Part shown: positions 1 to 64,000 of the stretch, piece by piece | Layout of the letters: the number at the start of each line of letters is the position of its first letter | Position numbering within the stretch: position 1 is the first letter of the stretch | Virus record (IMG/VR): IMGVR_UViG_3300025707_000003 | Coordinates: 1-64,000 of that record | Strand: one strand, 5' to 3' | From: a virus | Taxonomy: Duplodnaviria > Caudoviricetes | Length of the DNA: 64,000 bases | Translations under genes and position numbers: made by a program | Notes under the pieces: model-generated | Told to the model about the DNA's origin: nothing | Database searches by the model: none | Seen by the model: only the letters and a program-made list of their open reading frames with translations

Positions 1-187
1 CAAACATATCGTGGCAGTTGAGGATGTTGAGGATAGTTTCGATCTTAGGGATTGGACGAACCCCGTTTGCAAGGATTGTGGTATGCTCATCTCGGTATGA
101 CTTGATGCGAGCGATACGAGATGCGTTAGTCTCAGCGGCCTTGCCTACAGGCTTAGACCAAACGATTGGGCTGATGTGATCTGACAT
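1..187 (-). CDS. hypothetical protein, runs off the window edge (MSDHISPIVWSKPVGK...)
   Basis: ATG at 187-185 with AAAGGAGA RBS and promoter motif at 224-239; frame open to position 1. Confidence 0.65.
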   Translation of the reverse strand, partial: MSDHISPIVWSKPVGKAAETNASRIARIKSYRDEHTTILANGVRPIPKIETILNILNCHDMF

Positions 188-223
188 AGTTGGTTCTCCT
201 TTAAGAGTTGCTTATACTACTCA

Positions 224-239
224 ATAGATAAGGGGTTAC
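224..239 (-). promoter_or_regulatory. repeated promoter-like motif GTAACCCCTTATCTAT (class A, probably early)
   Basis: 11 near-identical copies: 224-239(-), 4383-4398(-), 4621-4636(-), 4678-4693(+), 13250-13265(-), 13393-13408(-), 13678-13693(-), 27809-27824(+), 32156-32171(+), 50526-50541(-), 51235-51250(+); all except 13393 lie upstream of an RBS and start codon on the same strand. Confidence 0.8.
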
Positions 240-511
240 GACTCAGGCCGTAGCTTCTTCAAACTCTCTATATGACGAGATTCCATAAGGGAGTCGTAGT
301 TTGTCTCTGTGTCGAACTTTTCTCGGTTCTCTAGCCAACCCCTTGCGATCTGGTCTAAAAGGCTAGGAGGGAGGCTTACAGTGACCCCATTACCGATGAT
401 CTGAACGAACCCTCCATGTTTATCTATTTGGAGGTAGGCATTCTCACCCTCAAACATCTCTTGGTAGATATGAAACTCATCACCATGTGTGATTGTAGAC
501 TTTGTACTCAT
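236..511 (-). CDS. hypothetical protein (91 aa)
   Basis: ORF track; its stop codon is the TAA inside the next promoter motif. Confidence 0.65.
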   Translation of the reverse strand: MSTKSTITHGDEFHIYQEMFEGENAYLQIDKHGGFVQIIGNGVTVSLPPSLLDQIARGWLENREKFDTETNYDSLMESRHIESLKKLRPES

Positions 512-523
512 GTGAAGTTCCTT

Positions 524-540
524 TTAATAGTTTATTTATC
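524..540 (+). promoter_or_regulatory. repeated promoter-like motif TTAATAG-N3-NTTTAT(A) (class B, probably late)
   Basis: Copies or variants at 524(+), 11063(-), 12212(-), 13698(+), 22797(-), 25637(+), 33856(-), 39164(-), 42711(-), 44121(-), 45560(-), 46169(-), 48993(-), 51212(-), 62610(-); they precede the sheath operon, fibre genes and leader-bearing genes. Confidence 0.75.
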
Positions 541-589
541 TCTTCTCATAAGTGATCTCTTTAACCTTAACTACAATGGAGAAACCATT

Positions 590-874
590 ATGAGAAGATC
601 AGCTTCAGAAATCATTAATGAGCTTGAGATGAGGGTTGCTCGTCTTGAGAAGTCAGCAGGACAAAGGATTAACTATCTTGATAATGTTATGGAAGGACTC
701 GAAAGGTATAATAAAATAGAAATTCTTTCTGATTATAATACAAGAGATTTAGGCACTAAAGTCCATGCTCCACATCCGAATGATGTAAGAAGAGCGATTT
801 CAAGAAATAAAAAAATCATGGTTCACGCTGTGGACGGTAGGACAAGGTTTACATTAAACTGGCGTCATTTATAA
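590..874 (+). CDS. leader-family protein 1 (MRRSASEIINELEMRVARLEKSA + 71-aa payload)
   Basis: True start is the ATG at 590 (internal Met of ORF 416..874) after ATGGAGA RBS; N-terminus and UTR shared with five other genes. Confidence 0.8.
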   Translation: MRRSASEIINELEMRVARLEKSAGQRINYLDNVMEGLERYNKIEILSDYNTRDLGTKVHAPHPNDVRRAISRNKKIMVHAVDGRTRFTLNWRHL

Positions 875-950
875 TGGACAGGGCAGGATTTGAACCTGCG
901 TACTCCTAAGAGGTCAGATTTACAGTCTGATGTCTTAGGAGTACCTGTCC
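875..950 (-). tRNA. tRNA-Tyr(GTA)-like RNA lacking a D-arm
   Basis: Acceptor GGACAGG/CCTGTCC+A, anticodon arm TCAGA-CTGTAAA-TCTGA and T-arm GCAGG-TTCAAAT-CCTGC are all perfect; only 13 nt sit where the D-arm should be, and they pair with the variable region; no encoded CCA. Confidence 0.7.
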
Positions 951-1014
951 AAAGGGCTAGATTTCCTATCCCTATAGTAAGTTATGCCCCACGAAAACCA
1001 CAGGGCAATTTTCG

Positions 1015-1310
1015 GTCTGCTATGGTAAGCTCGCCCCCCTTAAACGAGTAAGGGTTGAATGAGTCTTAGGGTAGGGTAGGCTTAGACCCTCCAAGTGCAT
1101 ACTGCGATCAGCGTAGAGCCACAACACTGGCGTTATACCTAGTAATTTTAACGCCCTCTCTTTCAAGAGGGTGTTAGGAAGTATCAAAATTTGATTATCC
1201 CCGCTACGAAGAACATTCGTCATTTACGCCCCTCTAGTTTGCAGATTTCGACCGAGTAGTAAAAGAGGAACTTCTGTAAGACTAATGCCAGCCAAACTTT
1301 TACAGCAGAC
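1015..1310. ncRNA. candidate ~296-nt structured ncRNA
   Basis: Terminal helix 1015-1023/1302-1310, nested helix 1062-1068/1277-1283, internal hairpin 1149-1176; no credible CDS; lies between tRNA-like genes; orientation unresolved. Confidence 0.4.
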
Positions 1311-1333
1311 AAATGATCTTCGCCAATACAAAG

Positions 1334-1406
1334 TGTACCCGCTAGGACTCACACCTAGTTCTCTTGCCTACTATGACAAGGCTTTATTCGTTAAGCTACA
1401 TGGTAC
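1334..1406 (-). pseudogene. degenerate tRNA-like element
   Basis: Cloverleaf spacing with bulged acceptor GTACC(A)TG/CGGGTAC, D-stem GCTT/AAGC and stem CTTGTC/GGCAAG, but a 6-nt anticodon loop and non-canonical T-loop TGTGAGT. Confidence 0.45.
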
Positions 1407-1511
1407 ATAAGCGACCCTTACTAGAAATCTAGCGATAACCATACTGTGTCCATCAACCACGAAGAACACAATACAGGGTCTAGTTATCTCCCCAACCAAG
1501 AGGTTATAGGC

Positions 1512-1547
1512 TCACCTATTCTTTATAACAAGATAAAGAATAGGTGA
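1512..1547. repeat. perfect 15-bp inverted repeat
   Basis: TCACCTATTCTTTAT-aacaag-ATAAAGAATAGGTGA. Confidence 0.85.
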
Positions 1548-1805
1548 ACGAGAGGAATGAGCAGACTTCCTCAATGCCTTGTCCGCATCAGCGTAATGCC
1601 CTACTCCACCATTGTACATTTATGGGTTGCACCCCTCTTGGTTAGGTTATGTTGCGAACTCATAGTTCCCCAAGAGCTATTATCCTCTTTAACGGTGGCA
1701 ATAAGAGGCGTAAACAACCCCCAGACAAGACCAAAGCAAACGCTTATCTGTTTCTCCATTCTCCCTATGCGTCTGTTTGAAGAGTTCCTATAAAAGAACA
1801 GAAAA

Positions 1806-1897
1806 TGGTCGCTCAATCTGGAATCGAACCAGAATCCCACCTCGAAGAGACAAAACCCCTATAAAGAGAATCACTAGAGGAGAATACCAATTAAGCG
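1806..1897 (-). ncRNA. tRNA-like RNA with acceptor stem, T-arm and encoded CCA but no recognisable D or anticodon arm
   Basis: CGCTTAA/TTGAGCG acceptor, TCTGG-TTCGATT-CCAGA T-arm, A-CCA end; interior forms an irregular long stem. Confidence 0.55.
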
Positions 1898-1899
1898 AG

Positions 1900-1971
1900 C
1901 ACACCAAGTAGGATTTGAACCTACGACCTGCGGCTTAGAAGGCCGATGCTCTTCCACTGAGCTATTGGTGC
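1900..1971 (-). tRNA. tRNA-Arg(TCT)
   Basis: GCACCAA/TTGGTGT acceptor, TAGCTCAGTGGAAGAGCA D-arm, CT-TCT-AA loop, GTAGG-TTCAAAT-CCTAC T-arm; no encoded CCA. Confidence 0.92.
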
Positions 1972-2295
1972 TAAAAGCTCCGTTTTGCCCTACTTTACGG
2001 AACAACAAAGTGGAGACACCTATGAGAAAGGTGAAGGGCGAGTTATTATACAACGAATCTCCTCAAAATCTAAACTATTTAGACTTTGGTGCGTTACCTC
2101 GACCACCGCCACTAGGGCGACCAGTCGAAGATGGATAGTTAGGGTTTCCCATGACTATACTCCTATTTCAATGTTGTACTCTTAAGTGTGGTGGAGAAGT
2201 TCCTTAGCTTCTTAGGTCTAAGAGTTTGACCTACCTTGTTCTTTCTCAGTTCCTCACGATCAAGGGCTTTTGTGAGTTTACCGTCCTTGTGTTAG

Positions 2296-2355
2296 ACCCC
2301 CCTCTACCCATTCTTTCTTTCATCCAAGGCAAAATAAAAGAAAGTAGAGGGGGGT
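2296..2355. terminator. long hairpin directly downstream of tRNA-Arg(CCT); terminator or processing signal
   Basis: ACCCCCCTCTAC/GTAGAGGGGGGT 12-bp perfect stem plus inner TTTCTTTT/AAAAGAAA. Confidence 0.5.
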
Positions 2356-2357
2356 AA

Positions 2358-2429
2358 TACACTAGGTAGGGATCGAACCTACGACCTACACTTTAGGAAA
2401 GTGTTGCTCTTCCACTGAGCTACTAATGT
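2358..2429 (-). tRNA. tRNA-Arg(CCT)
   Basis: ACATTAG/CTAGTGT acceptor, same D-arm as the TCT tRNA, ACACT-TTCCTAA-AGTGT anticodon arm, GTAGG-TTCGATC-CCTAC T-arm. Confidence 0.92.
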
Positions 2430-2526
2430 AAAGTTAAGTTCATATCGAGATTTCAAAGATCTTTGAAGCGTTCAACAACACTCACAAAGGTATTATACAA
2501 AAAAGACCCTCAAAGGAACAACAAAA

Positions 2527-2796
2527 ATGGAAGAACTTATATATCTTGAACCACGATCAACATTCGACACGATGATTCTCGGAGTGGCAGAAGGAACTCC
2601 CAAACTCGTTTATGACCTAGACGCTATGATTTCTCACTGGGTTAAAGAGTTTCAAGACAAAGAAACCTCAGAAGAGGAAGCTCACACAATGGCTATTGAA
2701 TGGTTTGAGTTTAATGTACTCGGTGCATATTGGGGTGAGCATACACCTGTTTATGTCTCTAAGTCAGCCCTCGACCACATTGAAGACTGCCTCTAA
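2527..2796 (+). CDS. conserved phage hypothetical protein
   Basis: AAAGGA RBS; VYD...EEA..W.EFN..GAY.GE.TP pattern recalled from many phage small proteins. Confidence 0.75.
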   Translation: MEELIYLEPRSTFDTMILGVAEGTPKLVYDLDAMISHWVKEFQDKETSEEEAHTMAIEWFEFNVLGAYWGEHTPVYVSKSALDHIEDCL

Positions 2797-3063
2797 GCTC
2801 TCTAAGAACGAGCCTACATCAAGCCCATCGTAGTCAACTAAGTTCATAGAGATGTTATTTGTGAGCTTGGTCTGGCTTTGAGTCATACTACTCCTAAGTA
2901 TCGGTGTCTTTCGGTCAGTAGAACCAAAGATCTGGAGAAAGACACCTTCAAACTTTTTGTGTTCTCGATTCGCAAAACTAAAGTCGATGTACCCTATATG
3001 GTTCTCAAATGTAGGGTCGATCTTCACTCTGCTCTTGACTACTAAAAGACTCGGCTTTCCCAT
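2764..3063 (-). CDS. hypothetical protein (99 aa)
   Basis: Start overlaps the ligase stop codon (TAATG coupling). Confidence 0.55.
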   Translation of the reverse strand: MGKPSLLVVKSRVKIDPTFENHIGYIDFSFANREHKKFEGVFLQIFGSTDRKTPILRSSMTQSQTKLTNNISMNLVDYDGLDVGSFLESLEAVFNVVEG

Positions 3064-4022
3064 TAGATCACTCCAAACTCAAAGGTACATTCCTCTGGTA
3101 GCTTATCTTCACGCCAACGCTCAAGCACAGGGTGTCGCAACGCTCCTGTAGGGTATTGACCGTAAGCCTTGATCTCAGCTACTTGACCTACATATTGCTC
3201 CATGTCTTCACGAGGTCCTGTCTCTCCAAGAGATCCAACGATACGGAGCTTTCCTTTTGAGTCATAGAAACCATAGTTTAATCCCACATATCCCTTGACC
3301 CAAGGATCAGTGTGAAGCCCCTCTGGGTAGAGTTTTCCATCTTGACGATAGACCTCTCCTGGTCGTACTCGCCACTCACTAGGCTTTGCATTTGCGTCAA
3401 CGATCACCACATCGTGGGTGTCAGTGAACTTATGCTTCACCCATGCACTACGACTATTAGCCTTGTATGGTTCAGACACCTTCTTGAGCATGATACCCTC
3501 ATGCCCCCGATCAGAAGCGATCTCCATGAGGTTTTCAGTTGTCCACTCGTTCATGTAGTAGAGCTGACTCAAACTGATATGCTCCATGTTATTGCACTGG
3601 ATTACAGACTCAAGGATAGCCCTACGCTTATCCCAAGATAGATCACCGACATACTGACCCTCATGGTAGAGGATGTCGAAAGCCACGAACCCAAGCGATG
3701 TGGGGTCTTCTGCTCTGAGATTAGAGACTCGATCAGAACCTTCTGCTCCTTGCTTCGGCAAAATCTCCCCATCGAGTAAAGTGCCTACTGGACACTCGTT
3801 TTGGATATGATCCATACGAGCGATGTCCTTGCCTATACGACTCCAAGCACAGGTTTGACCAACGAGCATACGGTGTCCGTCTAGCTTCATCTCGCCCACC
3901 CATTGACTTGACCCTGCGATCTTCTCAAGGACATTCTTGCCCTTGTGAGAGCCTTTGGCGAGTTGAGGTCGGAGGAAGTCATAAGTTCCACATGATGATG
4001 TCTTTTCGATTTTCTTTGGCAT
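3063..4022 (-). CDS. lig: ATP-dependent DNA ligase
   Basis: Motif I EMKLDGHR (KxDG), LDGEI, FDIL, EGIMLK, WVKHK; C-terminal OB domain with LRHP. Confidence 0.92.
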   Translation of the reverse strand: MPKKIEKTSSCGTYDFLRPQLAKGSHKGKNVLEKIAGSSQWVGEMKLDGHRMLVGQTCAWSRIGKDIARMDHIQNECPVGTLLDGEILPKQGAEGSDRVSNLRAEDPTSLGFVAFDILYHEGQYVGDLSWDKRRAILESVIQCNNMEHISLSQLYYMNEWTTENLMEIASDRGHEGIMLKKVSEPYKANSRSAWVKHKFTDTHDVVIVDANAKPSEWRVRPGEVYRQDGKLYPEGLHTDPWVKGYVGLNYGFYDSKGKLRIVGSLGETGPREDMEQYVGQVAEIKAYGQYPTGALRHPVLERWREDKLPEECTFEFGVI

Positions 4023-4042
4023 TGTTTTCTCCTTTCAAGAGA

Positions 4043-4357
4043 CTAAGCGTCATAACACCAATCACCGATGGTGATCAGTTGGATTATCCCATTACAATAA
4101 GAGGGGGTGAGGTTAAATGGGGTGTCGCTCTCTGCTTTAGGGAGAGCTCTTGCTATTTCTTTTACTCCAAAGATGAGACAATGAGGATCATACCCAACAA
4201 TAAAATCTCCATTATCCCAAGATACGAGTATCTCACCCCCATCAACCTCTGTTTGATAACCACCAAAATTGATGGTGTTTAAGGCATTGATGTCAATGCT
4301 ATTAATAGCATTTTTTATTGTTTCAAAGATGGCCTCTGCTTTTGATAACTCTTTCAT
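4043..4357 (-). CDS. hypothetical protein
   Basis: Class A promoter plus CTCTTGAAAGGAGA RBS element. Confidence 0.75.
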   Translation of the reverse strand: MKELSKAEAIFETIKNAINSIDINALNTINFGGYQTEVDGGEILVSWDNGDFIVGYDPHCLIFGVKEIARALPKAESDTPFNLTPSYCNGIIQLITIGDWCYDA

Positions 4358-4408
4358 TTGTGTTCTCCTTTCAAGAGATTTAATAAATAAGGGGTCACGA
4401 ACACCCCA

Positions 4409-4579
4409 TCACCAACCTCGAACTTTCTGTCGGCAAGCCTTTTTGTTGCGAGCCTTCTTACGGTCTTGGTGGGCATTTGACTTCCCACACCAAACATTGG
4501 TGCTACCTCCATTTGCGAAGTGAGCCTTACGAAGAGAAGCCTTTTGAGCCTTATGGGAGTCTTGTTTCTTACTAGCCAT
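4409..4579 (-). CDS. small basic hypothetical protein (MASKKQDSHK...)
   Basis: Start moved to the ATG at 4579 behind GAAAGGAGA; class A promoter at 4621. Confidence 0.7.
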   Translation of the reverse strand: MASKKQDSHKAQKASLRKAHFANGGSTNVWCGKSNAHQDRKKARNKKACRQKVRGW

Positions 4580-4748
4580 TTTGTTTCTCCTTTCAAGAGT
4601 TGTTCGGGCTACACTAGACGATAGATAAGGGGTTACGCTTTCACTAAGCCCCTTATCTATCAAATACTTACAATACTGTAACCCCTTATCTATATACTTA
4701 ATGTGAGCATGATCGCTCCACTAACCTACTCCCCACTAGGAGAACATC

Positions 4749-4832
4749 ATGGAAGTTATCTTTTTTCTCTCATTACCGATCATCCTTGCCAGCCTGCTCA
4801 GGTTGGCGTGGATGCTCTCTGAACCATATTGA
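4749..4832 (+). CDS. 27-aa hydrophobic peptide
   Basis: AGGAGA RBS after class A promoter at 4678; too short for the ORF track. Confidence 0.4.
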   Translation: MEVIFFLSLPIILASLLRLAWMLSEPY

Positions 4833-4866
4833 AACCCCCCACCTACTCCCAACAAGGAGAACAACT

Positions 4867-5367
4867 ATGAGTTTTACTTTTAAAACCACAAACAAAAATG
4901 CACTAGGATACTACCAACAAGCAACCACAGATCGGATCTTTTCGATCCAAGATCTCGTGGCTCACTGTGTCTCAGAATCAGGATCAGACTTGCAATCTGA
5001 GGGCATGAGTTTAGGTCGAATCGACCTCGCAAAAGGTGATGTGATCTCTCTTGACTTCAGTCTCTATTCAAGTCGGGAGGGTAAAGAAACGCTTGGGACG
5101 AATTTAGGTGGGGACTCGATCTCATCAGGGGTCTGGGGCAATCAATGGGTAGTGAACTTAAACGCTATGACCATGAGTGGTGAAAGGCACTTGGTAAAGC
5201 AGTTTAAGTTCACTCAACCGATGTTGAGCCGATACTCCTGCACCTCCTCAGACGCTAGTGTAAAGCGTAAGCATACTAAGTTGGTTAAAGACCACTTAGA
5301 GCGATGCACAAGTGACATGAGCAGTTTCCTCAAACACTATATCAAAAGGGTTCAGGTTCAGTCTTAA
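4867..5367 (+). CDS. hypothetical protein (MSFTFKTTNK...)
   Basis: AAGGAGA RBS before internal Met of ORF 4786..5367. Confidence 0.7.
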   Translation: MSFTFKTTNKNALGYYQQATTDRIFSIQDLVAHCVSESGSDLQSEGMSLGRIDLAKGDVISLDFSLYSSREGKETLGTNLGGDSISSGVWGNQWVVNLNAMTMSGERHLVKQFKFTQPMLSRYSCTSSDASVKRKHTKLVKDHLERCTSDMSSFLKHYIKRVQVQS

Positions 5368-5404
5368 AACCCCTCGCCAACCACTTCCAACAAGGAGAAG
5401 AAAA

Positions 5405-5728
5405 ATGCTTCTAATCTGTAATCAAAACCCGAACAAGAGATGGCAATGGAACATCTTTCTTGATGGTTGTTTTGTTGGATATATCGACAAACACCAGACC
5501 CACATATCAGACACAACCCGCCTTTATTCAGAGTATACTGTCTTTGGTCTTACGAGTACACACAGGGATAACTCGATCATACTGTCTTCAACCACAATGA
5601 ACACACTCAAGGATGCAAAAGATTGGGTTCGCAAGAACCTTTCGACTAGAGCAGACTTCCTCAAGGCGATTGCTCTCGCTCAATACGAGCAGGTTGAAGA
5701 ATTATTCTTACAGCCTATAAGAACATAA
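5405..5728 (+). CDS. hypothetical protein
   Basis: AAGGAGA RBS. Confidence 0.7.
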   Translation: MLLICNQNPNKRWQWNIFLDGCFVGYIDKHQTHISDTTRLYSEYTVFGLTSTHRDNSIILSSTTMNTLKDAKDWVRKNLSTRADFLKAIALAQYEQVEELFLQPIRT

Positions 5729-5746
5729 TATTCTTATAGGCTGTAA
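5708..5746. terminator. 16-bp perfect inverted repeat between convergent genes; likely bidirectional terminator
   Basis: TTACAGCCTATAAGAA-cataata-TTCTTATAGGCTGTAA. Confidence 0.65.
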
Positions 5747-5798
5747 AGGTAACCCCTAGATTGCCCCTAGATTGCTCTTAGAGAGGACTTTCCTCTAC

Positions 5799-8700
5799 TT
5801 AGCTACCTTGTACAGTAAAGGTGAACTGAATGTAAAGGAGAGGGAATACAGGCTTGTAAAACACATCAACCAAAAGACCTGTTGGGTCGTTAGGGTCGGT
5901 GGCTACAGTAAGACCTGTGTAAGTCGAGATGATCTGATCTCTAACCAGTTGCTTAAAGAGTCCATTCACACGACCCTCGATCTGAGAAATCGTATTCGGA
6001 ACAAACTTAGTACCGATGTAGCGATTACAAAGATTACGAACACGCAAGTGAACATCATCGGCAATCTGAACAACAGTCGGAGTCTTGGTAAGGACAGAAG
6101 TCATGTTAGTGGTCAAACCATGTCTAACTTGAATACCTTGTGGGGTCTGCTTGAGAACGGTGATACCTGCGTTAGCTGTTGTATTAGCGTCAACATCATC
6201 AAGGATACGACCAAGATCAGTAAACCCATTAATAACCCTGTTTGTCCAAGGCTCTGCTGAGTCAATCGTAGGATTGGAGGTAGCCATAGCAACTGCAACT
6301 GCAACCATCTCACCACCAACAAAGTAGCTTTGAGCCACACCTTGAGAGTCTGTAAAACGAATGTTAGCAATATCTGGATATACCAAACATATACGAGAGT
6401 TCCCTGTTGCTTGAGCTAGTGCTTGAGCATCACGAGGCTGAGTACCTACAGCACAACCAAGAACAGCCCTACGCTCTGAACGATAACGCAATGATGACTG
6501 AACATCACAGTGATTAGAAATCGCTGAGAGAAGTGCTGTCGAAGCTGGCATCAGAGGTACGATCACACTTGGCGAAAGACCTGGTACAATCTCACCCTCA
6601 ATCTGTTGAACTGCAATCAACATCTGATCTTCAGTAGGTGAAACTACTCCTGTATCGAGTTGGATTTGCTTACAAGCAAGTGCTGTCGCTCCATTAGAGA
6701 ACGCAAGGAACGCACCCATTGACAAGGTGTTCTCAAGAGAAATCTCACCATAAGTACGAACAACATCGGCAAGGTTAGTGAAAGTCCTCGTATTGAAACT
6801 CGAACGATCTCTAGTGAAGTCGATGTAATAAGTCTGACCGACAGTAGGCTCTTTACCTCCCTTATAGTATGTCTCTACAAGAGCGTTATCACCAATCGCT
6901 GTATCAAGAGTATTAGTTACTCTTAAAGAAACACCTGGAATAGCGTACTGTGCAATGTTCGCATTAGTCTTGAGACTAGAGCTTACATTAAAGGTCATAG
7001 TCGCATCTGCACCTGTTGGGTAAGCTACACCACCCTCTCTAGGAAGAATGGTGATTGTGAAACCTGTCACCGAGTCAACATAAGTTTGACTCACTCGCCC
7101 ATCTGCACCAACAGCATCCTTAAGGGTAGAAGTACCTGCTGAACCTGTGCCTTTAGGGTTATTCGATGAAAGGTTATAACCTTGATAAGCGGCTTCGCCT
7201 ACAGCACCCGAATCAGTAGTGATCTTTAGACCTGTACCCTTAGTAGTAGCAACATTACCACCTGTCACATCAAGGATACTATCAACACCTGCTTCAAGGG
7301 ATTCAAAACCAAGATACTGTTTTCCTACAGCGTCAGTGTGAATAAGAGCAACAGCGTTAGTACCAAACTTGGTTACATCTCCTCCTGTCTGATCGACTGA
7401 GAAAAGAGCTAATGAAAGAGCACCACCTGCTTCAAGACTACTCATAAGAGCGTCTGAAAGAGACTGTGCTGAAAGACCCTTAGTAGCAACCACAGTACCT
7501 TCGGTTAGACCAAATGCTGTGTTCGCAGTGCCTGCTCCAACTTTGATGTAAGAGGTGGTCGTATTCGTGTCGCTTACAATACGAATGTACTGACCTTCAA
7601 CATGAGCAGTAGCTGTAAGAAGTCCGTCTACACCATGATTCAAGAGAGTCACAATGTCTTGGATATCAAGGTCTGTTCCTGCACCATTTGCTGTCATAGT
7701 AACAGATACTGGTGTCCCATCAATGGTGAGCGAAAGAACTTGGTTAGCATCTTCAGCCCCTGTACCATCGTAGAACTTCTTAGATGGGATATAGGTATCG
7801 TTAGAAATCTCATCCCAACCTACTGTAAGCCTTAAACTAGGGTTGTCGAGAACCGAAGTACGGGTTGAAATAACATTAAGAGTTGGTGAGATACCCATGA
7901 GATCAAGGTTAGTGCCTGTGGTGACACTTAATCCAAGATCAACTGGTGAATAGTATTTATTACCGATGAAAGTACGATTTCTTAAGATCAAACGATCTCT
8001 AAGAGCACCACCACCAAGAGCAGTCGAAACCTTAGTCGCTACAGGAAGAATACCAACCTTAGTTTGAGTGCCTCCAATAGCGGCGGCAAAGTCAATACCT
8101 GCCACATCAAGGAAATCACCACCTGCACTTGTAAACTCAATGTACCCATAGGCATCAGCCACAGGGAGTGTGGTGAGTTCAAAGGTAAGCCTATTAGATG
8201 AATCAGATCCAACTGTAATATCTAAGTTTGCGTAAGCTCCACCCACAGCCGCAATCTGTAAGTCAATCGCGGCTTGTACCTTGGCTACAAGATCAGCGAC
8301 TAAAACATAGTTCCCTGCATCAATAGTACAGTTTGCAAATGTTTGTCCTGCGTTCGCATTACCTGTGTACTGAAAAGTGAACTTACGATATGCGTCTGCA
8401 ACACCAACATTTGAAGCTGTCCAAGCCCCCATAGGAGACATAGCAGTATAAACAGGCTTAACGAGGTTAGCTTGAGTGTTAATTTCTGCAACAAGGTGAG
8501 TGATTGTCTTGTCATCTCCTGCAACTGTAGCAGAAGCCAATGCTTTACCATCAACTACAAGATCAACCGAAGTTGAGATAGCAGTACCAAGATCAGCGTT
8601 GTTAGACTCTGCGGTATAAGGAAGAACCTCACCTACAGCATGAGTCATATGTCCAAGACGACTACTTCCTGTAGGTTCATCAAACAGAACAACAACAGGA

Positions 8701-10592
8701 TGTTGATCTACAGTGATGTTAAGTGTGTCGCTCTGACCTTGAACGAGATAATAAGAAGCAGATCCCTCTGCGAAGAAGATCGCAGGGGTTTCCTCGAAGT
8801 CACCAAACTCAAGAGTGATAGTTTCCCCCACAGGAGTACCACTAGAGAATCGAGTACCGATAAGAGCTTCTGAACCACTTGGGAATTCTACAACTACTTC
8901 GGTAAGATCAATACCCTTAGCGGTAAGTTCAGCTCCGTAGTAAGAGGTAGTACCTGATGTAAGTGTATATGTACCAATACCACTCGCACCAACAGTCTCT
9001 ACTGCCACATTATAAGCATTAAGATCGAAACGATCTTGGAGGATGCTATAGAAGAAGGTCGCAAAGACCTTATGGTTTGTAGGAGGTGCAGTCGCTAGAG
9101 TAATCTGTGAATTAGCTGGGTCAACTCTAGTCACAGTAGCAACAGGATTTTCAAGAGCATCAGCAAATGAAACGCCTGTACGAACTTGGATCAAAGCAGT
9201 GTTAGAGGTTGGGATGCCCGAACCTGTACCGTCAACTGGCTGATAGGGGAGTTTAAAGGTATTCGCAAGAACTCTAGGAGGGATAACGCTAGTGTTCGTA
9301 ACAGGGACACATTCTAGGAGATACCCTTTCTCATCACGAAGAAGGGCAGAAACTTGATTTGAACCAAAAGCAGTATTGCCTGTTTGTGTTTCGCCTAGAG
9401 ATACGATTGAAGCAGTACCCCAAACGATCTTGTCATCACTCAAAACGAAATCTACATCTTGAGTAAACAGAGCGGAAGCACCTCCACCACTTGCAACAAG
9501 TGAAACACGATCTAGTGATTTAACATCTCGACCAGGAATGAAATCGAACTGATCTTTGAAAGTGTTCTGATAGTAGGAAACGCTTACAGTCGATCCTACT
9601 TTTGGTGGGCTTACAAGAGTAAACGAGCCATTAGCCCCATCAACGGATTCTGCTTGAACTGCAACAGCGTCCACTTTAACGGAGATAAGGTTGACATCAG
9701 TCGTAATCACGCCTCCATTTGAACCATCTACAATAGGTCCTTTTGCTGTGAAGAAGGTACGATTTCTAGCAGTACCTTGTTGATTGGTGTAAATACCAAG
9801 AGCAAGGTTAGAAGTACCCGCCCCCACAACGATTTGACCATCAGCAGAGAGAAGAAGATTTTCTGAACCATCTTGATCTACATAAGTGCTTGCAACGAGT
9901 GAACCGATGGAAGCACCATTGATGATGTTCTCAACTTTATCTAGTGAGTCGGCACGAACTGCCTCAACACCTAAAGTCAAGACTTTAGTCTGACCATCAC
10001 AAGTGAGGATAAGAGTGTTAGTATCGGCTGTGATAACAAAGTTAGAAGCTGAACCTCTGATCTCAGTTTGGAAATCACTAACTTGTGTGGTTAAGACTTC
10101 ATCTTCAACATAAGTGTCTGTACGATTGAAAAAGTAAGAGACTCTTACATCATCACCGAGACTTGGAGCTTCTGCAAGACGGATTTTTCCGTTCGCACCA
10201 TCCACCTCAATGATAACAGTAGCATTTCCATTAATGGTAGCGGATACAGAGCTTGGAGTGTTTGAGTTTGTACCACTCCCATCGCCTGTGACGATAGGGG
10301 AATGTCTTGTATATATTTCTGTCAAGACACCATCGAACTCAGACAACACAAAAGAACCATCAGGATTAGTATCCGAGATCATGCGTCCTGTCGGATCTTC
10401 TTCAACGATCCTTTGATCTATAGTAGAAGAAGATCCCCTTACTAACTCACTACCTGTGACTTGAAAGGTTTGTTTACCGACACCCATGAGGGTGGGTACT
10501 TTACCTTGCAACTGTGCGATATTAGTATTGGTATCTTCAAAAATTGTTCGGGTGTATACACCTGGTGGTGCGTATCCGCCTTCAATAGCCAT
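5799..10592 (-). CDS. contractile tail sheath protein with large insertions (1597 aa)
   Basis: N-terminal PGVY motif; C-terminal sheath domain (ERRAVLG...RICLVYP...GITVL...VRHGLTT...IGTKF...VDVFYKP...YIQFTF). Confidence 0.88.
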   Translation of the reverse strand: MAIEGGYAPPGVYTRTIFEDTNTNIAQLQGKVPTLMGVGKQTFQVTGSELVRGSSSTIDQRIVEEDPTGRMISDTNPDGSFVLSEFDGVLTEIYTRHSPIVTGDGSGTNSNTPSSVSATINGNATVIIEVDGANGKIRLAEAPSLGDDVRVSYFFNRTDTYVEDEVLTTQVSDFQTEIRGSASNFVITADTNTLILTCDGQTKVLTLGVEAVRADSLDKVENIINGASIGSLVASTYVDQDGSENLLLSADGQIVVGAGTSNLALGIYTNQQGTARNRTFFTAKGPIVDGSNGGVITTDVNLISVKVDAVAVQAESVDGANGSFTLVSPPKVGSTVSVSYYQNTFKDQFDFIPGRDVKSLDRVSLVASGGGASALFTQDVDFVLSDDKIVWGTASIVSLGETQTGNTAFGSNQVSALLRDEKGYLLECVPVTNTSVIPPRVLANTFKLPYQPVDGTGSGIPTSNTALIQVRTGVSFADALENPVATVTRVDPANSQITLATAPPTNHKVFATFFYSILQDRFDLNAYNVAVETVGASGIGTYTLTSGTTSYYGAELTAKGIDLTEVVVEFPSGSEALIGTRFSSGTPVGETITLEFGDFEETPAIFFAEGSASYYLVQGQSDTLNITVDQHPVVVLFDEPTGSSRLGHMTHAVGEVLPYTAESNNADLGTAISTSVDLVVDGKALASATVAGDDKTITHLVAEINTQANLVKPVYTAMSPMGAWTASNVGVADAYRKFTFQYTGNANAGQTFANCTIDAGNYVLVADLVAKVQAAIDLQIAAVGGAYANLDITVGSDSSNRLTFELTTLPVADAYGYIEFTSAGGDFLDVAGIDFAAAIGGTQTKVGILPVATKVSTALGGGALRDRLILRNRTFIGNKYYSPVDLGLSVTTGTNLDLMGISPTLNVISTRTSVLDNPSLRLTVGWDEISNDTYIPSKKFYDGTGAEDANQVLSLTIDGTPVSVTMTANGAGTDLDIQDIVTLLNHGVDGLLTATAHVEGQYIRIVSDTNTTTSYIKVGAGTANTAFGLTEGTVVATKGLSAQSLSDALMSSLEAGGALSLALFSVDQTGGDVTKFGTNAVALIHTDAVGKQYLGFESLEAGVDSILDVTGGNVATTKGTGLKITTDSGAVGEAAYQGYNLSSNNPKGTGSAGTSTLKDAVGADGRVSQTYVDSVTGFTITILPREGGVAYPTGADATMTFNVSSSLKTNANIAQYAIPGVSLRVTNTLDTAIGDNALVETYYKGGKEPTVGQTYYIDFTRDRSSFNTRTFTNLADVVRTYGEISLENTLSMGAFLAFSNGATALACKQIQLDTGVVSPTEDQMLIAVQQIEGEIVPGLSPSVIVPLMPASTALLSAISNHCDVQSSLRYRSERRAVLGCAVGTQPRDAQALAQATGNSRICLVYPDIANIRFTDSQGVAQSYFVGGEMVAVAVAMATSNPTIDSAEPWTNRVINGFTDLGRILDDVDANTTANAGITVLKQTPQGIQVRHGLTTNMTSVLTKTPTVVQIADDVHLRVRNLCNRYIGTKFVPNTISQIEGRVNGLFKQLVRDQIISTYTGLTVATDPNDPTGLLVDVFYKPVFPLLYIQFTFTVQGS

Positions 10593-10597
10593 GAGCT

Positions 10598-11029
10598 TTA
10601 CTCCTTAGTTGAGGATGATCTTTGTTGTTCTAATTTGTTCATTCCGTTTTGACGGGTCTCACGAAAAACCTTTGCAGGATCGGGCAAAGAGTCGTATGAC
10701 CCATCGGGTAATCTCATTATGTCATCCCCAGAGTCTCCTGTGGAATGTAAGATGTCCCATTTATCCCGATTTCTCCTATAAACTATATCCCACTTAGCTT
10801 GTGCGTCCTCACCTATCACTCGATCATAGTCCATATCAAAAGACTCGATACCCGAATCTTGTACTCGCATGGATTGAGAGACATCAGCTTGGAAACCTAC
10901 TGTGAGATTAGGGGAACCTTCAGCAAATGCACTTTCCCCACAAGAACAAGAAATAGTATCTGTTCCTCTGGAGACTCTCTTGCGTTGTGAGTAACCACAA
11001 CTTGTACATTGAAACTTTAGGATAGGCAT
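10598..11029 (-). CDS. FmdB-type zinc-ribbon protein in the sheath operon
   Basis: MPILKFQCTSCG...CSCG; class B promoter at 11063. Confidence 0.65.
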   Translation of the reverse strand: MPILKFQCTSCGYSQRKRVSRGTDTISCSCGESAFAEGSPNLTVGFQADVSQSMRVQDSGIESFDMDYDRVIGEDAQAKWDIVYRRNRDKWDILHSTGDSGDDIMRLPDGSYDSLPDPAKVFRETRQNGMNKLEQQRSSSTKE

Positions 11030-11074
11030 AAAATAGACCCTTTCTCTTGTATATGATGTTTCATAAATAAACTA

Positions 11075-12181
11075 TTAAAGAAGCCTCTGTAAGAAATCTG
11101 TATCAGATCCTATCCCAGCTAAGGGAGAAGTGATGATTTCCTTAACTGGCACAACGCCTTCTAAGTTATACCTCAACAGGGGTATAACCAACGGAAAGTG
11201 AACAAACCAATCCGCCTGTATGGATAAACTCATACTCGCAGTAAAAAAATAATCATCTGCATTGTCGTCATACACTTCTTCACCCTCTCCCCCCAAACTC
11301 ACATCCGAAACCTCAAGACCAAGATTGGCGAGCTTAGGTCGTAAACTAGCCCAGAGCCACACCACTGTTCGGTCTGCTATGTCTGCTTGTGAATGAACAT
11401 CTCTAGTCACTAAGTCAATATCAACGCTTATATCCCAACGACCACCATACTCGTGATATGTTGCTTGCTGGGCATCCTCAACCACAATGATCTGTTCATC
11501 ACCATCTTCTACCCAACGACCAACTGCGATCAAACAACCTGGAATGATTTCTCTATACACTTGGTCTGGCCAAACGATATAAGGGGAGGGTGCGTCAGCC
11601 TCTTTATATGTATATTGTGCTCTCAGACTTAACCCTCTAGGAACTTCTTCGGTCAAAGTCACATTCGTACCATTACGAACATACTCTGTAGACTCCAATA
11701 ATCTACCCGATGGATCTTCAATCAACCTAAAAGAGTTCGCCAAAGGTTCTTCAAGTAGTTCTATCGTTGTGGGGTCAGTGAAGATCAAGATATCTTCTTT
11801 TTGGTACTGATAAACATCTTGTGTGATGACATAGTTATTGGGATCTGTTCCAGGTGCTTTGGTGAACTTGAAATGATAAACCCCTTTTCTCGGAGTCTCA
11901 AAAGTAGACTCTCTCACCCACTCTATTGAGGTACTTTTCTTACCTAAAACACTCGCTAGAACAACTGACCCTTTTACGGTAGCGATAAAGTTATCAGGGC
12001 TTAAAACTACATTACTAGCACCACCTGTTTTGACCACCATGCCAAATTGAGGTCGCTCCTCAAAGGCATATTTACCTTGTATATTTTTCGCCAGTGTTGT
12101 GTATCGAGGATGGTCTTGCCAATACTCTTGTAACTCTTTGATCATTCTATCTCTAACAGCTAATGTTAAATGGTGAAACAT
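11075..12181 (-). CDS. probable virion structural protein (tail completion/terminator-like)
   Basis: Class B promoter and position upstream of the sheath gene; function inferred from context only. Confidence 0.45.
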   Translation of the reverse strand: MFHHLTLAVRDRMIKELQEYWQDHPRYTTLAKNIQGKYAFEERPQFGMVVKTGGASNVVLSPDNFIATVKGSVVLASVLGKKSTSIEWVRESTFETPRKGVYHFKFTKAPGTDPNNYVITQDVYQYQKEDILIFTDPTTIELLEEPLANSFRLIEDPSGRLLESTEYVRNGTNVTLTEEVPRGLSLRAQYTYKEADAPSPYIVWPDQVYREIIPGCLIAVGRWVEDGDEQIIVVEDAQQATYHEYGGRWDISVDIDLVTRDVHSQADIADRTVVWLWASLRPKLANLGLEVSDVSLGGEGEEVYDDNADDYFFTASMSLSIQADWFVHFPLVIPLLRYNLEGVVPVKEIITSPLAGIGSDTDFLQRLL

Positions 12182-12240
12182 ATTTAGCCCTCCTTATATG
12201 GTATGGTTAGTTATAAACAAATAATCGAAAGGTTAGGGAG

Positions 12241-12726
12241 ATGTGGAGAAGAGGGTCGAAAAAGATCATCGAATATGACTGTATCATCCAGTTCCTAAAA
12301 GAAGCATCTCAATACGAACATGAGATTATTTTAGGGACTGATAGTCAACCTTTCAATTCTGGTACTTTCTTAGCCACAGCTATCGCAGTCCTCTGTGAGA
12401 ATAAACAATACCACTGCCGATACTTCTATAAGCAACATGAGAATAGACCAATACACCATAATCTTTATGAACGAGTCTTCTCTGAAGTAGATACAACACT
12501 TAAAGTAGCCTCTAAAATAAGAGACTTAATACCGAACGCAAATATCTCAATCCATCTCGATGTCAGCAACGAGAGTACAACCCACAGAACGGGTCGCTTC
12601 TCAAGATCCCTAGTCGCTATGGTGCGTGGTTATGGGTATGAGAATGTAGAAGTCAAGCCAGACGCATGGTGTGCTTCTGGGTTAGCTGATCGACATACCA
12701 AGCGTATCCCATCAGGGTTGAGATGA
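12241..12726 (+). CDS. RNase H-fold protein (DUF458-like)
   Basis: IILGTDSQ...IHLD...VKP.AW.AS..AD pattern. Confidence 0.75.
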   Translation: MWRRGSKKIIEYDCIIQFLKEASQYEHEIILGTDSQPFNSGTFLATAIAVLCENKQYHCRYFYKQHENRPIHHNLYERVFSEVDTTLKVASKIRDLIPNANISIHLDVSNESTTHRTGRFSRSLVAMVRGYGYENVEVKPDAWCASGLADRHTKRIPSGLR

Positions 12727-12803
12727 CACCTTAGTCGTTATAATCCACATTGATTAGAGGCAATTTACACTTAATCATATTTAACCTTTATTTGTCTTAT
12801 ATA

Positions 12804-13211
12804 TCACCAATCTATATCTTCACTTGACCAAACCACATCGCCTTCCTCATCTACATCGTACTCGGCAAGGGATACCCTTGTGGAGTAGTAGCCATTTGAA
12901 GAACCGTACCATCGGATCGTCACAGACCCCTTGATAGTAGCAAGTTCATAAAAGGTATACATGAGATCACCATAAGATGACTGTCCGTCCTCTGTACGAA
13001 CCTCTGCACGAAGCAAAGGAGATCCTACGAGATCATTGAGATCACCTATGACATCCTCGACACTGACTGATTCACAACAGTCCTGTCGATGCCAAAGACG
13101 AACAGCTTTGTTCTCTGTCGTGTAGAACCAAAGCTCATCATCGAGTTTGCTTTTGTGTTCTACATTAGAGAGGGTTTTACCTTTTAGTTGTTCGATATTT
13201 TCAAAAGCCAT
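12804..13211 (-). CDS. conserved phage hypothetical protein
   Basis: HxQDCCESV.VEDV.GDL.DL.G.P pattern common in phages; class A promoter. Confidence 0.75.
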   Translation of the reverse strand: MAFENIEQLKGKTLSNVEHKSKLDDELWFYTTENKAVRLWHRQDCCESVSVEDVIGDLNDLVGSPLLRAEVRTEDGQSSYGDLMYTFYELATIKGSVTIRWYGSSNGYYSTRVSLAEYDVDEEGDVVWSSEDIDW

Positions 13212-13288
13212 GTGATTCTCCTTTCAAGAGTATTGGATTATATGATGCTATAAATAAGGGGTTACCTATTTGAATGTGGGGGGGCATT

Positions 13289-13390
13289 CCAACCGATGCC
13301 CTTAAAGTTATAGTCGCCACGCATAATGGCTTCTCTGTCAGCTTCGCAAGCCTCTTGATAGAGAGGGTGCTTACGCTCTTCTTCTTTATC
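13289..13390 (-). pseudogene. start-less gene fragment (DKEEERKHPLYQEACEADREAIMRGDYNFKGIGW) between two class A promoters
   Basis: Protein-like frame preceded by an in-frame TGA; no RBS; bounded by motif copies at 13250 and 13393. Confidence 0.4.
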
Positions 13391-13408
13391 TCATAGATAA
13401 GGGGTTAC

Positions 13409-13636
13409 TTAGTGTACTCGACCTAGAAAGTGGCTTCTACCGAACCGAAGAACCACTCCATCTTCCCAAGCCGATGTAGGGAGTTGCTCAAGAGCAACTT
13501 TCCACATAGAGCGAGTCTTGTTCTGATCTCGTCTTCGGTTAGCTTCTTGTGAAGCAGGTGATGACCAACGAGAGTGCCAAGACTTAGGCTCTCCACCCTC
13601 ATAAGCTGGTTTACGATGATTATGTGTTCGAGACAT
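13409..13636 (-). CDS. small basic hypothetical protein
   Basis: AAGGAGA RBS; class A promoter at 13678. Confidence 0.7.
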   Translation of the reverse strand: MSRTHNHRKPAYEGGEPKSWHSRWSSPASQEANRRRDQNKTRSMWKVALEQLPTSAWEDGVVLRFGRSHFLGRVH

Positions 13637-13749
13637 CTTGTTCTCCTTGTTAGAGTTAGTGTTGATGACATTAGTCTATAAATAAGGGGTTACGCTTTGT
13701 TATAGTTTATTTATAGTACACACTATAACAAAGAACAGGAGTTATCGTA

Positions 13750-13893
13750 ATGCCTTATACATATGCTAAACCTCGCTCTGAGGAGGAAAAGAAAGAGATT
13801 ACGCCACTTGTCGTAGATCTCATTAACATGAGTCAAAAGGCTATTGACGCTTGGAAGAAAAACACACTAAAAAGAAAGCAAGTTCAAATATGA
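13750..13893 (+). CDS. 47-aa ORF (MPYTYAKPRSEEE...), coupled to or frameshifted into the next gene
   Basis: Class B promoter and CAGGAG RBS; its TGA overlaps the next ATG (ATGA). Confidence 0.5.
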   Translation: MPYTYAKPRSEEEKKEITPLVVDLINMSQKAIDAWKKNTLKRKQVQI

Positions 13894-14885
13894 AAAATCG
13901 TACAGCAAGTATTCACAATGTGTTGGTTGCACACCAACAAAACCAAATGATCCGTAGGGCTATTCTAGCCACAGGTAAGTCTAAAGAGTTTGAGCGTATG
14001 CGTAGAGTGTATTCCATGATCTTAAATGATGGAAAAACAGCTTATGCAGGAACAATGGATGACGCTATGGATCAACTCGATAATCCAGAAGTGAGAAACA
14101 CTGTCGGATTAGGTTACATTACAGAAATAACCAATAAGTTCAAAGAGAAGTTAAAAGGCATTAACAAAGGCGAGATTGATCTTGTTGCTAATGTTCTAAA
14201 GTCACGAGGACTCACTAAAAAACTCCACACTCTAGTCGATGCAGGGGTGCGACCTAAAACAGAGTATGAACGACTAATCGCAGATCGACTACAAAAAGTA
14301 GGAGACTTCAGTTCAACACTCAAAATGATGGGTTTATTGATTTCTGCCCGCACACCTAAACAAGTCGCTAAAGTTGCAAATGTTGGTGTAGATGAGTTAA
14401 GAGATATGATGGGTATTGATAAAAATGATGTTACCCTAACTAACTGGGCAGTAACTAAGTTTAGCGATCTCAATCAGTATGTAGCAGGTCTACCAGACAC
14501 TCAGTTAATCGTGGTTAAAGTTGGGATCACAATCCTCAAGACAGCCGCTATCGCTCTCTTAATGAAAACAGCTTTAGCTACAGTTGGACTAGGTATCGTA
14601 AAAGTGATTGGGATTGTTCTTTTAATCTGTCTCATTACAGATACAAAAGCGACAGCTCAAATCATCCGTAAACTAGGTGTCTCTTTTGCTACCGTTGGAG
14701 TGGGTGTACTTAAAGACCTCACTAAAGGGTTCAAGTTCCTTAAAGGTCTAGGTACAAGCATATTTGAAGGAGGGAAGTCTCTCTTTAAGAAAATCTTTAG
14801 AAGAGCCGCAGTTCAACAAATCCAACAAATGCTTCGTGAGAATGAAAGATTCAAACGAAGATATCTATACGCTCAGTTGGGGTAA
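13890..14885 (+). CDS. hypothetical basic protein with a hydrophobic C-terminal segment; probable internal virion protein
   Basis: ATG at 13890; hydrophobic stretch LIVVKVG...IVLLICLI; transcription unit has a class B promoter. Confidence 0.65.
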   Translation: MKNRTASIHNVLVAHQQNQMIRRAILATGKSKEFERMRRVYSMILNDGKTAYAGTMDDAMDQLDNPEVRNTVGLGYITEITNKFKEKLKGINKGEIDLVANVLKSRGLTKKLHTLVDAGVRPKTEYERLIADRLQKVGDFSSTLKMMGLLISARTPKQVAKVANVGVDELRDMMGIDKNDVTLTNWAVTKFSDLNQYVAGLPDTQLIVVKVGITILKTAAIALLMKTALATVGLGIVKVIGIVLLICLITDTKATAQIIRKLGVSFATVGVGVLKDLTKGFKFLKGLGTSIFEGGKSLFKKIFRRAAVQQIQQMLRENERFKRRYLYAQLG

Positions 14886-14890
14886 CGATT

Positions 14891-16288
14891 ATGTGTATCA
14901 TAGGTGCGGGTAAATATTCTAATAGCAACTGTCTTGTTAAAGTACGAGATCGGAACTATGTACCAGCGATCAAGATCATTCGTGAGTTAGTCAATGGGGT
15001 AGAGGTTGCTTATCTTTATGATATTGATACCGACTGGTCTGAGGGTGTTAATGAATATGGAATTGGAGTTGTTTCTTCCGCACTACGAGTCATTGATGAC
15101 GAAGTAGTGAAAAAAGAAAAGTCAAGAGCAGATGATGGTATTCGTATTCGCAAGATACTCGCACATGATAATGTATCATGTGCTGTGAATGAGGCTGTTC
15201 GTAATGGTATGTCGGGACACTGCTTTATTTCAGACCCAAACCAAATCATTACTTTTGAACCACAACCAGAAGATGGAAATCACTGGATCAAGTTTCTTGA
15301 TCTAAAGAATAAAGAAATCGCTATCCGTACCAATCATGGAGTAGACACAAAAGGTACAGGATACACAAAAGGCCCAGACTTTGTTTCTTCAAAGTATAGA
15401 CATCAACAAGCTAAAAGATGGTTAAGTCAATGTAAAAATAAAAATGACATTGCACTAAGCCTTACTAGAAGAAGGCTCAAAGACTACAAGAACCCGAACA
15501 ATATGATTCGTGACCTTGATGATGGAATGATGACCACATCACTAGCAGTTATTGACTCTAGTGAGTGTTGTATGAAAACCTACTTGATTCCAGGTAAAGT
15601 GGATTTCTGTGGCATTGAAAACAGACTACCTAAAGGATATAAACCAAAGGTAAAACTAGAGTTCTACGAATATTACAACTGGAACCGAAGAAGTCCTTCT
15701 GTAAGACTCCTTGAGAACAAAGATCTTAACTCTCTAAGGGTCTTTGTCTATGGTTCACTTATGGGAGATATTCCCTACCCAGAACTTTTGATCTCAAAGA
15801 CTGTGGCGACAAACAAATCTTACAGTCGTAAGTTCAACAGATACAGCGACAATCGTGGACACTATGTATGTGGCACTGTGCCTGGTGGATCTATGGAAGG
15901 ACTATTGCTTCAATATCCTATGAGTGTAGCGTCAAAAGTTCTAAAAAAGATGGATCAGAGAGAAGGTTATCGTGCTGATCGTGATGAAGAGATCAACTCT
16001 TATTTAAGAGTTCCTGTTCGTGTATACACAGACAAAGTCCCTGATGGTGTCCGATCTGTGATCTACATTACAAATGAAAGCGGAACTGGATACAATGGTG
16101 AGTTTTCTATAAGGGAGATGGCTAAAAATCTTATCAAAGGTAAAGGTCATAAGTATCTCAAAGATATAGTAAATGCCCTTGATGATAACGGGTGTGTTGA
16201 CGATTACCTCAACTCTCTATATGCAAAGTGTCTTGAATACAAAGAAAAAGGTATTGAACAAGTTGAAGATCAACTTGGATTGAAATAG
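14891..16288 (+). CDS. Ntn-hydrolase (N-terminal Cys) fused to a ChaC/GGCT-like domain, paralog 1
   Basis: MCII...VRDRNY, EGVNEYGI, RTNHG; C-terminal VFVYGSLM...DQREGY. Confidence 0.72.
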   Translation: MCIIGAGKYSNSNCLVKVRDRNYVPAIKIIRELVNGVEVAYLYDIDTDWSEGVNEYGIGVVSSALRVIDDEVVKKEKSRADDGIRIRKILAHDNVSCAVNEAVRNGMSGHCFISDPNQIITFEPQPEDGNHWIKFLDLKNKEIAIRTNHGVDTKGTGYTKGPDFVSSKYRHQQAKRWLSQCKNKNDIALSLTRRRLKDYKNPNNMIRDLDDGMMTTSLAVIDSSECCMKTYLIPGKVDFCGIENRLPKGYKPKVKLEFYEYYNWNRRSPSVRLLENKDLNSLRVFVYGSLMGDIPYPELLISKTVATNKSYSRKFNRYSDNRGHYVCGTVPGGSMEGLLLQYPMSVASKVLKKMDQREGYRADRDEEINSYLRVPVRVYTDKVPDGVRSVIYITNESGTGYNGEFSIREMAKNLIKGKGHKYLKDIVNALDDNGCVDDYLNSLYAKCLEYKEKGIEQVEDQLGLK

Positions 16289-16296
16289 GAGTTAAA

Positions 16297-16857
16297 ATGT
16301 TCTCATATCTTCTTGGTATTATTAGTGTATGTGTACCGCTATTTTTAATACCAAGACCTGTTCGTGTATACTGTGACAGTGTTTTAGACATTATAGGATA
16401 TGAAGAAGAAATGAGAAGCTTTAGTACAAATATAGATGGAATAAGATACGCTTGGGATGTTGAGAAGCTATGGGCTAAATTTGATACCCTTGATGCAATT
16501 GAGTGGGAGATTCCAGAATCATTCAAAGACGAATGGTCATGGGGTCAGTCACACCCCTCTGAACACATAGAGCGTTGCTTAGAAGCCGACCTCTCATATC
16601 CTATTTTAATATGGGATGGTGAGATCATTGATGGCACTCACAGAACAATAAAAGCTCTCGCTCAAAACAAAACAACAATAAAAGCAAAGATCATTACCAA
16701 CATCCCTACACCAGATGAAGAAACCAACTTAGAACCCATCGAGTCTAATAAAGGAATCTCTTGGACACATGGGGATATGGTAAGGATCACTATGTCTATT
16801 ATGGAATATGAGATGATGAAAGAATACAAGTTTCGTCATCCCATAGATGGTATGTGA
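16297..16857 (+). CDS. ParB/Srx-like domain protein
   Basis: ADLSYPILI...IIDGTHR; start may be at 16411. Confidence 0.55.
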   Translation: MFSYLLGIISVCVPLFLIPRPVRVYCDSVLDIIGYEEEMRSFSTNIDGIRYAWDVEKLWAKFDTLDAIEWEIPESFKDEWSWGQSHPSEHIERCLEADLSYPILIWDGEIIDGTHRTIKALAQNKTTIKAKIITNIPTPDEETNLEPIESNKGISWTHGDMVRITMSIMEYEMMKEYKFRHPIDGM

Positions 16858-16938
16858 ATGTCATTTGAAGCAGTAATCTTATAAATCGTTTATTGTGTAG
16901 TATGATGTAAAGAACACCACCTTTAAGGAGAGTACATC

Positions 16939-19452
16939 ATGTCTACAATTACAGCGATACAGAAAACGATTGACGCTCAAAAAGAAGCTAATGCCGTTAA
17001 ACTAACCCCTAACTCTGCGGACACTTCCCTCACAGCAAGTAGAGAAGTGGGTGTACTCATTGAAGGTAGTAATGCTACGGTTCAAAATACATCTGACGCA
17101 GGGGGCGTTGTGATTAAGGGAGGTGTTCCTAATCGAGACTCTATTGATGGCGGTGACATAACCATACTGGGAGGGGATGGTTATAAGGGTGGGAACATAT
17201 TAATTGTTGGTGGGGATAACACAGATAACTCAGCGTCAAGTATCTCAGGAGCGATTGCGATTCAAACAGGAGGTCAAGACCTTACTAGTGATCAGCACAC
17301 AGGTAATATCCTAATCAATACAGGTAATGTGAGTGCAGTTAAGAGTTCGGGGTCTTTAGACATTAAAACAGGGACTCCCCATAACGCTCAAGGTTCTTCA
17401 AGTGGGGGTGTTACAATAGAAACAGGAGGTACTTCAGATATTGCCCATAATGGTAGTTCAGGTAACTTAATAATGAAGACAGGGCAAGGGGGTCTAAATG
17501 GGTCTGGACCTATTGCCTATTCAACAGGGGATACCTCGTCTGGAGCTACAGGGTCAATAACTTTTCTATCGGGATCATCCTCCTCTGGTGTTACAGGGGA
17601 TATTTCTTTTTTTAGTGGGTCAGCAGGGGAAGGGGGAGCGAGTGGAGATATTAGTTTAGTCTCTGGGGTAGTGACTAGAAATGGTGGTGCAATTCCGTAC
17701 AACACAGGTGATGTTACAGTAGCATCAGGAACAGGTGTTGGAGCATGGGCAAACAGTGGTACATTATCTCTTTATACAGGAAACTCAGCGAGGGAAACAG
17801 GTGATGTAAGTCTTTACACGGGCGACTCAAGTGGAGACAATAGTGGTACTATTAATATTTACACAGGGAGTGCAACAGATGGTTTAGGTGATACTTCGGG
17901 TAATATAGATCTGACAACAGGTGATTCGTATTCCCAACCAGGAAGAATAAAGTTCGTCACTGGGGCTTCCACAGGCGGAAGCCAAGGGGGTCATATTCAA
18001 GCAGTTACAGGGAATGTCACTGATGGTAATAACACTCAAGAAGGGGGTGGGATCTGGTACACCACAGGGTCTCACGCAGGTAGTGGAGATAGTGGTCTTT
18101 TCAATATCTCAACAGGGGATCAAACAGGTACAGGTAATTCGGGATATATAGACATACGCACAGGGGATCAAACAGTAGCAGATCTATCAGGAAAGATAGA
18201 CATACACACGGGTGTTACAACTGGTGAAGACAGTGGTGAAATCTTAATCAAAACAGGATTTACAGACGCGGATACTGTTTCAAGTGGTGAAATCACTATC
18301 GCCACAGGTGGTCCAGAAGTCAACGGATTTCCAGTATATGGGACCAATACACAGTTAGCAAATAGTGGGGGTATAACCATTAGAACAGGAAGTACCTATG
18401 ATGTATTTTCGGGGAGCTTAACCCTAACAACAGGCATAACCGAGATAGGCACTAGTGGTTCGGTGTCTTTAAGTTCGGGTCAGTCCGAGGAGGGCAACAG
18501 TGGATCTATGCAATTTTTCTCTTCAAATGCAGGAGGGGACTCTGGGTGGGTTGTAATTAGGTCAGGCTCAAGTACCATTGATGGAAATAGTGGTTCGATA
18601 AGTTTGTATACAGGGAATGCGAATACTGTAGCTTCAAATGAAAGTGGTGCGATTAATATTTCCACAGGTGGAGGGAATTTAACATCAGGGGATGTGTCTA
18701 TTACTTCGGGTGCTCCATTTATTGATACAGGGTCTACAAGTGGAGGTGTTACAATAAAGACAGGGGGTACTGCAAACACAGCTGACGCAGGTCATTCGGG
18801 CAACATTGTTATAGGTTCGGGTCAAGGGGGTATCGATGAATCTGGTTCTGTCAGTATTACTACGGGAGATACCTCGACACAACGGAGTGGTGCTTTGACT
18901 ATAGGATCTGGTACAGCTAGTGCTGATTGGAGTGGTGATGTAAATATTTCCACTGGTGGAGGTACAGGTGGAGGAGATATAAATATCTCCACAGGTTTAG
19001 GGTCAGACGGGCATATTTCCTTAGCTACGGATGGCAACGGGGATATTATCTTAACTGCCGATGATGTGGAGGTGAGTTCAGCTTCGGTCCCCAATTCTGT
19101 GGGCAATGACCAACGACTTTTAACAGTTCAAGCGGATGGTGTTCTTAAATCACTAGGAGTAAAAATAATCCATATCGGTCAGGTTACCGTATCCACAGGG
19201 GCTACTAATATTACAGACTTCACATTAACCGCTCCAGTTAATTCGATGTCTGCAAACACGAAGATTTTTTGGAATCTAGAAACAGACAACACAGCGGGGG
19301 TACACTGGACAACTTACCCTCATTTTGTACCCGCTAATTTTTCTACAGGTCCTTCGCATGACCCAAACATTGCAGTTTTATATGGGACTCTTAATAAGTA
19401 TGTGGTATCAATGGATGTGACGATAAATTATGTCATGTATGAGACATTCTAA
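16939..19452 (+). CDS. Gly/Ser/Thr-rich repetitive fibre or spike protein (837 aa)
   Basis: Dozens of (S)G.I.I.(T/S)G repeats; strong TAAGGAG RBS. Confidence 0.65.
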   Translation: MSTITAIQKTIDAQKEANAVKLTPNSADTSLTASREVGVLIEGSNATVQNTSDAGGVVIKGGVPNRDSIDGGDITILGGDGYKGGNILIVGGDNTDNSASSISGAIAIQTGGQDLTSDQHTGNILINTGNVSAVKSSGSLDIKTGTPHNAQGSSSGGVTIETGGTSDIAHNGSSGNLIMKTGQGGLNGSGPIAYSTGDTSSGATGSITFLSGSSSSGVTGDISFFSGSAGEGGASGDISLVSGVVTRNGGAIPYNTGDVTVASGTGVGAWANSGTLSLYTGNSARETGDVSLYTGDSSGDNSGTINIYTGSATDGLGDTSGNIDLTTGDSYSQPGRIKFVTGASTGGSQGGHIQAVTGNVTDGNNTQEGGGIWYTTGSHAGSGDSGLFNISTGDQTGTGNSGYIDIRTGDQTVADLSGKIDIHTGVTTGEDSGEILIKTGFTDADTVSSGEITIATGGPEVNGFPVYGTNTQLANSGGITIRTGSTYDVFSGSLTLTTGITEIGTSGSVSLSSGQSEEGNSGSMQFFSSNAGGDSGWVVIRSGSSTIDGNSGSISLYTGNANTVASNESGAINISTGGGNLTSGDVSITSGAPFIDTGSTSGGVTIKTGGTANTADAGHSGNIVIGSGQGGIDESGSVSITTGDTSTQRSGALTIGSGTASADWSGDVNISTGGGTGGGDINISTGLGSDGHISLATDGNGDIILTADDVEVSSASVPNSVGNDQRLLTVQADGVLKSLGVKIIHIGQVTVSTGATNITDFTLTAPVNSMSANTKIFWNLETDNTAGVHWTTYPHFVPANFSTGPSHDPNIAVLYGTLNKYVVSMDVTINYVMYETF

Positions 19453-19488
19453 AGAAGGATGAGGGTTTTTAATCAACTAAGGAACGAT

Positions 19489-19734
19489 ATGAAAGTATTA
19501 CCTATTATTATTTTCATCACTTTTTTGATGGTGGACTGTAAGCTTCAAACTAAGAAAGAAAAGCAAGAGCAAGAAGAGAAGAGACTCTGTGACTTAGCCT
19601 ACCTATATGTCTCCGAATGTGCATATGAATATAGGAAAGTGACAGTTGCCCCTTTTGAAGCGTGTACTGAAAACTATGCTCGGAGGATGTTAAATTATTC
19701 TTGTGAGGAGTTGGTGGTTAACCTTTCAAAATGA
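19489..19734 (+). CDS. small Cys-rich putative lipoprotein
   Basis: AAGGA RBS; MK + hydrophobic stretch ending in Cys17; four further Cys. Confidence 0.5.
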   Translation: MKVLPIIIFITFLMVDCKLQTKKEKQEQEEKRLCDLAYLYVSECAYEYRKVTVAPFEACTENYARRMLNYSCEELVVNLSK

Positions 19735-19759
19735 GAGATGAGCTTTAAAGACCACCAAC

Positions 19760-20314
19760 CTAAAAGGGGATAAATTGAGGGTTGAGTAAGGGGTTGGGGT
19801 AAGCCTTTAAATACTCTGCAAAATAGAGTTGGGCTGTTCTTAGGTTGAAGTGGGGGATATTATAGTTATGTGCGGCTCGGACAGTATATCGTGTCCCCCC
19901 AGACTCTTTCCCTCGCATAAGTGGGTCTCCCACACAATAGAAGACGACAAACTTAACAGGCTTGAGGTTTTCTTCATCATCTCCAAAGATCTGATACATA
20001 TTGCGTATGATAAGTGAGCGTGTATAAGGCTTCATCTTGTGTAAAGGGTATTCCCAACACACAGCCTTAGCTTTCTCAATCGCCCATTCATGTTCAACGA
20101 TGTGTTGACTCTTAGGAGACCAGATTTCTTTCTGACCACTTTCAAGATCACACCCACGCTCAAAGGCTTGGTCTGCCCCGACAGCACCAGATCTCAGTGT
20201 GAGGTCTTTTTTAGTGCATACCCGACCTATCTTAGTCATAAAGTCAAGACAGGCTTGTGGTGTCTTTCTCGATCCTATTCCTGCGTAGTACATTTTCTTA
20301 CTCCCTTTAGTCAT
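19760..20314 (-). CDS. SLOG/DprA-like nucleotide-binding protein
   Basis: YAGIGSRKTP, SGAVGAD, GGTRYT...A....IP.FNL. Confidence 0.75.
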   Translation of the reverse strand: MTKGSKKMYYAGIGSRKTPQACLDFMTKIGRVCTKKDLTLRSGAVGADQAFERGCDLESGQKEIWSPKSQHIVEHEWAIEKAKAVCWEYPLHKMKPYTRSLIIRNMYQIFGDDEENLKPVKFVVFYCVGDPLMRGKESGGTRYTVRAAHNYNIPHFNLRTAQLYFAEYLKAYPNPLLNPQFIPF

Positions 20315-20353
20315 ACTTCATTATATGACTAAAGGGCTAAATACACTAAAGGG

Positions 20354-21304
20354 CTAAATACTTTTAACTAGTTCCTCTATTTCTTCTCTTGAAGCTCTTG
20401 CAACAGATTTAAGATCACCTTGTGCATCATGATAGAAGACCTCTTTTTCAGGGATCTCTTCGTAGAGATCTTCTAATTCAAATCTTCTATTTTGCTTTGA
20501 GAAGAGACCGCCAATCTCTTTTTTGAGTTTCTTGATAGCAGTGCTCTGTCCTACAAACACATCTTTAGGGTTGTACCCTATGAGTGACCCTAATGCCAGC
20601 CCACCTAAGATTTTAAGAGTGAAAAGGTGTGGGAGGGAGATAGCTAACATCATGGGGATGGCGAAGTTTAACTGATATAAAAGGATATTGAGAAAACTTT
20701 GGTCTGTTTTTTTCCCAATCCCATGTATGGAGGTATAAAAAGATTCAACGAGTTTTACGGGGTTTATTGTTTCCCAAGCGGTTTTTATAATCTCTGTAAC
20801 TGTCCTAAGACCAATATCCTCTTTTGCGATGTTTATCGCCTTGATTCTTAGGTCTTTAGTAGTTGCGGTTTCTTCATATCCACTCAAGTAATCATCATAA
20901 AAAAAGAGTCCATCTCTTGACCCGTAATACTTAATGAATCCCACTCTACTCAGAAGGTCTTCACCGCTCTCTCTATGTTTGCCCCCAAGTTCCCATGCGT
21001 GATAGAGCTTTGAGAGTAGTCGTTCATAAGCAATGGATTGGAAAAACTTAGTGAAAAGGTTGACAACAGGAGTTTGAACAAAGAACACTTTTAAGATTTT
21101 TAAGAACGCATTTTTAACATACTTCGCCATGCCTTTAACTTTAGCTACACCCGAACTGATTAGGTTCGCTAACCAGTTAGACGCAAGGCGAAGGGTCTTT
21201 GCTTGTCTATATTGCAAACAGGCGATTCTTGTTAGTTGTCTTTCCGAAAGAGAAGCCATTTTTATAGTGGTAAAGTGACTTGGGTCTTGTAAGAAGTTAA
21301 TCAT
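20354..21304 (-). CDS. hypothetical protein with hydrophobic C-terminal hairpin; probable internal virion protein
   Basis: Start moved to the ATG at 21304 (alternatively 21259) behind a TTTTATA motif; N-terminal RIA/RQA/RLA motifs. Confidence 0.6.
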   Translation of the reverse strand: MINFLQDPSHFTTIKMASLSERQLTRIACLQYRQAKTLRLASNWLANLISSGVAKVKGMAKYVKNAFLKILKVFFVQTPVVNLFTKFFQSIAYERLLSKLYHAWELGGKHRESGEDLLSRVGFIKYYGSRDGLFFYDDYLSGYEETATTKDLRIKAINIAKEDIGLRTVTEIIKTAWETINPVKLVESFYTSIHGIGKKTDQSFLNILLYQLNFAIPMMLAISLPHLFTLKILGGLALGSLIGYNPKDVFVGQSTAIKKLKKEIGGLFSKQNRRFELEDLYEEIPEKEVFYHDAQGDLKSVARASREEIEELVKSI

Positions 21305-21377
21305 TTGTATGCCTTTGTCGATGTGATCATATAAAAAGGGGAGAGTCATAAAAGGTTTATGAGAGAGAGAGACTAAT

Positions 21378-21995
21378 ATGCTTCGTATAAATAGAAGATG
21401 GGATGCAGAAGAAGATTTAACTTTAAGAGCTTGGGCTAACTTGGAGAACATATCCGAAATAACTGCGAGGTTGGATCGTACTGAGAGTTCTGTGAAGAGT
21501 AGGATGAGAACCCTTGGTATTAAGAAAAAGAAGGTGTATAAACCGAATAGGACATGGACTGACAAAGAGGTTAAATATCTCCGAAGGATGTCTGGTGAGA
21601 TGAAGTCTGATCGGCTTGCAGAAAAGTTAAACAAAAGCCTGTCTTCGGTTAAACTCAAAGCGTCAAGACTAGGGTTATCTCTAAGGACAAGTAAAAACTC
21701 TAGTTGGTGTGATTCGGATATAGACCAACTTATAAATTTGATCTCAACAGGGAAAAATTGGTTTGAGATTTCAGATGTGTTAGTAGATCGTACATGGATG
21801 GCTTGTCGTAAAAAAGCAGGCGAGTTGGATTTAAACTTAGGTCTAAAAAGAGAATGGAGAATGTCAGAGTTGCGTTATCTCCACCAAGCAAGATCAGAGG
21901 GAATTCCATATAAGAAGATTTCATTGGAGTTAAATAGATCTGTCTCTTCAGTTAGAAAAAGATATGCCCGTTATAAGAAAGAAAAAGGATTATGA
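21378..21995 (+). CDS. tandem Myb/SANT-like HTH repeat protein
   Basis: Four W..(E/D)...L repeats of ~45-50 aa, e.g. RRWDAEEDLTL, RTWTDKEVKYL. Confidence 0.65.
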   Translation: MLRINRRWDAEEDLTLRAWANLENISEITARLDRTESSVKSRMRTLGIKKKKVYKPNRTWTDKEVKYLRRMSGEMKSDRLAEKLNKSLSSVKLKASRLGLSLRTSKNSSWCDSDIDQLINLISTGKNWFEISDVLVDRTWMACRKKAGELDLNLGLKREWRMSELRYLHQARSEGIPYKKISLELNRSVSSVRKRYARYKKEKGL

Positions 21996-22363
21996 TAAGA
22001 AACTTATTGGTTATGGTACTTTTTTCATTCCCTGTATTAGCCACTGCCAACCCCGAAGAAGGTTGTATGGACGCAAATTATTCAAGGATTTACACGACTA
22101 CCTATAAAGAGAATAAATCTGAGTTGTCTATTAAAGTCAAAACGACTAGACCAGAAGAAGTGTCTTTACATACGAAGAAGATTAAATATGGTTTGGAGAT
22201 TGAACTCCAAAACGCATATCTTCCAAGGGAGAGAGTTTTTATAGGTAACCATCTTGAATTGAGAGAGTTTGGAGCGTCTACTCTTTTAATCGTTAAGGGG
22301 GGTAAGAAACTGCTCTCCGAGAAGGTGGAGGGTTCTTACCTTATCCTTGTAGTCTCTCTTTAG
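21992..22363 (+). CDS. secreted protein, possibly AMIN-like
   Basis: Signal peptide MIRNLLVMVLFSFPVLATA; IELQNAYLP segment. Confidence 0.45.
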   Translation: MIRNLLVMVLFSFPVLATANPEEGCMDANYSRIYTTTYKENKSELSIKVKTTRPEEVSLHTKKIKYGLEIELQNAYLPRERVFIGNHLELREFGASTLLIVKGGKKLLSEKVEGSYLILVVSL

Positions 22364-22372
22364 ATTACATCC

Positions 22373-22750
22373 CTATCTCTTGAATCTAGCTGGTGTCCAT
22401 GCGTTATGTGATCTTCGACCTCTGCGAGATGCTTGCTTGGTGTAGATCATTCCAAGACCATCGGTGAAGTCACCCTTTTCAAACTTCACATCATGCTTTT
22501 GAGCGAGAGCTTTGACCTGTTTCTCGACCTTTTTATTGTCCATTGATGACATGAGGAAAGTAATAACCCCATCTTCAAAATCAATGTCCTCAATACCAAA
22601 GGTGTCCTCAAGATCACGCCTAATCTGACGAACATTTACATTACCTGCTAAGATGATGTGTCCTGCAACTTTGCGTGTTGCTGAGGTACGCTCAAGACGA
22701 GCAATGCGTCTTTCAAGGTTGTTAATGATTTGTGATGCTGATCTTCTCAT
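22373..22750 (-). CDS. leader-family protein 2
   Basis: MRRSASQIINNLERRIARLERTSA; class B promoter and shared TAAGTGATCTC UTR. Confidence 0.8.
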   Translation of the reverse strand: MRRSASQIINNLERRIARLERTSATRKVAGHIILAGNVNVRQIRRDLEDTFGIEDIDFEDGVITFLMSSMDNKKVEKQVKALAQKHDVKFEKGDFTDGLGMIYTKQASRRGRRSHNAWTPARFKR

Positions 22751-23089
22751 AGGAGTTCTCCATTTAAGTTAAGGTTAGAGATCACTTAAGATCATTTATA
22801 AATGATCTATTAAAAACATTGAGGGTCATGTCCTCTCTGCATAGCGAGGGAGGTCAAATCCAAAAGACCCCTTTATCGAACCAGCACTAAGACCTAATCG
22901 GTTAAAAATCAAACCCAAAGACGATGTGTGGGTCAGAGATTTTAGGGTAATAATCAGTGAGAAAATGGCTGTTTTATGATCTGTGTGTGGGTCAAAGAGA
23001 TGGAGCATAGTCTAAACCTAACTTTTTTTTGCTAGGGGATACTGTCAATGGTATATACCCAACCTTAAATAAACCAAAGGATCTTAAAA

Positions 23090-23209
23090 ATGACATTACT
23101 TGCTATCTCTTTTACCGCTCTCTTATATTCAATGTACTTTGTAGAAGCTTATAGGGCTTACAAAAGAGGCGATGGACCTCAAAGACCTAAGCCTTGGATT
23201 AAGCGTTAG
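23090..23209 (+). CDS. 39-aa membrane peptide (MTLLAISFTALLYSMYFV...)
   Basis: AAAGGA RBS; hand-translated. Confidence 0.45.
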   Translation: MTLLAISFTALLYSMYFVEAYRAYKRGDGPQRPKPWIKR

Positions 23210-23795
23210 TCTCAAAGCAACCTTTTTTCCTCTGTACATAAGCTCGTTTCCTACAAGGGTCTGAACAATAAGCCTTTCGAGTCTTAGGTACTTCATTAGA
23301 ACAGGTGATTGAGGAACACAGGTCGCTCGGCTCTGGTGCTATAGGTTTAGGAGGACTGATCGGATTTGGTTTTTTCTCAGAATCCACCTCTTTGCGTTTG
23401 CGAGTTCGATTAGGGTTTCTTGATTCATAGTCTGCACGAGCCTTTTGCATACGACACTTGTCAGAACAGTATCTCTTGCGTCCTGTAGCGATCATATTTG
23501 CACACCCATAGTTGGCACATTCCTTAGTCGATTGTTTTGACTCGTCAATCTGAATGACTTCCTCGACCTCTTTAATCGTCTTTCGTGCTTTCTCTGCCTT
23601 TCTCTCCTCCAGTTCTTGAGGGGTCAGAGGGTATCCAACCATACTCCTACCTAGACAAGTCGAGTACCAACACTTCTCCGAGTGTTCTCTGTGTTTCGTG
23701 TAAGGGGCGAGGTGTTCAGAACACACCCACATCTTTTTCCCTAGTTCATCTATATACCACTGTACAGGACACTTCCCTGTTCCATCTCTTCGCAT
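23199..23795 (-). CDS. zinc-finger protein with two C..C...YCS..CR (CGNR-like) fingers
   Basis: RKRYCSDKCR and RKAYCSDPCR repeats. Confidence 0.65.
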   Translation of the reverse strand: MRRDGTGKCPVQWYIDELGKKMWVCSEHLAPYTKHREHSEKCWYSTCLGRSMVGYPLTPQELEERKAEKARKTIKEVEEVIQIDESKQSTKECANYGCANMIATGRKRYCSDKCRMQKARADYESRNPNRTRKRKEVDSEKKPNPISPPKPIAPEPSDLCSSITCSNEVPKTRKAYCSDPCRKRAYVQRKKGCFETNA

Positions 23796-23818
23796 TGTCT
23801 GTCCTTTGGAGGTTTATT

Positions 23819-24040
23819 ATGTTTGGTTATGAGCGTTGTCCCAAGTGTACATTGTACTACTTGACTCAAGATTTTAACGAAAACATTTGTATTGAATGTT
23901 CTCCCACAACAAGAGAGAGAAAGACACCTGTACCTCTTTCAAAGGTTCAGTACAAGAAGCTCTATAAAAAAAGGCTCTCAGTTGTCAAGAGCATCCTTAA
24001 ACCTACCCTACCTGCGTTCCCCTCTGATGTGTTCGATTGA
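23819..24040 (+). CDS. small zinc-finger protein (MFGYERCPKC...CIEC)
   Basis: GGAGG RBS before internal Met of ORF 23585..24040. Confidence 0.5.
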   Translation: MFGYERCPKCTLYYLTQDFNENICIECSPTTRERKTPVPLSKVQYKKLYKKRLSVVKSILKPTLPAFPSDVFD

Positions 24041-24133
24041 ACCAAGACCCCCCTAGAGACATTATTCACTTTCCTTTTTAAGATCTATCGGTATAGATAA
24101 ACATACCACAAATAGAGAAAGGATCGTGGACTT

Positions 24134-24877
24134 ATGACGAATGATTTTAGATCTGATATAGTCAGTATTTATGAGGATGGGATTGGGGGCGTTTCTCTCA
24201 TTCAATCTATGGGCGATGACCTCACTATCGTAAACAGTGCGAGAGCAAGTCTAGGGAAAGTCAGTACCGAGATGGGTGAGCGAGAGGAAAAGCTGTGCAA
24301 CTTCCTCATTAAAGAGGGGCATACCTCGACCACAGAACATAATGTCGTTTCGTTTTGGATTAAAGTACCACTCTTCGTAGCCCGTCAACAAATGCGACAC
24401 AGGACATTCTCTTACAACGAGATTTCTCGCAGATACACAAGCTCTGACATCGAGTTTTACCTCCCAAATGAGATGAGGAAGCAAGACACTAAAAACCGCC
24501 AAGCAAGTCTTGATGAGACATTTAACCCCATCGTAGAGTTTGATCCCTATGAGTACCCTAAGTTCCTTAAACTAGACGCTGTGTCTGCTATTAAAAGCCA
24601 TGCTTCTGATTCTATTAGGTTATACAATCAGTTAATAGAAAAAGGGGTCGCAAGAGATCAAGCTCGTATGATACTCCCACAGAATCTATATACAACTTAC
24701 TGGGCAACTGGGTCATTGCACAACTGGGTTAATAGTTTCATTGCTAAAAGGGATCACCCCGATGCTCAATGGGAGATCAAACTCTTAGCAAGAGAAATCT
24801 CTCGGCAAATCCAAACGCTATGGCCTTTGGCTCATGCTAACTTTGTGGAGCATGGGAAGATCCCACCATTAAATTAA
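24134..24877 (+). CDS. thyX: FAD-dependent thymidylate synthase
   Basis: RHRTFSYNEISRRY signature; ARMILPQ. Confidence 0.95.
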   Translation: MTNDFRSDIVSIYEDGIGGVSLIQSMGDDLTIVNSARASLGKVSTEMGEREEKLCNFLIKEGHTSTTEHNVVSFWIKVPLFVARQQMRHRTFSYNEISRRYTSSDIEFYLPNEMRKQDTKNRQASLDETFNPIVEFDPYEYPKFLKLDAVSAIKSHASDSIRLYNQLIEKGVARDQARMILPQNLYTTYWATGSLHNWVNSFIAKRDHPDAQWEIKLLAREISRQIQTLWPLAHANFVEHGKIPPLN

Positions 24878-24886
24878 AAGAACCTA

Positions 24887-25339
24887 TTACTTTGTAACCC
24901 TTACGCCACAACAGGGACAAAGTGCATCTTCTTTTTGAGATAACTTAGAGACAAGTCGTGCTTGAGCTTTCTTCAAACTCGTATCCCAATGTTCAGGGAA
25001 CTGAGGAGGATCAATCGAGGGTAAGGTCTTTCGCTGTCTCTTTTTGACACGATTTGGTGGCACTGCTTCAGACTCGGCAACTGCTTTCCACTTCCACGCT
25101 TTCCTGCCCGACTCCGTAATGCCCTTAGTGTTCGTATTAAGGACAAGACCCTTATCCATGAGGTTAATACGACAAGGGCGATATGTGTTCGGGTTCATAC
25201 CTAACGATCTAAATCCATCATCATCTGTAATACCATCTTCTCCCTTCGATAGGATGTACCGATATACACGATCTGTTATATTGGTGATTTGAGGTTCGAT
25301 TGACTCAAGTGCCTCACGAGATGTTTCCATGTTAGACAT
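24887..25339 (-). CDS. putative winged-HTH DNA-binding protein with C-terminal CPCC
   Basis: RVY.YI...G..G.TDD...L.M..NT.RP....L...GLV pattern. Confidence 0.55.
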   Translation of the reverse strand: MSNMETSREALESIEPQITNITDRVYRYILSKGEDGITDDDGFRSLGMNPNTYRPCRINLMDKGLVLNTNTKGITESGRKAWKWKAVAESEAVPPNRVKKRQRKTLPSIDPPQFPEHWDTSLKKAQARLVSKLSQKEDALCPCCGVRVTK

Positions 25340-25388
25340 AAATCAGTCCTTTCATATATGAAGTCAGATAATAACCCCTTATATGATC

Positions 25389-25616
25389 CTAGCCCTCTTT
25401 ATGCCTCTCTACCTCTCGTTGAAGATACCAAATAGCTTTATTCAAGTCCTCAATAGAACTCTCACCAGGTTTCTTTCCCGCTCTTAAGATATATTTGATC
25501 GCTGAACCAAGCGAAAAATTGAGGTTATATGCCTCGATCACAGATATCGCTTCCATCCCCTTTGCTTGGTAATGGTCGGGATGGTCAATCTTCTCGTACT
25601 TTTGCTCTTTACTCAT
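25389..25616 (-). CDS. DUF3310-family protein
   Basis: IDHPDHY...F.LG.AIKY..RAGKK....EDL.KA.WYL.RE. Confidence 0.85.
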   Translation of the reverse strand: MSKEQKYEKIDHPDHYQAKGMEAISVIEAYNLNFSLGSAIKYILRAGKKPGESSIEDLNKAIWYLQREVERHKEG

Positions 25617-25677
25617 AGTATATTCTTTAACTTTTCTTAGCTTGTTTATAATGACACTATACTAAAGGAGGCTCAAT

Positions 25678-26643
25678 ATGGCTGTAGCATTTAAAAGAAA
25701 TCAAATACTCTCAAGGGGCGATCTCGACATCTTCCTCACAAACTCAAATGGGAATGTGTCTAATGCCGCTGAAATTACTTACGCACTTTATTATGTAGAC
25801 CCTGGACCACCCGAAACAGATGTACTCATCGGTGATCAAGCTCGCATACCCGAAAACCCATCGGTAGGTGAATACTATGCATCTGTACGCATACCTACCA
25901 CAGCTACCTATGGTCGCTATCGGATCAGATGGACCCTCAAAGAGTTGGTCAACAGCCAACCCCAAACGGTTGTACAAGAGTTCGGGGTAGTCGCAGAGAA
26001 CGCTGTACTTGGATTACAACTCTCAGAAGCTCAAAAGTCTATGGTCTATAAGTTGCGTATGCTCCTTAGAGATCAGAACCCCGACAAGTATTATCATTTC
26101 AGACCACCAGAGCATGAATCGAACATTGGTAGCTACAATCAAGTCTTTGGTCAAGTGTGGGAAGATGAGGAGATGCTTGAGTATCTTGAGAGAGCTTTAG
26201 ATTGGTGGAATATGCAACCACCAGAAACTGAAGAACTCCAAAACCTTAACTCACTCGTAAATATTAAACCTGCTTGGAGAACTCCCATTCTTCAAGGGGC
26301 GATACAGTTTGCGGCTATGGCTCTTCAAGCAAACTGGATCGTAGACGAGTTCGATTATTCCATCGGGGGCATCTCTCTTAACATCGACAGGTCAAGCAAA
26401 TATGAAGGACTCAAATCTTCGGCTGAACAAATGTGGTCGATGTCGGTTGAAGCTAAAGCAAGAACTACAAAATATATGCGTGGATTAAAACAACCCAAAT
26501 ATGGCGTGGGGATAAGAAGTGCCTTTGGCCCGCATGTTGGTCGGGGCGTTCTTTCGCCGCGGGGATTCCTTATTTTCCCTTTATTTCTAGGTACTTACGA
26601 GATGATTTCGGAGTTTTTGAGTGTGGCTCAAGGGGTGGTTTAG
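25678..26643 (+). CDS. probable virion structural protein (head-tail adaptor-like)
   Basis: Class B promoter and AAAGGAGG RBS; beta-rich N-terminus, helical C-terminus with YSIGGISL; function inferred. Confidence 0.5.
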   Translation: MAVAFKRNQILSRGDLDIFLTNSNGNVSNAAEITYALYYVDPGPPETDVLIGDQARIPENPSVGEYYASVRIPTTATYGRYRIRWTLKELVNSQPQTVVQEFGVVAENAVLGLQLSEAQKSMVYKLRMLLRDQNPDKYYHFRPPEHESNIGSYNQVFGQVWEDEEMLEYLERALDWWNMQPPETEELQNLNSLVNIKPAWRTPILQGAIQFAAMALQANWIVDEFDYSIGGISLNIDRSSKYEGLKSSAEQMWSMSVEAKARTTKYMRGLKQPKYGVGIRSAFGPHVGRGVLSPRGFLIFPLFLGTYEMISEFLSVAQGVV

Positions 26644-26646
26644 GGG

Positions 26647-26676
26647 TTGACAAGCAAGCAAAGTTTGGTGTATAGT
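26647..26676 (+). promoter_or_regulatory. sigma70-like promoter of the homing endonuclease gene
   Basis: TTGACA-N18-TATAGT. Confidence 0.55.
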
Positions 26677-26705
26677 ATCAATCTCCACTAAGAGAAAGGA
26701 TACAT

Positions 26706-27809
26706 ATGTCAACTCATTGTCCAGCTTGTAAGAAAGTAGTAAAGGCAAAGGGTCTACCTTTGCACATTAAGGCTTGCCCCGATTGGGATACCAAGATTGG
26801 AGTTCCCTCGTCCGAGTTCAACTTCGATGAGTATTTCCAAAGGGGTTTGTATGAACCTCAATTGATTGAGAGTGTGGACTACCTGTCTTGTAAGATTTGT
26901 GGGTATCGTAAGAAGCGTATTGCCGACCATGTGAGGAAGGTGCATGGGTATGATGCGAAAGACTATCGTGCTAAGTATAACGCACTCACTTCGATACCTA
27001 AGACAAATGAGAAGCGTAAGGCTACAGTCAAAGAACGCTATGGTGTTGAGAATGTGTTCCAAGATGAGTCTGTAAAAGAGAAGATGAAAGAGACTAATCT
27101 TAAGCGTTATGGTGTAGAACAAATCGCCCATAGTGATGAGGTTAAAGAGAAGCGTAAAGCGACCAACCTAAAGCGTTATGGTGTAGAGAATGGGTTTGCT
27201 TCGGAGATCATCAAGGAACGCATTAAAAAGACGAACCTTGAGCGTTATGGTGTAGAACACCCTAATCAATGTGCCGAGCATAGAGAACGCACTAAAGCAA
27301 CCAATCTTGAGCGTTATGGTACAGAACACTATTTACAAACTGACGAGTTCCAGGAGAAGCGTATTAATACTTGTCTTGAAAGGTATGGACTTCCTTTTGC
27401 TCCAAGTAGTGTGGCGAATAGATCGTCCGACAAACCTAACAAGCTAGAAAGCTACTTTGACTCGATTACACCAGAGAGGTTGGTCTACACAGGAAACTTT
27501 TCTTATTGGTTGAGAGAGAGCAATAGGGCAAGAAATCCCGACTTCATCTATTTGTCGGAGAGTCAGTACGAGAGTTATGTTGCTGGTATTGTTATCTTGA
27601 ATGACTTACGAGTGTATAAGGTGGTGGAGGTCTTTGGAGACTACTGGCATGGGGAATCAAAGACGGGAAAGAGCAATGAGGAGCATGAGGCAGAGGTAGT
27701 AGATTACTATGCTCGTTGTGGTGTGTCTTGCCTTGTGATTTGGGAGGGAGAGATTCGTTCAGACGAGGAGTCTGTGATTGATAGATTTGTGAGTTTCCTT
27801 ACTTCGTAG
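26706..27809 (+). mobile_element. free-standing homing endonuclease-like gene (Zn fingers, ERYGVE repeats, C-terminal PD-(D/E)XK/Vsr-like domain)
   Basis: CPAC/CKIC zinc motifs, five-six K.TNL(K/E)RYGVE repeats, RNPDF...VVEVFGDYWHG. Confidence 0.78.
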
Positions 27810-27872
27810 TAACCCCTTATTTATCATATAAAGACCGACAGGGTATGATTACGAGATATAAGGAGAAGCAAT

Positions 27873-30380
27873 ATGAGAAAAGAACAAGATGTAAATGCGT
27901 TCCTAAGAGGCATCCTCGAAAAAGAGGTCGGGGATAGCTTCACAACAATATCTGGTCGAAATTGGGCTACCGATGGAGTCTTAGATTGGGAAACACCAAG
28001 TAAGACACCTGTAAGGGTTTTACTTGAAGCTAAGTATGGCACAGACCTAACGATTGAAACTGCTCGATCAAGTGTTCTTGCTCAAGCTCTCTATTACTGC
28101 AAGAGGTTTGAGGAAAATGGGCATGATCTACCTAGCGTCATTTTCATTGGAGATGAAAAGTTTTGCTTTGTGGTGAGTTTTGAGTCTATCAAAAGTTTCT
28201 TAGACGCTAACATAGATTGGGGTAGACGACCTAGTTCACCCGATCCCGAACTAAAGGTAGCCGTTGATGTGCATCTTGAGTCTGTGTTTGAAGTAGATGG
28301 GAAGAAGCTCAAACAACTTTGTGAGCAACTATCCGAAGGGGCTATTGTTAAGGTAAAGCCTTCGGAGAAGAACATCAGTGCAATGTATCAGTATTGGGTT
28401 GATCATATCTTTCCTAAAGATCGTTATCAGCCTGTTGAGATGATCGACCTTTTCTTCGGGTGTGTGTTTTACTCAGAGGAAGATGGCAACTATGCTTATG
28501 AACACCCTTCAAAGAAAGACACCATCATCTTGGGAGGCAAAGAGTACACTCTAAACCTTTCCTCTATGCGAGCATTCTTTGAGCGTAGAGAGCGTGGTTT
28601 ATCTGCAAAAGACATTGATAAGCTATTATCTATGAGAGATCGTATCATCGAGGACGATACTCGTAGACGACAAGGTGCGTTCTATACACCTACTTTATGG
28701 GTAGATGAAGCACATTCTGAGATGGACAAAGTGCTTGGTGAAACATGGAGAGATGACTGTATCGTGTGGGATTGTTGTGCTGGTACAGGTAACTTGACTA
28801 GAGACTATGACTTTAAGAATCTTATCTTATCTACTGCTGAAGAATCAGATGTTATAGCAATGAAAAGAGAAGAATATAATTATGGGTCAGAGGTCTTTCA
28901 GTATGACTTTTTAAACCCAGAAACAGAAAGTCCATTCTTTGAGGGAACTGACAATGTATTGCCCTTATCTGTAAAGAAGATCTTAAAAGAAGGGGCAGAG
29001 AGTGGAAAGCGATTAGTATTTCTTATTAACCCTCCTTATGCTACCGCAGGTATAAACGGAAAAAAAGGAACTTCAAAAGAAGGCGTAGCTAAGACTATTG
29101 CAAATGAGGAAATGAAAAAAGCAAAATTAGGGTCTTGCTCTCAACAACTTTATACTCAGTTCTTATTTCAATGTGAGCGAGTAGCGTCTGAGTATGGATT
29201 TAAAAGTAAGAGCGTAGGCGTGTTCTCCCCCCCACTTATTATAACAAGTGGTTCTTTCTCTAAGTTCAGGCCCTACTGGTATAGCCGTTATAATTATAAG
29301 TCTGGCTTTATGTTTCAAGCGTCCCATTTCGCTGATGTGAAGGGGTCTTGGGGCGTTAGCTTTACACTGTGGAACGAGGGCAAGACTAATATAAAGCAGG
29401 ACTTGCCTGTCACTTTAAAAGACATAAAAGATGATAGTATCATTTCCCTTTCTGAAAAGTATCTTTACACTTCCGATGGCAGAGAGGCTTCAAAATGGGC
29501 TATGGCTTATACAGAAAGAGGAATTTTAGATTTACCACAACAATCTTCTGGATTGTCTTTAAGTAAAGATGGTAATTGTCGTGTGGCTTCCCCCCACCTT
29601 TGTTACATGAACAACAAGGGGAATTGTATAATGTATAACGCACAAGAGGTTTATATCACTTCTAGTGCTTGTAGTCGAAATAGGGGTTTCTCTTTAAATG
29701 CAGGTGAAAGCTGGAGACGAGCTATCGCCCTTTACTCAGCACGAAAACTCGTAAAGGGTAATTGGGTAAATGACAAAGACGAATATCTAGCTCCTCAGAC
29801 TGAGAAAGAAGGTTATGAACAATGGGTAGATGACTGCCATGTTTATGCTCTACTTCATATTTCTAACAACATGACCTCTATGAGAGATGTCGAGTACAAA
29901 GGTAAGACTCATAACATCCACAACCATTTCTTTTGGTTGACTCGTAAAGAAGCTCTTGACCTGTATGGCTCACATAAGAGTGCTAGAAGCCTTTATCGTG
30001 ATGCCAAAGCAAATCCGATTCCCTCTCACCATGAGGGTGGTCTCGTAGACGCATCAGAATGGACTAAGAATGGCGACCCTTACTTTTCCCATGTCTTACC
30101 CTCGCTTAACCTTTCACCTCTTGCTCAAGAGATCATGAGCGATCTAAACGATCTTTTTGTTGAGAGCTTTGAGCTGAGGTCTAAGACATCAAAAGTCATT
30201 GAGAAAGGTAAGGAGATTGATCTCCATCTCAACGCTTGGGATGCGGGTATCTATCAACATAAGAAAATGTGGTATACTGAGCCTACACTTAAAGCTAAGT
30301 GGGAGTCCTTAAGGGTAAAACATCAACAGCTCGCTAAAAGCCTTGAGCATGGTGTCTACACATTCGGGTTCTTAAAGTAA
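27873..30380 (+). CDS. fused restriction endonuclease/N6-adenine methyltransferase (type IIG-like)
   Basis: N-terminal TDG...LLEAK nuclease motif; motif I WDCCAGTGNL; motif IV NPPY; long C-terminal specificity region. Confidence 0.8.
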   Translation: MRKEQDVNAFLRGILEKEVGDSFTTISGRNWATDGVLDWETPSKTPVRVLLEAKYGTDLTIETARSSVLAQALYYCKRFEENGHDLPSVIFIGDEKFCFVVSFESIKSFLDANIDWGRRPSSPDPELKVAVDVHLESVFEVDGKKLKQLCEQLSEGAIVKVKPSEKNISAMYQYWVDHIFPKDRYQPVEMIDLFFGCVFYSEEDGNYAYEHPSKKDTIILGGKEYTLNLSSMRAFFERRERGLSAKDIDKLLSMRDRIIEDDTRRRQGAFYTPTLWVDEAHSEMDKVLGETWRDDCIVWDCCAGTGNLTRDYDFKNLILSTAEESDVIAMKREEYNYGSEVFQYDFLNPETESPFFEGTDNVLPLSVKKILKEGAESGKRLVFLINPPYATAGINGKKGTSKEGVAKTIANEEMKKAKLGSCSQQLYTQFLFQCERVASEYGFKSKSVGVFSPPLIITSGSFSKFRPYWYSRYNYKSGFMFQASHFADVKGSWGVSFTLWNEGKTNIKQDLPVTLKDIKDDSIISLSEKYLYTSDGREASKWAMAYTERGILDLPQQSSGLSLSKDGNCRVASPHLCYMNNKGNCIMYNAQEVYITSSACSRNRGFSLNAGESWRRAIALYSARKLVKGNWVNDKDEYLAPQTEKEGYEQWVDDCHVYALLHISNNMTSMRDVEYKGKTHNIHNHFFWLTRKEALDLYGSHKSARSLYRDAKANPIPSHHEGGLVDASEWTKNGDPYFSHVLPSLNLSPLAQEIMSDLNDLFVESFELRSKTSKVIEKGKEIDLHLNAWDAGIYQHKKMWYTEPTLKAKWESLRVKHQQLAKSLEHGVYTFGFLK

Positions 30381-30449
30381 GATTCTTATAACTGTTTTAT
30401 ACCCTTGTATTAGTAAGACAAGTCTTAATAGAAGACAAGGAGAGTTAAA

Positions 30450-31859
30450 ATGAAAAAAGACGCTTGTGTAATTGCACTCACTCATCTGAACGATAAAAAA
30501 GTAGTATTTAAGAACAGGGATCGAAACTACACCCCTAGTTTTAAGGTATTCCATGTGATTGCAGATAATGGAACAGAGATTGTGTACTTTCAAGATACAA
30601 TCTCTGGTTGGGTAGAAGGAATGAATGAATACGGCATTTGCATAACGAATGCGGCTTTAGCTGTAAACCATGATGAAAAAGAGGGTAAGAAGCGTTTACC
30701 TGGAGATCGTAATCGGTTTTCTAAAGACGCTTGGAGGTTTTTAGAGGCATTGAAATGTAAGTCTCTTTTAGAAGCTGTGGATCGTATGACGAATTACAGA
30801 AAGGGTGTGAGAGGTCATACTATAGTCACTGATCACAAAAACACTTTTATAGTGGAGATGACAAGTCAACATGAGGCAAAAGTAGAAGAGATTGTAGACA
30901 AAAACTTTGTGAGGACAAATCATGGAGCGAGACATCCCGATGCAGGTTATACACATGGGGAATCTCTTGAATCTTCAAAGCAAAGGCAAGAAAAGACCTA
31001 TAAGCTACTAGACTCTAACCTAAGATCTCCTATGGACATGATTAGAAAACTATACAAACAGAGAATCAAAGAGATAGACAACCCTTTTAATGTTGTTCGT
31101 AAAGTGGATATGTACACTAGCAATCAGATTATTTTTGAGCCTTCAAAAAAGAAGATGACGATTATTACAATTGATGAGGATGCTATTTATGAGGGGTATG
31201 AAAAGCAGTTCAAAGGCCCTGCAAAATGTAAGGTTTGCGTTAAGAAGGTGCATGAAAGCAAAGACGGTAAAGTAGTTCTTGAGAATGTAGACTTAAACCC
31301 ATTAGAGGTTAAACCAAAATCCACGCATAAAAACGCACTAAAAGTTTTTGCCTATGGGTCTTTGATGTATGAGCCGATTTCTTCAGATGACATTTGTAAT
31401 GAAGGAAAGGCTTTCATTAATGGAATCTCAAGAAATTTGAATCTGCAATCCAAGAGTAGGGGTCACCTTGTTTTTGGAACTGTACCCTACGGAAGAATGG
31501 AAGGCACTTTATATGAATACCCTATCGAGAAAACGGAAGAGATTTTAAAAGAGTTAGACAAAAGAGAAGGGTTTAATGGAACAAGTACAAGTATGTACTT
31601 GAGAAGGACTTTGACAGCTTTTACGAAGGAGAACCCTGATGGTGTTTCTTGTATTGTTTACATCACCAACGAGGAAAGCGATCAGTATCAAGGCTCTTTT
31701 GAAAAGCAAGAGATAGCAGAACTACTTTTAGAGAACCCTGACTTTGATGAATACTTCTATGGGACTAGCATCGCTTTAGACGCTATAAACGGACAGGATA
31801 AATACCTAAACAAATTGAAAGATGAACATTGGCCCAAGAAGATGGAAAAGCTCAAATAA
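30450..31859 (+). CDS. Ntn-hydrolase fused to a ChaC/GGCT-like domain, paralog 2
   Basis: MKKDA-CVIA...KNRDRNY, EGMNEYGI, RTNHG, VFAYGSLM...DKREGF; aligns by eye along the full length with 14891..16288. Confidence 0.72.
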   Translation: MKKDACVIALTHLNDKKVVFKNRDRNYTPSFKVFHVIADNGTEIVYFQDTISGWVEGMNEYGICITNAALAVNHDEKEGKKRLPGDRNRFSKDAWRFLEALKCKSLLEAVDRMTNYRKGVRGHTIVTDHKNTFIVEMTSQHEAKVEEIVDKNFVRTNHGARHPDAGYTHGESLESSKQRQEKTYKLLDSNLRSPMDMIRKLYKQRIKEIDNPFNVVRKVDMYTSNQIIFEPSKKKMTIITIDEDAIYEGYEKQFKGPAKCKVCVKKVHESKDGKVVLENVDLNPLEVKPKSTHKNALKVFAYGSLMYEPISSDDICNEGKAFINGISRNLNLQSKSRGHLVFGTVPYGRMEGTLYEYPIEKTEEILKELDKREGFNGTSTSMYLRRTLTAFTKENPDGVSCIVYITNEESDQYQGSFEKQEIAELLLENPDFDEYFYGTSIALDAINGQDKYLNKLKDEHWPKKMEKLK

Positions 31860-32190
31860 AAAATGTAAAGCTCAAATCCTTCGTAAAAGCTGTATAACTT
31901 TAAATATCTTGAAAGGAATAAGCGATGTGGTGTCTCGAAGCAATTAAGCACATGAACAAACCCAAACCTAAAAAAACAAGCAAGGAGAAATCCAAGACTG
32001 AAAAATCACAATCCAAACCGAGAGAAGATCAAACTAGTTCGAGCTAGAAAGCGATCCATAGAAGTGATTTGGTCAAGTCTTTGAGAAGAAGATCGAAGTC
32101 TATTTTAGAGAAATCCTTTAGAGTAGATTCTGGGTACCCTTGAGTTATCATGTGCGTAACCCTTTATATATAACTAGTAAGGAGGTAAAC

Positions 32191-32541
32191 ATGATTACCA
32201 CAAAGAAAAATGGAATGACAAAAATTGAGGTCGATGTTCTCGACTGCGATGAGTTCAAGTACGCATACGCAGACCAAATCCTACAGGAGTTGGGGGTGGA
32301 TCGTAGGGACGGGGTTGAGCCTTTAAGGGGTGGTGACCCTTGGTACATACAGGGGGATTTACATGGAATCCATGTCTCTGCAACCTTCAATTCCTACGAA
32401 AATCTCACCCTGAGTGTTTTCGACAAGAAAGTTTCATATAAAGATTCAATGAAAGATACTTTAAACAAATTTATTGAAACTTATAGGGAAGGGTGGAATG
32501 AACATCACCACAGTACAAGAAAAAGAGAGGGTAATGTGTGA
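32191..32541 (+). CDS. hypothetical protein
   Basis: AAGGAGG RBS; class A promoter at 32156. Confidence 0.7.
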   Translation: MITTKKNGMTKIEVDVLDCDEFKYAYADQILQELGVDRRDGVEPLRGGDPWYIQGDLHGIHVSATFNSYENLTLSVFDKKVSYKDSMKDTLNKFIETYREGWNEHHHSTRKREGNV

Positions 32542-32881
32542 ACCCTCATATTATAAATGGTGGCAGAATTGCTCCCCATCATTTAAAGATGTCTTGGAGA
32601 AAGTCTGCAAAGAATGTGGGTCGTCTGACCCCCCGACCTTTGATGACGATACCTCAACGGTGATCTCATGCACCATTCATGGAGTTGAGATTACCATTGT
32701 CAAAAACACAAACCTAAACCCGAACCTCATTAAAACAAAAATGAGGTGCAAGACTGCAAAACATGATTGGATTTCTCTTGAGGTTCAAGAGTCTAATCTT
32801 TACATCCCCTATTTCCAAACATTCCTAAGCAATCTAAGGAATGTTTGGTATCAGCAATACAGAGTCGATATAGGCGTTTAA
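32534..32881 (+). CDS. hypothetical protein (MCEPSYYKWW...)
   Basis: GAGGG RBS; overlaps the previous stop. Confidence 0.6.
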   Translation: MCEPSYYKWWQNCSPSFKDVLEKVCKECGSSDPPTFDDDTSTVISCTIHGVEITIVKNTNLNPNLIKTKMRCKTAKHDWISLEVQESNLYIPYFQTFLSNLRNVWYQQYRVDIGV

Positions 32882-33810
32882 GCCTCTTCAATGCCCTTTT
32901 GGATGGCTGTGATTACACCTTTAGTCTCAACAGCCATGATCGCTTCAAGAGTCGCTTGGTCATCACCGTACATCTCTAAAGCGATCTTAGCTCTCTTACT
33001 CCAATGCTTAGAGGTGTCCCACTCGATACCTCCTAAAAGAAATTTAATCTTAGAGTTATCTTTACCTACTGCAACAGCACCCTGTGCAGGATCAACATCT
33101 CCATCAATCGCTTGAAGGATTTGAGCGTTCTCTAGGTCTTGCTCATCTACTTCCTCATCAAGATCAAGATCAGAGAAAAGATCATCCTCTTCTGTGACCA
33201 CTGGCTCGACAGTAGCAGTCTTGGTCACAGAGGCTTGCATATTGTCGAGTTTAGAAACTTCCGAACTTGCTTGATTCCCATCAGAAATCACAGTCTTGGT
33301 GCTAGTCGCTGTCTTGAGATTGACCTTACCCACAGATTTAGCCCCTTGATACTCTGCGACACCATCACCTGCACTTGAAGCACCAGCAATTTCTGCTCCC
33401 GATTTATTCACCACCTTAGCAACAGGTCGAATGTCGTTATCTTGGTTCTCCACAACGAGAGGGAACTTCTTAGTTTTAGCAACCTTTTTTGGTTTAACCT
33501 CTGCAACAGCTCTTTCCTCATCATAGACGGTCTGAATAGGCATTGCTTTTTTAGGTGGTGCAGGTGCAGGTGCAGGTGCAACTTCTGCTACAGGATCACT
33601 CACACCCTCCTCAACAAGTGTTAGCCACCCTCGCTTAAGACCTGCCTTAAGTTCGGGCATATCTGTATTTTGTCCGTTGAACTTGAGTGAGAAGCCGTCA
33701 AAGTCAACGATGTCTCCCTCATAGATGTTCCTCTCAAGGCGACCAAGATGAATGGTTGAGTTTGCCTTGAGCTGAACGAAGGTCCCTTTTTTGAATGTAA
33801 AGTCACTCAT
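32878..33810 (-). CDS. hypothetical protein with low-complexity linker
   Basis: Class B promoter, ATGGAGA RBS; (AP)n tract and acidic tract. Confidence 0.7.
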   Translation of the reverse strand: MSDFTFKKGTFVQLKANSTIHLGRLERNIYEGDIVDFDGFSLKFNGQNTDMPELKAGLKRGWLTLVEEGVSDPVAEVAPAPAPAPPKKAMPIQTVYDEERAVAEVKPKKVAKTKKFPLVVENQDNDIRPVAKVVNKSGAEIAGASSAGDGVAEYQGAKSVGKVNLKTATSTKTVISDGNQASSEVSKLDNMQASVTKTATVEPVVTEEDDLFSDLDLDEEVDEQDLENAQILQAIDGDVDPAQGAVAVGKDNSKIKFLLGGIEWDTSKHWSKRAKIALEMYGDDQATLEAIMAVETKGVITAIQKGIEEA

Positions 33811-33924
33811 TTATTTATTCTCCATTAATGTAGATTAGGTTATTTATACTCTACCTATAAACAAACTAAAAATCGCAACCTATATTACCATGAACCCTAC
33901 AAATCTACACAAAAAGGAGTTCCC

Positions 33925-34392
33925 ATGTTTCTTTTATACGCTATACTATCCTACCTCCTCTGGGCATACATACACGAGTACGCTCACCTGCTAACCGCTA
34001 AAAAACTCGTAGGAGTCAAGTCTTACTCCATGAAGATCTATCCTCATACCCATCCTCGACTTGGACTTGTGTTCGCCTCTGTCAGTTATGAGTTTGAAAA
34101 AACCATGACCAAAGCTGAAAAAACTAAGATCTCTTTCGCTCCACGAATCCCAGACGCAATCGCTCTTTTCCTGTTCCCCTTCACTTATAACTTAGATCTC
34201 TTTTGGATCATATTAGTTGGAGGGGGTTTGGTCGATACCATAAGAGGTTCGTTTATCTTTAGCCCTACAAGCGACATCAAGAGATATTGTGATGGTTGGG
34301 GTTTACATTACCCCTACATCAGAACAGTCCAGTTATCGCTTGTAGGATTAAGTCTCTCTCTCTTTATTCTCCTTAGAGGATTACAAAGTTGA
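33925..34392 (+). CDS. membrane zinc metalloprotease-like protein (HExxH)
   Basis: YIHEYAH after an N-terminal transmembrane segment; further hydrophobic segments. Confidence 0.6.
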   Translation: MFLLYAILSYLLWAYIHEYAHLLTAKKLVGVKSYSMKIYPHTHPRLGLVFASVSYEFEKTMTKAEKTKISFAPRIPDAIALFLFPFTYNLDLFWIILVGGGLVDTIRGSFIFSPTSDIKRYCDGWGLHYPYIRTVQLSLVGLSLSLFILLRGLQS

Positions 34393-37300
34393 TAACAAGA
34401 GTTGCATCTGCGGAAAGTTCTCCACCTGTACGATTTACAGCACAAAACTTAAAGCTAGTTGCATTAACGATAGTGTGTGCATAAACCTCAACATTCTTGT
34501 CTTGGCAAGTAGCGAGGATTACGCTTGTGGATAATGCAGAGGTATTATTCACAAGAAAATCGATTGAGTGTGCGTCATCTGCAATTGCAGTGTCTATTGT
34601 TGCTGTCACTTGGAAAGACTTAGTGTTGGTAGCAAGTAATGGGTTGTTACTTGCTCCTTCATCTCCTGTAAGCCCTGTAGTTTTAGTGATTGTAAGACTA
34701 CCCGAATCAATGGTGACTTCTTGATCGTCCTCAATAGTCATAGCAAGAGTTCGAGCGTTTTCTACTGACGCTCCACCATCGGCTGATCCACCTGTCTTAA
34801 ACTCAATCGCACCACCTGTGGCATTACCTGTGGAAGCACCACCACTGATCGTAAGAGTAGTACCTGCGGTATTATCTGCACCAAGAGCAGAACCACCACG
34901 AAGCGTTCCGAGATCCACAGTAGAAAGATCTCCATCAGGAACAGCATAAGTATCCGCTGGCTCTGCTACAGATGCTCTACCATGAAAAACCTTAAAGACA
35001 CCACCCTTACCACCTGCGGTGTCTGCGGTTTCATAAACCATACCCATTAAGTAGTCGGCAGAGTTTGTATCTCCATACGCACCCACAAAACCAACATCTC
35101 TATCATCAGCCGTACTCTGATAACCAAGATAAACAGTTGGGTCTTTAAAGAGCAAGGAGGTCGAGACCGCACTGCTATTTTGAATCACACCTGAGACAGT
35201 TAAGTTCCCAACTATAGCTGTTGTAGCTTCGGTTATGGTAAGAGTAGCGTTATCTGTATTAACGATGGTCGCACCACTACCGAAGTCTAAAGTATTACCT
35301 GTTACTGTAAGATCTCCTGCTGTGATTACAGTCGAACCTGTGTGTCCACCAAGAGTCATTGAGTGGGTATTTCCTACAGAAGCACCGAGAATAGTTCCGT
35401 TTGAGAAGTCAATGTCTCCAGCGAAGGTTGCTTTCTTTAAATGAGTTAGAGTGAGGACAGGAGCAAGAACCGCACCATTCGCACCCGCTGTCTGAAGAAC
35501 AAGATCACCACCATCGCCTGTACCAACACCTCTACCAGAAGATAAGGTAAGAGTAGCTCCATCTGTGTTCCCTGCGGTTTGAGTTGGAGCTTTAATGGTC
35601 GTTGCAGTCGAAGTACCCACCCCTAATACGATGTCATTCCCACCAACAGTAAGATCACCCGCAACAGTAAGCATTTCATCAGTGTCCATAGTAAGAGTAG
35701 TAGTACCCTCACTATTTTGAATGATGTTATTGTTGATTCTGAGATCACCCGAAAGAATCGTAGTGGTTGCAGTTAGAGTGGTTGAAAACCCTGCTCCTGC
35801 AAAGGTAATGACAGTATCTGCATTCGCATTTTTAATATCATTTCCACCAACTTGAAGATCAGCAGAGGTCTTAACAATGTCTTCTGTTAAGAGTAGTGTA
35901 CCTGCTGTAGTTGAGTCGATGATTGAACCTTCAGTTAGGTTGATCTTACCACCAAGTACCGTAACATCACCTGCAAAGGAGGCATTTGATGAAGTTGCAG
36001 TGTCATGTGAGGTTAAAGTGAGAACACCTTGATAACTAGCATCGCCTGTCTTCTGACCACTGATGGTAAGAGTACGAGTACCCTCATCTGATCCTGTGAT
36101 CGTCCAACTATCACCATTCGCAGTACCCAAAGAGGACTGAATGTTGATCACTGCATTTGTAGCGTCTGCCGCTTTGACTGTAAGATCACCACCATTAATA
36201 TTAGCATCACCTGCAATAGTGAGGACACCTGCTTCATCAATAGAAGCGATTTCTGCGTCTAATCCATTCTGGAAAGTGAACTTATTATCGCCATCGGCAT
36301 TCTCGTCCACCCTAAAGAGAATGTCCCCATCTGAGTGGAACGCTAATGTCGGACTTGCAATTTTACCATTGGTAAGAGTGAGATTACCAATGGTAGTGCC
36401 TGTAAAGAAAGAGGAAGCTACTGTGGTGTCAGTGATACCACCTACTGATACTACTGCACCCCCAGTGCTAACAGTAAAGTTTTGTGTTCCAATCGCAGTA
36501 CCCACAGAGAAGTTGGTGTTTGAATGAAATTTACCACCATCTACAGTGAATGAATCTGCCGAATCATCCCACTTCAAGTAAGCGTCAGTGCCATTATCTC
36601 CACCCTTTACAAACAAGAGACTGACATCTGTGTTCGCTCCACCTTTCGCCACATCAGTGCGATCAGAATTGAAGATGATAGCGTTTCCGTCAGTGGGTGC
36701 TGACTTGACCTTAAGCGTATCGTCTAAGGTAGAAATACCTGTGACACCCAAAGTGGTCGTGATAACAGTCGCACCCGTATTTGATACGGTGAAGACAGAA
36801 GCATTAACATCAATACCACCATTAAGGTCTGCAAGACCACTGACTCCAAGAGTACCTGTAATGTCGAGGTCATAAGCAGGAGCGGCAGTCTTGATACCAA
36901 CTCGATCATTACTCGCTTGAGCAAAGATCAAGTTAGCATTGCCATCACCCTCAACCCTAAAGTCGATGTCCACACCACCTTGATTGAACACAACCTCTTC
37001 TGTGGTATTTGTAGTGACGAAGGTGAGGTAAGATTGAGTACCGTTAGCCTTAACATCTCCTTTGACTTCAAGAGATGTCGCTTCATTATCAGTGAGGTTA
37101 ATATCGAGGTCAGAACCTGCGATACTTGAAACACCACTGATCGCACCTGCTAGCGTGATACCACCACCAGAAGCGTCCAAAGAATCAACTGTAGTCGCAC
37201 CGAAGTCACAAACACCTGTTGTTGTTAAAGTGTCATTACCAAAGGTAATCGCATCAGTACCAGAGGCGATTGATCCATTATTGATAGTGAAGTTAGCAAT

Positions 37301-39121
37301 CGTGTGTCCCACGCTATCGGTGGTGATCACACCTGTATTACTTACTGAGAAGTTTGAAGCTCCATCAACAGCACCTTGTGTGATTGCACCTACAACATTT
37401 AATCCATCGGTAACTGAGAAATAAGCCGAGCTTGTGTCCCAAACTAATGAGGAGTATGTAGCACCACGATCCACTCTAATAAGAGTCTGATTCTCATCAT
37501 CGGCTTCGTCATGTCTGAAAGTGATTCCTGTGGAGCCTACAGCATCAGTGATATTAATGTTTCTTGTAACAATAAGATCTTGTCCAACAGTCAAGTCTGT
37601 TGCAGTAGAAACATTATTACTAAACGCCCATGTTGAAGAAGCGTTTGTCCAAGTAAGAGTCGCGTATGTTGGGCCATTGGTAAGGGCTACACCGATTACA
37701 GCATTTGCGGGGGTGTTATCTGTAACAACATCACTATTAAGAAGAAGGCTATGGGTTGCCCCTTTCTTAATATTAAGGTTTTTATTAGATGCAACAGTCA
37801 CATTATCATTAAGGGCAGAAGTACCCGCAATCGTAAGTGTCCCTGCCCCTGTTGTCGAAACATTCCCACTTGTAGTTAGGTCTTCTGCTCCGAAGTCTAG
37901 GTCATTACCCGCTGAATTGATTGCTCCATCAGCTAAAACAAGATTACCAATGGTAGTGCCTGTTTTGAAGGAAGAAGCTACTGTGGTGTCAGTGATACCA
38001 CCAACAGAAACAACAGCACCCCCAGTGCTAACAGTAAACTTATTCCCGCCATTATCAATCTCAATACCACCATCAGCATTTAAGAGTCCTGTAACTCCAA
38101 CAGTAGTACCAAAAGTACCTGCACCTGTGGCTGTAAGAGTTAATAACTGCAATTCTCCAAGGGTGAGGTTTCCACCAAAATCTGTTGCAGTGTGGGCATC
38201 AGTGGTCGTACCAAGTTTGAAGATGTCATCACCTTCATCCCAGAAAATAACAGCGTCATTCCCTGTTGTACCACGCTCTAAGAATAATCCGATGTCATTG
38301 GTGTTTGCAACACCAGCAACACCCTTATTAAGTCTAATGACAGTATCTTCTACATCTAAAGTTGCGGTGTTTACTGTGGTAGTGTCTCCATTAACAGTGA
38401 GATCACCTGCAATCGTCATGTCGTTTGCAATCGCAACAGTAGAAGTACCACCACCTAAAGTAAGAGTCTTCGCTCCAATATTTGCCGCAATACTAGCGTG
38501 TTCAACTGTAAAGTCAATCCCTGTCATACCAGCAAGGGTAGTGGAGCCTGCACCTAAAGAAATGCTTGTTGAGCCTACTGTCAGAGATGAGTTCTCCAAC
38601 TTAGCGTTGGTCACATTATCATCTAAGATTTTTGCAGTGATGACTTTATCTGCACCGATTGAGGAAACCCCCGCATTAGTGATTGTCACATCACCTGAGA
38701 GGGTTACATTTTTCCATTGGTCATCTGCATCCCCACCATCATTATCATAGACGAGAACTTGAGCGTCAGCGACACCTGCAATCGTCACATCATCAATGTC
38801 ATTCAGATTTGCAGACCCACCCAAGTCAACATATGCTTTGGTAGCGGCATCATTATTTGCAGTAGGGGTAGCGAGGTTTGTAATTCTTACAGTGGCATCC
38901 CCTGCGGAGTCTGCAACAGAGATCGTACCATCCACAGCCAAGGCATTTGTGCCGAGATTGGACATATCCGCTTTTAGCGTTTCAGTACCACCTTGAGTTG
39001 CCCCATCATGTACAAGAATGGTTTTCTTTGTGGTGTCGATGGTAATTTCACCAACTGCACCTGTGAAAGCCTCATTTTCAGCAGTTGTACCTCTTCTTAA
39101 TTGAACTCTTCTTACAGACAT
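34373..39121 (-). CDS. long tail fibre with Mtd-N-like N-terminal domain (1582 aa)
   Basis: QLRRGTTAE...FTGA.GEITIDT.KKTI.VHDG...GG N-terminus; beta-rich repeats; class B promoter. Confidence 0.8.
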   Translation of the reverse strand: MSVRRVQLRRGTTAENEAFTGAVGEITIDTTKKTILVHDGATQGGTETLKADMSNLGTNALAVDGTISVADSAGDATVRITNLATPTANNDAATKAYVDLGGSANLNDIDDVTIAGVADAQVLVYDNDGGDADDQWKNVTLSGDVTITNAGVSSIGADKVITAKILDDNVTNAKLENSSLTVGSTSISLGAGSTTLAGMTGIDFTVEHASIAANIGAKTLTLGGGTSTVAIANDMTIAGDLTVNGDTTTVNTATLDVEDTVIRLNKGVAGVANTNDIGLFLERGTTGNDAVIFWDEGDDIFKLGTTTDAHTATDFGGNLTLGELQLLTLTATGAGTFGTTVGVTGLLNADGGIEIDNGGNKFTVSTGGAVVSVGGITDTTVASSFKTGTTIGNLVLADGAINSAGNDLDFGAEDLTTSGNVSTTGAGTLTIAGTSALNDNVTVASNKNLNIKKGATHSLLLNSDVVTDNTPANAVIGVALTNGPTYATLTWTNASSTWAFSNNVSTATDLTVGQDLIVTRNINITDAVGSTGITFRHDEADDENQTLIRVDRGATYSSLVWDTSSAYFSVTDGLNVVGAITQGAVDGASNFSVSNTGVITTDSVGHTIANFTINNGSIASGTDAITFGNDTLTTTGVCDFGATTVDSLDASGGGITLAGAISGVSSIAGSDLDINLTDNEATSLEVKGDVKANGTQSYLTFVTTNTTEEVVFNQGGVDIDFRVEGDGNANLIFAQASNDRVGIKTAAPAYDLDITGTLGVSGLADLNGGIDVNASVFTVSNTGATVITTTLGVTGISTLDDTLKVKSAPTDGNAIIFNSDRTDVAKGGANTDVSLLFVKGGDNGTDAYLKWDDSADSFTVDGGKFHSNTNFSVGTAIGTQNFTVSTGGAVVSVGGITDTTVASSFFTGTTIGNLTLTNGKIASPTLAFHSDGDILFRVDENADGDNKFTFQNGLDAEIASIDEAGVLTIAGDANINGGDLTVKAADATNAVINIQSSLGTANGDSWTITGSDEGTRTLTISGQKTGDASYQGVLTLTSHDTATSSNASFAGDVTVLGGKINLTEGSIIDSTTAGTLLLTEDIVKTSADLQVGGNDIKNANADTVITFAGAGFSTTLTATTTILSGDLRINNNIIQNSEGTTTLTMDTDEMLTVAGDLTVGGNDIVLGVGTSTATTIKAPTQTAGNTDGATLTLSSGRGVGTGDGGDLVLQTAGANGAVLAPVLTLTHLKKATFAGDIDFSNGTILGASVGNTHSMTLGGHTGSTVITAGDLTVTGNTLDFGSGATIVNTDNATLTITEATTAIVGNLTVSGVIQNSSAVSTSLLFKDPTVYLGYQSTADDRDVGFVGAYGDTNSADYLMGMVYETADTAGGKGGVFKVFHGRASVAEPADTYAVPDGDLSTVDLGTLRGGSALGADNTAGTTLTISGGASTGNATGGAIEFKTGGSADGGASVENARTLAMTIEDDQEVTIDSGSLTITKTTGLTGDEGASNNPLLATNTKSFQVTATIDTAIADDAHSIDFLVNNTSALSTSVILATCQDKNVEVYAHTIVNATSFKFCAVNRTGGELSADATLVINFVIL
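36381..38038. repeat. ~98-bp imperfect direct repeat inside the tail fibre gene (36381-36478 and 37941-38038)
   Basis: Both copies encode FTVSTGGAVVSVGGITDTTVASSF.TGTTIGNL; offset 1560 bp. Confidence 0.8.
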
Positions 39122-39186
39122 TTTAATCTCCTATGGGTAGGTGTGTTTCATATAAAGGTTAAGTATAAAAAGACTATTAATCTTAA

Positions 39187-42100
39187 TCAGCAGACTAATA
39201 CTCCGTAGTCTTCTTCAGCATAGATAACCACAAGATTAAGGAAGGTGTCATTTAAGCCATCTCCATTAAAATCAAGTGCGAAATCATTATTGACATTAAA
39301 GGCATCAGACACGAGTCCATAGTCAATAGTCTCAATATATCGACCTTTAATTATTAGATCTGCGGTTTCATTTGCTGATAAAGCAGATAAATAATGGGTT
39401 GTTAAAACAGGGATTTCTCCATTAGAGGTTCCAGTATCAACAGTGGAAGCCGTACCTAAAGTTGTTGGCACATATTTATTCTGATCATCTCCCGCATCAG
39501 TCGTGTACTTTAACACCTGCCCATTTGTAGGGTCAGTGGTAGAAATATCTGAGATTTCTTTTGCCTCAGTATTTCCTATTTCTTGAGTCACAAATGCGGT
39601 GGTAGCGATCTGTGTAGTGTCCGTATTGGTGACAGCGGTAGGTGCTGTGGGTGTTCCAGTCAGTGCGGTATCTGCAAGTTGTAATTGGACAAATGCAGTA
39701 GTGGCGACTAAAGTTGTATCGTTAGCTTTCGCTTGAGTCGTGGCTTCCACCCCATCTGCGAAAGTCTGAGCACCATCTAAAAGAGCAATGTTTGCAGTAT
39801 CCGATAAATCCTCGGAATCTATTCTTTGGTTTACAAACTGACCTGCACCATTATGGACTAATAAATGCTTGGTTGTTTCATCCCCATCCAAAGTGACATT
39901 TGATAATGCCCCAACAGAAAACGAAGTTAAAGACACAGTAGCTTCTATGGTGTCTTCCGCATCATTATTTAAGAAAGTAATACCTGTATGTGTTCCTCCA
40001 GCTAATGCTGTACCTACGGTGTCTCTAGCTTGTTCATCAGTATAATCCGCAATGTTCGCCACTGCTTCAAATTGATCATTGACCGCTGACCATGCGAGTA
40101 CATGACCATCAGTGTCATTAAGATTCGTTAAATCTACATCTGATAACCCACCAACAGAAGTCGATCCTATTTCTGTCTCTACATAAGCGGTGGTCGCAAT
40201 ACTTGTAGAATTATTTCCTTGAGCTTGAGTGGGGGCAGTGGGGTTTCCCGTTAGGGCTGGTGAAGCAAGAAACGCAATATCAGCAACATTAGAAAGATCA
40301 GCAGAAGAAATAAGTCGGTTGACATATTGGCCTGCACCATTCTCAACCAAGAAATGCTTATCCGCACCTCCCGCAATAGTCACATTATTAAGATCGTTTA
40401 GCCCCGCATTGGAGGCTAAGAAATCACCTGTATTTGAAGTAGAAGCAGTTCCAAGACCTAGAGTTGTTCTTACTGCACCTGCATCAGCATCGTCTATAAT
40501 TGAGCGACCAAAAGCAGAAATACTCGTTGTAGAAAAAGCATCTGCACCTGTAGCGTAAATGAGCTTATTTGCACCTGTAGCGACACCTGCAAGAGCCGTA
40601 AGAGTAGCATCTAAACCTTGATATGTGCCCCCAAGATTAAGAGTTACAAGATCAGCATCAATTTGAGCATCCACATAAGCAGTAGTGGCGACTTTTGTTG
40701 AATTATTTGAAGCACCTTGTGTGGTTGCAGTTGCCGTAGCAACTGTCAAATCAACGGCTCCTGTAAATACTTTATCTCCACTTAAAGTCTGATCTCCACC
40801 TAATAAAGAAATATTTCCTGTGTTAGTTAGGTCAGTGGAGGCGAGACTAACCGTTGCTGTGATCGTTCCGTCATTTGCACCTTCAGTGTCATCATACGCA
40901 AAGGTGAGATGAGTATTACCTGCGTTATTCGCAGTAAACATTGTGCCAACGAGATCTTGTACTTCTTCATCTGTAAGTTGTGTGTTGGTGTCATCCCCAA
41001 CAACAAGATTTAATGCTCCATTGAACCTAAGAACTTTACCTTCTGCTTTATTTGTAGTGTCAACATCCGACAAGATGTTGATCGAACCTAGACTCGTAAG
41101 ATCTGCACCCGAAACAGCGGGTAATCCATTTGCTCCGAGTTCTACAACATCCCCATTTGCGACACCTACATTTTTTTGAGAGGCTGTACCCAAGCTGAGG
41201 GTTGTGACCTCAGTCTGAACATAAGCTGTGGTAGCGATTTGGGTTGTATTTACACCTTGAATAGCAGTTGGAGCAGTAGGTGTGCCTGTAAGATCGGGGT
41301 CACTTAGTCTTGCGACAGTATTATCGACAACAAAGTTTAGTTTCCCACCTGCATCGTCATAAGAAACAGTAATATCTGTTTCAGTATTACCTGAAACCAT
41401 ACCTCCAACGAGATCTTGCACTTGCTCGTCAGTTAGCTGAGTATTTGTGTCTGTCTCATCGGCTTGAGTTATTTCTCCTGCAACAACTTTAAGAATCTTT
41501 CCATTAACTAATGCCCCACCTAAAGCGACATCATTTAAGTCATCAATACTTGAATTGGAAGCGAGGAAGTCACCAGTTGCGTTTGCAGAGGCAGTACCGA
41601 GATTTGAGGCAGTGATATTCCCTGTGAGTTCTAAAGCCCCTGTAATCTTGGTATCCCCTACGACATCTAGGGGTACAGTAGGGGCGTTTTGAAAGATACC
41701 GACTCGATCCGTCCCACCATCGGAGAAGATTGCGTGAGTTTTTGTACCTGTCTCTACTCTGAAGTCGATTCCATTACCTGCTTCATTAATGACTACATCA
41801 TTGTGGAAATCTACTTTAAAGTTGAAAGCAGAAGGTTTGTTGAAGACAATATTTTCAATATTGTCGGTCGTATTAAAAGTAAGATAACTATTATTTCCCT
41901 CTTTGATAGAGAAAGCAGAAGCAGTGTTATCTGTCATAGAAACTGAGACAGTAGTTCCATCAGCAGAGATGGTATCTAATGCGACATCACCTACATTCGT
42001 GAGGTTAAAATCCCCCAAAGACACATGACCTGTGAAAGTTACAGTACCATCTCTAAGAATAATGTCTGCGTTATTGGAGAGATCGGCAGAAGAGACTAAC

Positions 42101-42672
42101 TGGTTTACATATTGACCAGCACCATTTCTCACTAAAAAATGAAACTCTGCTCCTCCTGCAATGGTGACATCCCCTAAATCTGTAAGATTTGTAGCCCCAC
42201 CACCACCACCTTCTCCTGGAACCCATTCGCCAGCATTATTATCCCAAACAATCGTATTTCCATCAGCTAGACCCGCTAGATTCACATCAGAAATAAGACT
42301 TAGATTTAGGGTAGCATTTTTCCATTTCCCTGTGGCTAAATCATACTGCAAAAACTGATCGTCAGCTAAACCTGCAATCGTTACATCAGCTAACGCAGAT
42401 AATTGTGCGTTTCCTGCAAGAACTGCATTACCTACAACATCTTGCACAAATTCTGTGGTTGCAATTCGATCTGAACTTTCAGCAAGGGCGATTCCCCCTT
42501 TTATGTTAAGAGTCCAATCGCCATTTGCCCCCAAAAGATAACTTTCTTGAGCAACTGAAGGACCAGGAACGAGTCCGTCAGTCCCTGCTTTAACTCCATT
42601 TGTGCCTTCAAAAGCGGTGAGTGTGATAGATGCACCTGCTGTGGTGGTAGAACCTGATCCAAATGAACTCAT
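39187..42672 (-). CDS. tail fibre-like protein (1161 aa)
   Basis: Repeated TG.PTAPT...N.T.IATTA.V and L..L.DV fibre motifs; class B promoter. Confidence 0.75.
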   Translation of the reverse strand: MSSFGSGSTTTAGASITLTAFEGTNGVKAGTDGLVPGPSVAQESYLLGANGDWTLNIKGGIALAESSDRIATTEFVQDVVGNAVLAGNAQLSALADVTIAGLADDQFLQYDLATGKWKNATLNLSLISDVNLAGLADGNTIVWDNNAGEWVPGEGGGGGATNLTDLGDVTIAGGAEFHFLVRNGAGQYVNQLVSSADLSNNADIILRDGTVTFTGHVSLGDFNLTNVGDVALDTISADGTTVSVSMTDNTASAFSIKEGNNSYLTFNTTDNIENIVFNKPSAFNFKVDFHNDVVINEAGNGIDFRVETGTKTHAIFSDGGTDRVGIFQNAPTVPLDVVGDTKITGALELTGNITASNLGTASANATGDFLASNSSIDDLNDVALGGALVNGKILKVVAGEITQADETDTNTQLTDEQVQDLVGGMVSGNTETDITVSYDDAGGKLNFVVDNTVARLSDPDLTGTPTAPTAIQGVNTTQIATTAYVQTEVTTLSLGTASQKNVGVANGDVVELGANGLPAVSGADLTSLGSINILSDVDTTNKAEGKVLRFNGALNLVVGDDTNTQLTDEEVQDLVGTMFTANNAGNTHLTFAYDDTEGANDGTITATVSLASTDLTNTGNISLLGGDQTLSGDKVFTGAVDLTVATATATTQGASNNSTKVATTAYVDAQIDADLVTLNLGGTYQGLDATLTALAGVATGANKLIYATGADAFSTTSISAFGRSIIDDADAGAVRTTLGLGTASTSNTGDFLASNAGLNDLNNVTIAGGADKHFLVENGAGQYVNRLISSADLSNVADIAFLASPALTGNPTAPTQAQGNNSTSIATTAYVETEIGSTSVGGLSDVDLTNLNDTDGHVLAWSAVNDQFEAVANIADYTDEQARDTVGTALAGGTHTGITFLNNDAEDTIEATVSLTSFSVGALSNVTLDGDETTKHLLVHNGAGQFVNQRIDSEDLSDTANIALLDGAQTFADGVEATTQAKANDTTLVATTAFVQLQLADTALTGTPTAPTAVTNTDTTQIATTAFVTQEIGNTEAKEISDISTTDPTNGQVLKYTTDAGDDQNKYVPTTLGTASTVDTGTSNGEIPVLTTHYLSALSANETADLIIKGRYIETIDYGLVSDAFNVNNDFALDFNGDGLNDTFLNLVVIYAEEDYGVLVC

Positions 42673-42763
42673 GGTGAACTCCTTTATTTTTATACCTATT
42701 AATGTCGAGGTATAAAAAGAGTATTAAAGGAGATTGCGAATGATCTATTTAAACTATGTACCC

Positions 42764-43636
42764 TTAAATCTCTTCAATGACATAGTTAAGTTTAGTTCTA
42801 AGTCGCTTACCACTAGATGCGAGATATTGAAACGACTCCTCAGAAGCACCAAGTTGACGAATAATACTTTTTCGCTCATCTTCATCTAGGTATCCGAACG
42901 CTTCAAGAACTTGCTTCTCACTCCACCCTCTCTCCTCATAAAGATACTCATAAGGGTACTGTTTAAGAGCTTTCTCGATCTCTTCTTCTGCTTCTCCCAT
43001 AAGATCATTGCGGGCAGACTCTGGTAACTCGTTCAACATATTATTATAGTCAAATACCATTACTTCTGCACGATCAGAATAAAGACGATTGATCTCTCCA
43101 TTAACTTCTGGATCCATCCTCGCTTCCCAATAAGCCAGCTCCTCTTCATATGACTCTTTCTTTTCGGTCAAATCTGCCCTCTCAAGGATTTCGTCATCGT
43201 CTAAGTCTTCGATTTGTTCCTCCGCCCATTGAGTAGCCCACATTCCAATATCACCGTAAGGTAGACTCGCAGTGGTTACAATGATGTCTCTTGCCCAAGG
43301 CACTCTTACAACCACTTCTTTAACAGAATGGTTATCGAGCATCTCATCCATGATCTCTTCATTCATCTGTGTCTTAACATCATCATCCTCATAGATGATG
43401 TAATCACTCCAATCAGAAGAAACCAAGATCACATCTTTATGACCTTGAAAGTATTCCCAGACTTGACCGTTTCTTCTCTCTTTAAGATCAGACCTAGTTT
43501 GGGCTTTAGTTTCTCGACTTTCAACTAGAACTTCTAAAGCCCAAGTTATCCATTGAGGTTCTTTCTTAGATTGCTTTTCAAGTTGGGCAATCCTATTCTC
43601 AAGTTTATTAATGATTTCTGATGCTGATTTTCTCAT
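42764..43636 (-). CDS. leader-family protein 3, strongly acidic payload
   Basis: MRKSASEIINKLENRIAQLEKQS; AAATGGAGA RBS. Confidence 0.8.
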   Translation of the reverse strand: MRKSASEIINKLENRIAQLEKQSKKEPQWITWALEVLVESRETKAQTRSDLKERRNGQVWEYFQGHKDVILVSSDWSDYIIYEDDDVKTQMNEEIMDEMLDNHSVKEVVVRVPWARDIIVTTASLPYGDIGMWATQWAEEQIEDLDDDEILERADLTEKKESYEEELAYWEARMDPEVNGEINRLYSDRAEVMVFDYNNMLNELPESARNDLMGEAEEEIEKALKQYPYEYLYEERGWSEKQVLEAFGYLDEDERKSIIRQLGASEESFQYLASSGKRLRTKLNYVIEEI

Positions 43637-43663
43637 GATTTTTCTCCATTTGATTAAAATAAA

Positions 43664-44071
43664 TTAGTACGCACCCTTGATGCTTTTGATCTCTGATTTG
43701 ACTTCTTCATGTAGGTCATACCATCGATCAGAGATGGAAGCATAAAAGCGATCCTCTCTCATTGAAAATGAAGGCATACTCTCTAATGCTTGCTCCAGCT
43801 CTTGCATCGCTTCAAGAACTTTGACTGCACTCTCTCTTACAGATAATTGACGAGCAGTCTTGTTTCCCTTGTACTCAGGAGTTTTACGATACTCTTTAAC
43901 GAGTCTTTCGTATTCTTCATTTTGAGACTTGGTGAGATTATCATCGTCTTCAAGTTTTTGCAGGTCATCAAGTCTCGACCTGTCTTTTTTAGACATAGTG
44001 TGTGCTGATATTTCAAGTTGTGCGATTCTTGATTCAAGATCCCTGAGTACTTCACTTGCTGATTTTCTCAT
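43664..44071 (-). CDS. leader-family protein 4
   Basis: MRKSASEVLRDLESRIAQLEISA from internal Met of ORF 43664..44200; class B-like promoter at 44121. Confidence 0.8.
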   Translation of the reverse strand: MRKSASEVLRDLESRIAQLEISAHTMSKKDRSRLDDLQKLEDDDNLTKSQNEEYERLVKEYRKTPEYKGNKTARQLSVRESAVKVLEAMQELEQALESMPSFSMREDRFYASISDRWYDLHEEVKSEIKSIKGAY

Positions 44072-44148
44072 AAGAGTCCTCCATTTTTGGCTAGGGTTGC
44101 TGAGATTATATAAGTATAATAATAGATAAACTATCAAAGGATTAGCAT

Positions 44149-45123
44149 ATGATAAAGCTACTATGGAGAACAGATGTCCACATGGGAGATAAAACCCCAC
44201 GCAGACGCACTGGAAACTGGACGGATGATGTGGTCAACAAGCTCAAGTGGATTGGTGATCTCGCTAAGGATAAAGAGATTGACGCTGTACTTGATGGTGG
44301 AGACTTCTTTGATGTCAAATCACCCACCAAGAATAGCCATAGTTTAGTCCGTAAGGCTTGTGACGCACATGAGGGGTATCCTTGCCCTACTTATGGTCTA
44401 GTCGGCAACCACGATGTAAAATATGGCAATATAGACTACCTACCCGAACAACCTCTAGGAGTCCTATTCTCATCGGGTGTCTTTAAGCAGTTTGGCGATG
44501 ATGTAGAAATAAACTTTGAAAAAGATGGGGTCAAAGTTCGTGTAGTCGGTGTGCCTTATCATGGTGTCATTTATGACTTTGATCGGATCAAGAACATAAA
44601 AAAGAAAGACGAGGATTACCTACTAGTCGCTAGCCACCTCCTCGCTCGACAAGGTAAGACTGGATCAATGTTTGAGAATGAGGATATAGTTGGATATGAC
44701 TTCCTTAATGAGAACACAGAAGTAGACGCTTGGTTCTTTGGTCATTGGCACAAAGATCAAGGCATCTCCACGCTCTTAAATGGAGCAAGGGTTGTCAATG
44801 TAGGGTCATTAACAAGAGGTTCTTTACACCTTGATGACTTAGACCGTAGACCTTGTGTGGTAGAGGTTCAAGCCACCAAAGAGTCGCTTAACTTCATCAG
44901 ACACGATGTTCCTGTACGAGATGCCAATGAGGTATTCAAGATCGAGGAAACTGTGCGTGAAAAGGAAGATAAGCAACGAATGATCGACATTGTAGACAAG
45001 ATGAAAGCAGTAGCCACATCGGGTTGGTCTGAACTTACTCTTAAAGAGCGTGTAATGCAGACTATGGGTTCAAATGGAGCTAAGGAAATGGCTATCTCTT
45101 ATCTTGAACAAGTCGAGGATTAA
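44149..45123 (+). CDS. sbcD: SbcD/Mre11-like metallophosphoesterase nuclease
   Basis: TDVH, GGDFFD, GNHD, SH, GHWH, VNVGSLTR. Confidence 0.85.
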   Translation: MIKLLWRTDVHMGDKTPRRRTGNWTDDVVNKLKWIGDLAKDKEIDAVLDGGDFFDVKSPTKNSHSLVRKACDAHEGYPCPTYGLVGNHDVKYGNIDYLPEQPLGVLFSSGVFKQFGDDVEINFEKDGVKVRVVGVPYHGVIYDFDRIKNIKKKDEDYLLVASHLLARQGKTGSMFENEDIVGYDFLNENTEVDAWFFGHWHKDQGISTLLNGARVVNVGSLTRGSLHLDDLDRRPCVVEVQATKESLNFIRHDVPVRDANEVFKIEETVREKEDKQRMIDIVDKMKAVATSGWSELTLKERVMQTMGSNGAKEMAISYLEQVED

Positions 45124-45650
45124 GATTAAAGACTTTTAAGATAATCTAAAATGTCTTCATCTCTTCTTAATCCGTTTGGTTGGCCTTGGTCATGGTAGAT
45201 AATCTCGATTAAGTCGGTTGCGATAAGCACCTGGTCTTTTCTCGGTCTTTCCATAGACATACCAACTACATAACTATGATCAATGTCATCACTAGTTGAG
45301 AAGTGGTTAAAGATTTCGCCTTTTGACATGAAATAAGTTTTCATTCTGCGACCTCCACCATCTTGACCGTACTTATCTTTAAATGGTGCGAAGAGGGTAA
45401 ATTGCCCTTGCCCAAGAGCTTCCCTAGCTGGGTGCTTTCGGCCTGCTTGTCTTTCAAGTCTTGCAATCCTTGACTCAAGATTACGAATAACTTCGGTTGC
45501 TGATCTTCTCATGGTTTTCTCCATTTTGTTTGTGGTTAAAGAGATCACTTATGAGAACCTATAAAAGAACTATTAAAACAAGAAATAGATAAAAGTAGGA
45601 ATAAGGGGTGGGGATGGCTATCTCTTATCTTGAACGAGTCGAGGACTAAG
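45088..45650 (+). repeat. 37-bp direct repeat of the sbcD 3' end (45088-45124 and 45614-45650) flanking leader cassette 5
   Basis: ATGGCTATCTCTTATCTTGAAC[A/G]AGTCGAGGA[T/C]TAAG, 35/37 identical. Confidence 0.9.
45126..45512 (-). CDS. leader-family protein 5
   Basis: MRRSATEVIRNLESRIARLERQA; class B promoter and shared UTR. Confidence 0.8.
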   Translation of the reverse strand: MRRSATEVIRNLESRIARLERQAGRKHPAREALGQGQFTLFAPFKDKYGQDGGGRRMKTYFMSKGEIFNHFSTSDDIDHSYVVGMSMERPRKDQVLIATDLIEIIYHDQGQPNGLRRDEDILDYLKSL

Positions 45651-45653
45651 TTA

Positions 45654-46121
45654 TTAGGCTTTTGTGATGTCATAGTCTGCACGAGCCTTTAGATTGCTCT
45701 TTAGGATGCTCTGTAGTTTATTAGCACAAGAGTTATAACTTTGGCTCTCACATCCAGTAGCAACAAATACTTGATAGAGACAACTCCAACAACCACCTTG
45801 AAGATTGTCTGATCCGTCATCAAGACCCCAACTGATTTGTAGTTGACCCCCCCCTATATCAACATATGCGTATAGGCTTGTTCCTCTCTCAATGTCTCCT
45901 TCCTCGATTCCTTCTTCAAGACTGGATTTAGCAGACTCAATATCACTGTTAACTTCTGCAATAATCTCTGCAAAAGTCATGTCGGTGTTTCGATCTCTTG
46001 GGTGACCTGTGTACCAACCTGTACTGATCTTTAGACCAGAATGTTTGTTGGCAGTACGACCTTCAAGACGAGCAATCCTCATCTGAAGGTTGCGAATAAT
46101 TTCTGATGCTGATCTTTTCAT
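45654..46121 (-). CDS. leader-family protein 6
   Basis: MKRSASEIIRNLQMRIARLEGRTA; class B promoter and shared UTR. Confidence 0.8.
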   Translation of the reverse strand: MKRSASEIIRNLQMRIARLEGRTANKHSGLKISTGWYTGHPRDRNTDMTFAEIIAEVNSDIESAKSSLEEGIEEGDIERGTSLYAYVDIGGGQLQISWGLDDGSDNLQGGCWSCLYQVFVATGCESQSYNSCANKLQSILKSNLKARADYDITKA

Positions 46122-46181
46122 GGTTTTTCTCCATTTTGTTAAGGTTAATGAGATCACTTAAGATCAATTATAAATAAACTA

Positions 46182-48260
46182 TTAAAATCTATACCTCAAC
46201 CTAGAGTACCTAAGACCACTAGACGAGTTTCCTACACAAATCGCTACTGCGTCCTTATCTCCAATCAGCACTGCCTTATCCTTCGCTCTCGTGACAGCGG
46301 TGTAGAGCAAAGAGCGTTGTAAGAGGTTTGAACTATGTTCGGTGGTCATAGGCATAATGATGGTGTCGTACTCAAGACCTTGGCTCTTATGAACAGTCGT
46401 AGCATAAGCGAGTCTCAATAGCTTCCTTACTTGATCAGAAGGGATGTCTACGATTTGATCTTTTACACCTTTGATGAGTACGCTCACGCTTGTTTTATCA
46501 ATCGACCTAATACGACCTATATCACCATTATAAACATTGAGGTCATACTCATTCTTGGTGATCATAACTCGATCACCTACTCGGATTGAATCTTTACCTA
46601 CCCGAATGAAAGCACCTCCTATATCGGGGTTCAAAGCAGATCTAAGCTCTCTGTTAAGATTAGTAACACCCACTTTGCCATGATGAGTAGGACTAACCAC
46701 ATGGAAATCTATTTGATCCATGTGAAGCTCTTTACACCGTCCCACAATTTCATCGAGAATGTCTTGTGAGGTATAACGATCAATGAACTGATAATCTTTA
46801 TTGTGTTGTGGCACTTCACCTGCATGGATCTTGTGAGCGGCAATTGTCACCCCACTCCCCTCTCCTTGCCTAAAGATTTCTGTAAGGTGTTCTCTCGGTA
46901 CTGCGTTCGACTCAATAAGTTCCGAAAGAACAAACCCTGCACCAACAGGTGGAAGCTGTGCTATATCACCTACCATGATGACTCGACACTTGGGTGAGAT
47001 GCCTTTCATCACACGCCACATGAGGTGTAAGTCAATCATAGAGGATTCGTCTATAATGACAACTGACTCTGGTCGAGGATTCTGAGGATTATGTCTCCAT
47101 AGTTCTCGACTTGGGTCATTGCTATTGCCAATACCTTTAACTCCACTTTCTTCATCTTTCTTAACCCCTTCATAATCAGACTTGTCCTTCTTATCCTCTG
47201 AGGGCAATCCTGCACCGAACGCTCTATGGACTGTGAAAGCGTCCATATTGGTTAATGCACTAGCTCGTTTAGCGGCTATTCCTGTGGGGGCGATGAGTAA
47301 GATACTTTCTTTACGATCACGCAAGATTTTACAGAGCGTATTAAGGATAGTCGTCTTACCTGTTCCTGGTAATCCTGTCACGATTGAAAAAGGCTCTATA
47401 AGACCCTGTTGGATTGCTTTGAGTTGTGTATTGGTCAATGGGTAGCGTGAATATGCTTTAATGTCATCAATACTTATTGATTGAAGCATACTATTCACTC
47501 GGAGAGGAGATTTAATTTCTTCGGCAACAGCTACCTCCATTTTATGATAAGAAGGCAAATAAAGGGCAATAGAGGAGTCTTGTGATATCTTATCTACCAC
47601 AATGCGAGTCGGCTTCGCCTCTTTCATCGACTTGATGACTTGACCTATCTCTTTCGGGTTCGTCAAGCCTGTGAGGATAGCAGTATCTTTGAATACCGTA
47701 TTTGTGTCTAAATAACAATGACCTTGATACACACCTTGAAGCATAGACCAAAAGATAGAGGCTTCAACTCGACCTTCATTTTCTGGGTCAAAGTCCTTTT
47801 TAAGAAGCGTCTTAGCAATTTCATCAGCACCTTGAAAAGAGACACCTTTATAAACCAACGACCAAGGGTTTTTAGCAATAGAACTCGGAGATATTTGAAC
47901 ATCATTCCAAATAGAGTTTATGATGTTCAAAGGCACTCCTGCTTCAGACAGACTTGAGATAACCTCGATGGACTCTTGCATAAGAGGGTCAGACCAATCT
48001 GCCCAACTGTAGAGAGCCGACCCTTTAAGATACTTAGGGTTAATCGGATTACGAACTATATCAAGGTTCTTCTTCCCATTACGCTTGTCGAGGACTTCCT
48101 TACCTTGAAAGGTAAATACTTGACCTTTTGAAACAGGGCCTGCAATCTTACCTTTGACCACGATAGGCTTTGTATCGGCCTCAGAAGCTACGATACACCT
48201 TAGAATATAATAAGGTGGGTTGGCAAAAATCTGCCCCAACACTTTGGCAACATAAAACAC
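46182..48260 (-). CDS. recD2: RecD2-like SF1 helicase
   Basis: TGLPGTGKTT, APTGIAA, IDESSM, GDIAQLPPVG, YATTVHKSQGLEY, LYTAVTRAK. Confidence 0.9.
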   Translation of the reverse strand: MFYVAKVLGQIFANPPYYILRCIVASEADTKPIVVKGKIAGPVSKGQVFTFQGKEVLDKRNGKKNLDIVRNPINPKYLKGSALYSWADWSDPLMQESIEVISSLSEAGVPLNIINSIWNDVQISPSSIAKNPWSLVYKGVSFQGADEIAKTLLKKDFDPENEGRVEASIFWSMLQGVYQGHCYLDTNTVFKDTAILTGLTNPKEIGQVIKSMKEAKPTRIVVDKISQDSSIALYLPSYHKMEVAVAEEIKSPLRVNSMLQSISIDDIKAYSRYPLTNTQLKAIQQGLIEPFSIVTGLPGTGKTTILNTLCKILRDRKESILLIAPTGIAAKRASALTNMDAFTVHRAFGAGLPSEDKKDKSDYEGVKKDEESGVKGIGNSNDPSRELWRHNPQNPRPESVVIIDESSMIDLHLMWRVMKGISPKCRVIMVGDIAQLPPVGAGFVLSELIESNAVPREHLTEIFRQGEGSGVTIAAHKIHAGEVPQHNKDYQFIDRYTSQDILDEIVGRCKELHMDQIDFHVVSPTHHGKVGVTNLNRELRSALNPDIGGAFIRVGKDSIRVGDRVMITKNEYDLNVYNGDIGRIRSIDKTSVSVLIKGVKDQIVDIPSDQVRKLLRLAYATTVHKSQGLEYDTIIMPMTTEHSSNLLQRSLLYTAVTRAKDKAVLIGDKDAVAICVGNSSSGLRYSRLRYRF

Positions 48261-48374
48261 GAGAAGTCCTTTCTCTACTTAGGAGATCATTTTCTTGTGT
48301 TATATGATTTAACCCTAATACATCTAGCTGTTCGAGAGGAACTGCTCCATAGTAGTTGAACTCATCTTAGCCCC

Positions 48375-48971
48375 TTATTTTAAAAGATCGAACTCTTCTT
48401 TAGTTATATCTACTGGGTAGGGGTTGGGTTTGATGAGATGAGGATGGAACTCCACAAACATCGGCCCATGACAAACCTTTTGGATTGCGTCAAGATTCTT
48501 CTGTGTGTCTTCCCAAACAGAAACACTTGTGATGTTTGGGTACTTCTTTAAGAGATCAAATACTAACTTGGCTTTATACCTCGCTGTCGATCCAGTTCCT
48601 GGCTTTAAGTGAACCTCATCAAAATCAAGACCCTTCCCCTTTAACAACTCTGCAACACGATAACGCATCGCACCATTGTCATTAGGGCGACCTGTACACA
48701 TGATCGCAAGAGTGTCCATATCAGAGATTGATCTCTTAGCCTCAGAAACAACCCCACCATACCAATAATCCCCACTTGGCTTTTGAGGGACAAAAGGTTC
48801 ACTCAAACTAATTGCCTCATTAAACCAATAGCCCATCTTTTTCTTCGACCACCACTCTGGTGGTTCGGGGCTTCTGAAGAGGGTATTGTCAAAGTCAAAT
48901 ATGTGAAGCTCAAGATTTTCTGAGCTTGTTTTCATATACTTTGTAGCAACTCTCGCAACAAGATTTCTCAT
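48375..48971 (-). CDS. HAD-superfamily phosphatase (Swiss-Army-knife RNA-repair HAD-like) with N-terminal RVA leader
   Basis: HIFDFDNTLFRSP (DxD motif I), CTGR (motif II), LK, WED; class B promoter. Confidence 0.78.
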   Translation of the reverse strand: MRNLVARVATKYMKTSSENLELHIFDFDNTLFRSPEPPEWWSKKKMGYWFNEAISLSEPFVPQKPSGDYWYGGVVSEAKRSISDMDTLAIMCTGRPNDNGAMRYRVAELLKGKGLDFDEVHLKPGTGSTARYKAKLVFDLLKKYPNITSVSVWEDTQKNLDAIQKVCHGPMFVEFHPHLIKPNPYPVDITKEEFDLLK

Positions 48972-49025
48972 GTTCGTTCTCCTTTAAGGTATTATAAACA
49001 ATCAACAGTAATAAAGGATCTACAA

Positions 49026-49907
49026 ATGATTGTTATACTTTCTCCGACATCACAGTTAGCTACCGACACTCTTAGGGTATCAAACCCTCCTGCATTATCA
49101 GTTGAAGCAGAATATGGAGGGTTCGTCCTTGAGGGTACAAAATACACTGCCGCTCACCATCAACCTCTAGGTTCTCCTTATGTTGGAAGACACCTCACAC
49201 CCTTTGGTAGACCTGCCCCTTGTAATGATGCAGGCATACCGAAACTCAATGAAGATGAGGTCGCACTGATCTCTCATATAGACATCGACACTCTAGGTGG
49301 GCTTATGCGAGCTACAGATCAGTTCGTGGATAATGGAGTCTTTTGGTTCTATGCTGAACATATTGACACCAACGGAATCCACAAGGCAAAACAAGACCAC
49401 CCTTGTTGGGTTCTATATAATGGATTAATTGCATGGATTAACGAGAACCACCCAGAGATAGACCCGAAAAGAAACAACGATGTAACCGATTTCTGCTATC
49501 AGGCGTTCGACTTCATTAAAGAAATGCTCACTGATGGTCAGATCGCTACTCAAATGGGTAATGCTCATATCTCTATTCAAGAAAAGCTCGATGAGTCTAC
49601 CCTCGTAGAGATGCGACCCTGTGGCTTGATCGTTAGACGAACAAGAGGAGAAAAGGTAAATCATCTTTATCGTGAAGAAAATGCAGTCATAACCTTCGAT
49701 GAAAAGTATAAGAAGATTAGGATTTCTACTGCTGACCCCATTAAAAATCTATCTTGCAGACGACTCGTTCAAGAATGGTGGGGTGATCGAGCTGGTGGAC
49801 ATGATCAGATCGCAGGTTCTGCAAGAGGTCAAATCATGTCCGAAGATCAGTTTAAAGAAGCAATAGAAAGGTTTGAAACTGAACTGACTAGATCATTACA
49901 AAGGTAA
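49026..49907 (+). CDS. hypothetical protein with weak DHH/DHHA1-like features
   Basis: AHHQ, SHIDID, C-terminal AGGH...AGS. Confidence 0.45.
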   Translation: MIVILSPTSQLATDTLRVSNPPALSVEAEYGGFVLEGTKYTAAHHQPLGSPYVGRHLTPFGRPAPCNDAGIPKLNEDEVALISHIDIDTLGGLMRATDQFVDNGVFWFYAEHIDTNGIHKAKQDHPCWVLYNGLIAWINENHPEIDPKRNNDVTDFCYQAFDFIKEMLTDGQIATQMGNAHISIQEKLDESTLVEMRPCGLIVRRTRGEKVNHLYREENAVITFDEKYKKIRISTADPIKNLSCRRLVQEWWGDRAGGHDQIAGSARGQIMSEDQFKEAIERFETELTRSLQR

Positions 49908-49909
49908 AG

Positions 49910-50503
49910 CTAAAAACCCTTCTCTTTGAGTGTCTTCTTATACTCAGACCATGATCTCCTAAAGGTTAGCATGAAACCCTCAAGATCATCATAAAGACTA
50001 GATGGAGTGAGTACACCAGAGAGCTTAGGTAAACCCCAACCACCGTTAAAGAGATCCTGTAAAAAGTCATCTGTAGATGTGTGGCCAGTATGTTCTCGTT
50101 CATCGCTGAAGTTGATCGAATACTCGACCATCTCTTCACCATAGCTAAACTCGATGTCGATCTGTAAACGATCTTCATCACAGATCATCACACCACAAAA
50201 GTCACATTCTTCCTCTGTAGTTTCTTCGACTCGAAACCCAAGCTCATGTAGAACTTTGAGGAACGCACCAATTGCGTAAAAAGTGTTCTGACCTTCTAGG
50301 ATCTCATCAGTGACCCCACGAACACCATTACGCTTCTCAGTCATGGATTGCTCGATGAGATTCTGTCGAGCGTTTTCCTCGATAGCACACTCAAACATCA
50401 AACCATAAGTTTTAAAGGTATCGAGGACACCTTTTAGTGCTGTGTCAGCTTCAAGAAAGTCTGCGAAGATGAACTTCTCGTCCTCTTGATAATCTTCTTG
50501 CAT
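49910..50503 (-). CDS. acidic hypothetical protein
   Basis: Class A promoter at 50526; GGAGG RBS. Confidence 0.7.
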   Translation of the reverse strand: MQEDYQEDEKFIFADFLEADTALKGVLDTFKTYGLMFECAIEENARQNLIEQSMTEKRNGVRGVTDEILEGQNTFYAIGAFLKVLHELGFRVEETTEEECDFCGVMICDEDRLQIDIEFSYGEEMVEYSINFSDEREHTGHTSTDDFLQDLFNGGWGLPKLSGVLTPSSLYDDLEGFMLTFRRSWSEYKKTLKEKGF

Positions 50504-50602
50504 ATTGTCCTCCGTTCTAAGGGGTATAAATAAAGGGTTACAAATCGACCCTCATATCTACTAACGAACCCTAGAACACAAATCGGACAACTTTTCTTCG
50601 AT

Positions 50603-51166
50603 TTATTTTTTATCTTGACCGAAATCCCAAGGTAAATCGTACATATCTTGACCCGAACGAGCATCTTTCCAACCGATCCTAGCTTGGAGTGAACCACGAG
50701 CGGGGATGATTTCTCCCTTTGCAAGAAGCTCGTTGCTGTATTTAGCTCCCACGCCATTGGTTGCGATGGTGATGTGAGGATCATCATTCTTAACAAGTCG
50801 AGATAGAGGGCCTTTAGGCTCTACAAGTACAGCCATCCCCTTATCATCATGTGCGTAGCCCACGATGTCTAATACAACGGGTTTGCCGATTAGATCAGCA
50901 TAAGGTTCAAGAATGTTGGACTCGGCCCGACCTTCTCTCTTAAGAGCTTTCTTATCCTTTTTATCAAAGAACTCGATGGTCATGTGGTGAGCGGCAACTT
51001 TCCACCCCATTGCTTCGGGATCAAGACCTGCTTGATCCTGAAACCAATTAAGTAAGTCTCTCGTGTCGATAACTGCTTCTGCAAACATAACACTTGCAGG
51101 TTTCTCTTCGGCAAGCTTCCTCATGTGTGTAGAGGCAACTCTTCGGATCATGCGATTGTAGTTCAT
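50603..51166 (-). CDS. 2H phosphoesterase with N-terminal RVA leader
   Basis: Two HxT motifs (AHHMTI, PHITI) about 70 aa apart; class B promoter. Confidence 0.78.
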   Translation of the reverse strand: MNYNRMIRRVASTHMRKLAEEKPASVMFAEAVIDTRDLLNWFQDQAGLDPEAMGWKVAAHHMTIEFFDKKDKKALKREGRAESNILEPYADLIGKPVVLDIVGYAHDDKGMAVLVEPKGPLSRLVKNDDPHITIATNGVGAKYSNELLAKGEIIPARGSLQARIGWKDARSGQDMYDLPWDFGQDKK

Positions 51167-51314
51167 ATTAAACTCCTTTTAGGTTTGATTAAATGCATAT
51201 AAACTAGAGCTTATAAACAATCTACAAATAGAGTGTAACCCCTTATCTATTGAGTTGTGTGGGAAAGGTATATAGACCGAACCCAAACCCCTTACTCCAA
51301 ACAAGGAGATCCCA

Positions 51315-53441
51315 ATGAGAGTTTTCAAGAACAAGTTCGCTAAAAAATGCCAAGTCTGCTCAGTACGAGTAGATGAGGGTCAAGGCTTCACCTATCAGCC
51401 TAATGGTGGTGCTTATACCACCATCTGCAACTCATCTCAGTGTGTGGACGCAAGTCCTGCACAGGTGAAGGCTCTCCTCTCAGCACCCTCTGTGCGAGAG
51501 ATCAACGCTCAAGGAGAGATCAAGATGCCCTATGAGGCTGAAGCTCTCCCCATCTTGCGTGGTATGCCAGGTGCGAGGTGGGATGGTGATCTGAAGTGTT
51601 GGACTGTAAGCCTCGCTCCGAAGGATCGTGAGCGTGTGATGGAAGGGGTTAAGCGTCTTAACCTCAGTTTCCCCATCGGGTTTGATGGTGTTCAGCACGA
51701 CAGCACTGTCTTAGACGCTATCACTCGTGCAAAGAGTGGTGGGGCGTACACCTATCAGCTTGATGGTGTGAAGTTCCTTAGTTCTCACGAAAACTGCCTC
51801 CTCGCAGATGACATGGGCTTGGGTAAGACACTCCAAGCTCTCATGGCTATCGAAGAGGGTGGTCGAGCAATCGTAATCTGCCCTGCAACCTTGAAGCTCA
51901 ATTGGGCGAACGAGGTTCGCAAATGGAGATCTGATCTCTCCCCAGTGGTCTGTAAAGGTCGCAAGGGTTTCAAACTCCCTCAAGCTAACGAGGTGGTCAT
52001 CATCAACTATGACATCTTGCCTACCGAGATGACCCCTACATCTCAGTGGGGCGATGACTCTGAGAATGTGCCACAAGCGTGGCGTGATGTACTTGCAAAG
52101 ACCGTCCTCATCGCTGATGAGGCACACCTCTGTAAGAGCCACAAAGCTATGCGTAGCAAGCGTACAAAGGTTTTGAGCAACCTCTGTCAGCGATCTTGGG
52201 CAATGACAGGGACTCCACTCTTGAGCAAGGGTTTTGACCTTTGGGGAGTGGTCAGCACCTTCGGAATGGGTCGCACAGTGTTTGGTGGATTCAAAGGGTT
52301 CATCAGAGACATGAACGGTTATAAGAACTATCATGGGGGGTATGAGTTCGGCACACCTAACCCATGTGTACCTGAGAAGCTCCGTAGGGTCATGCTTAGA
52401 CGACTCAAGACAGAGGTACTCACAAGCCTCCCTCCTAAGACTTACCAAGATGTACTTGTCGAGGTAGGCTCAAAGCGTCTGCTCAAGATGAGTGAGAAGA
52501 TGCTCAAGGCAATGAAAGAGCATGGCTCAAGCTCACTACCCGACTTTAGCGAGTTTAGTCGAATCCGAGCCGAGCTTGCAAAGTCTCGTATCTCTGCTCT
52601 TGAAGAGATGGTAGAGAGCTTTGAGGAGGCTAACGAGCCTGTGGTCGTGTTCTCAGCACATCGTGCCCCTATCGAAGCTATGGCGAAGCGTCATGGTTGG
52701 GCTGTCATCATGGGTGATACTCATCAGTCTGACCGAGAGGACGCAGTACAAGCCTTCCAAGCAGGTATGCTCAAGGGTATCGCTTGCACCATCAAGGCAG
52801 GTGGTGTCGGGATCACGCTCACCAAAGCAAGCAAGATGATCTTCTGTGATCAAGAGTGGAATCCAGCTCTTAATCTTCAAGCCGAAGACCGTATCTGTCG
52901 TATCGGTCAAACGGCACAAAACCTTCAGTACATCCGACTCGTCAGCGACTGTGCTATGGATCTCCATGTCCTTAAGCTCATCGACAAGAAGAAGGCTCTC
53001 ATCAAGGCTTCGATTGAGAAGGAATGTGGAGCTTTGACCTCTACCACTAGGACTAAGGGAGTGGCGATCAAACAAGAGACTCGCTCAGAGCGTGATGCAA
53101 GGGTAACTAAAGCTATCGCACAACAGGCTCAAAATGAGGTTCTAAGCCAAATCCCTGTGTGGACTAGTGTAATCCCCTCAAAGATCCTCAATCGTTCAGT
53201 AGACACTAATATACAAGCTCAAATCATCACTGCAAGTGAGGCTCTCGATGGAGCGTGTGATGGAGCGACTGATAAAGACGGAATGGGATTTAACAAACCC
53301 GATTCTTATGTGATGAAGAACATCAACTCAAGCGGTATGCTTCACGACCTCGACCAACAAGACCTCCTCAAGTACACATGGTCTAAGTTGATCAAATATC
53401 GAGGGCAAATCGGTCAAGTAGCACCAAGCCTGTTCATCTGA
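51315..53441 (+). CDS. SNF2-family helicase with N-terminal HARP-like domain
   Basis: LLADDMGLGKT, DEAH, MTGTP, MLRRLK, QAEDRICRIGQ; class A promoter. Confidence 0.9.
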   Translation: MRVFKNKFAKKCQVCSVRVDEGQGFTYQPNGGAYTTICNSSQCVDASPAQVKALLSAPSVREINAQGEIKMPYEAEALPILRGMPGARWDGDLKCWTVSLAPKDRERVMEGVKRLNLSFPIGFDGVQHDSTVLDAITRAKSGGAYTYQLDGVKFLSSHENCLLADDMGLGKTLQALMAIEEGGRAIVICPATLKLNWANEVRKWRSDLSPVVCKGRKGFKLPQANEVVIINYDILPTEMTPTSQWGDDSENVPQAWRDVLAKTVLIADEAHLCKSHKAMRSKRTKVLSNLCQRSWAMTGTPLLSKGFDLWGVVSTFGMGRTVFGGFKGFIRDMNGYKNYHGGYEFGTPNPCVPEKLRRVMLRRLKTEVLTSLPPKTYQDVLVEVGSKRLLKMSEKMLKAMKEHGSSSLPDFSEFSRIRAELAKSRISALEEMVESFEEANEPVVVFSAHRAPIEAMAKRHGWAVIMGDTHQSDREDAVQAFQAGMLKGIACTIKAGGVGITLTKASKMIFCDQEWNPALNLQAEDRICRIGQTAQNLQYIRLVSDCAMDLHVLKLIDKKKALIKASIEKECGALTSTTRTKGVAIKQETRSERDARVTKAIAQQAQNEVLSQIPVWTSVIPSKILNRSVDTNIQAQIITASEALDGACDGATDKDGMGFNKPDSYVMKNINSSGMLHDLDQQDLLKYTWSKLIKYRGQIGQVAPSLFI

Positions 53442-53524
53442 AAGGAGAGCAAGAATGGATTTATAATAGCGTATTCATATAAGTATTAACACAACAACAA
53501 AACACTCTATAAGGAGAATCACAA

Positions 53525-55486
53525 ATGCCACACTCACCATTAACAGACAAAAACCCCACTCATTACTTGAAAAGGTTCGGGCGTGATGTCCATCCTTCTC
53601 AACACTTAAGAGAATTGGTACAAAACGCTATCGAGTCAGAAGCGACTAAGATTGACATCCTAAATGAACCCACATTAGCGAAAAAAGACATCCTCAAACT
53701 TTGTGTTCGAGATAACGGTGCGGGTATGACCGCAAGCGAGATGTACAAATACCTTGGTTCGATGAACTCAAGTTCTAAGTCATCGAACTCAGACCCACAC
53801 GAAAACTATGGGATTGGAGCTAAAGTTACAACTGCCCATAACAATCCTTATGGTGTGGTTTTTATGTCATGGACAAAGGGTAATCCTGTGGGGAACTTGG
53901 TCTGGCTTTCACTTGAAAATGATCGCTTTGGAATGAAGTCATTCCCTATCACAGATGAGTTTGAAGATGAAGATGGAGAGGTGTTCACTGAGACCTCAGA
54001 CATTGTTTCTTACATTGACGGTAAAGCCACGAATGTAATCCCACTCCACCATGAAGACTATGGAGACTTTACTGTGGATGGAGTAAACTGGAATAAACAT
54101 AAACCCAGATGTGGGCATGGTTCTGTCGTGGTTCTTATGGGTAAAAGTCTTGAGGACAACTCTTGGACTGATACTGAAGGTAAACTTTATTCTGCTAGGG
54201 GTGTTTCTCATTATCTCAATCAGAGATACGCATATATCCCCAAAGACACAAAGATTAAAGTGCTAAGAGGCAAGGGTAAATTACAATTACGGGTAGAGGG
54301 TCTACTAGCGACTTTTAGAGCAAAAGGATTCCTAAAAAGCCAATCGTTCGTTGAATGTCCAGATGGATTCAAAGTGGAAGTATTGATCACCGAAAAGCAT
54401 TCTACTTGGAGAGAAAAACAAGGCAAAGAGTCTCGCAAACAGTTTGGAGGAAGCTCTCCATTACTCAGTTTCTTTGAAGTCAAAGACATTGAAAAGGGTT
54501 TTGTAGCTGTTCAATACAAGAGTGAAAAGACTACCGAACTTTATAATATACAGAGGGGGATTAATACTGCTAGGGATTGGGGCTTGAGTTGTGAATCAGT
54601 GATCCCAAATGTGAAGTTAATCGTACACCCTCCACAGTTAGATGATACTAATCAAACTAAGGGAGTCTACCCGAATGAAGGTAGAGATCAGCTCTTGTGG
54701 CGAGACTATGGGAGTTTAAAGGGGTCGGGTCGTAAACTTGATCTTAGTAAAGTAAGAGAACACTTTATTAATAATATGCCCCAAGAGTTGAGATCCTTGA
54801 TCGACAATGCCTATGAAGGTTATCAAGGCAAGCAACTTGATATCACAAAGATCTTAAATCGCTGGAAAAGCATCTTTAAATCGAGAAATAATTTGGATGC
54901 TGTTATAGAGTCTCATGCTAAGGGAGATATTAACTTCGACCCCACAGGTATGGGGGGTACTAAAGAGTACGACAAAAAAGAGGTTGGAGACTCTAAAGGG
55001 GGGGTGCGTAAAGGACTTGAGAGCGGAGGACATGGGCATACGGGGGATGAAGAGAATAAAAAAGGCAAGGTTAAAGGTAGGAAAAGAAAGACAAAGAAGC
55101 AAAAAGACATCATTATCAGGTGGGAAACTAAAAGAGACATTGGATTTGATAGTACCAAGACAGAAGAAAAGTTCCTCTTCTTTGCAGTGGAAGACACTGA
55201 CAGGATCGTGGTAACTGGAAACCCAAACCATGACCTTATTAAAGAGGTACTAGCTTTCTTTGTGGTCGAGAATAAAAAAGTACCAAAAGTCTTCATCCAT
55301 GAGACAATAAAAGAGGTATATGAGGGTGAACTTCAATCTTACATCTTACACCTTCTTAACTTCAATAAGAAGAAAGGCTCTTCTGTCACCCCTTATCTCA
55401 CCCACGAGACATTACAATCTAAGTTTATGGGGTGTCATATGCTATGGGGGAAAATTTCAAGGAAGATCAACAATAGGTTTAGATGA
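53525..55486 (+). CDS. GHKL (MORC/Hsp90-like) ATPase
   Basis: LRELVQNA (N box), DNGAGM (G1), YGIGAK (G2). Confidence 0.75.
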   Translation: MPHSPLTDKNPTHYLKRFGRDVHPSQHLRELVQNAIESEATKIDILNEPTLAKKDILKLCVRDNGAGMTASEMYKYLGSMNSSSKSSNSDPHENYGIGAKVTTAHNNPYGVVFMSWTKGNPVGNLVWLSLENDRFGMKSFPITDEFEDEDGEVFTETSDIVSYIDGKATNVIPLHHEDYGDFTVDGVNWNKHKPRCGHGSVVVLMGKSLEDNSWTDTEGKLYSARGVSHYLNQRYAYIPKDTKIKVLRGKGKLQLRVEGLLATFRAKGFLKSQSFVECPDGFKVEVLITEKHSTWREKQGKESRKQFGGSSPLLSFFEVKDIEKGFVAVQYKSEKTTELYNIQRGINTARDWGLSCESVIPNVKLIVHPPQLDDTNQTKGVYPNEGRDQLLWRDYGSLKGSGRKLDLSKVREHFINNMPQELRSLIDNAYEGYQGKQLDITKILNRWKSIFKSRNNLDAVIESHAKGDINFDPTGMGGTKEYDKKEVGDSKGGVRKGLESGGHGHTGDEENKKGKVKGRKRKTKKQKDIIIRWETKRDIGFDSTKTEEKFLFFAVEDTDRIVVTGNPNHDLIKEVLAFFVVENKKVPKVFIHETIKEVYEGELQSYILHLLNFNKKKGSSVTPYLTHETLQSKFMGCHMLWGKISRKINNRFR

Positions 55487-57904
55487 TTAACTGCACTTCC
55501 CATAACCACAATCGGTACATGAAACACACCCGTCTTGATAGATCAACGAGTCGTTTCCACAGTCATCACATCTTTTATCACTGGGTACTTCTCCGTTCTC
55601 TATATACCCTTTCAAGATACGAGCAATGCACTTACTGAAGCTGAACATATCGCTGTTTCGATCTTTCAAGAGTTGCTCGACCATAAACTTAGCTTTTGCT
55701 CCATGTCTCAAACCTAATGAGATCATACGAGCAAAGGCTAAGTTATTTGGGTTATTGAAGACTGAGACTACATCCTTTATGACTAGCCCTTCATCTCCAA
55801 TATGCAGATCATACTTACCGTTTTGAGTTTTGAACTGACGCTTAGAGATTTTCCCTGTGGTGTACTTCTTAGGGATCTCTATCAAACTCGCTTTCCCCCC
55901 AAATATCTCATATGGTTTATCTTCAAGCAACCCGACTAAAATGATCCATTTCTCACTTTGAATCTGAGAGTAATGAATATCACACTCAAGTAGAGCAGGT
56001 CGTTTTGGAGCTTGGTTTTGTGGGAAAGTTTCTTTTTCTTTCTTTGTCACCAAGACACCAGATCTTGAACCATCAACATAAACAGTGACCCCTTTTAACT
56101 TTAGTCTCCAAGATTTCAAGTATATTTCACTGACCGTTTCCTCTGTCGTGTCTGAGGGGAGATTTATTGTGGATGAGATAGCATGGTCAATATGCTGTTG
56201 AATGGTTGCCTGGATCTCTACTCTTTTTTCCCATTTGATATTCTGACTTTCAGTGAAGAAATCTGGTAATGGTTGATCTGGATTTAATGTTTTCCACTCT
56301 AAGATGTTGTGGTGGAACACTTCGTACTCATCCCAAACATCACCGACATCATCTACAAAACTTTTTTCAGTTTTGTTCTTCTCTTCAATCTTCCTTCTTC
56401 GCACATAAGAATTACGAAAGACGGGTTCTAATCCAGAACTTGTCTGAGACATTAGAGAAACACTACCTGTTGGAGCGTTAGTCAAGATGCTGATGTTTCT
56501 TCGCCCATGCAGTTTGATCCCATCTTGGATTTCTTGAGGAAGAGACTTTATGAAGAGGTTGTCTTTTTCTAAGTCATAATTGAAAGCTGGGAACGCACCT
56601 CGTTCTTGAGCTAGGTTTATGCTCTCTTTATACGCTTCACATTTAAGAGTCTTGTAGATCTCATCTGTTATTTTTAAAGCCTCATCACTATCATAGGGAA
56701 GATTAAGCCTAGCGAGTGCGTCAGCTAATCCATGAGTTCCTAATCCTGTGCGTCTACCATTTTCACAAGCAGTCAGTAGCTTTCCCCATAGGCTCTTTTC
56801 ATCTTCGGTGTCTGATATTTGAATCAGGTTAGAGAGCTTTTCTAATTCTAACTCTACAAGATCATCGGAGAGTCTCATCGCACTTTGTACCGTTTTTGAG
56901 AAGTCCTCAAAGTTAAAAGCGGGATACTCTTCAAACGCATTTAGCACAAAGTGTTTCAGGTTGATGGAAATCAACCTACAAGAGTCATAAGCGGACAAGG
57001 GGATTTCGGCACAAGGATTTGTGCATATCGTTTTGAACTCTGGATATGCATTTGCAGGTAGGTAGTTTAAAATGTTATCCCACATCAAGAGTCCAGGTTC
57101 TGCTGTAGTTTTAGCCGAACGAACAATTGTTTCCCATAGATCCTTCGCAGAAATCGTCTTTGTATGTGTTGGGGATTCACTCTCCACAGGATACTGGAGT
57201 GTGAAATCTGAATCAGACTCCACGGCCTTCATGAACTCATCATTGATCCTGATGCTAATGTTAGCACCTGTCACTTTTGTGAGGTCATTCTTCATTGTGG
57301 TGAAGTTTTCGATGTCGGGGTGTCTGATGTCCATAGAGAGCATCAAAGCTCCTCTTCGACCATTCTGACCAACCATGCGACAGACATGACTGTAGAAGTC
57401 GGCAAAGCTCCAAGCACCAGTAGTTGTACCCGCTGAATTTGAAACTTTAGAACCAGAGGGTCTTAATGAACTCAAATCGAGTCCAACACCACACCTTCTT
57501 TTAAAGAGGTTAGCGAGATCTCGCCCTGCATTCATGATGCTACTCATGTCATCACTTGGAGACTCCACAACCACACAATTTGAGAGAGAGGTATTTATTT
57601 GGTTGTTACCGATCCCCATCATAGGAGATCCTTGAGGTACGATCTTCTTAAAATCTTTTAACAAGTCATAGATGTCTTCCTCACTCATTTGTCCATCATT
57701 GGAAAACTTTGATTCGATCCTCGCAAATTCTGCACTTAATCTCTGGTGCATTTGATCTGGAGTTACCTCTAAGAACTCCCCATGCTTATTCTTCAACGCA
57801 TACTTTGAAACCCAGACCTGACTTGCCAAAGAATCCCCGTTAAAGTACCTTAATGATTCTTCGGACACCTTACTTAAAGAATACTCACCATTCATTATCC
57901 ACAT
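55487..57904 (-). CDS. nrdJ: class II (B12-dependent) ribonucleotide reductase
   Basis: SNC, RRCGVG, TNPCAEI, APTG, G.TVYVDGSR, C-terminal C..CG...GC..C..CG; no intein seen. Confidence 0.92.
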   Translation of the reverse strand: MWIMNGEYSLSKVSEESLRYFNGDSLASQVWVSKYALKNKHGEFLEVTPDQMHQRLSAEFARIESKFSNDGQMSEEDIYDLLKDFKKIVPQGSPMMGIGNNQINTSLSNCVVVESPSDDMSSIMNAGRDLANLFKRRCGVGLDLSSLRPSGSKVSNSAGTTTGAWSFADFYSHVCRMVGQNGRRGALMLSMDIRHPDIENFTTMKNDLTKVTGANISIRINDEFMKAVESDSDFTLQYPVESESPTHTKTISAKDLWETIVRSAKTTAEPGLLMWDNILNYLPANAYPEFKTICTNPCAEIPLSAYDSCRLISINLKHFVLNAFEEYPAFNFEDFSKTVQSAMRLSDDLVELELEKLSNLIQISDTEDEKSLWGKLLTACENGRRTGLGTHGLADALARLNLPYDSDEALKITDEIYKTLKCEAYKESINLAQERGAFPAFNYDLEKDNLFIKSLPQEIQDGIKLHGRRNISILTNAPTGSVSLMSQTSSGLEPVFRNSYVRRRKIEEKNKTEKSFVDDVGDVWDEYEVFHHNILEWKTLNPDQPLPDFFTESQNIKWEKRVEIQATIQQHIDHAISSTINLPSDTTEETVSEIYLKSWRLKLKGVTVYVDGSRSGVLVTKKEKETFPQNQAPKRPALLECDIHYSQIQSEKWIILVGLLEDKPYEIFGGKASLIEIPKKYTTGKISKRQFKTQNGKYDLHIGDEGLVIKDVVSVFNNPNNLAFARMISLGLRHGAKAKFMVEQLLKDRNSDMFSFSKCIARILKGYIENGEVPSDKRCDDCGNDSLIYQDGCVSCTDCGYGKCS

Positions 57905-58007
57905 ACCTTTCGATGTTTAGAAACTTAGTTCAAAAATAAGTTTGTTGAACCCCCCACCTTAAAAAGTACCAACCAAAGGAGGGTTTCAAAGAGGGTGTAT
58001 TTATTAA

Positions 58008-58943
58008 CTATAAAATACCAAGCACTCCGACTTTAAATTTCAACCAGGAACTCCTACCACCAGAAACCACATTGTTTTCGCACTCATAAAGCACATTTAG
58101 AAGTCTTCTCAGATTAACAACCCCCCCAAAAGTATAAATCTTGGGTGTCATAAAGTTTTTTATGGCATAAGGATTTTTCCCTAAATCTTCTGCGATATGA
58201 TCCAAAGACATCTTTGCTTCCACTCGCAGACCTACCTCAAGTAGGTTGATACAGTTCGACAATAAGATCCCATTACAGACTGCCATCGTTTGATCTGTCT
58301 TGGACGAACGCTCTATCTTTTCACAAACCTTGATGAACGCTTTATGATTCCTCTCCATGATCGCATTTGAAAGATCAATAAAGCTCGCTTCTGTTAAGTC
58401 AGAAATCAAGTTCATTACAATGTTGGGAGTGATCTCTTCTTCTTCCCCCACTGCATAAACATATTTGACGACTTCCCATCGTAAAGCACCAAGATCAATC
58501 CCTACACGATTAACAATTGCACGACACAACACAGGGTCGATCTTCTTCGCATACTTTCCAACATACTTATGCAACCAATCACTCGCCCATTCTTTTTTCT
58601 GATCCTCATATTGAGGTTCGTCTAGTTTACGATTCAGATAACCTTCTAAGGCTTTCGGTAAACGATCATTCGTGTGAACTACTAAGACCTCACTACCACT
58701 CCTCGATTTGAGGTGCTGTTCTAACTTCTTGTTCTTTGTTGGATTGGTCAACACCACAAAGATCGGGTCGGTATCAAATAAACCAGATTCAAAAGATGAT
58801 GTAAGATCATCTGTCTTAGCGTCTACCTCACGAACATCATATCCATTAGCCCGATACTCAAGGGTGATGTCTCTAGCTGTCAACTCAATCCACTGTTTTG
58901 ATGACCCATATAAGACCATCACATTCTCATCATTCCCTCTCAT
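58008..58943 (-). CDS. holA: DNA polymerase III delta subunit-like clamp-loader protein
   Basis: GLFD N-terminal motif, G.DL..L..E..K, hPY..K region. Confidence 0.65.
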   Translation of the reverse strand: MRGNDENVMVLYGSSKQWIELTARDITLEYRANGYDVREVDAKTDDLTSSFESGLFDTDPIFVVLTNPTKNKKLEQHLKSRSGSEVLVVHTNDRLPKALEGYLNRKLDEPQYEDQKKEWASDWLHKYVGKYAKKIDPVLCRAIVNRVGIDLGALRWEVVKYVYAVGEEEEITPNIVMNLISDLTEASFIDLSNAIMERNHKAFIKVCEKIERSSKTDQTMAVCNGILLSNCINLLEVGLRVEAKMSLDHIAEDLGKNPYAIKNFMTPKIYTFGGVVNLRRLLNVLYECENNVVSGGRSSWLKFKVGVLGIL

Positions 58944-59524
58944 TATTTAACCCCCAAGAAATAACCATATACGCACACTTTGCGTATATGAGGTCGTTTA
59001 AGGACTGCTTTAAGTTCATCGTCATAACGCTCTACCAACCCCTCATCAACCAACACATCCACATATGCTTCAAGAAAAGCTCTATGTTGCCCCTTTTCGA
59101 TCTTTTTAAGACAATCAGATACTAGGACAAGGTTTTCATCTAAAGTAGCCTTAGAGAGCGTTTTAGCGTCCTCATAAAGTGGGTGTTGAGGTTGAGGCTG
59201 ATAATGAAACCTCTCCCCACATCTTGAACGAATGGTTTCGGGTACAGAACCATAGTCTCTAGCCCATAAGATCAGTTCGGGGGCTGAGGGGTAGGGTTCT
59301 TCAATCCTCTTAAGTAAGATATCTAAGGTTTGAGGATTCGCTTCGTCAAGAGGACCTGCTACTAAGAGAGGATTATCATGAGGCCAAACTTGAGAGTACA
59401 TCTCCACAAGCTCTTTAACAGCGTCAGTCTTTAAGTCTTGATAGGGAGGTTTGATGAGGGTTTTCCCCTCCATGAGGTCAGATAAAGCCCTCTCTACTCC
59501 CGATCCATGATGTATAAACAGCAT
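58943..59524 (-). CDS. holB: DNA polymerase III delta' subunit-like protein
   Basis: LLKRIEEP and VPETIRSRC motifs; coupled to the delta-like gene. Confidence 0.65.
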   Translation of the reverse strand: MLFIHHGSGVERALSDLMEGKTLIKPPYQDLKTDAVKELVEMYSQVWPHDNPLLVAGPLDEANPQTLDILLKRIEEPYPSAPELILWARDYGSVPETIRSRCGERFHYQPQPQHPLYEDAKTLSKATLDENLVLVSDCLKKIEKGQHRAFLEAYVDVLVDEGLVERYDDELKAVLKRPHIRKVCVYGYFLGVK

Positions 59525-59890
59525 ATAGTCTCCTTTCTTTTACTCTTATAGGTTTTACCCTTTACATCAACTCGTAAGTTTCATATAAGAGTGATCGTGT
59601 CATCCCTTTGGGGAGTTGTCTCTAGTCCTCTTAAGTGAGATCAAGACAGGAGATGGATAACAACCATTAGGTGGGATAGTCTACTTGTAGTACGCACCTA
59701 ACGACACAAGATTAACTGTTCATACGCCGTGGCTTACATATATCCCTAACCTCTTAGTCGAGATTGGGTATGCTCCAGGGGAGAAGATCTGACTTAATAC
59801 ACTTGTTAAGTTTCATTCTAGGAATACCTCAACTAGATCAGATTAGTCTCTTGCCCGTAACTTACATTAGATACTCTTTAGAGTAGATAA

Positions 59891-59917
59891 ACTCTTAGAG
59901 GAGTATACTCTAAGAGT
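59891..59917. repeat. inverted repeat in a 700-bp divergent intergenic region
   Basis: ACTCTTAGAG-gagtata-CTCTAAGAGT. Confidence 0.7.
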
Positions 59918-60222
59918 TAGTAAGATACGAAGTATCGCTAGAGTTAAAAATAATACTAAGAAAAAAACTACAACAACTTTAACTGTTACAAGTTCAAGTT
60001 CTACATCTACGAATATAGCTTCAGCTAATATGAGTTCTTCTACTATATGTCCTATAACATCTTAACCTACATCTTCTACATCTTCGATTCTTCCAGATGT
60101 ATGTCTTTTAAAGACACCTTATCAGTAAGGATAAGGTATCAAAAGATAGTATTTCCTCTTAGTAAACAGAGGAAATACGATATAATCTCTCTAAGATACT
60201 AAGAGAGAGATTAATAGAAAAA

Positions 60223-60546
60223 ATGAAATTAATAGAAATCAACCTATCTGGAACAAAGGAAGAAAAGGTAAAGAGTTTATGTGAAGCTCTTAGCAGGAGG
60301 TTCTCAGGTTGTACTCTCTACAGGACTATCGGTTATTGGAGTGATGAGGGTTATCTGTTTAAGGAATCTTATGAGGGTATCAAAGAGGAACAGGGGTATG
60401 GGATAAAGGTCTTAATAGAAGAAGATCTTGATCAAGTGGAAAAGATCATAAGAACCTACTTATCGGAAACAGAAATAAACTGGGTTCAAGTAGTCTCTTA
60501 TAGGGTAGATATTCATCATGTAAACTTGGGGAGTTTAAGGGGGTAG
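60223..60546 (+). CDS. hypothetical protein (possibly DUF3574/PII-like fold)
   Basis: RF.G.T....G.W...E pattern; weak. Confidence 0.5.
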   Translation: MKLIEINLSGTKEEKVKSLCEALSRRFSGCTLYRTIGYWSDEGYLFKESYEGIKEEQGYGIKVLIEEDLDQVEKIIRTYLSETEINWVQVVSYRVDIHHVNLGSLRG

Positions 60547-60594
60547 TTCATATAAAGGTAAGTGAACTACCGACCTAAAAGGAGACTCACCCTT

Positions 60595-60942
60595 ATGAGT
60601 GATGTAAAAGATTTAAAAGAGCAGATCGTTCGTATCCGAAATTATACTGAGATTTCACAAATCACAGTCAGTCGAAGTGTAAAGATGCCTAGAGGTGGGG
60701 GGGATGTTTTTGTATCATTAACAGGCAACTATGGGGATCAAAATGAGTGTGTTGGTCCAGGTCTAAGTTTAGAGGATGCAAGGGTTGCAACTCATTTACT
60801 TGGACTTGAAGCAAATATCATGGCTTTTCAACAAGCTCATTCAGCAGGTATCTTATCGGGGGAGCAATGCGAGAGTGCTATCCGACACACAAAGAACAAC
60901 TTTGGTCAGCTCCTTATGAACCTAGATGGAGATAAAAAATGA
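60595..60942 (+). CDS. hypothetical protein
   Basis: AAAGGAGA RBS before internal Met. Confidence 0.65.
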   Translation: MSDVKDLKEQIVRIRNYTEISQITVSRSVKMPRGGGDVFVSLTGNYGDQNECVGPGLSLEDARVATHLLGLEANIMAFQQAHSAGILSGEQCESAIRHTKNNFGQLLMNLDGDKK

Positions 60943-61778
60943 TTGAACAAGCGTATATTGATCGCATTTATGCACGACTTACGGAGATGGATGTCGTGTT
61001 AGACGCAGATCCTATTGAGTTTGGGCCTAGTCGGTTAAATTATAAAGTGTCTATCGTGCGTGGACACCTTTCCTCGACTGAAAAGATTTTCATGGAAGTC
61101 AGCCATAACCTCCAAAAATTCAAGCGTGATCTGTTGATCAAAAATACCGAGTATTCACTTGAGCAAACACAGCTCATTGCTAATGATCCTCATGTGCGTT
61201 CGGGTCGATCTCAAAAAGAGCGAGAAGCCTTAGCGGCAACTCGACTTGTCCATATCCAATCTAAGATCAACGACCACACGCTCTCCTCACATGACCTTGA
61301 GGACTTGATGACGGTTATCAAGGCAAAGCGTACAGACCTTAAAGACATTCAAGGTCGATTACGAGATCAGCTCAAGTTATGCCAAGAACAGATCGCTCTT
61401 GGACAGCGTTGGGGTTCAAAGACAATGACCTCTAAGACATTCAATGATCCGAATGTTATCTCTACTGAAGTCAACACAGCTAAACTTGTCGATCAGTTTA
61501 TCACTCAGCGTCAAAACGCAGAAGCCAAAGTCGACCAGCAGGCTGAACAAATGACACAGGCAGAGCAACTATCAGTCAAGCGAGAATCAATATCTGCTGA
61601 TGATGAACTTGCAGTCGCTTTGGCTCAAGCACCAACAGAAAGCACCCCTTTAAATGGCACAAATACCACAGCCAATGAGGATGAGATCAATGGCTTTGTA
61701 AAGACTCCTTTGGAGGATATTGATACGAATGTTGATGCGATTGACCTTGACGACCTTTTTGCTGAGTTTGGTGGGTAG
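60939..61778 (+). CDS. coiled-coil protein with acidic C-terminal tail
   Basis: Heptad-rich central part; ends DLDDLFAEFGG, like many ssDNA/recombination accessory proteins. Confidence 0.65.
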   Translation: MIEQAYIDRIYARLTEMDVVLDADPIEFGPSRLNYKVSIVRGHLSSTEKIFMEVSHNLQKFKRDLLIKNTEYSLEQTQLIANDPHVRSGRSQKEREALAATRLVHIQSKINDHTLSSHDLEDLMTVIKAKRTDLKDIQGRLRDQLKLCQEQIALGQRWGSKTMTSKTFNDPNVISTEVNTAKLVDQFITQRQNAEAKVDQQAEQMTQAEQLSVKRESISADDELAVALAQAPTESTPLNGTNTTANEDEINGFVKTPLEDIDTNVDAIDLDDLFAEFGG

Positions 61779-62034
61779 GACACTCAAGGTAGAGTTCTTT
61801 TGCATTGAGCATGACCTGAAGGGCATTAAACAAATCTTATAGAAGAGACTCGATAAAGAAGATTTAAGGGTTCGTCTTTGAACCTTTTTCTTGTCTCTTT
61901 GATTTCTCTGACTGGCTTCGCTGAATCTTCGCTACAACAAAGCGTACAGCATATCAATAGTATATAAGTCAGTTTCATCAGAAAAACCCCCCATTGTTAA
62001 ATTATGAACATAGGGAGTATTTAATGATTATAAA

Positions 62035-62571
62035 TCAAATCTTGAGTGGGTCTCCGTTGTCGTCAAAAAGACGCTCAACATCAAATGAACCATCCTCTGA
62101 TACTTTCATGCTCCATAGGTCTTTGGTCGCTTTGTGTACAAGAGTGGACTCACCACCTGCTTGACTTAAAAAGCTCGCTGAAAGATTAGGTCCACTCAAC
62201 ACAATAAAGTGGTCATTGATGTTTGCCACTTTCATACTCGCTACACGCAAAAAGTTAGCAGGAATACGATCAATCTTATTCCGACCATCGAACTTAACGA
62301 ACACTTCACCATCAAGAGAGGTAACATCACCTGTTGCGGTCTTAACAGATACAACAGTTCCCTTAGTACCAGATGTCGGTAGTTGTCCAGGTAGTATAAC
62401 ACCGTTATTAGTGTGAGATACTACACGCATACCGTCATCAAAGTTAAGTGCTTCTCTTGTGTTCTGACGACCACGATCTGTTAGATCAGAAATCCTAGTT
62501 TCAAGAACCGCGTCCATGCTTGAGGTCTTTTGAAACGACCCGAATACAATGTCATTTTCTTTCATAACCAT
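62035..62571 (-). CDS. probable virion protein
   Basis: Class B promoter, AGGAGA RBS; internal LRVASMKVA motif. Confidence 0.65.
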   Translation of the reverse strand: MVMKENDIVFGSFQKTSSMDAVLETRISDLTDRGRQNTREALNFDDGMRVVSHTNNGVILPGQLPTSGTKGTVVSVKTATGDVTSLDGEVFVKFDGRNKIDRIPANFLRVASMKVANINDHFIVLSGPNLSASFLSQAGGESTLVHKATKDLWSMKVSEDGSFDVERLFDDNGDPLKI

Positions 62572-62772
62572 TCTCCTATTGTGAATAGAGTGTTTGATTA
62601 TGTGGGCGATATAAAGAGACTATTAAACTCTCTCGTATTTGAGGACTACCTCAAGGCACTTCTCTGGGTTCATCCAAAGATCACGCTTTAGGAGTTGTTT
62701 GATTTGCTCCTTAATGCTTGTGTGTTTGAGATAAATACTCTCCAACATTCCCATAAGTCCATCGACTCTTTC

Positions 62773-63195
62773 TCATCTACTCTCACGAATAATGTAAAAA
62801 CCCTCTAACCAAGCTAAAACTAGAGGTCTTAGCGATTTTGTTGCTATTGGGGAAAAACAATCTGGCATTTTCCGATGCCCTAAGATGCAGTGGTCTTTTT
62901 TATACGAAAGGCAGTGGTCTTTTTCATCACACGCTTTGGATACATCGAGGAGTTTTAGACATCCTCTCGGATCTCTAAGGTTTTGGTTCATCAGTGGTGT
63001 TGTGAACCCTCTCATCGCTTGATCAAGTACTTCGTGAGACACTTCGGGTATTAAACGCTCAACAGATGTTCCTATCAAGTCCGAAAACTCTCCCCAATTT
63101 GTACTCTCATATGGAAGGATCTTAGCAATCTTAGGGTTATTCCAGTTTTTATCCTTGAGTGTCATAAAGATTAGCCCATCTCTACGATACATCAT
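62773..63195 (-). CDS. hypothetical Cys-containing protein
   Basis: ORF track; coupled operon. Confidence 0.65.
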   Translation of the reverse strand: MMYRRDGLIFMTLKDKNWNNPKIAKILPYESTNWGEFSDLIGTSVERLIPEVSHEVLDQAMRGFTTPLMNQNLRDPRGCLKLLDVSKACDEKDHCLSYKKDHCILGHRKMPDCFSPIATKSLRPLVLAWLEGFYIIRESR

Positions 63196-63515
63196 TAATG
63201 ATATACCTTTGATTCTTCAATCGCTTTGATCTCTTCTAAGCAAAGGTTAGCTAGGTCTTCTGTTAAGATCCCCTCTGAGGTTAGATGATCCACCACCAAA
63301 GGGAGGACAGTACCTATAAGTAGTACAGGTTGGTTTTCACCTTGGTTGTCTGGAGTTACTACAACCTGCATTTCTGGGAATATCTCACTGATACCCATCA
63401 TTCGCCCTATGTAGAACCATATCCTAATTAGTTCTTCTTTAGAATCTGATTGATTGACAATCTGATTAAGTATGGTCTGCAATACTGTAACAGGATCTAT
63501 TGAGTCGTTATCCAT
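63195..63515 (-). CDS. hypothetical protein
   Basis: ORF track; AAGGGA RBS. Confidence 0.65.
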   Translation of the reverse strand: MDNDSIDPVTVLQTILNQIVNQSDSKEELIRIWFYIGRMMGISEIFPEMQVVVTPDNQGENQPVLLIGTVLPLVVDHLTSEGILTEDLANLCLEEIKAIEESKVYH

Positions 63516-63565
63516 GACATATCCCTTCTTTTTGTCAGAAGGGATAATATCTAAAGACTACAAAC

Positions 63566-63856
63566 TTACCTTCCGAACAAACACCTAGATTTTACCTCAT
63601 TGAGCATGGATTCAATCTTATTGAACTGATCTAAAAATTGTTGGTAAGGTAGAAGCACACTTTCACCACTAAGACCATCTAGCATTTCTGAAGCGTCCTC
63701 AAGTAGTTTTTGAACCTCACGATTTTCTCTAAGAAATTCATGACCCACAAAATTCTCTTTGATTGAATAGAGTCTACCTAGATTTTCATCTAGGTTTTCT
63801 TTTACCTTTTGAAACATCTTAGTCTTTGAGAGATGGCGATCAGCGTTTTTCACCAT
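63566..63856 (-). CDS. hypothetical protein
   Basis: ORF track. Confidence 0.6.
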   Translation of the reverse strand: MVKNADRHLSKTKMFQKVKENLDENLGRLYSIKENFVGHEFLRENREVQKLLEDASEMLDGLSGESVLLPYQQFLDQFNKIESMLNEVKSRCLFGR

Positions 63857-64000
63857 CCTTTTTTTTTATTCCTTCTTAGTGAAGCTCTTCTACGACCACC
63901 AGTCATAGCACCATCAAGTTTACGCATAAGTTTCTGTAGACTCTTAATTGCATTGCGAGTACGAACCTCAATAGGTTGACGACCTGCACGACCAGTTCCT
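63850..64000 (-). CDS. 3' end of a gene entering from beyond the window (...GTGRAGRQPIEVRTRNAIKSLQKLMRKLDG...)
   Basis: Open frame from the window edge to TGA at 63852-63850. Confidence 0.5.
   Translation of the reverse strand, partial: GTGRAGRQPIEVRTRNAIKSLQKLMRKLDGAMTGGRRRASLRRNKKKGW

What the first reader, a model, noticed from the sequence alone, without database searches (positions are those of the whole stretch)
875..950. tRNA-Tyr(GTA)-like RNA whose D-arm is replaced by a perfect 11-bp helix with the variable region
Seen (minus strand): GGACAGG TACTCCTAAGA CA TCAGA-CTGTAAA-TCTGA CC TCTTAGGAGTA C GCAGG-TTCAAAT-CCTGC CCTGTCC A. The acceptor, anticodon and T arms are flawless, but there is no D-arm. 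Positions 8-18 are the exact reverse complement of positions 40-50, giving an elongated anticodon stalk. Established: D-armless tRNAs are known mainly from mitochondria, and phage tRNAs can counter anticodon nucleases. Inference: the intact arms suggest selection rather than decay. It could be a decoy or inhibitor for an anticodon nuclease, synthetase or RelA-type sensor. Alternatively it is a quasi-palindrome template-switch product.
Basis: partly seen in the sequence, partly recalled or inferred. Interest (0 to 1): 0.7.

Follow-up and report, generated by a model that had tools for sequence, protein, structure and literature searches.

The report
Phage tRNA-Tyr gene remodelled by template switch
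A huge marine phage carries a tyrosine tRNA gene whose D-arm was overwritten in one replication slip by a copy of its own variable arm; the perfect helix is a mutational scar that almost certainly stops decoding, and nothing yet shows a new function.

Summary
Window 875-950 (-) is a 76-nt tRNA-Tyr(GTA)-like gene. Its acceptor, anticodon and T arms are intact, it has no D-arm, and a perfect 11-12 bp helix joins the D-region to the variable region.

It is a derived allele. At the same place in the same tRNA cluster, 19 related phage contigs (about 70-87% nt identity) carry a normal 83-nt tRNA-Tyr. That tRNA matches this gene at 70 of its 76 positions. The only difference is that 13 D-arm bases were replaced by 6 bases. 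Those 6 are the exact reverse complement of the adjoining variable-arm bases, and existing complementarity flanks them on both sides. This is the signature of a single quasipalindrome template-switch mutation, so the perfect helix needs no selection to explain it.

The allele is not an artefact. It is fixed in two close haplotypes seen in about 18 independent assemblies.

The helix locks up the variable arm, removes the elbow and lengthens the anticodon stalk by about 8-9 layers, so decoding is very unlikely.

The haplotypes differ only by a swap of the two internal-loop dinucleotides, with the anticodon loop kept. That is a weak hint of constraint. Divergence tests had no power, and expression could not be checked.

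Most likely this is a tolerated relic. A co-opted tRNA-derived RNA is not excluded.

The parts
875..950 (-). Whole 76-nt tRNA-Tyr(GTA)-derived gene ('Tyr*'). RNA position p corresponds to window coordinate 951-p. No CCA is encoded.
937..942 (-). The six templated bases (RNA 9-14, ACTCCT). They replace 13 ancestral D-arm bases.
   Evidence: Comparison with the normal tRNA-Tyr of 19 related contigs
902..907 (-). Template of the switch (RNA 44-49, AGGAGT) in the variable arm. It is the exact reverse complement of the six new bases.
933..944 (-). 5' strand of the new 12-bp helix (RNA 7-18). RNA 15-18 (AAGA) and G7-T8 were already complementary to the other strand in the ancestor.
900..911 (-). 3' strand of the new helix (RNA 40-51). 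This is the former long variable arm, which in relatives forms its own 3-bp hairpin.
931..932 (-). 5' dinucleotide of the 2x2 internal loop (RNA 19-20). It is CA here (ancestral) and GG in haplotype B.
912..913 (-). 3' dinucleotide of the internal loop (RNA 38-39). It is CC here (ancestral) and TG in haplotype B.
914..930 (-). Anticodon stem-loop (5 bp plus a 7-nt loop; anticodon GTA at 921-923). It is unchanged from the normal relatives.
883..899 (-). T arm (5 bp, loop TTCAAAT), unchanged.
954..972 (-). Hairpin just upstream of the tRNA 5' end, followed by TTT. Relatives keep a hairpin here with different stem sequences.
   Evidence: 5' flanks printed
1899..1971 (-). tRNA-Arg(TCT), the upstream neighbour in the same cluster.
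2357..2430 (-). tRNA-Arg(CCT), the first tRNA of the cluster.

Best explanation
Tyr* is the phage's own class II tRNA-Tyr(GTA) gene after a single quasipalindrome template-switch mutation.

How it arose. In the ancestral gene, the 3' half of the D-stem (AAGA) could already pair with the start of the variable arm (TCTT), across a 2x2 mismatch next to the anticodon stem. During replication, the nascent antisense strand folded back on this imperfect hairpin. It copied six more bases from its own variable-arm complement. It then realigned at the G7-T8 / A-C microhomology, skipping 13 D-arm bases.

What results. The RNA has an intact acceptor/T-arm minihelix. Its anticodon stem-loop sits at the tip of an 18-19-layer stalk. 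It has no D-loop/T-loop elbow and no free variable arm.

What it can and cannot do (inferred). It can no longer be matched by TyrRS or fit the ribosome, so it is a non-decoding relic. It is probably still transcribed and end-processed with the cluster. The phage tolerates it because the tRNA set in this group is variable.

Shown: the derived state, the template-switch anatomy, fixation in two haplotypes, and the predicted fold.

Inferred: loss of decoding, lack of a new function, and continued transcription.
For: (1) Nineteen related contigs carry a normal 83-nt tRNA-Tyr in the same cluster position. It is identical to Tyr* at all 70 shared positions.

(2) The only change is 13 nt replaced by 6 nt. 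The 6 nt are the exact in-register reverse complement of the adjacent variable-arm bases (chance about 4^-6). Pre-existing pairing sits at both switch points. The ancestral sequence itself folds with the AAGA/TCTT pairing in its minimum-energy structure (L007).

(3) The allele occurs only in the clade A+B. These are 91-98% identical to each other, while all normal-Tyr relatives are about 70-87% identical to the window.

(4) Relatives actively maintain what Tyr* lost. There is a compensatory T-A to C-G change in the D-stem. The 3-bp variable-arm stem is kept with four different loops.

(5) The helix forms with probability at least 0.97. A D-armless cloverleaf with a free variable arm is 16-20 kcal/mol worse than the minimum-energy fold.

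(6) There are no compensatory changes in the 12-bp helix.

(7) The tRNA repertoire is fluid. This lineage lacks the tRNA-Asn, and the tRNA-Gly, that various relatives have between Arg and Tyr.

(8) Template-switch mutations are documented to create perfect RNA stems and to invert loops in one event (PMC8794818).
Against: The allele is fixed in abundant phage populations. The haplotype A ligase is indexed in 77 collection blocks and the haplotype B ligase in 25.

The allele survived the split of two haplotypes whose ligase differs at 18.7% of 4-fold sites.

The only A/B difference within the gene is a swap of the internal-loop dinucleotides that leaves the anticodon loop in its original orientation. 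The simplest route to that state, two successive inversions, passes through an inverted loop. Its restoration could reflect selection on the loop.

Neither single-step perfect-helix form (CA/TG or GG/CC) was seen.

The complete relative G001 has only one tRNA-Tyr gene. The phage has therefore probably given up its only tRNA-Tyr, which is a real cost if that tRNA matters.
Confidence: 0.65

Rival explanations
1. Co-opted tRNA-derived RNA. The template switch created it, but the RNA is now kept because it does something. One possibility is that it displays a tRNA-Tyr anticodon loop on a rigid stalk as a decoy or competitive substrate for a tRNA-Tyr-directed host nuclease. Another is that it binds a tRNA-handling protein through its intact acceptor/T minihelix.
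For: It is fixed in two haplotypes across about 18 assemblies. The arm swap between A and B keeps the loop CTGTAAA and keeps an internal loop rather than giving a perfect 18-bp helix. Phage tRNA-Tyr is a known counter to a tRNA-Tyr-degrading defence, retron-Eco7 PtuAB (PMC11555353).
Against: There is no covariation in the helix. Only two near-identical haplotypes exist. The low A/B divergence extends over the whole 1-kb block, including spacers that are not conserved in more distant relatives, so it reflects recent shared ancestry rather than constraint. Haplotype A is essentially clonal. A decoy that cannot decode is a poorer counter-defence than the functional tRNA it replaced. No expression data could be obtained.
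Confidence: 0.2
2. Still a working D-armless tRNA-Tyr, which decodes UAY codons as nematode mitochondrial D-armless tRNAs do.
For: The acceptor stem, A73, the GUA anticodon loop and the T arm are intact. Rfam scores it above the tRNA threshold. ARAGORN in mitochondrial mode calls mtRNA-Tyr.
Against: The cloverleaf-like fold needed for this is 16-20 kcal/mol less stable than the stalk fold. The variable arm, which sets class II tRNA-Tyr geometry in bacteria, is buried. The anticodon-to-junction stack is about 18-19 layers rather than about 10, and there is no elbow. By established tRNA and ribosome geometry, this cannot span the decoding and peptidyl-transferase centres. Mitochondrial D-armless tRNAs have short flexible connectors and dedicated factors (PMC7609411).
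Confidence: 0.04
3. Sequencing or assembly artefact: a hairpin-induced chimera.
For: Palindromic sequences can provoke polymerase template-switch artefacts in library preparation.
Against: The same sequence occurs in at least 11 assemblies for haplotype A and 7 for haplotype B. These come from several projects and assemblers, and the two haplotypes carry linked flanking differences.
Confidence: 0.01

Closest known systems
Quasipalindrome / template-switch mutations (TSMs), e.g. 'Template switching in DNA replication can create and maintain RNA hairpins' (PMC8794818)
   Same: A multi-base replacement that is the exact reverse complement of a neighbouring segment. It is bounded by pre-existing complementarity, extends an imperfect hairpin into a perfect stem in one event, and is followed by inversion-type changes.
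   Different: This event lies in a phage tRNA gene rather than rRNA or microRNA. The ancestral state is directly observed in many outgroups. The event destroys a functional arm (13 nt replaced by 6 nt) rather than repairing a stem.
D-armless mitochondrial tRNAs (nematode and other metazoan mt-tRNA-Ser and others; review PMC7609411)
   Same: No D-arm, with the acceptor, anticodon and T arms retained. ARAGORN's mitochondrial mode accepts it.
   Different: The mitochondrial forms have a short unpaired connector and a short variable region. They stay flexible enough to keep the anticodon-to-CCA distance, and they co-evolved with special factors. Here the connector is locked in a 12-bp helix with a long variable arm, which lengthens the anticodon stalk.
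Phage-encoded tRNAs that offset tRNA-targeting defences (T5 tRNA-Tyr against retron-Eco7 PtuAB; tRNA-Lys against PrrC; PMC11555353)
   Same: A phage tRNA-Tyr gene in a tRNA-rich region of a large lytic-type phage. The normal orthologues in relatives may serve this or a codon-supply role.
   Different: Those are functional, chargeable tRNAs acting by supply. Tyr* has lost the tRNA fold. No defence system or nuclease is linked to it here.
tRNA pseudogenes and tRNA gene fragments in prokaryotic and phage genomes (e.g. PMC9897764)
   Same: A tRNA-derived sequence that passes a covariance-model threshold yet lacks a canonical element.
   Different: Those are usually truncations or att-site fragments. 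Here the gene is full length, in its original cluster position, with a precisely templated internal replacement.

Membership tests
Canonical bacterial-type class II tRNA-Tyr (Rfam RF00005) | 7-bp acceptor stem with discriminator A73 | tested here: met
   RNA 1-7 / 69-75 plus A76
Canonical bacterial-type class II tRNA-Tyr (Rfam RF00005) | 5-bp anticodon stem and a 7-nt loop with U33, G34-U35-A36 and purine 37 | tested here: met
Canonical bacterial-type class II tRNA-Tyr (Rfam RF00005) | T arm with a GTTCRAnYC loop | tested here: met
Canonical bacterial-type class II tRNA-Tyr (Rfam RF00005) | D-arm (3-4 bp stem, loop with G18 G19) | tested here: not met
   The D-arm columns are absent from the Rfam alignment. 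ARAGORN in standard mode finds nothing. Thirteen nt of the ancestral arm are gone.
Canonical bacterial-type class II tRNA-Tyr (Rfam RF00005) | Free long variable arm forming its own hairpin | tested here: not met
   The variable arm is paired to RNA 7-18 with probability at least 0.97. The alternative with a free arm is 16-20 kcal/mol worse.
Canonical bacterial-type class II tRNA-Tyr (Rfam RF00005) | Aminoacylation by TyrRS and decoding | not testable with these tools
   Needs biochemistry.
Template-switch (quasipalindrome) mutation product | The new bases are the exact reverse complement of a nearby segment, in register | tested here: met
   RNA 9-14 against 44-49
Template-switch (quasipalindrome) mutation product | Switch points lie in pre-existing complementarity or microhomology | tested here: met
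   AAGA/TCTT plus the anticodon stem on the inner side, and GT/AC on the outer side. All are present in the normal relatives.
Template-switch (quasipalindrome) mutation product | The ancestral state is known from outgroups and the change is confined to one clade | tested here: met
   Nineteen contigs are normal; only clade A+B is derived.
D-armless mitochondrial-type tRNA | Short unpaired connector in place of the D-arm, and a short variable region | tested here: not met
   The 13-nt connector is base-paired and the variable region is 14 nt. ARAGORN -mt does call it.
Functional phage tRNA-like decoy or regulatory RNA | Conservation beyond the neutral expectation, or covariation in the new helix | tested here: inconclusive
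   There are no helix substitutions at all. The block-wide A/B divergence is only 0-6% per 100 nt, whereas ligase 4-fold sites differ by 18.7%. Haplotype A is clonal.
Functional phage tRNA-like decoy or regulatory RNA | Expressed, processed, stable RNA | not testable with these tools

The most novel reading that the evidence does not exclude
A one-step template switch turned a phage tRNA-Tyr into a new stable RNA that the phage now keeps. It would have an acceptor/T minihelix (processed, CCA-tailed) carrying the tRNA-Tyr anticodon loop on an 18-bp stalk with a maintained internal loop. It would act as a decoy or sensor-blocker for a tRNA-Tyr-directed host nuclease or another tRNA-binding factor. 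The retention of the loop orientation through the arm swap between haplotypes would be the footprint of that selection.
Probability: 0.15. Interest if true: 0.7.

Novelty: new member of a known kind. Interest (0 to 1): 0.3.

Why it matters
This is an unusually clean natural example of a template-switch mutation. The ancestor is directly observable, and one event builds a perfect 12-bp RNA helix and abolishes a tRNA fold. It cautions against reading 'flawless arms plus a perfect helix' as evidence of selection.

It also shows that an abundant lineage of huge marine phages has given up what is probably its only tRNA-Tyr. That bears on how dispensable individual phage tRNAs are. If the RNA proved to be expressed and retained for a reason, it would show how a new tRNA-derived RNA can arise in a single step.

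Tried and rejected
- Known phages: the GenBank phage collection gave no near match, and distant hits matched only the two tRNA-Arg genes.
- No whole genome is held for the window.
- Other isomers (inverted loop, GG/CC, CA/TG): an IMG/VR scan with the loop and junction left free found only haplotype B. The single metagenome scan fixed the canonical loop, so inverted-loop isomers there would have been missed.
- More divergent D-armless relatives, sought through the neighbouring ligase: none were found. The nearest other lineages (P0045, P0053) have a normal Tyr, and P0052's contig (L078) ends before the Tyr position. More distant ones (61-66% ligase identity) have no tRNA cluster beside the ligase.
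- Purifying-selection test from A/B divergence: rejected as uninformative, because divergence is mosaic and the tRNA block is young.
- Single-event routes from A to B: one template switch cannot give both dinucleotide changes with the loop unchanged (reasoned).
- L082, a contig with the B-type ligase, diverges completely just after tRNA-Arg(TCT) and lacks Tyr*. It may be a real variant or a chimera at a tRNA, so it was not used as evidence.
- A sigma-70-like match at 848-875 (+), antisense to Tyr*, is not conserved in relatives' trailers and was treated as chance.

Full report
**Observation**

- a 7-bp acceptor stem;
- a 13-nt connector;
- a 5-bp anticodon stem with loop CTGTAAA (anticodon GTA);
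- a 14-nt variable region;
- a 5-bp T arm with loop TTCAAAT;
- the acceptor 3' strand and A73, with no encoded CCA.

RNA 8-18 is the perfect complement of RNA 40-50, and G7/C51 can extend the helix to 12 bp. The repeat finder reports arms 900-918 / 926-944, 17 of 19 complementary, around a 7-nt spacer.

Rfam's tRNA model scores 44.1 bits against a threshold of 29, with the D-arm columns missing. ARAGORN finds only the two tRNA-Arg genes in the window. It calls this element only in mitochondrial mode.

The fold is -41.0 kcal/mol, z = -8, with helix pair probabilities of 0.97-1.0.

**What the relatives show**

The window belongs to a huge marine phage. Related contigs reach 310-376 kb and few PHROG families match.

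I ran pattern scans of IMG/VR and of the metagenome collection. I also looked up contigs through the neighbouring ATP-dependent ligase (window 3063-4022). Together these gave three classes.

1. Haplotype A is identical to the window. It occurs in L034 and L062-L070.
2. Haplotype B has the same D-armless gene. The internal-loop dinucleotides are GG/TG instead of CA/CC. It occurs in seven distinct assemblies: L001, L002, L048, L081, L084, L085 and L087.
3. Nineteen distinct contigs carry a normal 83-nt tRNA-Tyr that ARAGORN calls.

The cluster order in relatives is Arg(CCT), Arg(TCT), [a roughly 97-nt tRNA-like element], [Gly], [Asn], Tyr, Glu, Lys ... Leu, Met. The Tyr position is therefore syntenic.

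At the nucleotide level, B is 91-98% identical to the window over this region. All normal-Tyr relatives are about 70-87% identical. The D-armless state is therefore derived and confined to clade A+B.

**Anatomy of the change**

The normal gene and Tyr* are identical at all 70 shared positions. The only difference lies between T8 and the AAGA that ends the D-stem. There, 13 ancestral bases are replaced by six (ACTCCT, window 937-942). These six are the reverse complement of AGGAGT (window 902-907), the bases that follow TCTT in the variable arm.

The ancestor already had AAGA/TCTT complementarity next to the anticodon stem, across a 2x2 mismatch. ViennaRNA pairs these in the minimum-energy fold of the normal tRNA (L007). 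The ancestor also had GT/AC complementarity at the outer end.

An exact, in-register, six-base complement has a chance probability of about 1 in 4096. This is the textbook signature of a quasipalindrome template switch:
- the nascent antisense strand folds back on the imperfect hairpin;
- it copies its own strand for six or seven bases;
- it realigns on the original template.

Template-switch mutations of this kind are documented to create and extend perfect RNA stems and to invert loops in single events (PMC8794818). The perfect helix is therefore explained by copying and carries no evidence of selection.

**Consequences for the RNA**

The relatives actively maintain what was lost. Their D-stem shows a compensatory T-A to C-G change. 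Their variable arm keeps a 3-bp stem with four different tetraloops.

In Tyr* the variable arm is consumed by the new helix. The D-armless cloverleaf with a free variable arm is 16-20 kcal/mol less stable.

The resulting RNA has three features:
- an intact acceptor/T minihelix;
- no D-loop/T-loop elbow;
- an anticodon loop at the tip of a stack of about 18-19 layers (5 bp, a 2x2 loop, then 11-12 bp), compared with about 10 layers in a tRNA.

From established tRNA geometry (inference), such a molecule cannot place its anticodon and its CCA end as TyrRS, EF-Tu and the ribosome require. The minihelix should still allow RNase P cleavage and CCA addition (inference, not tested).

**Haplotype B**

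Within the gene, A and B differ only at four bases. The 5' dinucleotide changes from CA to GG, and the 3' dinucleotide from CC to TG. GG is the complement of A's CC, and TG is the complement of A's CA. The arms have been swapped while the loop has not.

A matches the normal tRNA at these positions, so A is ancestral.

No single template switch yields B. The shortest route is an in-place inversion of the 21 nt between the long arms, followed by a re-inversion of the 7-nt loop. Both event types are described in PMC8794818.

Neither one-step perfect form (CA/TG or GG/CC, predicted at -48.7 and -50.9 kcal/mol) was found. Retention of the canonical loop and of an internal loop is the one observation that hints at constraint. 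With only two haplotypes it is weak.

**Tests for selection**

Ligase 4-fold degenerate sites differ by 18.7% between A and B. However, divergence is strongly mosaic. The block at window 900-1899, which contains Tyr*, differs by only 0-6% per 100 nt. The block includes spacers that do not align with more distant relatives, and these differ by only about 2% (4 of 222 positions) between A and B.

The block is therefore young or recently exchanged. At its roughly 2% divergence, about two changes are expected in 76 nt, and four bases in one or two events are observed. Haplotype A is essentially clonal over 8 kb in eleven assemblies. There is no power to show or exclude purifying selection, and there is no covariation in the helix.

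**Context**

The complete relative G001 (375,691 bp) has all nine tRNAs in this one cluster and a single tRNA-Tyr. The A+B clade has therefore probably lost its only decoding tRNA-Tyr. This could not be checked on a full A genome.

The lineage also lacks the tRNA-Asn and tRNA-Gly that various relatives carry, so the tRNA set is fluid.

Phage tRNA-Tyr can counter a tRNA-Tyr-degrading defence (PMC11555353). Earlier notes of this scan report RNA-end healing enzymes in the same genome. This makes a tRNA-directed arms race plausible as background, but nothing links Tyr* to it.

**Verdict**

| Reading | Estimated odds |
|---|---|
| Non-decoding relic that is tolerated and probably still transcribed | about 0.65 |
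| Co-opted tRNA-derived RNA | about 0.2 |
| Still-functional D-armless tRNA | about 0.04 |
| Artefact | about 0.01 |

This is a new instance of known phenomena: a template-switch mutation and a tRNA pseudogene or tRNA-derived element. It is of moderate-to-low interest unless expression data reveal a stable, processed RNA.

Noticed in passing
window 1806-1897 (-); L007:6080-6179, L005 (- strand, after tRNA-Arg TCT), L018, L044, L072:6106-6205, L078:3278-3378: A 92-103-nt tRNA-like element sits directly after tRNA-Arg(TCT) and is conserved across the phage group. It has a 9-bp acceptor-type stem with covarying sequences, a perfect T arm and an encoded CCA. ARAGORN labels some copies 'tRNA-Pyl (cta)'. 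Its interior is variable. Unlike Tyr*, it is ancient in the group and not a recent template-switch product.
   Followed up: partly
L076:7267-7338, L072:6980-7051, L073:8102-8168: Weak Rfam tRNA matches (30-36 bits) lie in relatives between tRNA-Asn and tRNA-Tyr, or after Tyr. They suggest further degenerate tRNA-like elements in the cluster.
   Followed up: no
window 950-1900: About 950 nt between Tyr* and tRNA-Arg(TCT) have no convincing ORF. Parts are 72-80% conserved with distant relatives, and the stretch is nearly identical between haplotypes A and B. At window 1329-1332, A and B differ by a clustered 4-nt replacement (CTTT/AGGA on the minus strand).
   Followed up: partly
window 528-658, 22692-22815, 43562-43650, 44003-44134, 45444-45578, 46062-46187: A repeated element of about 130 nt is shared within the window and with related contigs. 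It probably corresponds to the promoter/leader cassettes noted earlier by this scan.
   Followed up: no
window 300-4100 vs L050: Divergence between haplotypes A and B is strongly mosaic, from 0% to over 30% per 100 nt. There are a roughly 230-nt indel just downstream of Tyr* (inside the ORF at 416-874) and a roughly 800-nt insertion in B near window 2400-2500. This indicates frequent recombination.
   Followed up: partly
L082:6455-7957: A contig with a B-type ligase is 99% identical to L081 up to the 3' end of tRNA-Arg(TCT). It then continues into 1.5 kb unrelated to anything else fetched, with no tRNA-like element or Tyr*. It is either a recombinant at the tRNA or an assembly chimera.
   Followed up: partly
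window 848-875 (+): A near-consensus sigma-70-like promoter match (TTTACA, 16-nt spacer, TATAAT; 11 of 12) points antisense into Tyr*. It is not conserved in relatives' trailers.
   Followed up: no

What the first reader, a model, noticed from the sequence alone, without database searches (positions are those of the whole stretch)
45088..45656. Cassette 5 is bracketed by a 37-bp duplication of the sbcD 3' end, a visible insertion scar
Seen: the last 11 codons and stop of sbcD (45088-45124) recur at 45614-45650 with two substitutions. Each copy is followed within 1-3 bp by the stop codon of a leader-family gene on the opposite strand. The unit between the copies is one complete cassette (promoter, UTR, leader, payload). 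Inference: cassettes are gained or lost here by recombination using the sbcD terminus as a homology or attachment site, so the locus is an expandable array.
Basis: partly seen in the sequence, partly recalled or inferred. Interest (0 to 1): 0.75.

Follow-up and report, generated by a model that had tools for sequence, protein, structure and literature searches.

The report
Recombination scar beside a phage cassette
In an uncultured giant marine phage, a 37-base copy of the end of a nuclease gene sits between two small swappable genes; it marks where two related phage genomes crossed over out of register, not a dedicated docking site, and shows how this fast-changing gene row grows.

Summary
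Window 45088-45124 (last 11 codons, stop and one base of an SbcD/Mre11-like gene) recurs at 45614-45650 with 35/37 identity; 0 such matches occur in 100 shuffles. One complete leader-family cassette lies between the copies.

It is not an assembly artefact. Independent assemblies and contigs from marine runs of 2012 and 2020 bridge both junctions.

Relatives with sbcD at least 92% identical carry about ten different right-hand neighbours. Both "parental" junctions exist separately:
- sbcD|cas5 in L036 and L038.
- sbcD|cas6 in L053, which is the predicted empty site.

The second copy carries the rare variant GAC-TAA-GTT.TTAGGC, found elsewhere only at L053's live sbcD|cas6 junction.

A second, independent duplication of the same gene end brackets a different gene in L039. 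There the new joint lies in the purA ribosome-binding site.

Tail lengths vary (25, 37, 41 and 57 nt for sbcD; 48 nt for purA), and no recombinase or attC-like site is present.

Best reading: a scar of unequal, short-homology crossover between co-infecting relatives. The locus is an expandable array, but the sbcD end is not an attachment site.

The scan noted the same kind of scar elsewhere in this genome (e1-5368251). The closest known system is PeSL shuffling in T4-type phages.

The parts
44149..45123 (+). SbcD/Mre11-like nuclease gene (324 aa), the conserved left anchor of the variable interval
   Evidence: Pfam Metallophos 1.3e-11; PHROG SbcD-like 1.8e-10; 92-97% aa identity in L001, L002 and L039-L046
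45088..45124 (+). Copy 1: the live sbcD tail (codons 314-324, stop, plus 1 nt)
45126..45512 (-). cas5: leader-family gene, 128 aa, payload of unknown function
   Evidence: ORF and leader motif; no Pfam, PHROG or Atlas match; homologues of 75-81% lie next to sbcD in L036 and L038
45513..45577 (-). cas5 RBS, conserved UTR box and late-type promoter motif (AATAGTTCTTTTAT at 45561-45574)
   Evidence: alignment of cassette upstream regions; the motif occurs 7 times in the window against 0.17 expected, also upstream of the 1582-aa fibre-like gene
45578..45613 (.). 36-nt spacer. Its first ~20 nt resemble the sequence upstream of the cas5 promoter in L038. It ends in AAGGGGTGGGG directly before the ATG of copy 2. 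The novel joint lies at its right end.
   Evidence: no other source found
45614..45650 (+). Copy 2: dead remnant of an sbcD tail, formerly the live end that abutted cas6
   Evidence: 35/37 identical to copy 1; the variant GAC-TAA followed by GTT.TTAGGC is shared only with the live sbcD|cas6 junction of L053
45654..46121 (-). cas6: leader-family gene, 155 aa, payload of unknown function and unrelated to cas5 beyond residue 39
46122..46187 (-). cas6 RBS, UTR box and promoter motif (46170-46183), overlapping the recD stop codon
   Evidence: (D1-D3)
46182..48260 (-). RecD2-like helicase gene, the conserved right anchor of the interval
   Evidence: Pfam AAA_30, UvrD_C_2, SH3_13, HHH_RecD2; 88-96% aa identity in L001, L002, L039 and L046
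42764..44071 (-). cas3 (42764-43636) and cas4 (43664-44071): leader-family genes on the other side of sbcD, also variable between relatives

Best explanation
The window comes from an uncultured marine jumbo phage. The interval between its sbcD-like and recD-like genes is a hyperplastic region filled with small late genes. Each of these has its own promoter, UTR box and about 22-residue N-terminal leader, with unrelated payloads. The 37-bp repeat is the scar of one unequal (out-of-register) crossover between two related genomes that carried different cassettes against the sbcD stop codon. One parent had sbcD|cas5|promoter|spacer. The other had sbcD|cas6|promoter|recD. The join ran from the intergenic spacer right of the cas5 promoter to codon 314 of the other parent's sbcD, probably guided by only a few bases of similarity (an SD-like stretch plus ATG). 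The product keeps one intact sbcD, gains a cassette, and carries the other parent's last 11 sbcD codons as a dead remnant stuck to the 3' end of cas6. The right edge of the repeat is simply where the two parents stop being alike (the sbcD stop). The left edge is the crossover point. Shown: the repeat, both parental junctions in relatives, the lineage-specific variants, and an independent second case. Inferred: co-infection, the single-step nature of the event, and the use of microhomology in the window's own joint.
For: (1) Both parental junctions exist on their own. L036 and L038 have sbcD followed by cas5 homologues; the 63 nt after the stop are 60/63 identical between the window and L036. 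L053 has a live sbcD followed directly by a cas6 homologue, and 49/63 nt after copy 2 match L053 against 27/63 for L036.
(2) Among 17 live tails tabulated, the C at position 33 followed by TAA-GTT.TTAGGC occurs only in L053 and in the window's remnant.
(3) sbcD|cas6-type adjacency is also seen in more distant relatives (L002, L046), so it predates the composite.
(4) L039 is an independent replicate. A 41-nt sbcD tail recurs 739 bp downstream at 95% identity and brackets an unrelated gene. Its live junction equals L045's sbcD|ORF404-like junction. Its remnant junction equals the live sbcD|cas150 junction of L043, L044 and L047. Its novel joint lies in the purA ribosome-binding site that follows the ORF404 promoter in L045, L002 and L046.
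(5) Tail lengths differ between lineages: 25 nt in L052, 37 nt here, 41 nt in L039, 57 nt in L048-L050. A purA tail of 48 nt is retained in the same way in L043 and L051.
(6) cas5 and cas6 are alike only in residues 1-39.
(7) The structure is present in independent assemblies and runs.
Against: The cas5 parent's sequence to the right of the spacer was not found, so the window's own joint is unresolved; the last ~13 nt (GGGGTGGGG) have no identified source. No parent at near-identity was found: L053 is 84-90% and L036 85% identical to the window, so the event cannot be dated and may have involved more than one step. The same product would arise from integration of a circular intermediate. L053 could in principle be a loop-out derivative rather than an ancestor.
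Confidence: 0.74

Rival explanations
1. Campbell-type insertion of a small circle. A mini-circle carrying sbcD tail + cas5 + promoter + spacer was formed in a donor. It then integrated by a single homologous crossover within the 37-bp tail of a recipient that had sbcD|cas6, which duplicated the tail.
For: The product topology (a direct repeat flanking one unit) is exactly what a single crossover with a circle gives. Mini-circles formed between repeated regulatory cassettes are documented for T4-type phages (PMC2839356).
Against: It needs the same illegitimate joint (spacer to codon 314) to close the circle, plus a second event in only 37 bp of homology. In L039 the P404/purA-RBS region is duplicated as well as the sbcD tail, interleaved, as expected from one unequal crossover between collinear genomes. 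No circle junction could be looked for in raw reads (contigs only).
Confidence: 0.12
2. Tandem duplication of the unit [sbcD tail + cassette + promoter] within one genome, followed by divergence or replacement of one payload.
For: The two units have similar lengths (526 and 568 bp), the same orientation, and a shared promoter/leader of 126 nt at 76% identity (D2).
Against: The payloads are unrelated beyond residue 39. The promoter/leader copies are only 76-80% alike while the tails are 95% alike. The spacer has no counterpart at the end of unit 2, which abuts recD. Each unit's junction exists separately in other lineages.
Confidence: 0.06
3. Dedicated site-specific system: the sbcD terminus is an attachment site recognised by a recombinase, as attI/attC sites are in integrons.
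For: Two independent remnants (the window and L039) begin within about 4 nt of the same ATG.
Against: Other remnants begin elsewhere (25 and 57 nt), and a purA tail behaves the same way. With four sbcD tails in a ~60-nt zone, one coincidence within +/-4 nt is expected by chance about half the time (my estimate). No integrase or recombinase domain was found among the nine gene products scanned. Each cassette carries its own promoter. There is no conserved 3' hairpin.
Confidence: 0.03
4. Assembly artefact or chimera of two strains.
For: Metagenome assemblers can mis-join at repeats. Contigs break at the repeat in the Logan data.
Against: L034 (21 differences in 3430 bp) and L051 come from other assemblies and carry the same structure. 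Single contigs with 0-2 differences span spacer, remnant and cas6 in X8 and X10, and span sbcD end plus cas5 in X10.
Confidence: 0.01

Closest known systems
PeSL (promoter-early stem-loop) modular shuffling and mini-circles in T4-type phages (Arbiol et al. 2010, PMC2839356; Comeau et al. 2014, PMC4122927)
   Same: Small ORFan genes in hyperplastic regions between conserved genes. Each is preceded by a repeated regulatory module. Close relatives differ by insertion, deletion and replacement of whole gene units bounded by these modules. Crossovers were mapped around the SD and -10 region.
   Different: Here the repeated module is a late-type promoter shared with a fibre-like structural gene, plus a UTR box and about 22 coding residues. 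No sigma-70-like promoter or terminator stem-loop was found. The 3' side of each unit has no repeat, so rearrangements leave tails of the neighbouring gene; my term search of that paper found no mention of remnants. Circles were not tested.
Internal-protein (Ip) loci of T-even phages with the capsid-targeting sequence (Repoila et al. 1994, from my own knowledge; reviewed in PMC3012670)
   Same: Polymorphic rows of small genes that share a short N-terminal leader and differ in cargo between close relatives.
   Different: The leader sequence and the phage group differ. This report concerns the recombination scar, not the tag.
Integron gene-cassette arrays
   Same: A row of small, swappable single-gene units at a fixed place next to a conserved gene. 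The array can expand and contract.
   Different: No integrase, attI or attC. Every unit has its own promoter. Junctions are variable and lie inside neighbouring genes.
Unequal crossing-over / short-homology illegitimate recombination at gene borders, the classical source of phage mosaicism (general knowledge; lambdoid and mycobacteriophage comparisons)
   Same: A novel joint with little or no homology, located at a gene boundary, and kept because it disrupts nothing essential.
   Different: Here both parental junctions, the recombinant and an independent replicate can all be read from environmental sequences. The scars travel with the cassettes to other loci (L048).

Membership tests
Scar of unequal (non-allelic) crossover | Both parental junctions exist separately in related genomes | tested here: met
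   sbcD|cas5 in L036 and L038; sbcD|cas6 in L053
Scar of unequal (non-allelic) crossover | Each repeat copy carries the variants of the lineage of its adjacent unit | tested here: met
   The remnant's GAC-TAA-GTT.TTAGGC is found only in L053's live junction. L039's remnant (CAA..TAG-CGTAGTTTGCT) matches L043, L044 and L047.
Scar of unequal (non-allelic) crossover | One edge of the repeat is where the parents diverge; the other edge is a novel joint absent from both parents | tested here: met
   The right edge is the sbcD stop. The left edge joins the spacer to codon 314, and in L039 it joins the purA RBS to about codon 313.
Scar of unequal (non-allelic) crossover | Sequence of the joint explained by the two parental sequences | tested here: inconclusive
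   Resolved for L039. For the window, the cas5 parent's right flank was not found.
PeSL-type modular shuffling | Repeated regulatory cassette in front of each ORFan in a hyperplastic region | tested here: met
   Promoter, UTR box, RBS and leader shared by cas1, cas2, cas5, cas6 and by relatives
PeSL-type modular shuffling | Early sigma-70-like promoter combined with a terminator stem-loop | tested here: not met
   0 sigma-70-like sites, and one terminator-like site unrelated to the cassettes, in 44000-46400. The motif is shared with a fibre-like late gene.
PeSL-type modular shuffling | Excised mini-circles | not testable with these tools
   Only contigs of public runs could be laid
Integron cassette array | Adjacent tyrosine-recombinase integrase with attI | tested here: not met
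   No recombinase domain in the nine gene products scanned: seven genes between 42.7 and 49 kb plus the leader genes at 590 and 22750
Integron cassette array | attC-like structured site at the 3' end of every cassette; promoterless cassettes | tested here: not met
   The 3' ends of cas5 and cas6 are unrelated and fold no better than shuffles on the live tail. Each cassette has its own promoter. Tail lengths vary.
Transposon target-site duplication | Short identical duplication flanking an element with terminal inverted repeats and a transposase | tested here: not met
   The repeat is 37 bp with 2 differences. The unit holds one 128-aa ORF of no known family. No inverted repeat pair (I1-I24) has both arms at the ends of the 45125-45613 unit.
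T4-type capsid-targeting-sequence cargo genes | Leader directs the protein into the prohead and is cut by the prohead protease | not tested
   Outside this finding. Earlier notes e1-5368290 and e1-5368300 propose it, unproven.

The most novel reading that the evidence does not exclude
The retained gene tails are not neutral debris. The last 25-60 nt of the convergent neighbour (sbcD or purA) would form the functional 3' end of the cassette transcript (end formation or stability). The true mobile unit would then run from promoter to neighbour-tail. Alternatively, the SD-like-plus-ATG patch in the sbcD tail would be a recurrent recombination hot spot, acting as a primitive recombinase-free capture site.
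Probability: 0.12. Interest if true: 0.6.

Novelty: new variant of a known kind. Interest (0 to 1): 0.4.

Why it matters
Events that add genes to phage genomes are rarely caught with both parents, the product and an independent replicate visible. Here environmental sequences show step by step how a row of promoter-plus-leader cassettes in a group of giant marine phages grows, shrinks and seeds other loci. They show this happens by ordinary, imprecise recombination rather than by a dedicated integrase system. The scars (sbcD and purA tails) can be used as markers to trace cassette movement between loci and lineages. This bears on how the leader-tagged cargo repertoire, whatever its function, diversifies so quickly.

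Tried and rejected
- DNA search of the interval against GenBank phages found no match, and no whole genome is held for the window.
- No relative of cas5 was found in IMG/VR.
- The origin of the 36-nt spacer was sought by exact pattern in IMG/VR, with 3 mismatches in the two closest jumbo-phage records, in the window, and by short BLAST against all fetched loci. Only the window's own strain variants matched.
- I looked for a precise excision joint (45124>45651) in contigs of four runs and none was listed. Because contigs drop rare variants, this says nothing about absence.
- The joints that were listed (45514>46125, 45565>46095, 46121>45537) lie in the repeated leader/promoter modules, were laid at 88% likeness, and are most likely other cassettes, so they were not used.
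- Contig depth differences between sbcD and the cassettes were not used; the tool warns against it.
- The first attempt at look-up of sequencing runs failed.
- Pfam, PHROGs and the ESM Atlas gave nothing for the payloads.
- The terminator scan and the folds of the live tail gave nothing. The remnant region folds somewhat better than shuffles (z -2.2 and -3.0) through pairing with the spacer, which I leave unexplained.
- I considered that the remnant is a second sbcD copy with its body deleted (promoter relic + RBS + ATG fused to the tail). The sbcD upstream region does not match the spacer beyond a 10-nt promoter-core word, so this two-step variant stays possible but unsupported.
- I considered that the 11-codon mini-ORF with an SD-like stretch in front is expressed. 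There is no evidence for it.
- I considered that the window and L039 sharing the ATG edge means a hot spot. Not significant, given the other tail lengths.
Full report
WHAT IS THERE

The window has 42% G+C. It encodes very long fibre-like proteins, an SbcD/Mre11-like nuclease, a RecD2-like helicase and an SNF2 helicase. No cellular genome is held for it. Its sbcD gene finds relatives only in uncultured viral contigs of 105-381 kb, so it is part of an uncultured marine jumbo phage. Runs from 13 marine studies hold the stretch.

Six genes in the window begin with the same leader of about 22 residues (consensus M-R/K-R/K-S-A-S-E-I-I-x-x-L-E-x-R-I-A-R/Q-L-E). Their start codons are at 590(+), 22750(-), 43636(-), 44071(-), 45512(-) and 46121(-). 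Most also share an upstream module: the motif AATAGTTYWTTTAT, a UTR box and an RBS. The motif occurs 7 times in the window against 0.17 expected by chance. One copy lies in front of the 1582-aa fibre-like gene, so it is a late-type promoter.

THE OBSERVATION

The last 11 codons, the stop and one further base of sbcD (45088-45124) recur at 45614-45650 with two substitutions. None of 100 shuffles gives a second match.

Between the copies lie three things:
- the cas5 ORF at 45126-45512;
- its RBS, UTR box and promoter at 45513-45577;
- a 36-nt spacer at 45578-45613.

cas6 (45654-46121) follows copy 2 after three bases. Its promoter overlaps the stop codon of recD. cas5 and cas6 are alike only in residues 1-39. 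Their payloads match no Pfam, PHROG or Atlas family.

NOT AN ARTEFACT

- L034 is 99.4% identical over 3430 bp and comes from a different ENA assembly.
- L051 is 97.9% identical and has a different right flank.
- Both carry the same spacer, remnant and cas6. L035 is 100% identical and may be the source sample.
- In Logan contigs of run X8 (2012), one contig covers 45501-46091 without a difference.
- In run X10 (2020), one contig covers 45045-45515 and another covers 45547-46076.

WHAT RELATIVES SHOW

An IMG/VR scan with the sbcD protein, a metagenome scan with the sbcD-tail pattern and contig look-ups for the cas5 and cas6 homologues gave a series of genomes with sbcD 92-97% identical to the window's. 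The right-hand neighbour of sbcD differs among them:

| Locus | What follows sbcD |
|---|---|
| window, L034, L035 | cas5, remnant, cas6, recD |
| L036, L038 | cas5 homologue |
| L053 | cas6 homologue directly |
| L002 | distant cas6 homologue, ORF404, purA, recD |
| L046 | 245-aa leader gene, and more |
| L001, L042 | orphan promoter, ORF285, purA, recD |
| L045 | ORF404-like gene, purA |
| L039 | ORF232, second sbcD tail, cas150, purA, cas144, recD |
| L043, L044 | cas150 |
| L040 | 242-aa leader gene |
| L041 | 764-aa plus-strand gene |

The interval is therefore hyperplastic.

THE TWO PARENTS

The sequence after copy 1 is 60/63 identical to the sequence after the live sbcD stop in L036, but only 25/63 identical to that in L053. 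The sequence after copy 2 is 49/63 identical to L053 and 27/63 to L036.

In a table of all tails, the C at position 33 (GAC instead of GAT, GAA or others), followed by TAA and GTT.TTAGGC, occurs only in the window's remnant (with its strain variants L034 and L051) and in the live sbcD|cas6 junction of L053. The remnant plus cas6 is thus a former live sbcD|cas6 junction. sbcD plus cas5 is the junction of another lineage. The window is a composite of the two.

The repeat ends at the sbcD stop because that is where the two parents stop being alike. It starts where the crossover took place.

AN INDEPENDENT REPLICATE

In L039 the sbcD tail (41 nt by BLAST, 95% identity) recurs 739 bp downstream and brackets a different gene, ORF232, a relative of ORF404.
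- Its live junction (TAG-TATTTGTCTTT) is that of L045.
- Its remnant junction (TAG-CGTAGTTTGCT) is the live sbcD|cas150 junction of L043, L044 and L047. The remnant plus cas150 is 90.8% identical to L044.
- Left of the remnant lie the ORF404-type promoter and then CAATGGAGGAA-ATG. In L045, L002 and L046 the same promoter is followed by (C/T)AATGGAGA(T/G)A(A/C)(-/A)(G/A)A-ATG, which is the ribosome-binding site and start codon of purA.
- sbcD itself reads AATGGAGCTAAGGAA-ATG at codons 307-314, a look-alike of that site.

So the L039 joint is a crossover between the purA start region of one parent and the look-alike in the sbcD tail of the other. It also leaves two copies of the P404/purA-RBS region, interleaved with the two sbcD tails, as one unequal crossover between collinear genomes predicts.

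THE WINDOW'S OWN JOINT

The spacer's first ~20 nt resemble what lies upstream of the cas5 promoter in L038. That part therefore came with cas5. Its end (AATAAGGGGTGGGG) precedes the ATG of codon 314. It has no identified source and shares at most TAAGG with sbcD. The joint is therefore not resolved, and I infer a short-homology event by analogy with L039.

NO FIXED SITE

Retained tails differ in length between lineages:
- cas6 homologues carry sbcD tails of 25 nt in L052, 37 nt here, and 57 nt in L048-L050.
- In L048-L050 the unit sits at a different locus, right of the SNF2 helicase gene and next to the ribonucleotide reductase gene, and is preceded by another leader gene's promoter.
- A 48-nt tail of purA is stuck to the 3' end of another convergent cassette in L043 and L051.
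- L047 holds an sbcD with an in-frame internal deletion.

Variable breakpoints, a second gene behaving the same way, the absence of any recombinase domain in the neighbouring genes, and the absence of a conserved 3' structure together argue against an attachment site.

With four sbcD tails in a zone of about 60 nt, one pair of edges coinciding within 4 nt (the window and L039) is not significant by my estimate.

LOSS AND SWAPPING

In L001 and L042 the sbcD stop is followed by GATTAAAGA and then the UTR box and promoter of a cassette, with no gene. The same GATTAAAGA follows the stop in the window, where it holds the cas5 stop codon. TTAAAGA also occurs in the cas5 UTR box. This fits deletion of a cas5-like gene between two 7-nt repeats, but that is an inference.

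L051 and L043 carry different cassettes (cas6 and cas150) between the same flanks. The flanks are the sbcD tail on the left, and promoter plus spacer plus purA tail plus a further cassette on the right. This fits replacement by homologous recombination in the flanks.

The 37-bp repeat could now mediate loss of cas5, but no such product was seen (contigs only).

COMPARISON WITH WHAT IS KNOWN

The closest described system is PeSL-mediated modular shuffling in T4-type phages. There, repeated promoter/SD/terminator cassettes flank ORFans in hyperplastic regions, close relatives differ by whole units, and recombination between cassettes yields mini-circles (PMC2839356; PMC4122927).

The present array works like that but is not a member:
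- the module is a late-type promoter with a UTR box and a coding leader;
- no terminator stem-loop is present;
- the unit has homology only on its 5' side, which is why rearrangements leave neighbour-gene tails.

It also recalls the polymorphic internal-protein loci of T-even phages, but the leader's function was not tested here. It is not an integron and not a transposon (see the membership rows).

The same scan had already described gene-end scars next to a homing-endonuclease gene, and a recombining cassette array, elsewhere in this genome (e1-5368251 and e1-5368282). My results at the sbcD locus agree with those readings and add resolved parents and a replicate.

VERDICT

It is a well-documented example of a known evolutionary process in a new kind of cassette array, and of moderate interest.

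Noticed in passing
L039:3740-3780 and L039:4479-4519: A second, independent duplication of the sbcD tail (41 nt, 95%) in metagenome contig MDTA01225135.1. It brackets an ORF404-like gene instead of cas5, and the joint lies in the purA ribosome-binding site.
   Followed up: yes
L001:6973-7023 (same in L042): An orphan cassette promoter and UTR box fused directly to the sbcD stop with no gene. The shared GATTAAAGA suggests deletion of a cas5-like gene between two TTAAAGA words.
   Followed up: partly
L047:12433-12929: sbcD with an in-frame internal deletion (window 44251-44856 missing, GTGG at both break points). It is flanked by leader genes and lies right of the SNF2 helicase gene instead of left of recD. 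Whether that phage has another intact sbcD is unknown.
   Followed up: partly
L048 (reverse complement 4790-5540), also L049 and L050: In a 360-kb scaffold, an 80% cas6 homologue with a 57-nt sbcD tail sits at another locus, between another leader gene's promoter and the ribonucleotide reductase large-subunit gene. Cassettes move between loci and take the tail along.
   Followed up: partly
L043:1000-1050 and L051 (reverse complement 740-800): A 48-nt remnant of the purA 3' end (..STGADREDTIFV stop) without the purA body. It is attached to the 3' end of a convergent leader cassette, with the same module in two different arrays.
   Followed up: partly
L046:322-1059: A 245-aa leader gene whose C-terminal part matches cas6 from residue 7 onward, so it contains part of a second leader. 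It looks like an in-frame fusion of two cassettes.
   Followed up: no
window 224, 4383, 4621, 4678(-), 13250, 13393, 13678, 27809(-), 32156(-), 50526, 51235(-): A second conserved 16-nt motif, ATARATAAGGGGTTAC, has 11 copies against 0.09 expected. It shares the ATAAATAA core with the reverse complement of the late promoter motif. The two copies at 4621 and 4678 form an inverted pair. The spacer at 45597-45609 holds a degenerate copy. Function unknown.
   Followed up: partly
window 45578-45634: The spacer (CAAGAAATAGATAA) is partly complementary to the remnant (ATCTCTTATCTTG). The folds score z -2.2 (minus strand) and -3.0 (plus strand). Meaning unknown.
   Followed up: partly
L001:3015-4499: An IMP dehydrogenase/GMP reductase-like gene that appears to be interrupted by an intein-like insert (..GSGCFVAGTPILT ... 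VVHNSAC..), judged from the translation only.
   Followed up: no
window 1901-1964 and 2359-2422; 27017-27347; 18112-18207: Two tRNA-like repeats 458 nt apart; five 69-nt in-frame repeats; and a 48-nt tandem pair. All were seen in the repeat scan only.
   Followed up: no

Follow-up and report, generated by a model that had tools for sequence, protein, structure and literature searches.

Phage T4 encodes a kinase-phosphatase, Pnkp, that works with Rnl1 in the healing and sealing of tRNA; the T4 RNA repair enzymes, Pnkp included, are not known to be virion proteins. The internal proteins and Alt of T4 carry the capsid targeting sequence, a peptide of about 10 residues at the N-terminus that terminates in an L/I-x-E site for the prohead protease. 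In fungi and plants, 2',3'-cyclic phosphodiesterase (CPD) activity is a domain of the tRNA ligases Trl1 and AtRNL, and vertebrates have the related CNPase. Packaging and injection have been predicted for polyvalent proteins with ART, InPase or 2H domains (Iyer, Burroughs, Anand, de Souza, Aravind 2017; PMC5512222), and many packed proteins that enter the cell are known from giant phages such as SPN3US (PMC10052503, PMC7411985). Here we describe a pair of genes from a huge marine phage of an uncultured lineage, encoding a HAD phosphatase and a 2H phosphoesterase, in which the R-V-A leader of both proteins, judged from its sequence, is a distinct short motif that is mobile across unrelated proteins.

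The analysed stretch of DNA (hereafter the window) is 64,000 nt long, and G001, a complete 375,691-bp relative, was used as the proxy genome; a part of G001 aligns collinearly with the window (~81% nucleotide identity). The phage itself occurs in at least 12 studies. A DNA search with the HAD/2H region found no match in deposited phages, and protein searches found the two genes only in uncultured huge phages. Among 185,579 prokaryote species genomes, only 3 HAD relatives were found, all on MAG contigs, a weak negative given that two peptide patterns were used. Three small low-depth pieces of the region in two oligo-dT RNA libraries are possibly carried-over DNA and provide no evidence of transcription or start sites. 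The features of the window that are discussed below are as follows.

3063-4022, minus strand: ATP-dependent ligase ORF (DNA_ligase_A_M E 1.7e-19; RNA_ligase weakly, 5.6e-5)
48375-48971, minus strand: HAD_SAK_1-type phosphatase gene, 198 aa (D26-F-D28-N-T30, T93, K133, E154-D155)
48918-48971, minus strand: tag at the HAD N-terminus, spanning residues 1-18 with a helix predicted at 4-15 and the core R-V-A-T-K-Y-M encoded at 48933-48953
48992-49027, minus strand: promoter-like region of the HAD gene, with ATTTGTAGAT at 49018-49027, one-mismatch copies of TAGNTNNTTTATA at 49010-49022 and 48993-49005, and TTGTTTATAA at 48992-49001
49026-49907, plus strand: ORF of 293 aa that diverges from the HAD gene; its weak DHHA1/MYG1-like signal includes a GGH motif
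49910-50503, minus strand: acidic 197-aa ORF (pI 4.3) of no known family, immediately following the 2H gene and co-oriented with it
50603-51166, minus strand: 2H phosphoesterase gene of CNPase/tRNA-ligase-CPD type, 187 aa, HxT at residues 61-63 and 131-133
51098-51166, minus strand: tag at the 2H N-terminus, spanning residues 1-23 with a helix predicted at 3-21 (pLDDT about 60) and the core R-V-A-S-T-H-M encoded at 51122-51142
51211-51229, minus strand: promoter-like motif ahead of the 2H gene, a fusion of ATTTGTAGAT and TTGTTTATAA in which TAGATTGTTTATA is an exact match

Both enzyme identities given in the original prediction are supported. The HAD protein scored against Pfam HAD_SAK_1 (PF10307) with E 3.5e-19 and 69.8 bits, above the cut-off of 25.6, placing it in that family, and all four HAD motifs (DxDxT, T/S, K and (E/D)D) are present, with the catalytic residues invariant or nearly so in 23 homologs. 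Its model (pLDDT 94) confirmed the HAD Rossmann-like fold, with matches to MDP-1, to the phosphatase of T4 Pnkp (TM by target 0.73) and to fungal HAD_SAK_1 proteins (TM 0.78). In the 2H protein, the pair H61-M-T63 and H131-I-T133 is invariant in 16 homologs, and the duplicated lobe fold that goes with the paired motifs places the protein in the 2H superfamily. Its closest folds are those of CNPase, with Z 12.2 and an rmsd of 3.0 over 139 residues, and of the Trl1 CPD, with Z 10.7, LigT-type enzymes reaching only Z 6-7. The score against Pfam tRNA_lig_CPD (PF08302), 21.2 bits, is below the cut-off of 23 for formal membership, yet this family is precomputed for several 2H homologs and tRNA-ligase CPD domains rank first among the Swiss-Prot structural matches, so that the protein is CPD-like without being a formal member. 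NCBIfam has no family for any of the four ORFs of the region, the 2H gene included, and a joint structure prediction of the HAD and 2H proteins gave a score of 0.00, which says nothing either way. The pairing of the HAD gene with the divergent 293-aa ORF is kept in close relatives; atlas look-ups for this ORF and the 197-aa ORF gave leads only.

A promoter-like motif is common to the HAD gene, the 2H gene, the tail-fibre gene at 34373-39121 and the main leader cassettes of the phage. Both enzyme genes had been placed behind a class B motif, and it is present at 48993 with one mismatch and at 51212 exactly, where TAGNTNNTTTATA occupies 51212-51224 ahead of the 2H gene. Across the window, 22 sites match TAGNTNNTTTATA with at most one mismatch, where 7.1 would be expected and none of 100 shuffles gave more than 14, and TTGTTTATAA occurs in exactly four copies (12211, minus; 25642, plus; 48992, minus; 51211, minus), every one upstream of an ORF. 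The 2H motif is kept in relatives, and in G001 a single exact copy stands at the corresponding place before the HAD gene. The motif precedes 19/22 main-leader genes of G001 compared to 39/400 untagged genes; the promoters of tag genes tend to have TTTGTAGA in place of TTTAATAG. No copy was found directly upstream of the G001 capsid gene, so the label "late" for this promoter is based on tail genes and on association.

The short basic N-terminal extensions proposed for both proteins are real. Both start codons are preceded by AAGGAG or AAAGGAG, the peptide is retained in a relative with a 75% identical HAD protein, where the changes in its codons are mostly synonymous, and both tags are basic (pI above 10) and amphipathic, with a predicted helix. 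The suggested resemblance to the R-[IV]-A core of the leader family held in part. As in the main 23-aa leader of the same phage, the tag has an R-V-A core in a basic, helical peptide behind a promoter of the same family. The main leader, however, is always N-terminal and reads M-R-R-S-A-S-E ... R-[IV]-A-R-L-E with its core at residue 15, whereas in the tag R-V-A is followed by x-[RK]-[YWFH]-[LM] at no fixed distance from the start, and the tag is also found at C-ends and junctions. With R-V-A at residue 7 (HAD) or 9 (2H), followed by T-K-Y-M or S-T-H-M, the two proteins fall outside the main-leader family and carry a separate short motif with the consensus SAS-RVASRYLKK, in which S is the commonest residue to follow R-V-A.

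Sequence comparison indicates that this tag is an add-on, mobile between protein positions. It is present in HAD homologs of at least 46% identity and 2H homologs of at least 71%, and absent in more distant ones, in which the sequence begins at the first strand; the refuting condition, an extension built into the fold of homologs that have no leader, did not hold. The structural matches to the 2H protein set in at residue 21-25. In the HAD protein, the N-terminal helix was modelled with fairly high confidence (pLDDT 76-90) and the alignment of a fungal homolog begins at residue 7, so this helix may pack on the domain and a structural role is possible. Leaderless HAD homologs have the motif at the C-end or in the HAD-2H junction, and across relatives it is found at N-ends, C-ends or domain junctions in at least 21 protein clusters. 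The counts were 19 at N-ends (0.37 expected), 16 at C-ends (0.53 expected) and 24 internally (4.2 expected), enrichments of about 50-fold, 30-fold and about 6-fold that are partly circular, as the pattern was written after seeing the data, a point that the 9 N-terminal and 11 C-terminal cases remaining when HAD and 2H proteins are excluded answer only in part. A Tat signal was considered for the tag and rejected, as the motif lacks a twin arginine and is followed by no hydrophobic stretch.

Among the carriers of the tag are giant proteins that fuse HAD, 2H, topoisomerase IB, CCA-type nucleotidyltransferase (NTase), ART-PolyVal and InPase domains, as well as GNAT and C39-like peptidase proteins, the latter in a phage other than G001, and a tandem CCA-type NTase in G001; most other tagged proteins have no family in PHROGs or Pfam. 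Homologs are fused as HAD-2H, HAD-kinase, 2H-NTase-HAD and NTase-HAD-2H. Fusion inside polyvalent proteins need not imply a shared pathway. Of 80 viral loci, about 20 have a 2H gene no more than 10 kb away from the HAD gene and 6 have a CCA-type NTase gene at that range, and in 15/80 related loci the HAD gene precedes a highly conserved, co-oriented capsid gene by 8-9.5 kb. In G001, too, tagged genes are found just upstream of this capsid gene, and a C39-like peptidase heads an operon of tagged genes. The head module of G001 includes the 292-aa capsid protein, neighbours of 208, 513, 1171 and 197 aa, and the C39-like peptidase. In the window phage and its close relatives, the HAD and 2H genes lie outside the head module, among helicase and ribonucleotide reductase genes. 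Profiles for the T4-type capsid (PF07068), prohead protease (PF03420) and T4 Rnl1 (PF09511) were silent in G001 and equally silent in controls, and are uninformative here.

The sequences and models thus establish the enzyme families with their catalytic residues and folds, a tag that is added on, mobile and enriched, the shared promoter, the fusions and the position beside head genes in relatives; from these we infer substrates, an order of reactions, packaging, cleavage and injection. The fold likeness of the HAD enzyme, together with its fusions to 2H, kinase, NTase and topoisomerase IB domains, suggests removal of 3' or 2' phosphates from RNA or DNA ends, and polynucleotide ends are also what the fused CCA-type NTase, kinase and HAD domains point to. 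The 2H enzyme, of the CNPase/Trl1-CPD type, would open the 2',3'-cyclic phosphate made by a metal-independent RNase, the HAD_SAK_1 enzyme, a capless HAD like the T4 Pnkp phosphatase, would take off the remaining phosphate to leave a 2',3'-diol end, and a CCA-type NTase could then extend that end. As this NTase would be able to extend a healed end, the likely substrate is the 3' end of tRNA and not an anticodon nick, which requires a ligase. A late-type phage promoter is predicted to drive both genes. Most likely the tag directs its carriers to the head during assembly, and processing may take place at it as well; if it is a head address, the enzymes would travel in the particle and act on arrival. 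The enzymes may be delivered in the virion, with indirect support from the late-type promoter, the same domains fused in giant proteins of polyvalent type and the head-module location in relatives. Taken as a whole, an RNA (probably tRNA) 3'-end healing pair with a head-loading or processing tag is a tentative explanation, to which we give slightly less than an even chance. A bolder version is possible and rather doubtful: that SAS-RVASRYLKK is a position-independent code for head loading and processing, widespread in a lineage of huge marine phages, which pre-loads a ligase-free tRNA 3'-end kit (2H cyclic phosphodiesterase, HAD phosphatase and CCA-type NTase) together with topoisomerase IB, ADP-ribosyltransferase and other enzymes, for delivery with the DNA and action before phage gene expression.

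The same enzymes could also remain unpackaged and maintain the 3' ends of tRNA and other RNA in the cytoplasm late in infection, at peak translation demand, with the peptide joining its carriers to a common partner or compartment or contacting RNA. The position of both genes in a region of replication and nucleotide metabolism, the basic, amphipathic character of the motif, its recurrence on enzymes linked to RNA, the tandem CCA-type NTase among them, and the fairly confident model of the HAD helix, which suggests docking in cis, are all consistent with this, and yet the motif is also carried by ART-PolyVal, InPase, GNAT and C39-like peptidase proteins with no evident link to RNA and by genes within the head module, and placement at either terminus is typical behaviour of a cargo tag; we consider this account unlikely, though it deserves serious weight. 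Internal copies at the domain junctions of giant proteins, the frequent S after R-V-A and the C39-like peptidase at the head of the tagged operon in G001, with a tagged C39-like protein in another phage, would fit a mere protease site (an R-x-A / S type of cut) inherited from polyprotein ancestors, which would serve to remove a few residues from the solo HAD and 2H proteins, or persist there as a relic, and would address nothing. This is improbable given that the extreme ends are far more enriched than the interior, that conservation extends to both sides of the putative cut and that the motif is not at every junction, being missing between HAD, 2H and topoisomerase IB in one giant protein (L049).

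The original prediction left a choice between RNA-end repair and anti-signalling, and of the two RNA-end healing is the better supported. In favour of anti-signalling, Acb1, which degrades the immune signalling nucleotides of the host in CBASS, is itself a 2H enzyme, the 2H domains of polyvalent proteins were proposed as possible destroyers of signalling nucleotides (PMC5512222), and a DHHA1-like ORF sits between the HAD and 2H genes. In the structural comparison of the 2H protein with Acb1 and the Trl1 CPD, Acb1 models came no higher than rank 13 in the viral library (E 6e-4, TM by query 0.42), where giant-virus tRNA-ligase-like proteins outranked them, and Acb1 was absent among the listed solved-structure matches. 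Among the matches listed, the fold is clearly closer to CNPase and the Trl1 CPD than to any other 2H group, the fusions indicate polynucleotide ends and no NCBIfam family was matched, so degradation of signalling nucleotides in place of end healing is, in our judgement, quite improbable. That the likeness of the two N-termini arose by chance, or from miscalled start codons, is conceivable for so short a motif and very improbable in view of the strong ribosome-binding sites, the retention of the peptide through synonymous changes and its 30- to 50-fold enrichment at termini in 21 clusters.

Among described systems, T4 Pnkp is one of the best solved matches to the HAD protein, sharing the capless HAD fold and the DxDxT nucleophile motif. 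Each is the product of a phage gene, with phosphorylated polynucleotide ends as its predicted target. Unlike Pnkp, the window proteins have no fused kinase, leave the cyclic phosphate to a separate 2H enzyme and bear an address-like tag behind a late-type promoter. Unlike the Pnkp/Rnl1 system, G001 has no match to RtcB (PF01139) or RNA_ligase (PF09414) at threshold. The original statement that the window holds no RNA ligase needs qualification, since the ATP-dependent ligase ORF at 3063-4022 is present; its main match is DNA_ligase_A_M, with RNA_ligase weak. The CPD domain of Trl1 and AtRNL and vertebrate CNPase are the best structural matches of the 2H protein and share the paired HxT, whereas the phage enzyme stands alone at 187 aa, with neither ligase nor kinase domain. 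The fungal "Swiss Army Knife" proteins S. pombe C4.02c and S. cerevisiae YMR265C belong to the same Pfam family as the HAD protein and are its best fold matches (TM 0.78 and 0.68), and while these are 437-461 aa long with further domains and are annotated "Uncharacterized protein", the phage protein is a HAD domain plus tag. Packaging aside, the link of HAD_SAK_1 with 2H, CCA-type NTase and topoisomerase IB suggests a testable function for a family that is uncharacterised in fungi.

The giant HAD/2H/ART-PolyVal/InPase fusions that lie beside head genes in relatives resemble the polyvalent proteins of PMC5512222, which have at least two effector domains in a single polypeptide of a phage or conjugative element, whereas the window HAD and 2H proteins are solo, with one catalytic domain each. 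In the text of that paper, "Topoisomerase" occurs only once, the HAD domain is absent and no shared junction or terminal peptide is described, so that, again setting packaging aside, several domains are added to those named there. Giant phages such as SPN3US are known to pack ejection proteins; loading and cleavage by way of the tag are putative. Head loading by the tag, if real, would point to a counter-defence not yet described for phages, in which a ligase-free tRNA 3'-end kit arrives with the genome to act against host RNases that leave cyclic-phosphate ends. Like the T4 capsid targeting sequence, the tag is a short terminal peptide on unrelated proteins that are probably made late; it falls outside that class, having a different sequence with no L/I-x-E after the motif and occurring at C-terminal and internal positions as well. 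Should the tag load the head, it would provide a simple, portable rule for the enzymes that a huge phage carries into the cell, usable from either end of a protein, unlike the known targeting sequence of T4.

The HAD and 2H genes lie in a four-ORF stretch between two helicase genes of the window, which derives from a huge marine phage encoding a tail sheath and tail fibres:

46182-48260, RecD2-type helicase, one flank
48375-48971, minus strand, HAD ORF, 198 aa
49026-49907, plus strand, DHHA1-like ORF, 293 aa, divergent from the HAD gene, weak DHHA1 match including a GGH motif
49910-50503, minus strand, very acidic ORF, 197 aa, pI 4.3, directly after the 2H gene
50603-51166, minus strand, 2H ORF, 187 aa
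51315-53441, SNF2 helicase, other flank

DNA near-identical to positions 48300-51400 was found in marine and seawater metagenomes from at least 12 studies (2012-2020), which marks it as a widespread and persistent phage.

In agreement with the original prediction of a HAD phosphatase, the 198-aa protein matched HAD_SAK_1 (E 3.5e-19), and the catalytic residues D26, D28, T30, T93, K133, and E154-D155 were kept across 23 homologs. Its model (pLDDT 94) showed likeness to MDP-1, to the phosphatase domain of T4 Pnkp (TM by target 0.73, rmsd 3.4), and to the Pnkp1 subunit of an RNA repair complex from bacteria, the top overall matches being uncharacterised fungal HAD_SAK_1 proteins (TM 0.78 and 0.68). 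The 187-aa protein likewise proved to be a paired-HxT 2H phosphoesterase, with both motifs invariant in the homolog alignment. Its model (pLDDT 90) scored Z 12.2 against the catalytic domain of CNPase and Z 10.7 against the kinase-CPD structure of Trl1, but just Z 6-7 against LigT-type enzymes; in the Swiss-Prot structural ranking, the first three places went to the CPD domains of tRNA ligases from plants and yeast, and Acb1 was first seen at rank 13 in the viral library. Because the fold matches CNPase and Trl1 yet the Pfam tRNA_lig_CPD score was slightly below cut-off, the model suggests a protein that works like a CPD while standing formally outside that family. Between the two genes, atlas leads for the 293-aa ORF pointed to the DHHA1 and MYG1 exonuclease families, and close relatives keep it paired with the HAD gene; a role as a further, third end-processing enzyme is possible. 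The 197-aa acidic ORF occurs in the closest relatives only, belongs to no family, and is possibly an inhibitor or nucleic-acid mimic.

The short N-terminal extensions noted earlier were confirmed as basic (pI above 10), amphipathic, and predicted to be helical in both proteins (HAD residues 4-15, 2H residues 3-21). They are kept in HAD homologs of at least 46% identity and 2H homologs of at least 71% identity, and structural matches to the 2H model begin at residue 21-25. Remoter homologs of both enzymes begin straight at the first strand, which speaks against the extensions being part of the fold. In a relative with a 75%-identical HAD, changes in the HAD leader were mostly synonymous, and the R-V-A codons of the 2H leader differed only synonymously. 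Since distant homologs dispense with the extension and leader changes are largely synonymous, the extensions are translated add-ons under selection; we hold both the assignment of the enzymes to their families and the tag as an add-on with high confidence.

Leaderless HAD homologs carry the same motif, with consensus S-A-S-R-V-A-S-R-Y-L-K-K-A, either C-terminally or at the HAD-2H junction. Matches to [RK][VI]A.[RKSTNAL][YWFH][LMIV] were counted in a set of 1,897 non-redundant proteins drawn from the window, 80 viral loci, and G001, a complete viral contig (375,691 bp) that is partly collinear with the window at about 81% nucleotide identity.

Occurrence of the motif, with expectation from shuffles
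Within 15 residues of the start: 19 observed, 0.37 expected
Within 30 residues of the end: 16 observed, 0.53 expected
Internal: 24 observed, 4.2 expected

The pattern was composed after the first examples had been seen, which somewhat inflates these figures; the terminal bias is nonetheless large. The carriers form 21 sequence clusters, and 9 N-terminal and 11 C-terminal cases are left when all HAD and 2H proteins are removed. Chance likeness of the HAD and 2H N-termini is excluded for practical purposes. The extensions had been likened to the R[IV]A core of the phage's main leader family; the R-V-A core is present, but the motif is a distinct one, found also at C-ends and junctions, whereas the 23-residue main leader (six window genes) is confined to N-termini and has R-[IV]-A-R-L-E at residue 15. 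Carriers include giant proteins with topoisomerase IB, InPase, ART-PolyVal, and GNAT domains, a C39-like peptidase, a 948-aa protein of two tandem CCA-type nucleotidyltransferase modules (G001 257901-260747, in L113; motif near the C-end), and many small proteins without known family. Two small genes adjoining the tandem CCA-type gene (G001 261617-262156 and 262153-262650) both begin with the motif. A C39-like peptidase (G001 207274-208512; L097:7274-8512) is the first gene of an operon with three motif-carrying genes, and in another phage a C39-like protein bears the motif itself (L008:15225-16574); this peptidase is a candidate for the enzyme that processes the motif. In G001 53586-57101 and small ORFs of loci L032, L039, L073, and L023, the motif runs into a conserved K-R-A-[VI]-Y-W-A stretch that opens a C-terminal domain of about 70 residues, so some copies are part of a larger module.

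Both genes had been placed behind a structural-type promoter, and a promoter-like motif does precede each. The motif TAGNTNNTTTATA is enriched in the window (22 matches against 7.1 expected) and precedes the tail-fibre gene 34373-39121, the gene immediately upstream of the sheath, the leader cassettes, and the HAD and 2H genes. Because it fronts tail genes, we infer a late-type promoter. The copy before the 2H gene is exact; before the HAD gene stands a tandem pair with one mismatch each, where G001 has one exact copy. The sub-form TTTGTAGA is common to HAD, 2H, and some further tagged genes. In G001, TAGNTNNTTTATA lies upstream of 19 of 22 main-leader genes and of 6 of 17 second-motif genes, compared to 39 of 400 others, and an exact copy fronts a solo topoisomerase IB gene. 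Unlike these, a DUF7487/Ros-MucR-like gene (26706-27809, plus strand) has a sigma-70-type promoter, TTGACA-N17-TATAGT, and is likely early.

Fused HAD-2H proteins and one HAD-kinase fusion exist in public data, and giant proteins combine the domains in the orders 2H, CCA-type nucleotidyltransferase, HAD; nucleotidyltransferase, HAD, 2H; and HAD, 2H, topoisomerase IB. Among 80 viral loci, about 20 have a 2H gene no further than 10 kb from the HAD gene, 20 have topoisomerase IB at such a distance, and 6 a CCA-type enzyme. Giant topoisomerase IB-HAD_SAK_1 fusions of huge phages, sometimes with 2H, are encoded in six related loci:

L049:9941-13660
L026:9989-13225
L027:9896-13045
L025:7421-10555
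L076:9917-13732
L073:7871-12865

The CCA-adding enzyme of E. coli has an HD domain that acts in tRNA 3'-end repair as both a 2',3'-cyclic phosphodiesterase and a phosphatase; the 2H and HAD enzymes could supply the same two steps. RNA 3'-end healing is the probable task of the pair, and, since the topoisomerase IB link is frequent, DNA 3'-phosphate ends are also a conceivable substrate. The claim that the window has no RNA ligase stands in part: the window does contain a polynucleotide ligase, and its best profile is a DNA ligase. It is listed with two genes of ordinary nucleotide metabolism:

3063-4022, minus strand, ATP-dependent ligase, 319 aa (DNA_ligase_A_M E 1.7e-19; RNA_ligase weak, 5.6e-5, below cut-off), most likely the replication DNA ligase
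24134-24877, plus strand, ThyX thymidylate synthase
55487-57904, minus strand, class II-like ribonucleotide reductase with TSCPD domain

A search for an RNA ligase with the RtcB (PF01139) and RNA_ligase (PF09414) profiles, run on G001 as proxy for the rest of the genome, gave no match at threshold.

In one related phage, whose HAD is just 45% identical to that of the window, a row of genes on a single strand runs from a 137-aa gene and HAD (both with C-end motifs) through a 1247-aa topoisomerase IB protein (motifs internal and at the C-end), then genes of 207 aa and 184 aa (in the latter the motif opens a small domain) and three more genes, to a 293-aa capsid-family gene. In 15 of the 80 loci, the same capsid gene follows downstream of HAD at a distance of 8-9.5 kb. 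Two tagged genes stand immediately upstream of the capsid gene in G001, one of 197 aa (C-end motif) and one of 1171 aa; the product of the latter has a region in common with the C-terminal half of the giant topoisomerase IB protein (E 1e-7).

G001 48887-49765 (L089:8887-9765), capsid-family gene, 292 aa
L121:19485-20366, capsid-family gene, 293 aa

These capsid proteins are 91% identical, in phages whose HADs are 89% and 45% identical to the window's; for phages of 170-530 kb, both the degree of conservation and the small size are unusual. Because tagged genes adjoin the capsid gene in relatives including G001, the tag appears to mark head-module proteins; in the window lineage, HAD and 2H seem to have been relocated to the replication region with tag and late-type promoter retained.

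Whether the tag is a head-loading or processing signal is an even call. The main rival holds that the enzymes stay cytoplasmic and the basic helical peptide has a docking or RNA-binding role; the genes' place in the replication region speaks for it, and the capsid-adjoining tagged genes of relatives speak against it. A pure cleavage-site reading, which the C39-like peptidases bring to mind, is less likely, as is the anti-signalling role once proposed for the enzymes, where Acb1 likeness ranks behind that to CPD domains. A healing pair joined to a head-directed tag is a tentative reading, slightly short of even, and actual delivery in the particle with early action, as the original prediction envisaged, is less likely still.

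Polyvalent proteins, for which packaging in the phage head and injection are predicted, were described by Iyer and colleagues (PMC5512222) with ART and InPase domains and with fused and solo 2H domains, all shared with the motif carriers; that work mentions topoisomerase once, names no HAD domain, and describes no common junction peptide. Already known are the families of the enzymes, polyvalent proteins, and peptides for capsid targeting. What appears to be new is this motif of termini and junctions, its use from either protein end, the presence of HAD_SAK_1, topoisomerase IB, and CCA-type enzymes within head-module giant proteins, and the idea that a repair kit for tRNA ends could do without a ligase and may be virion-borne.
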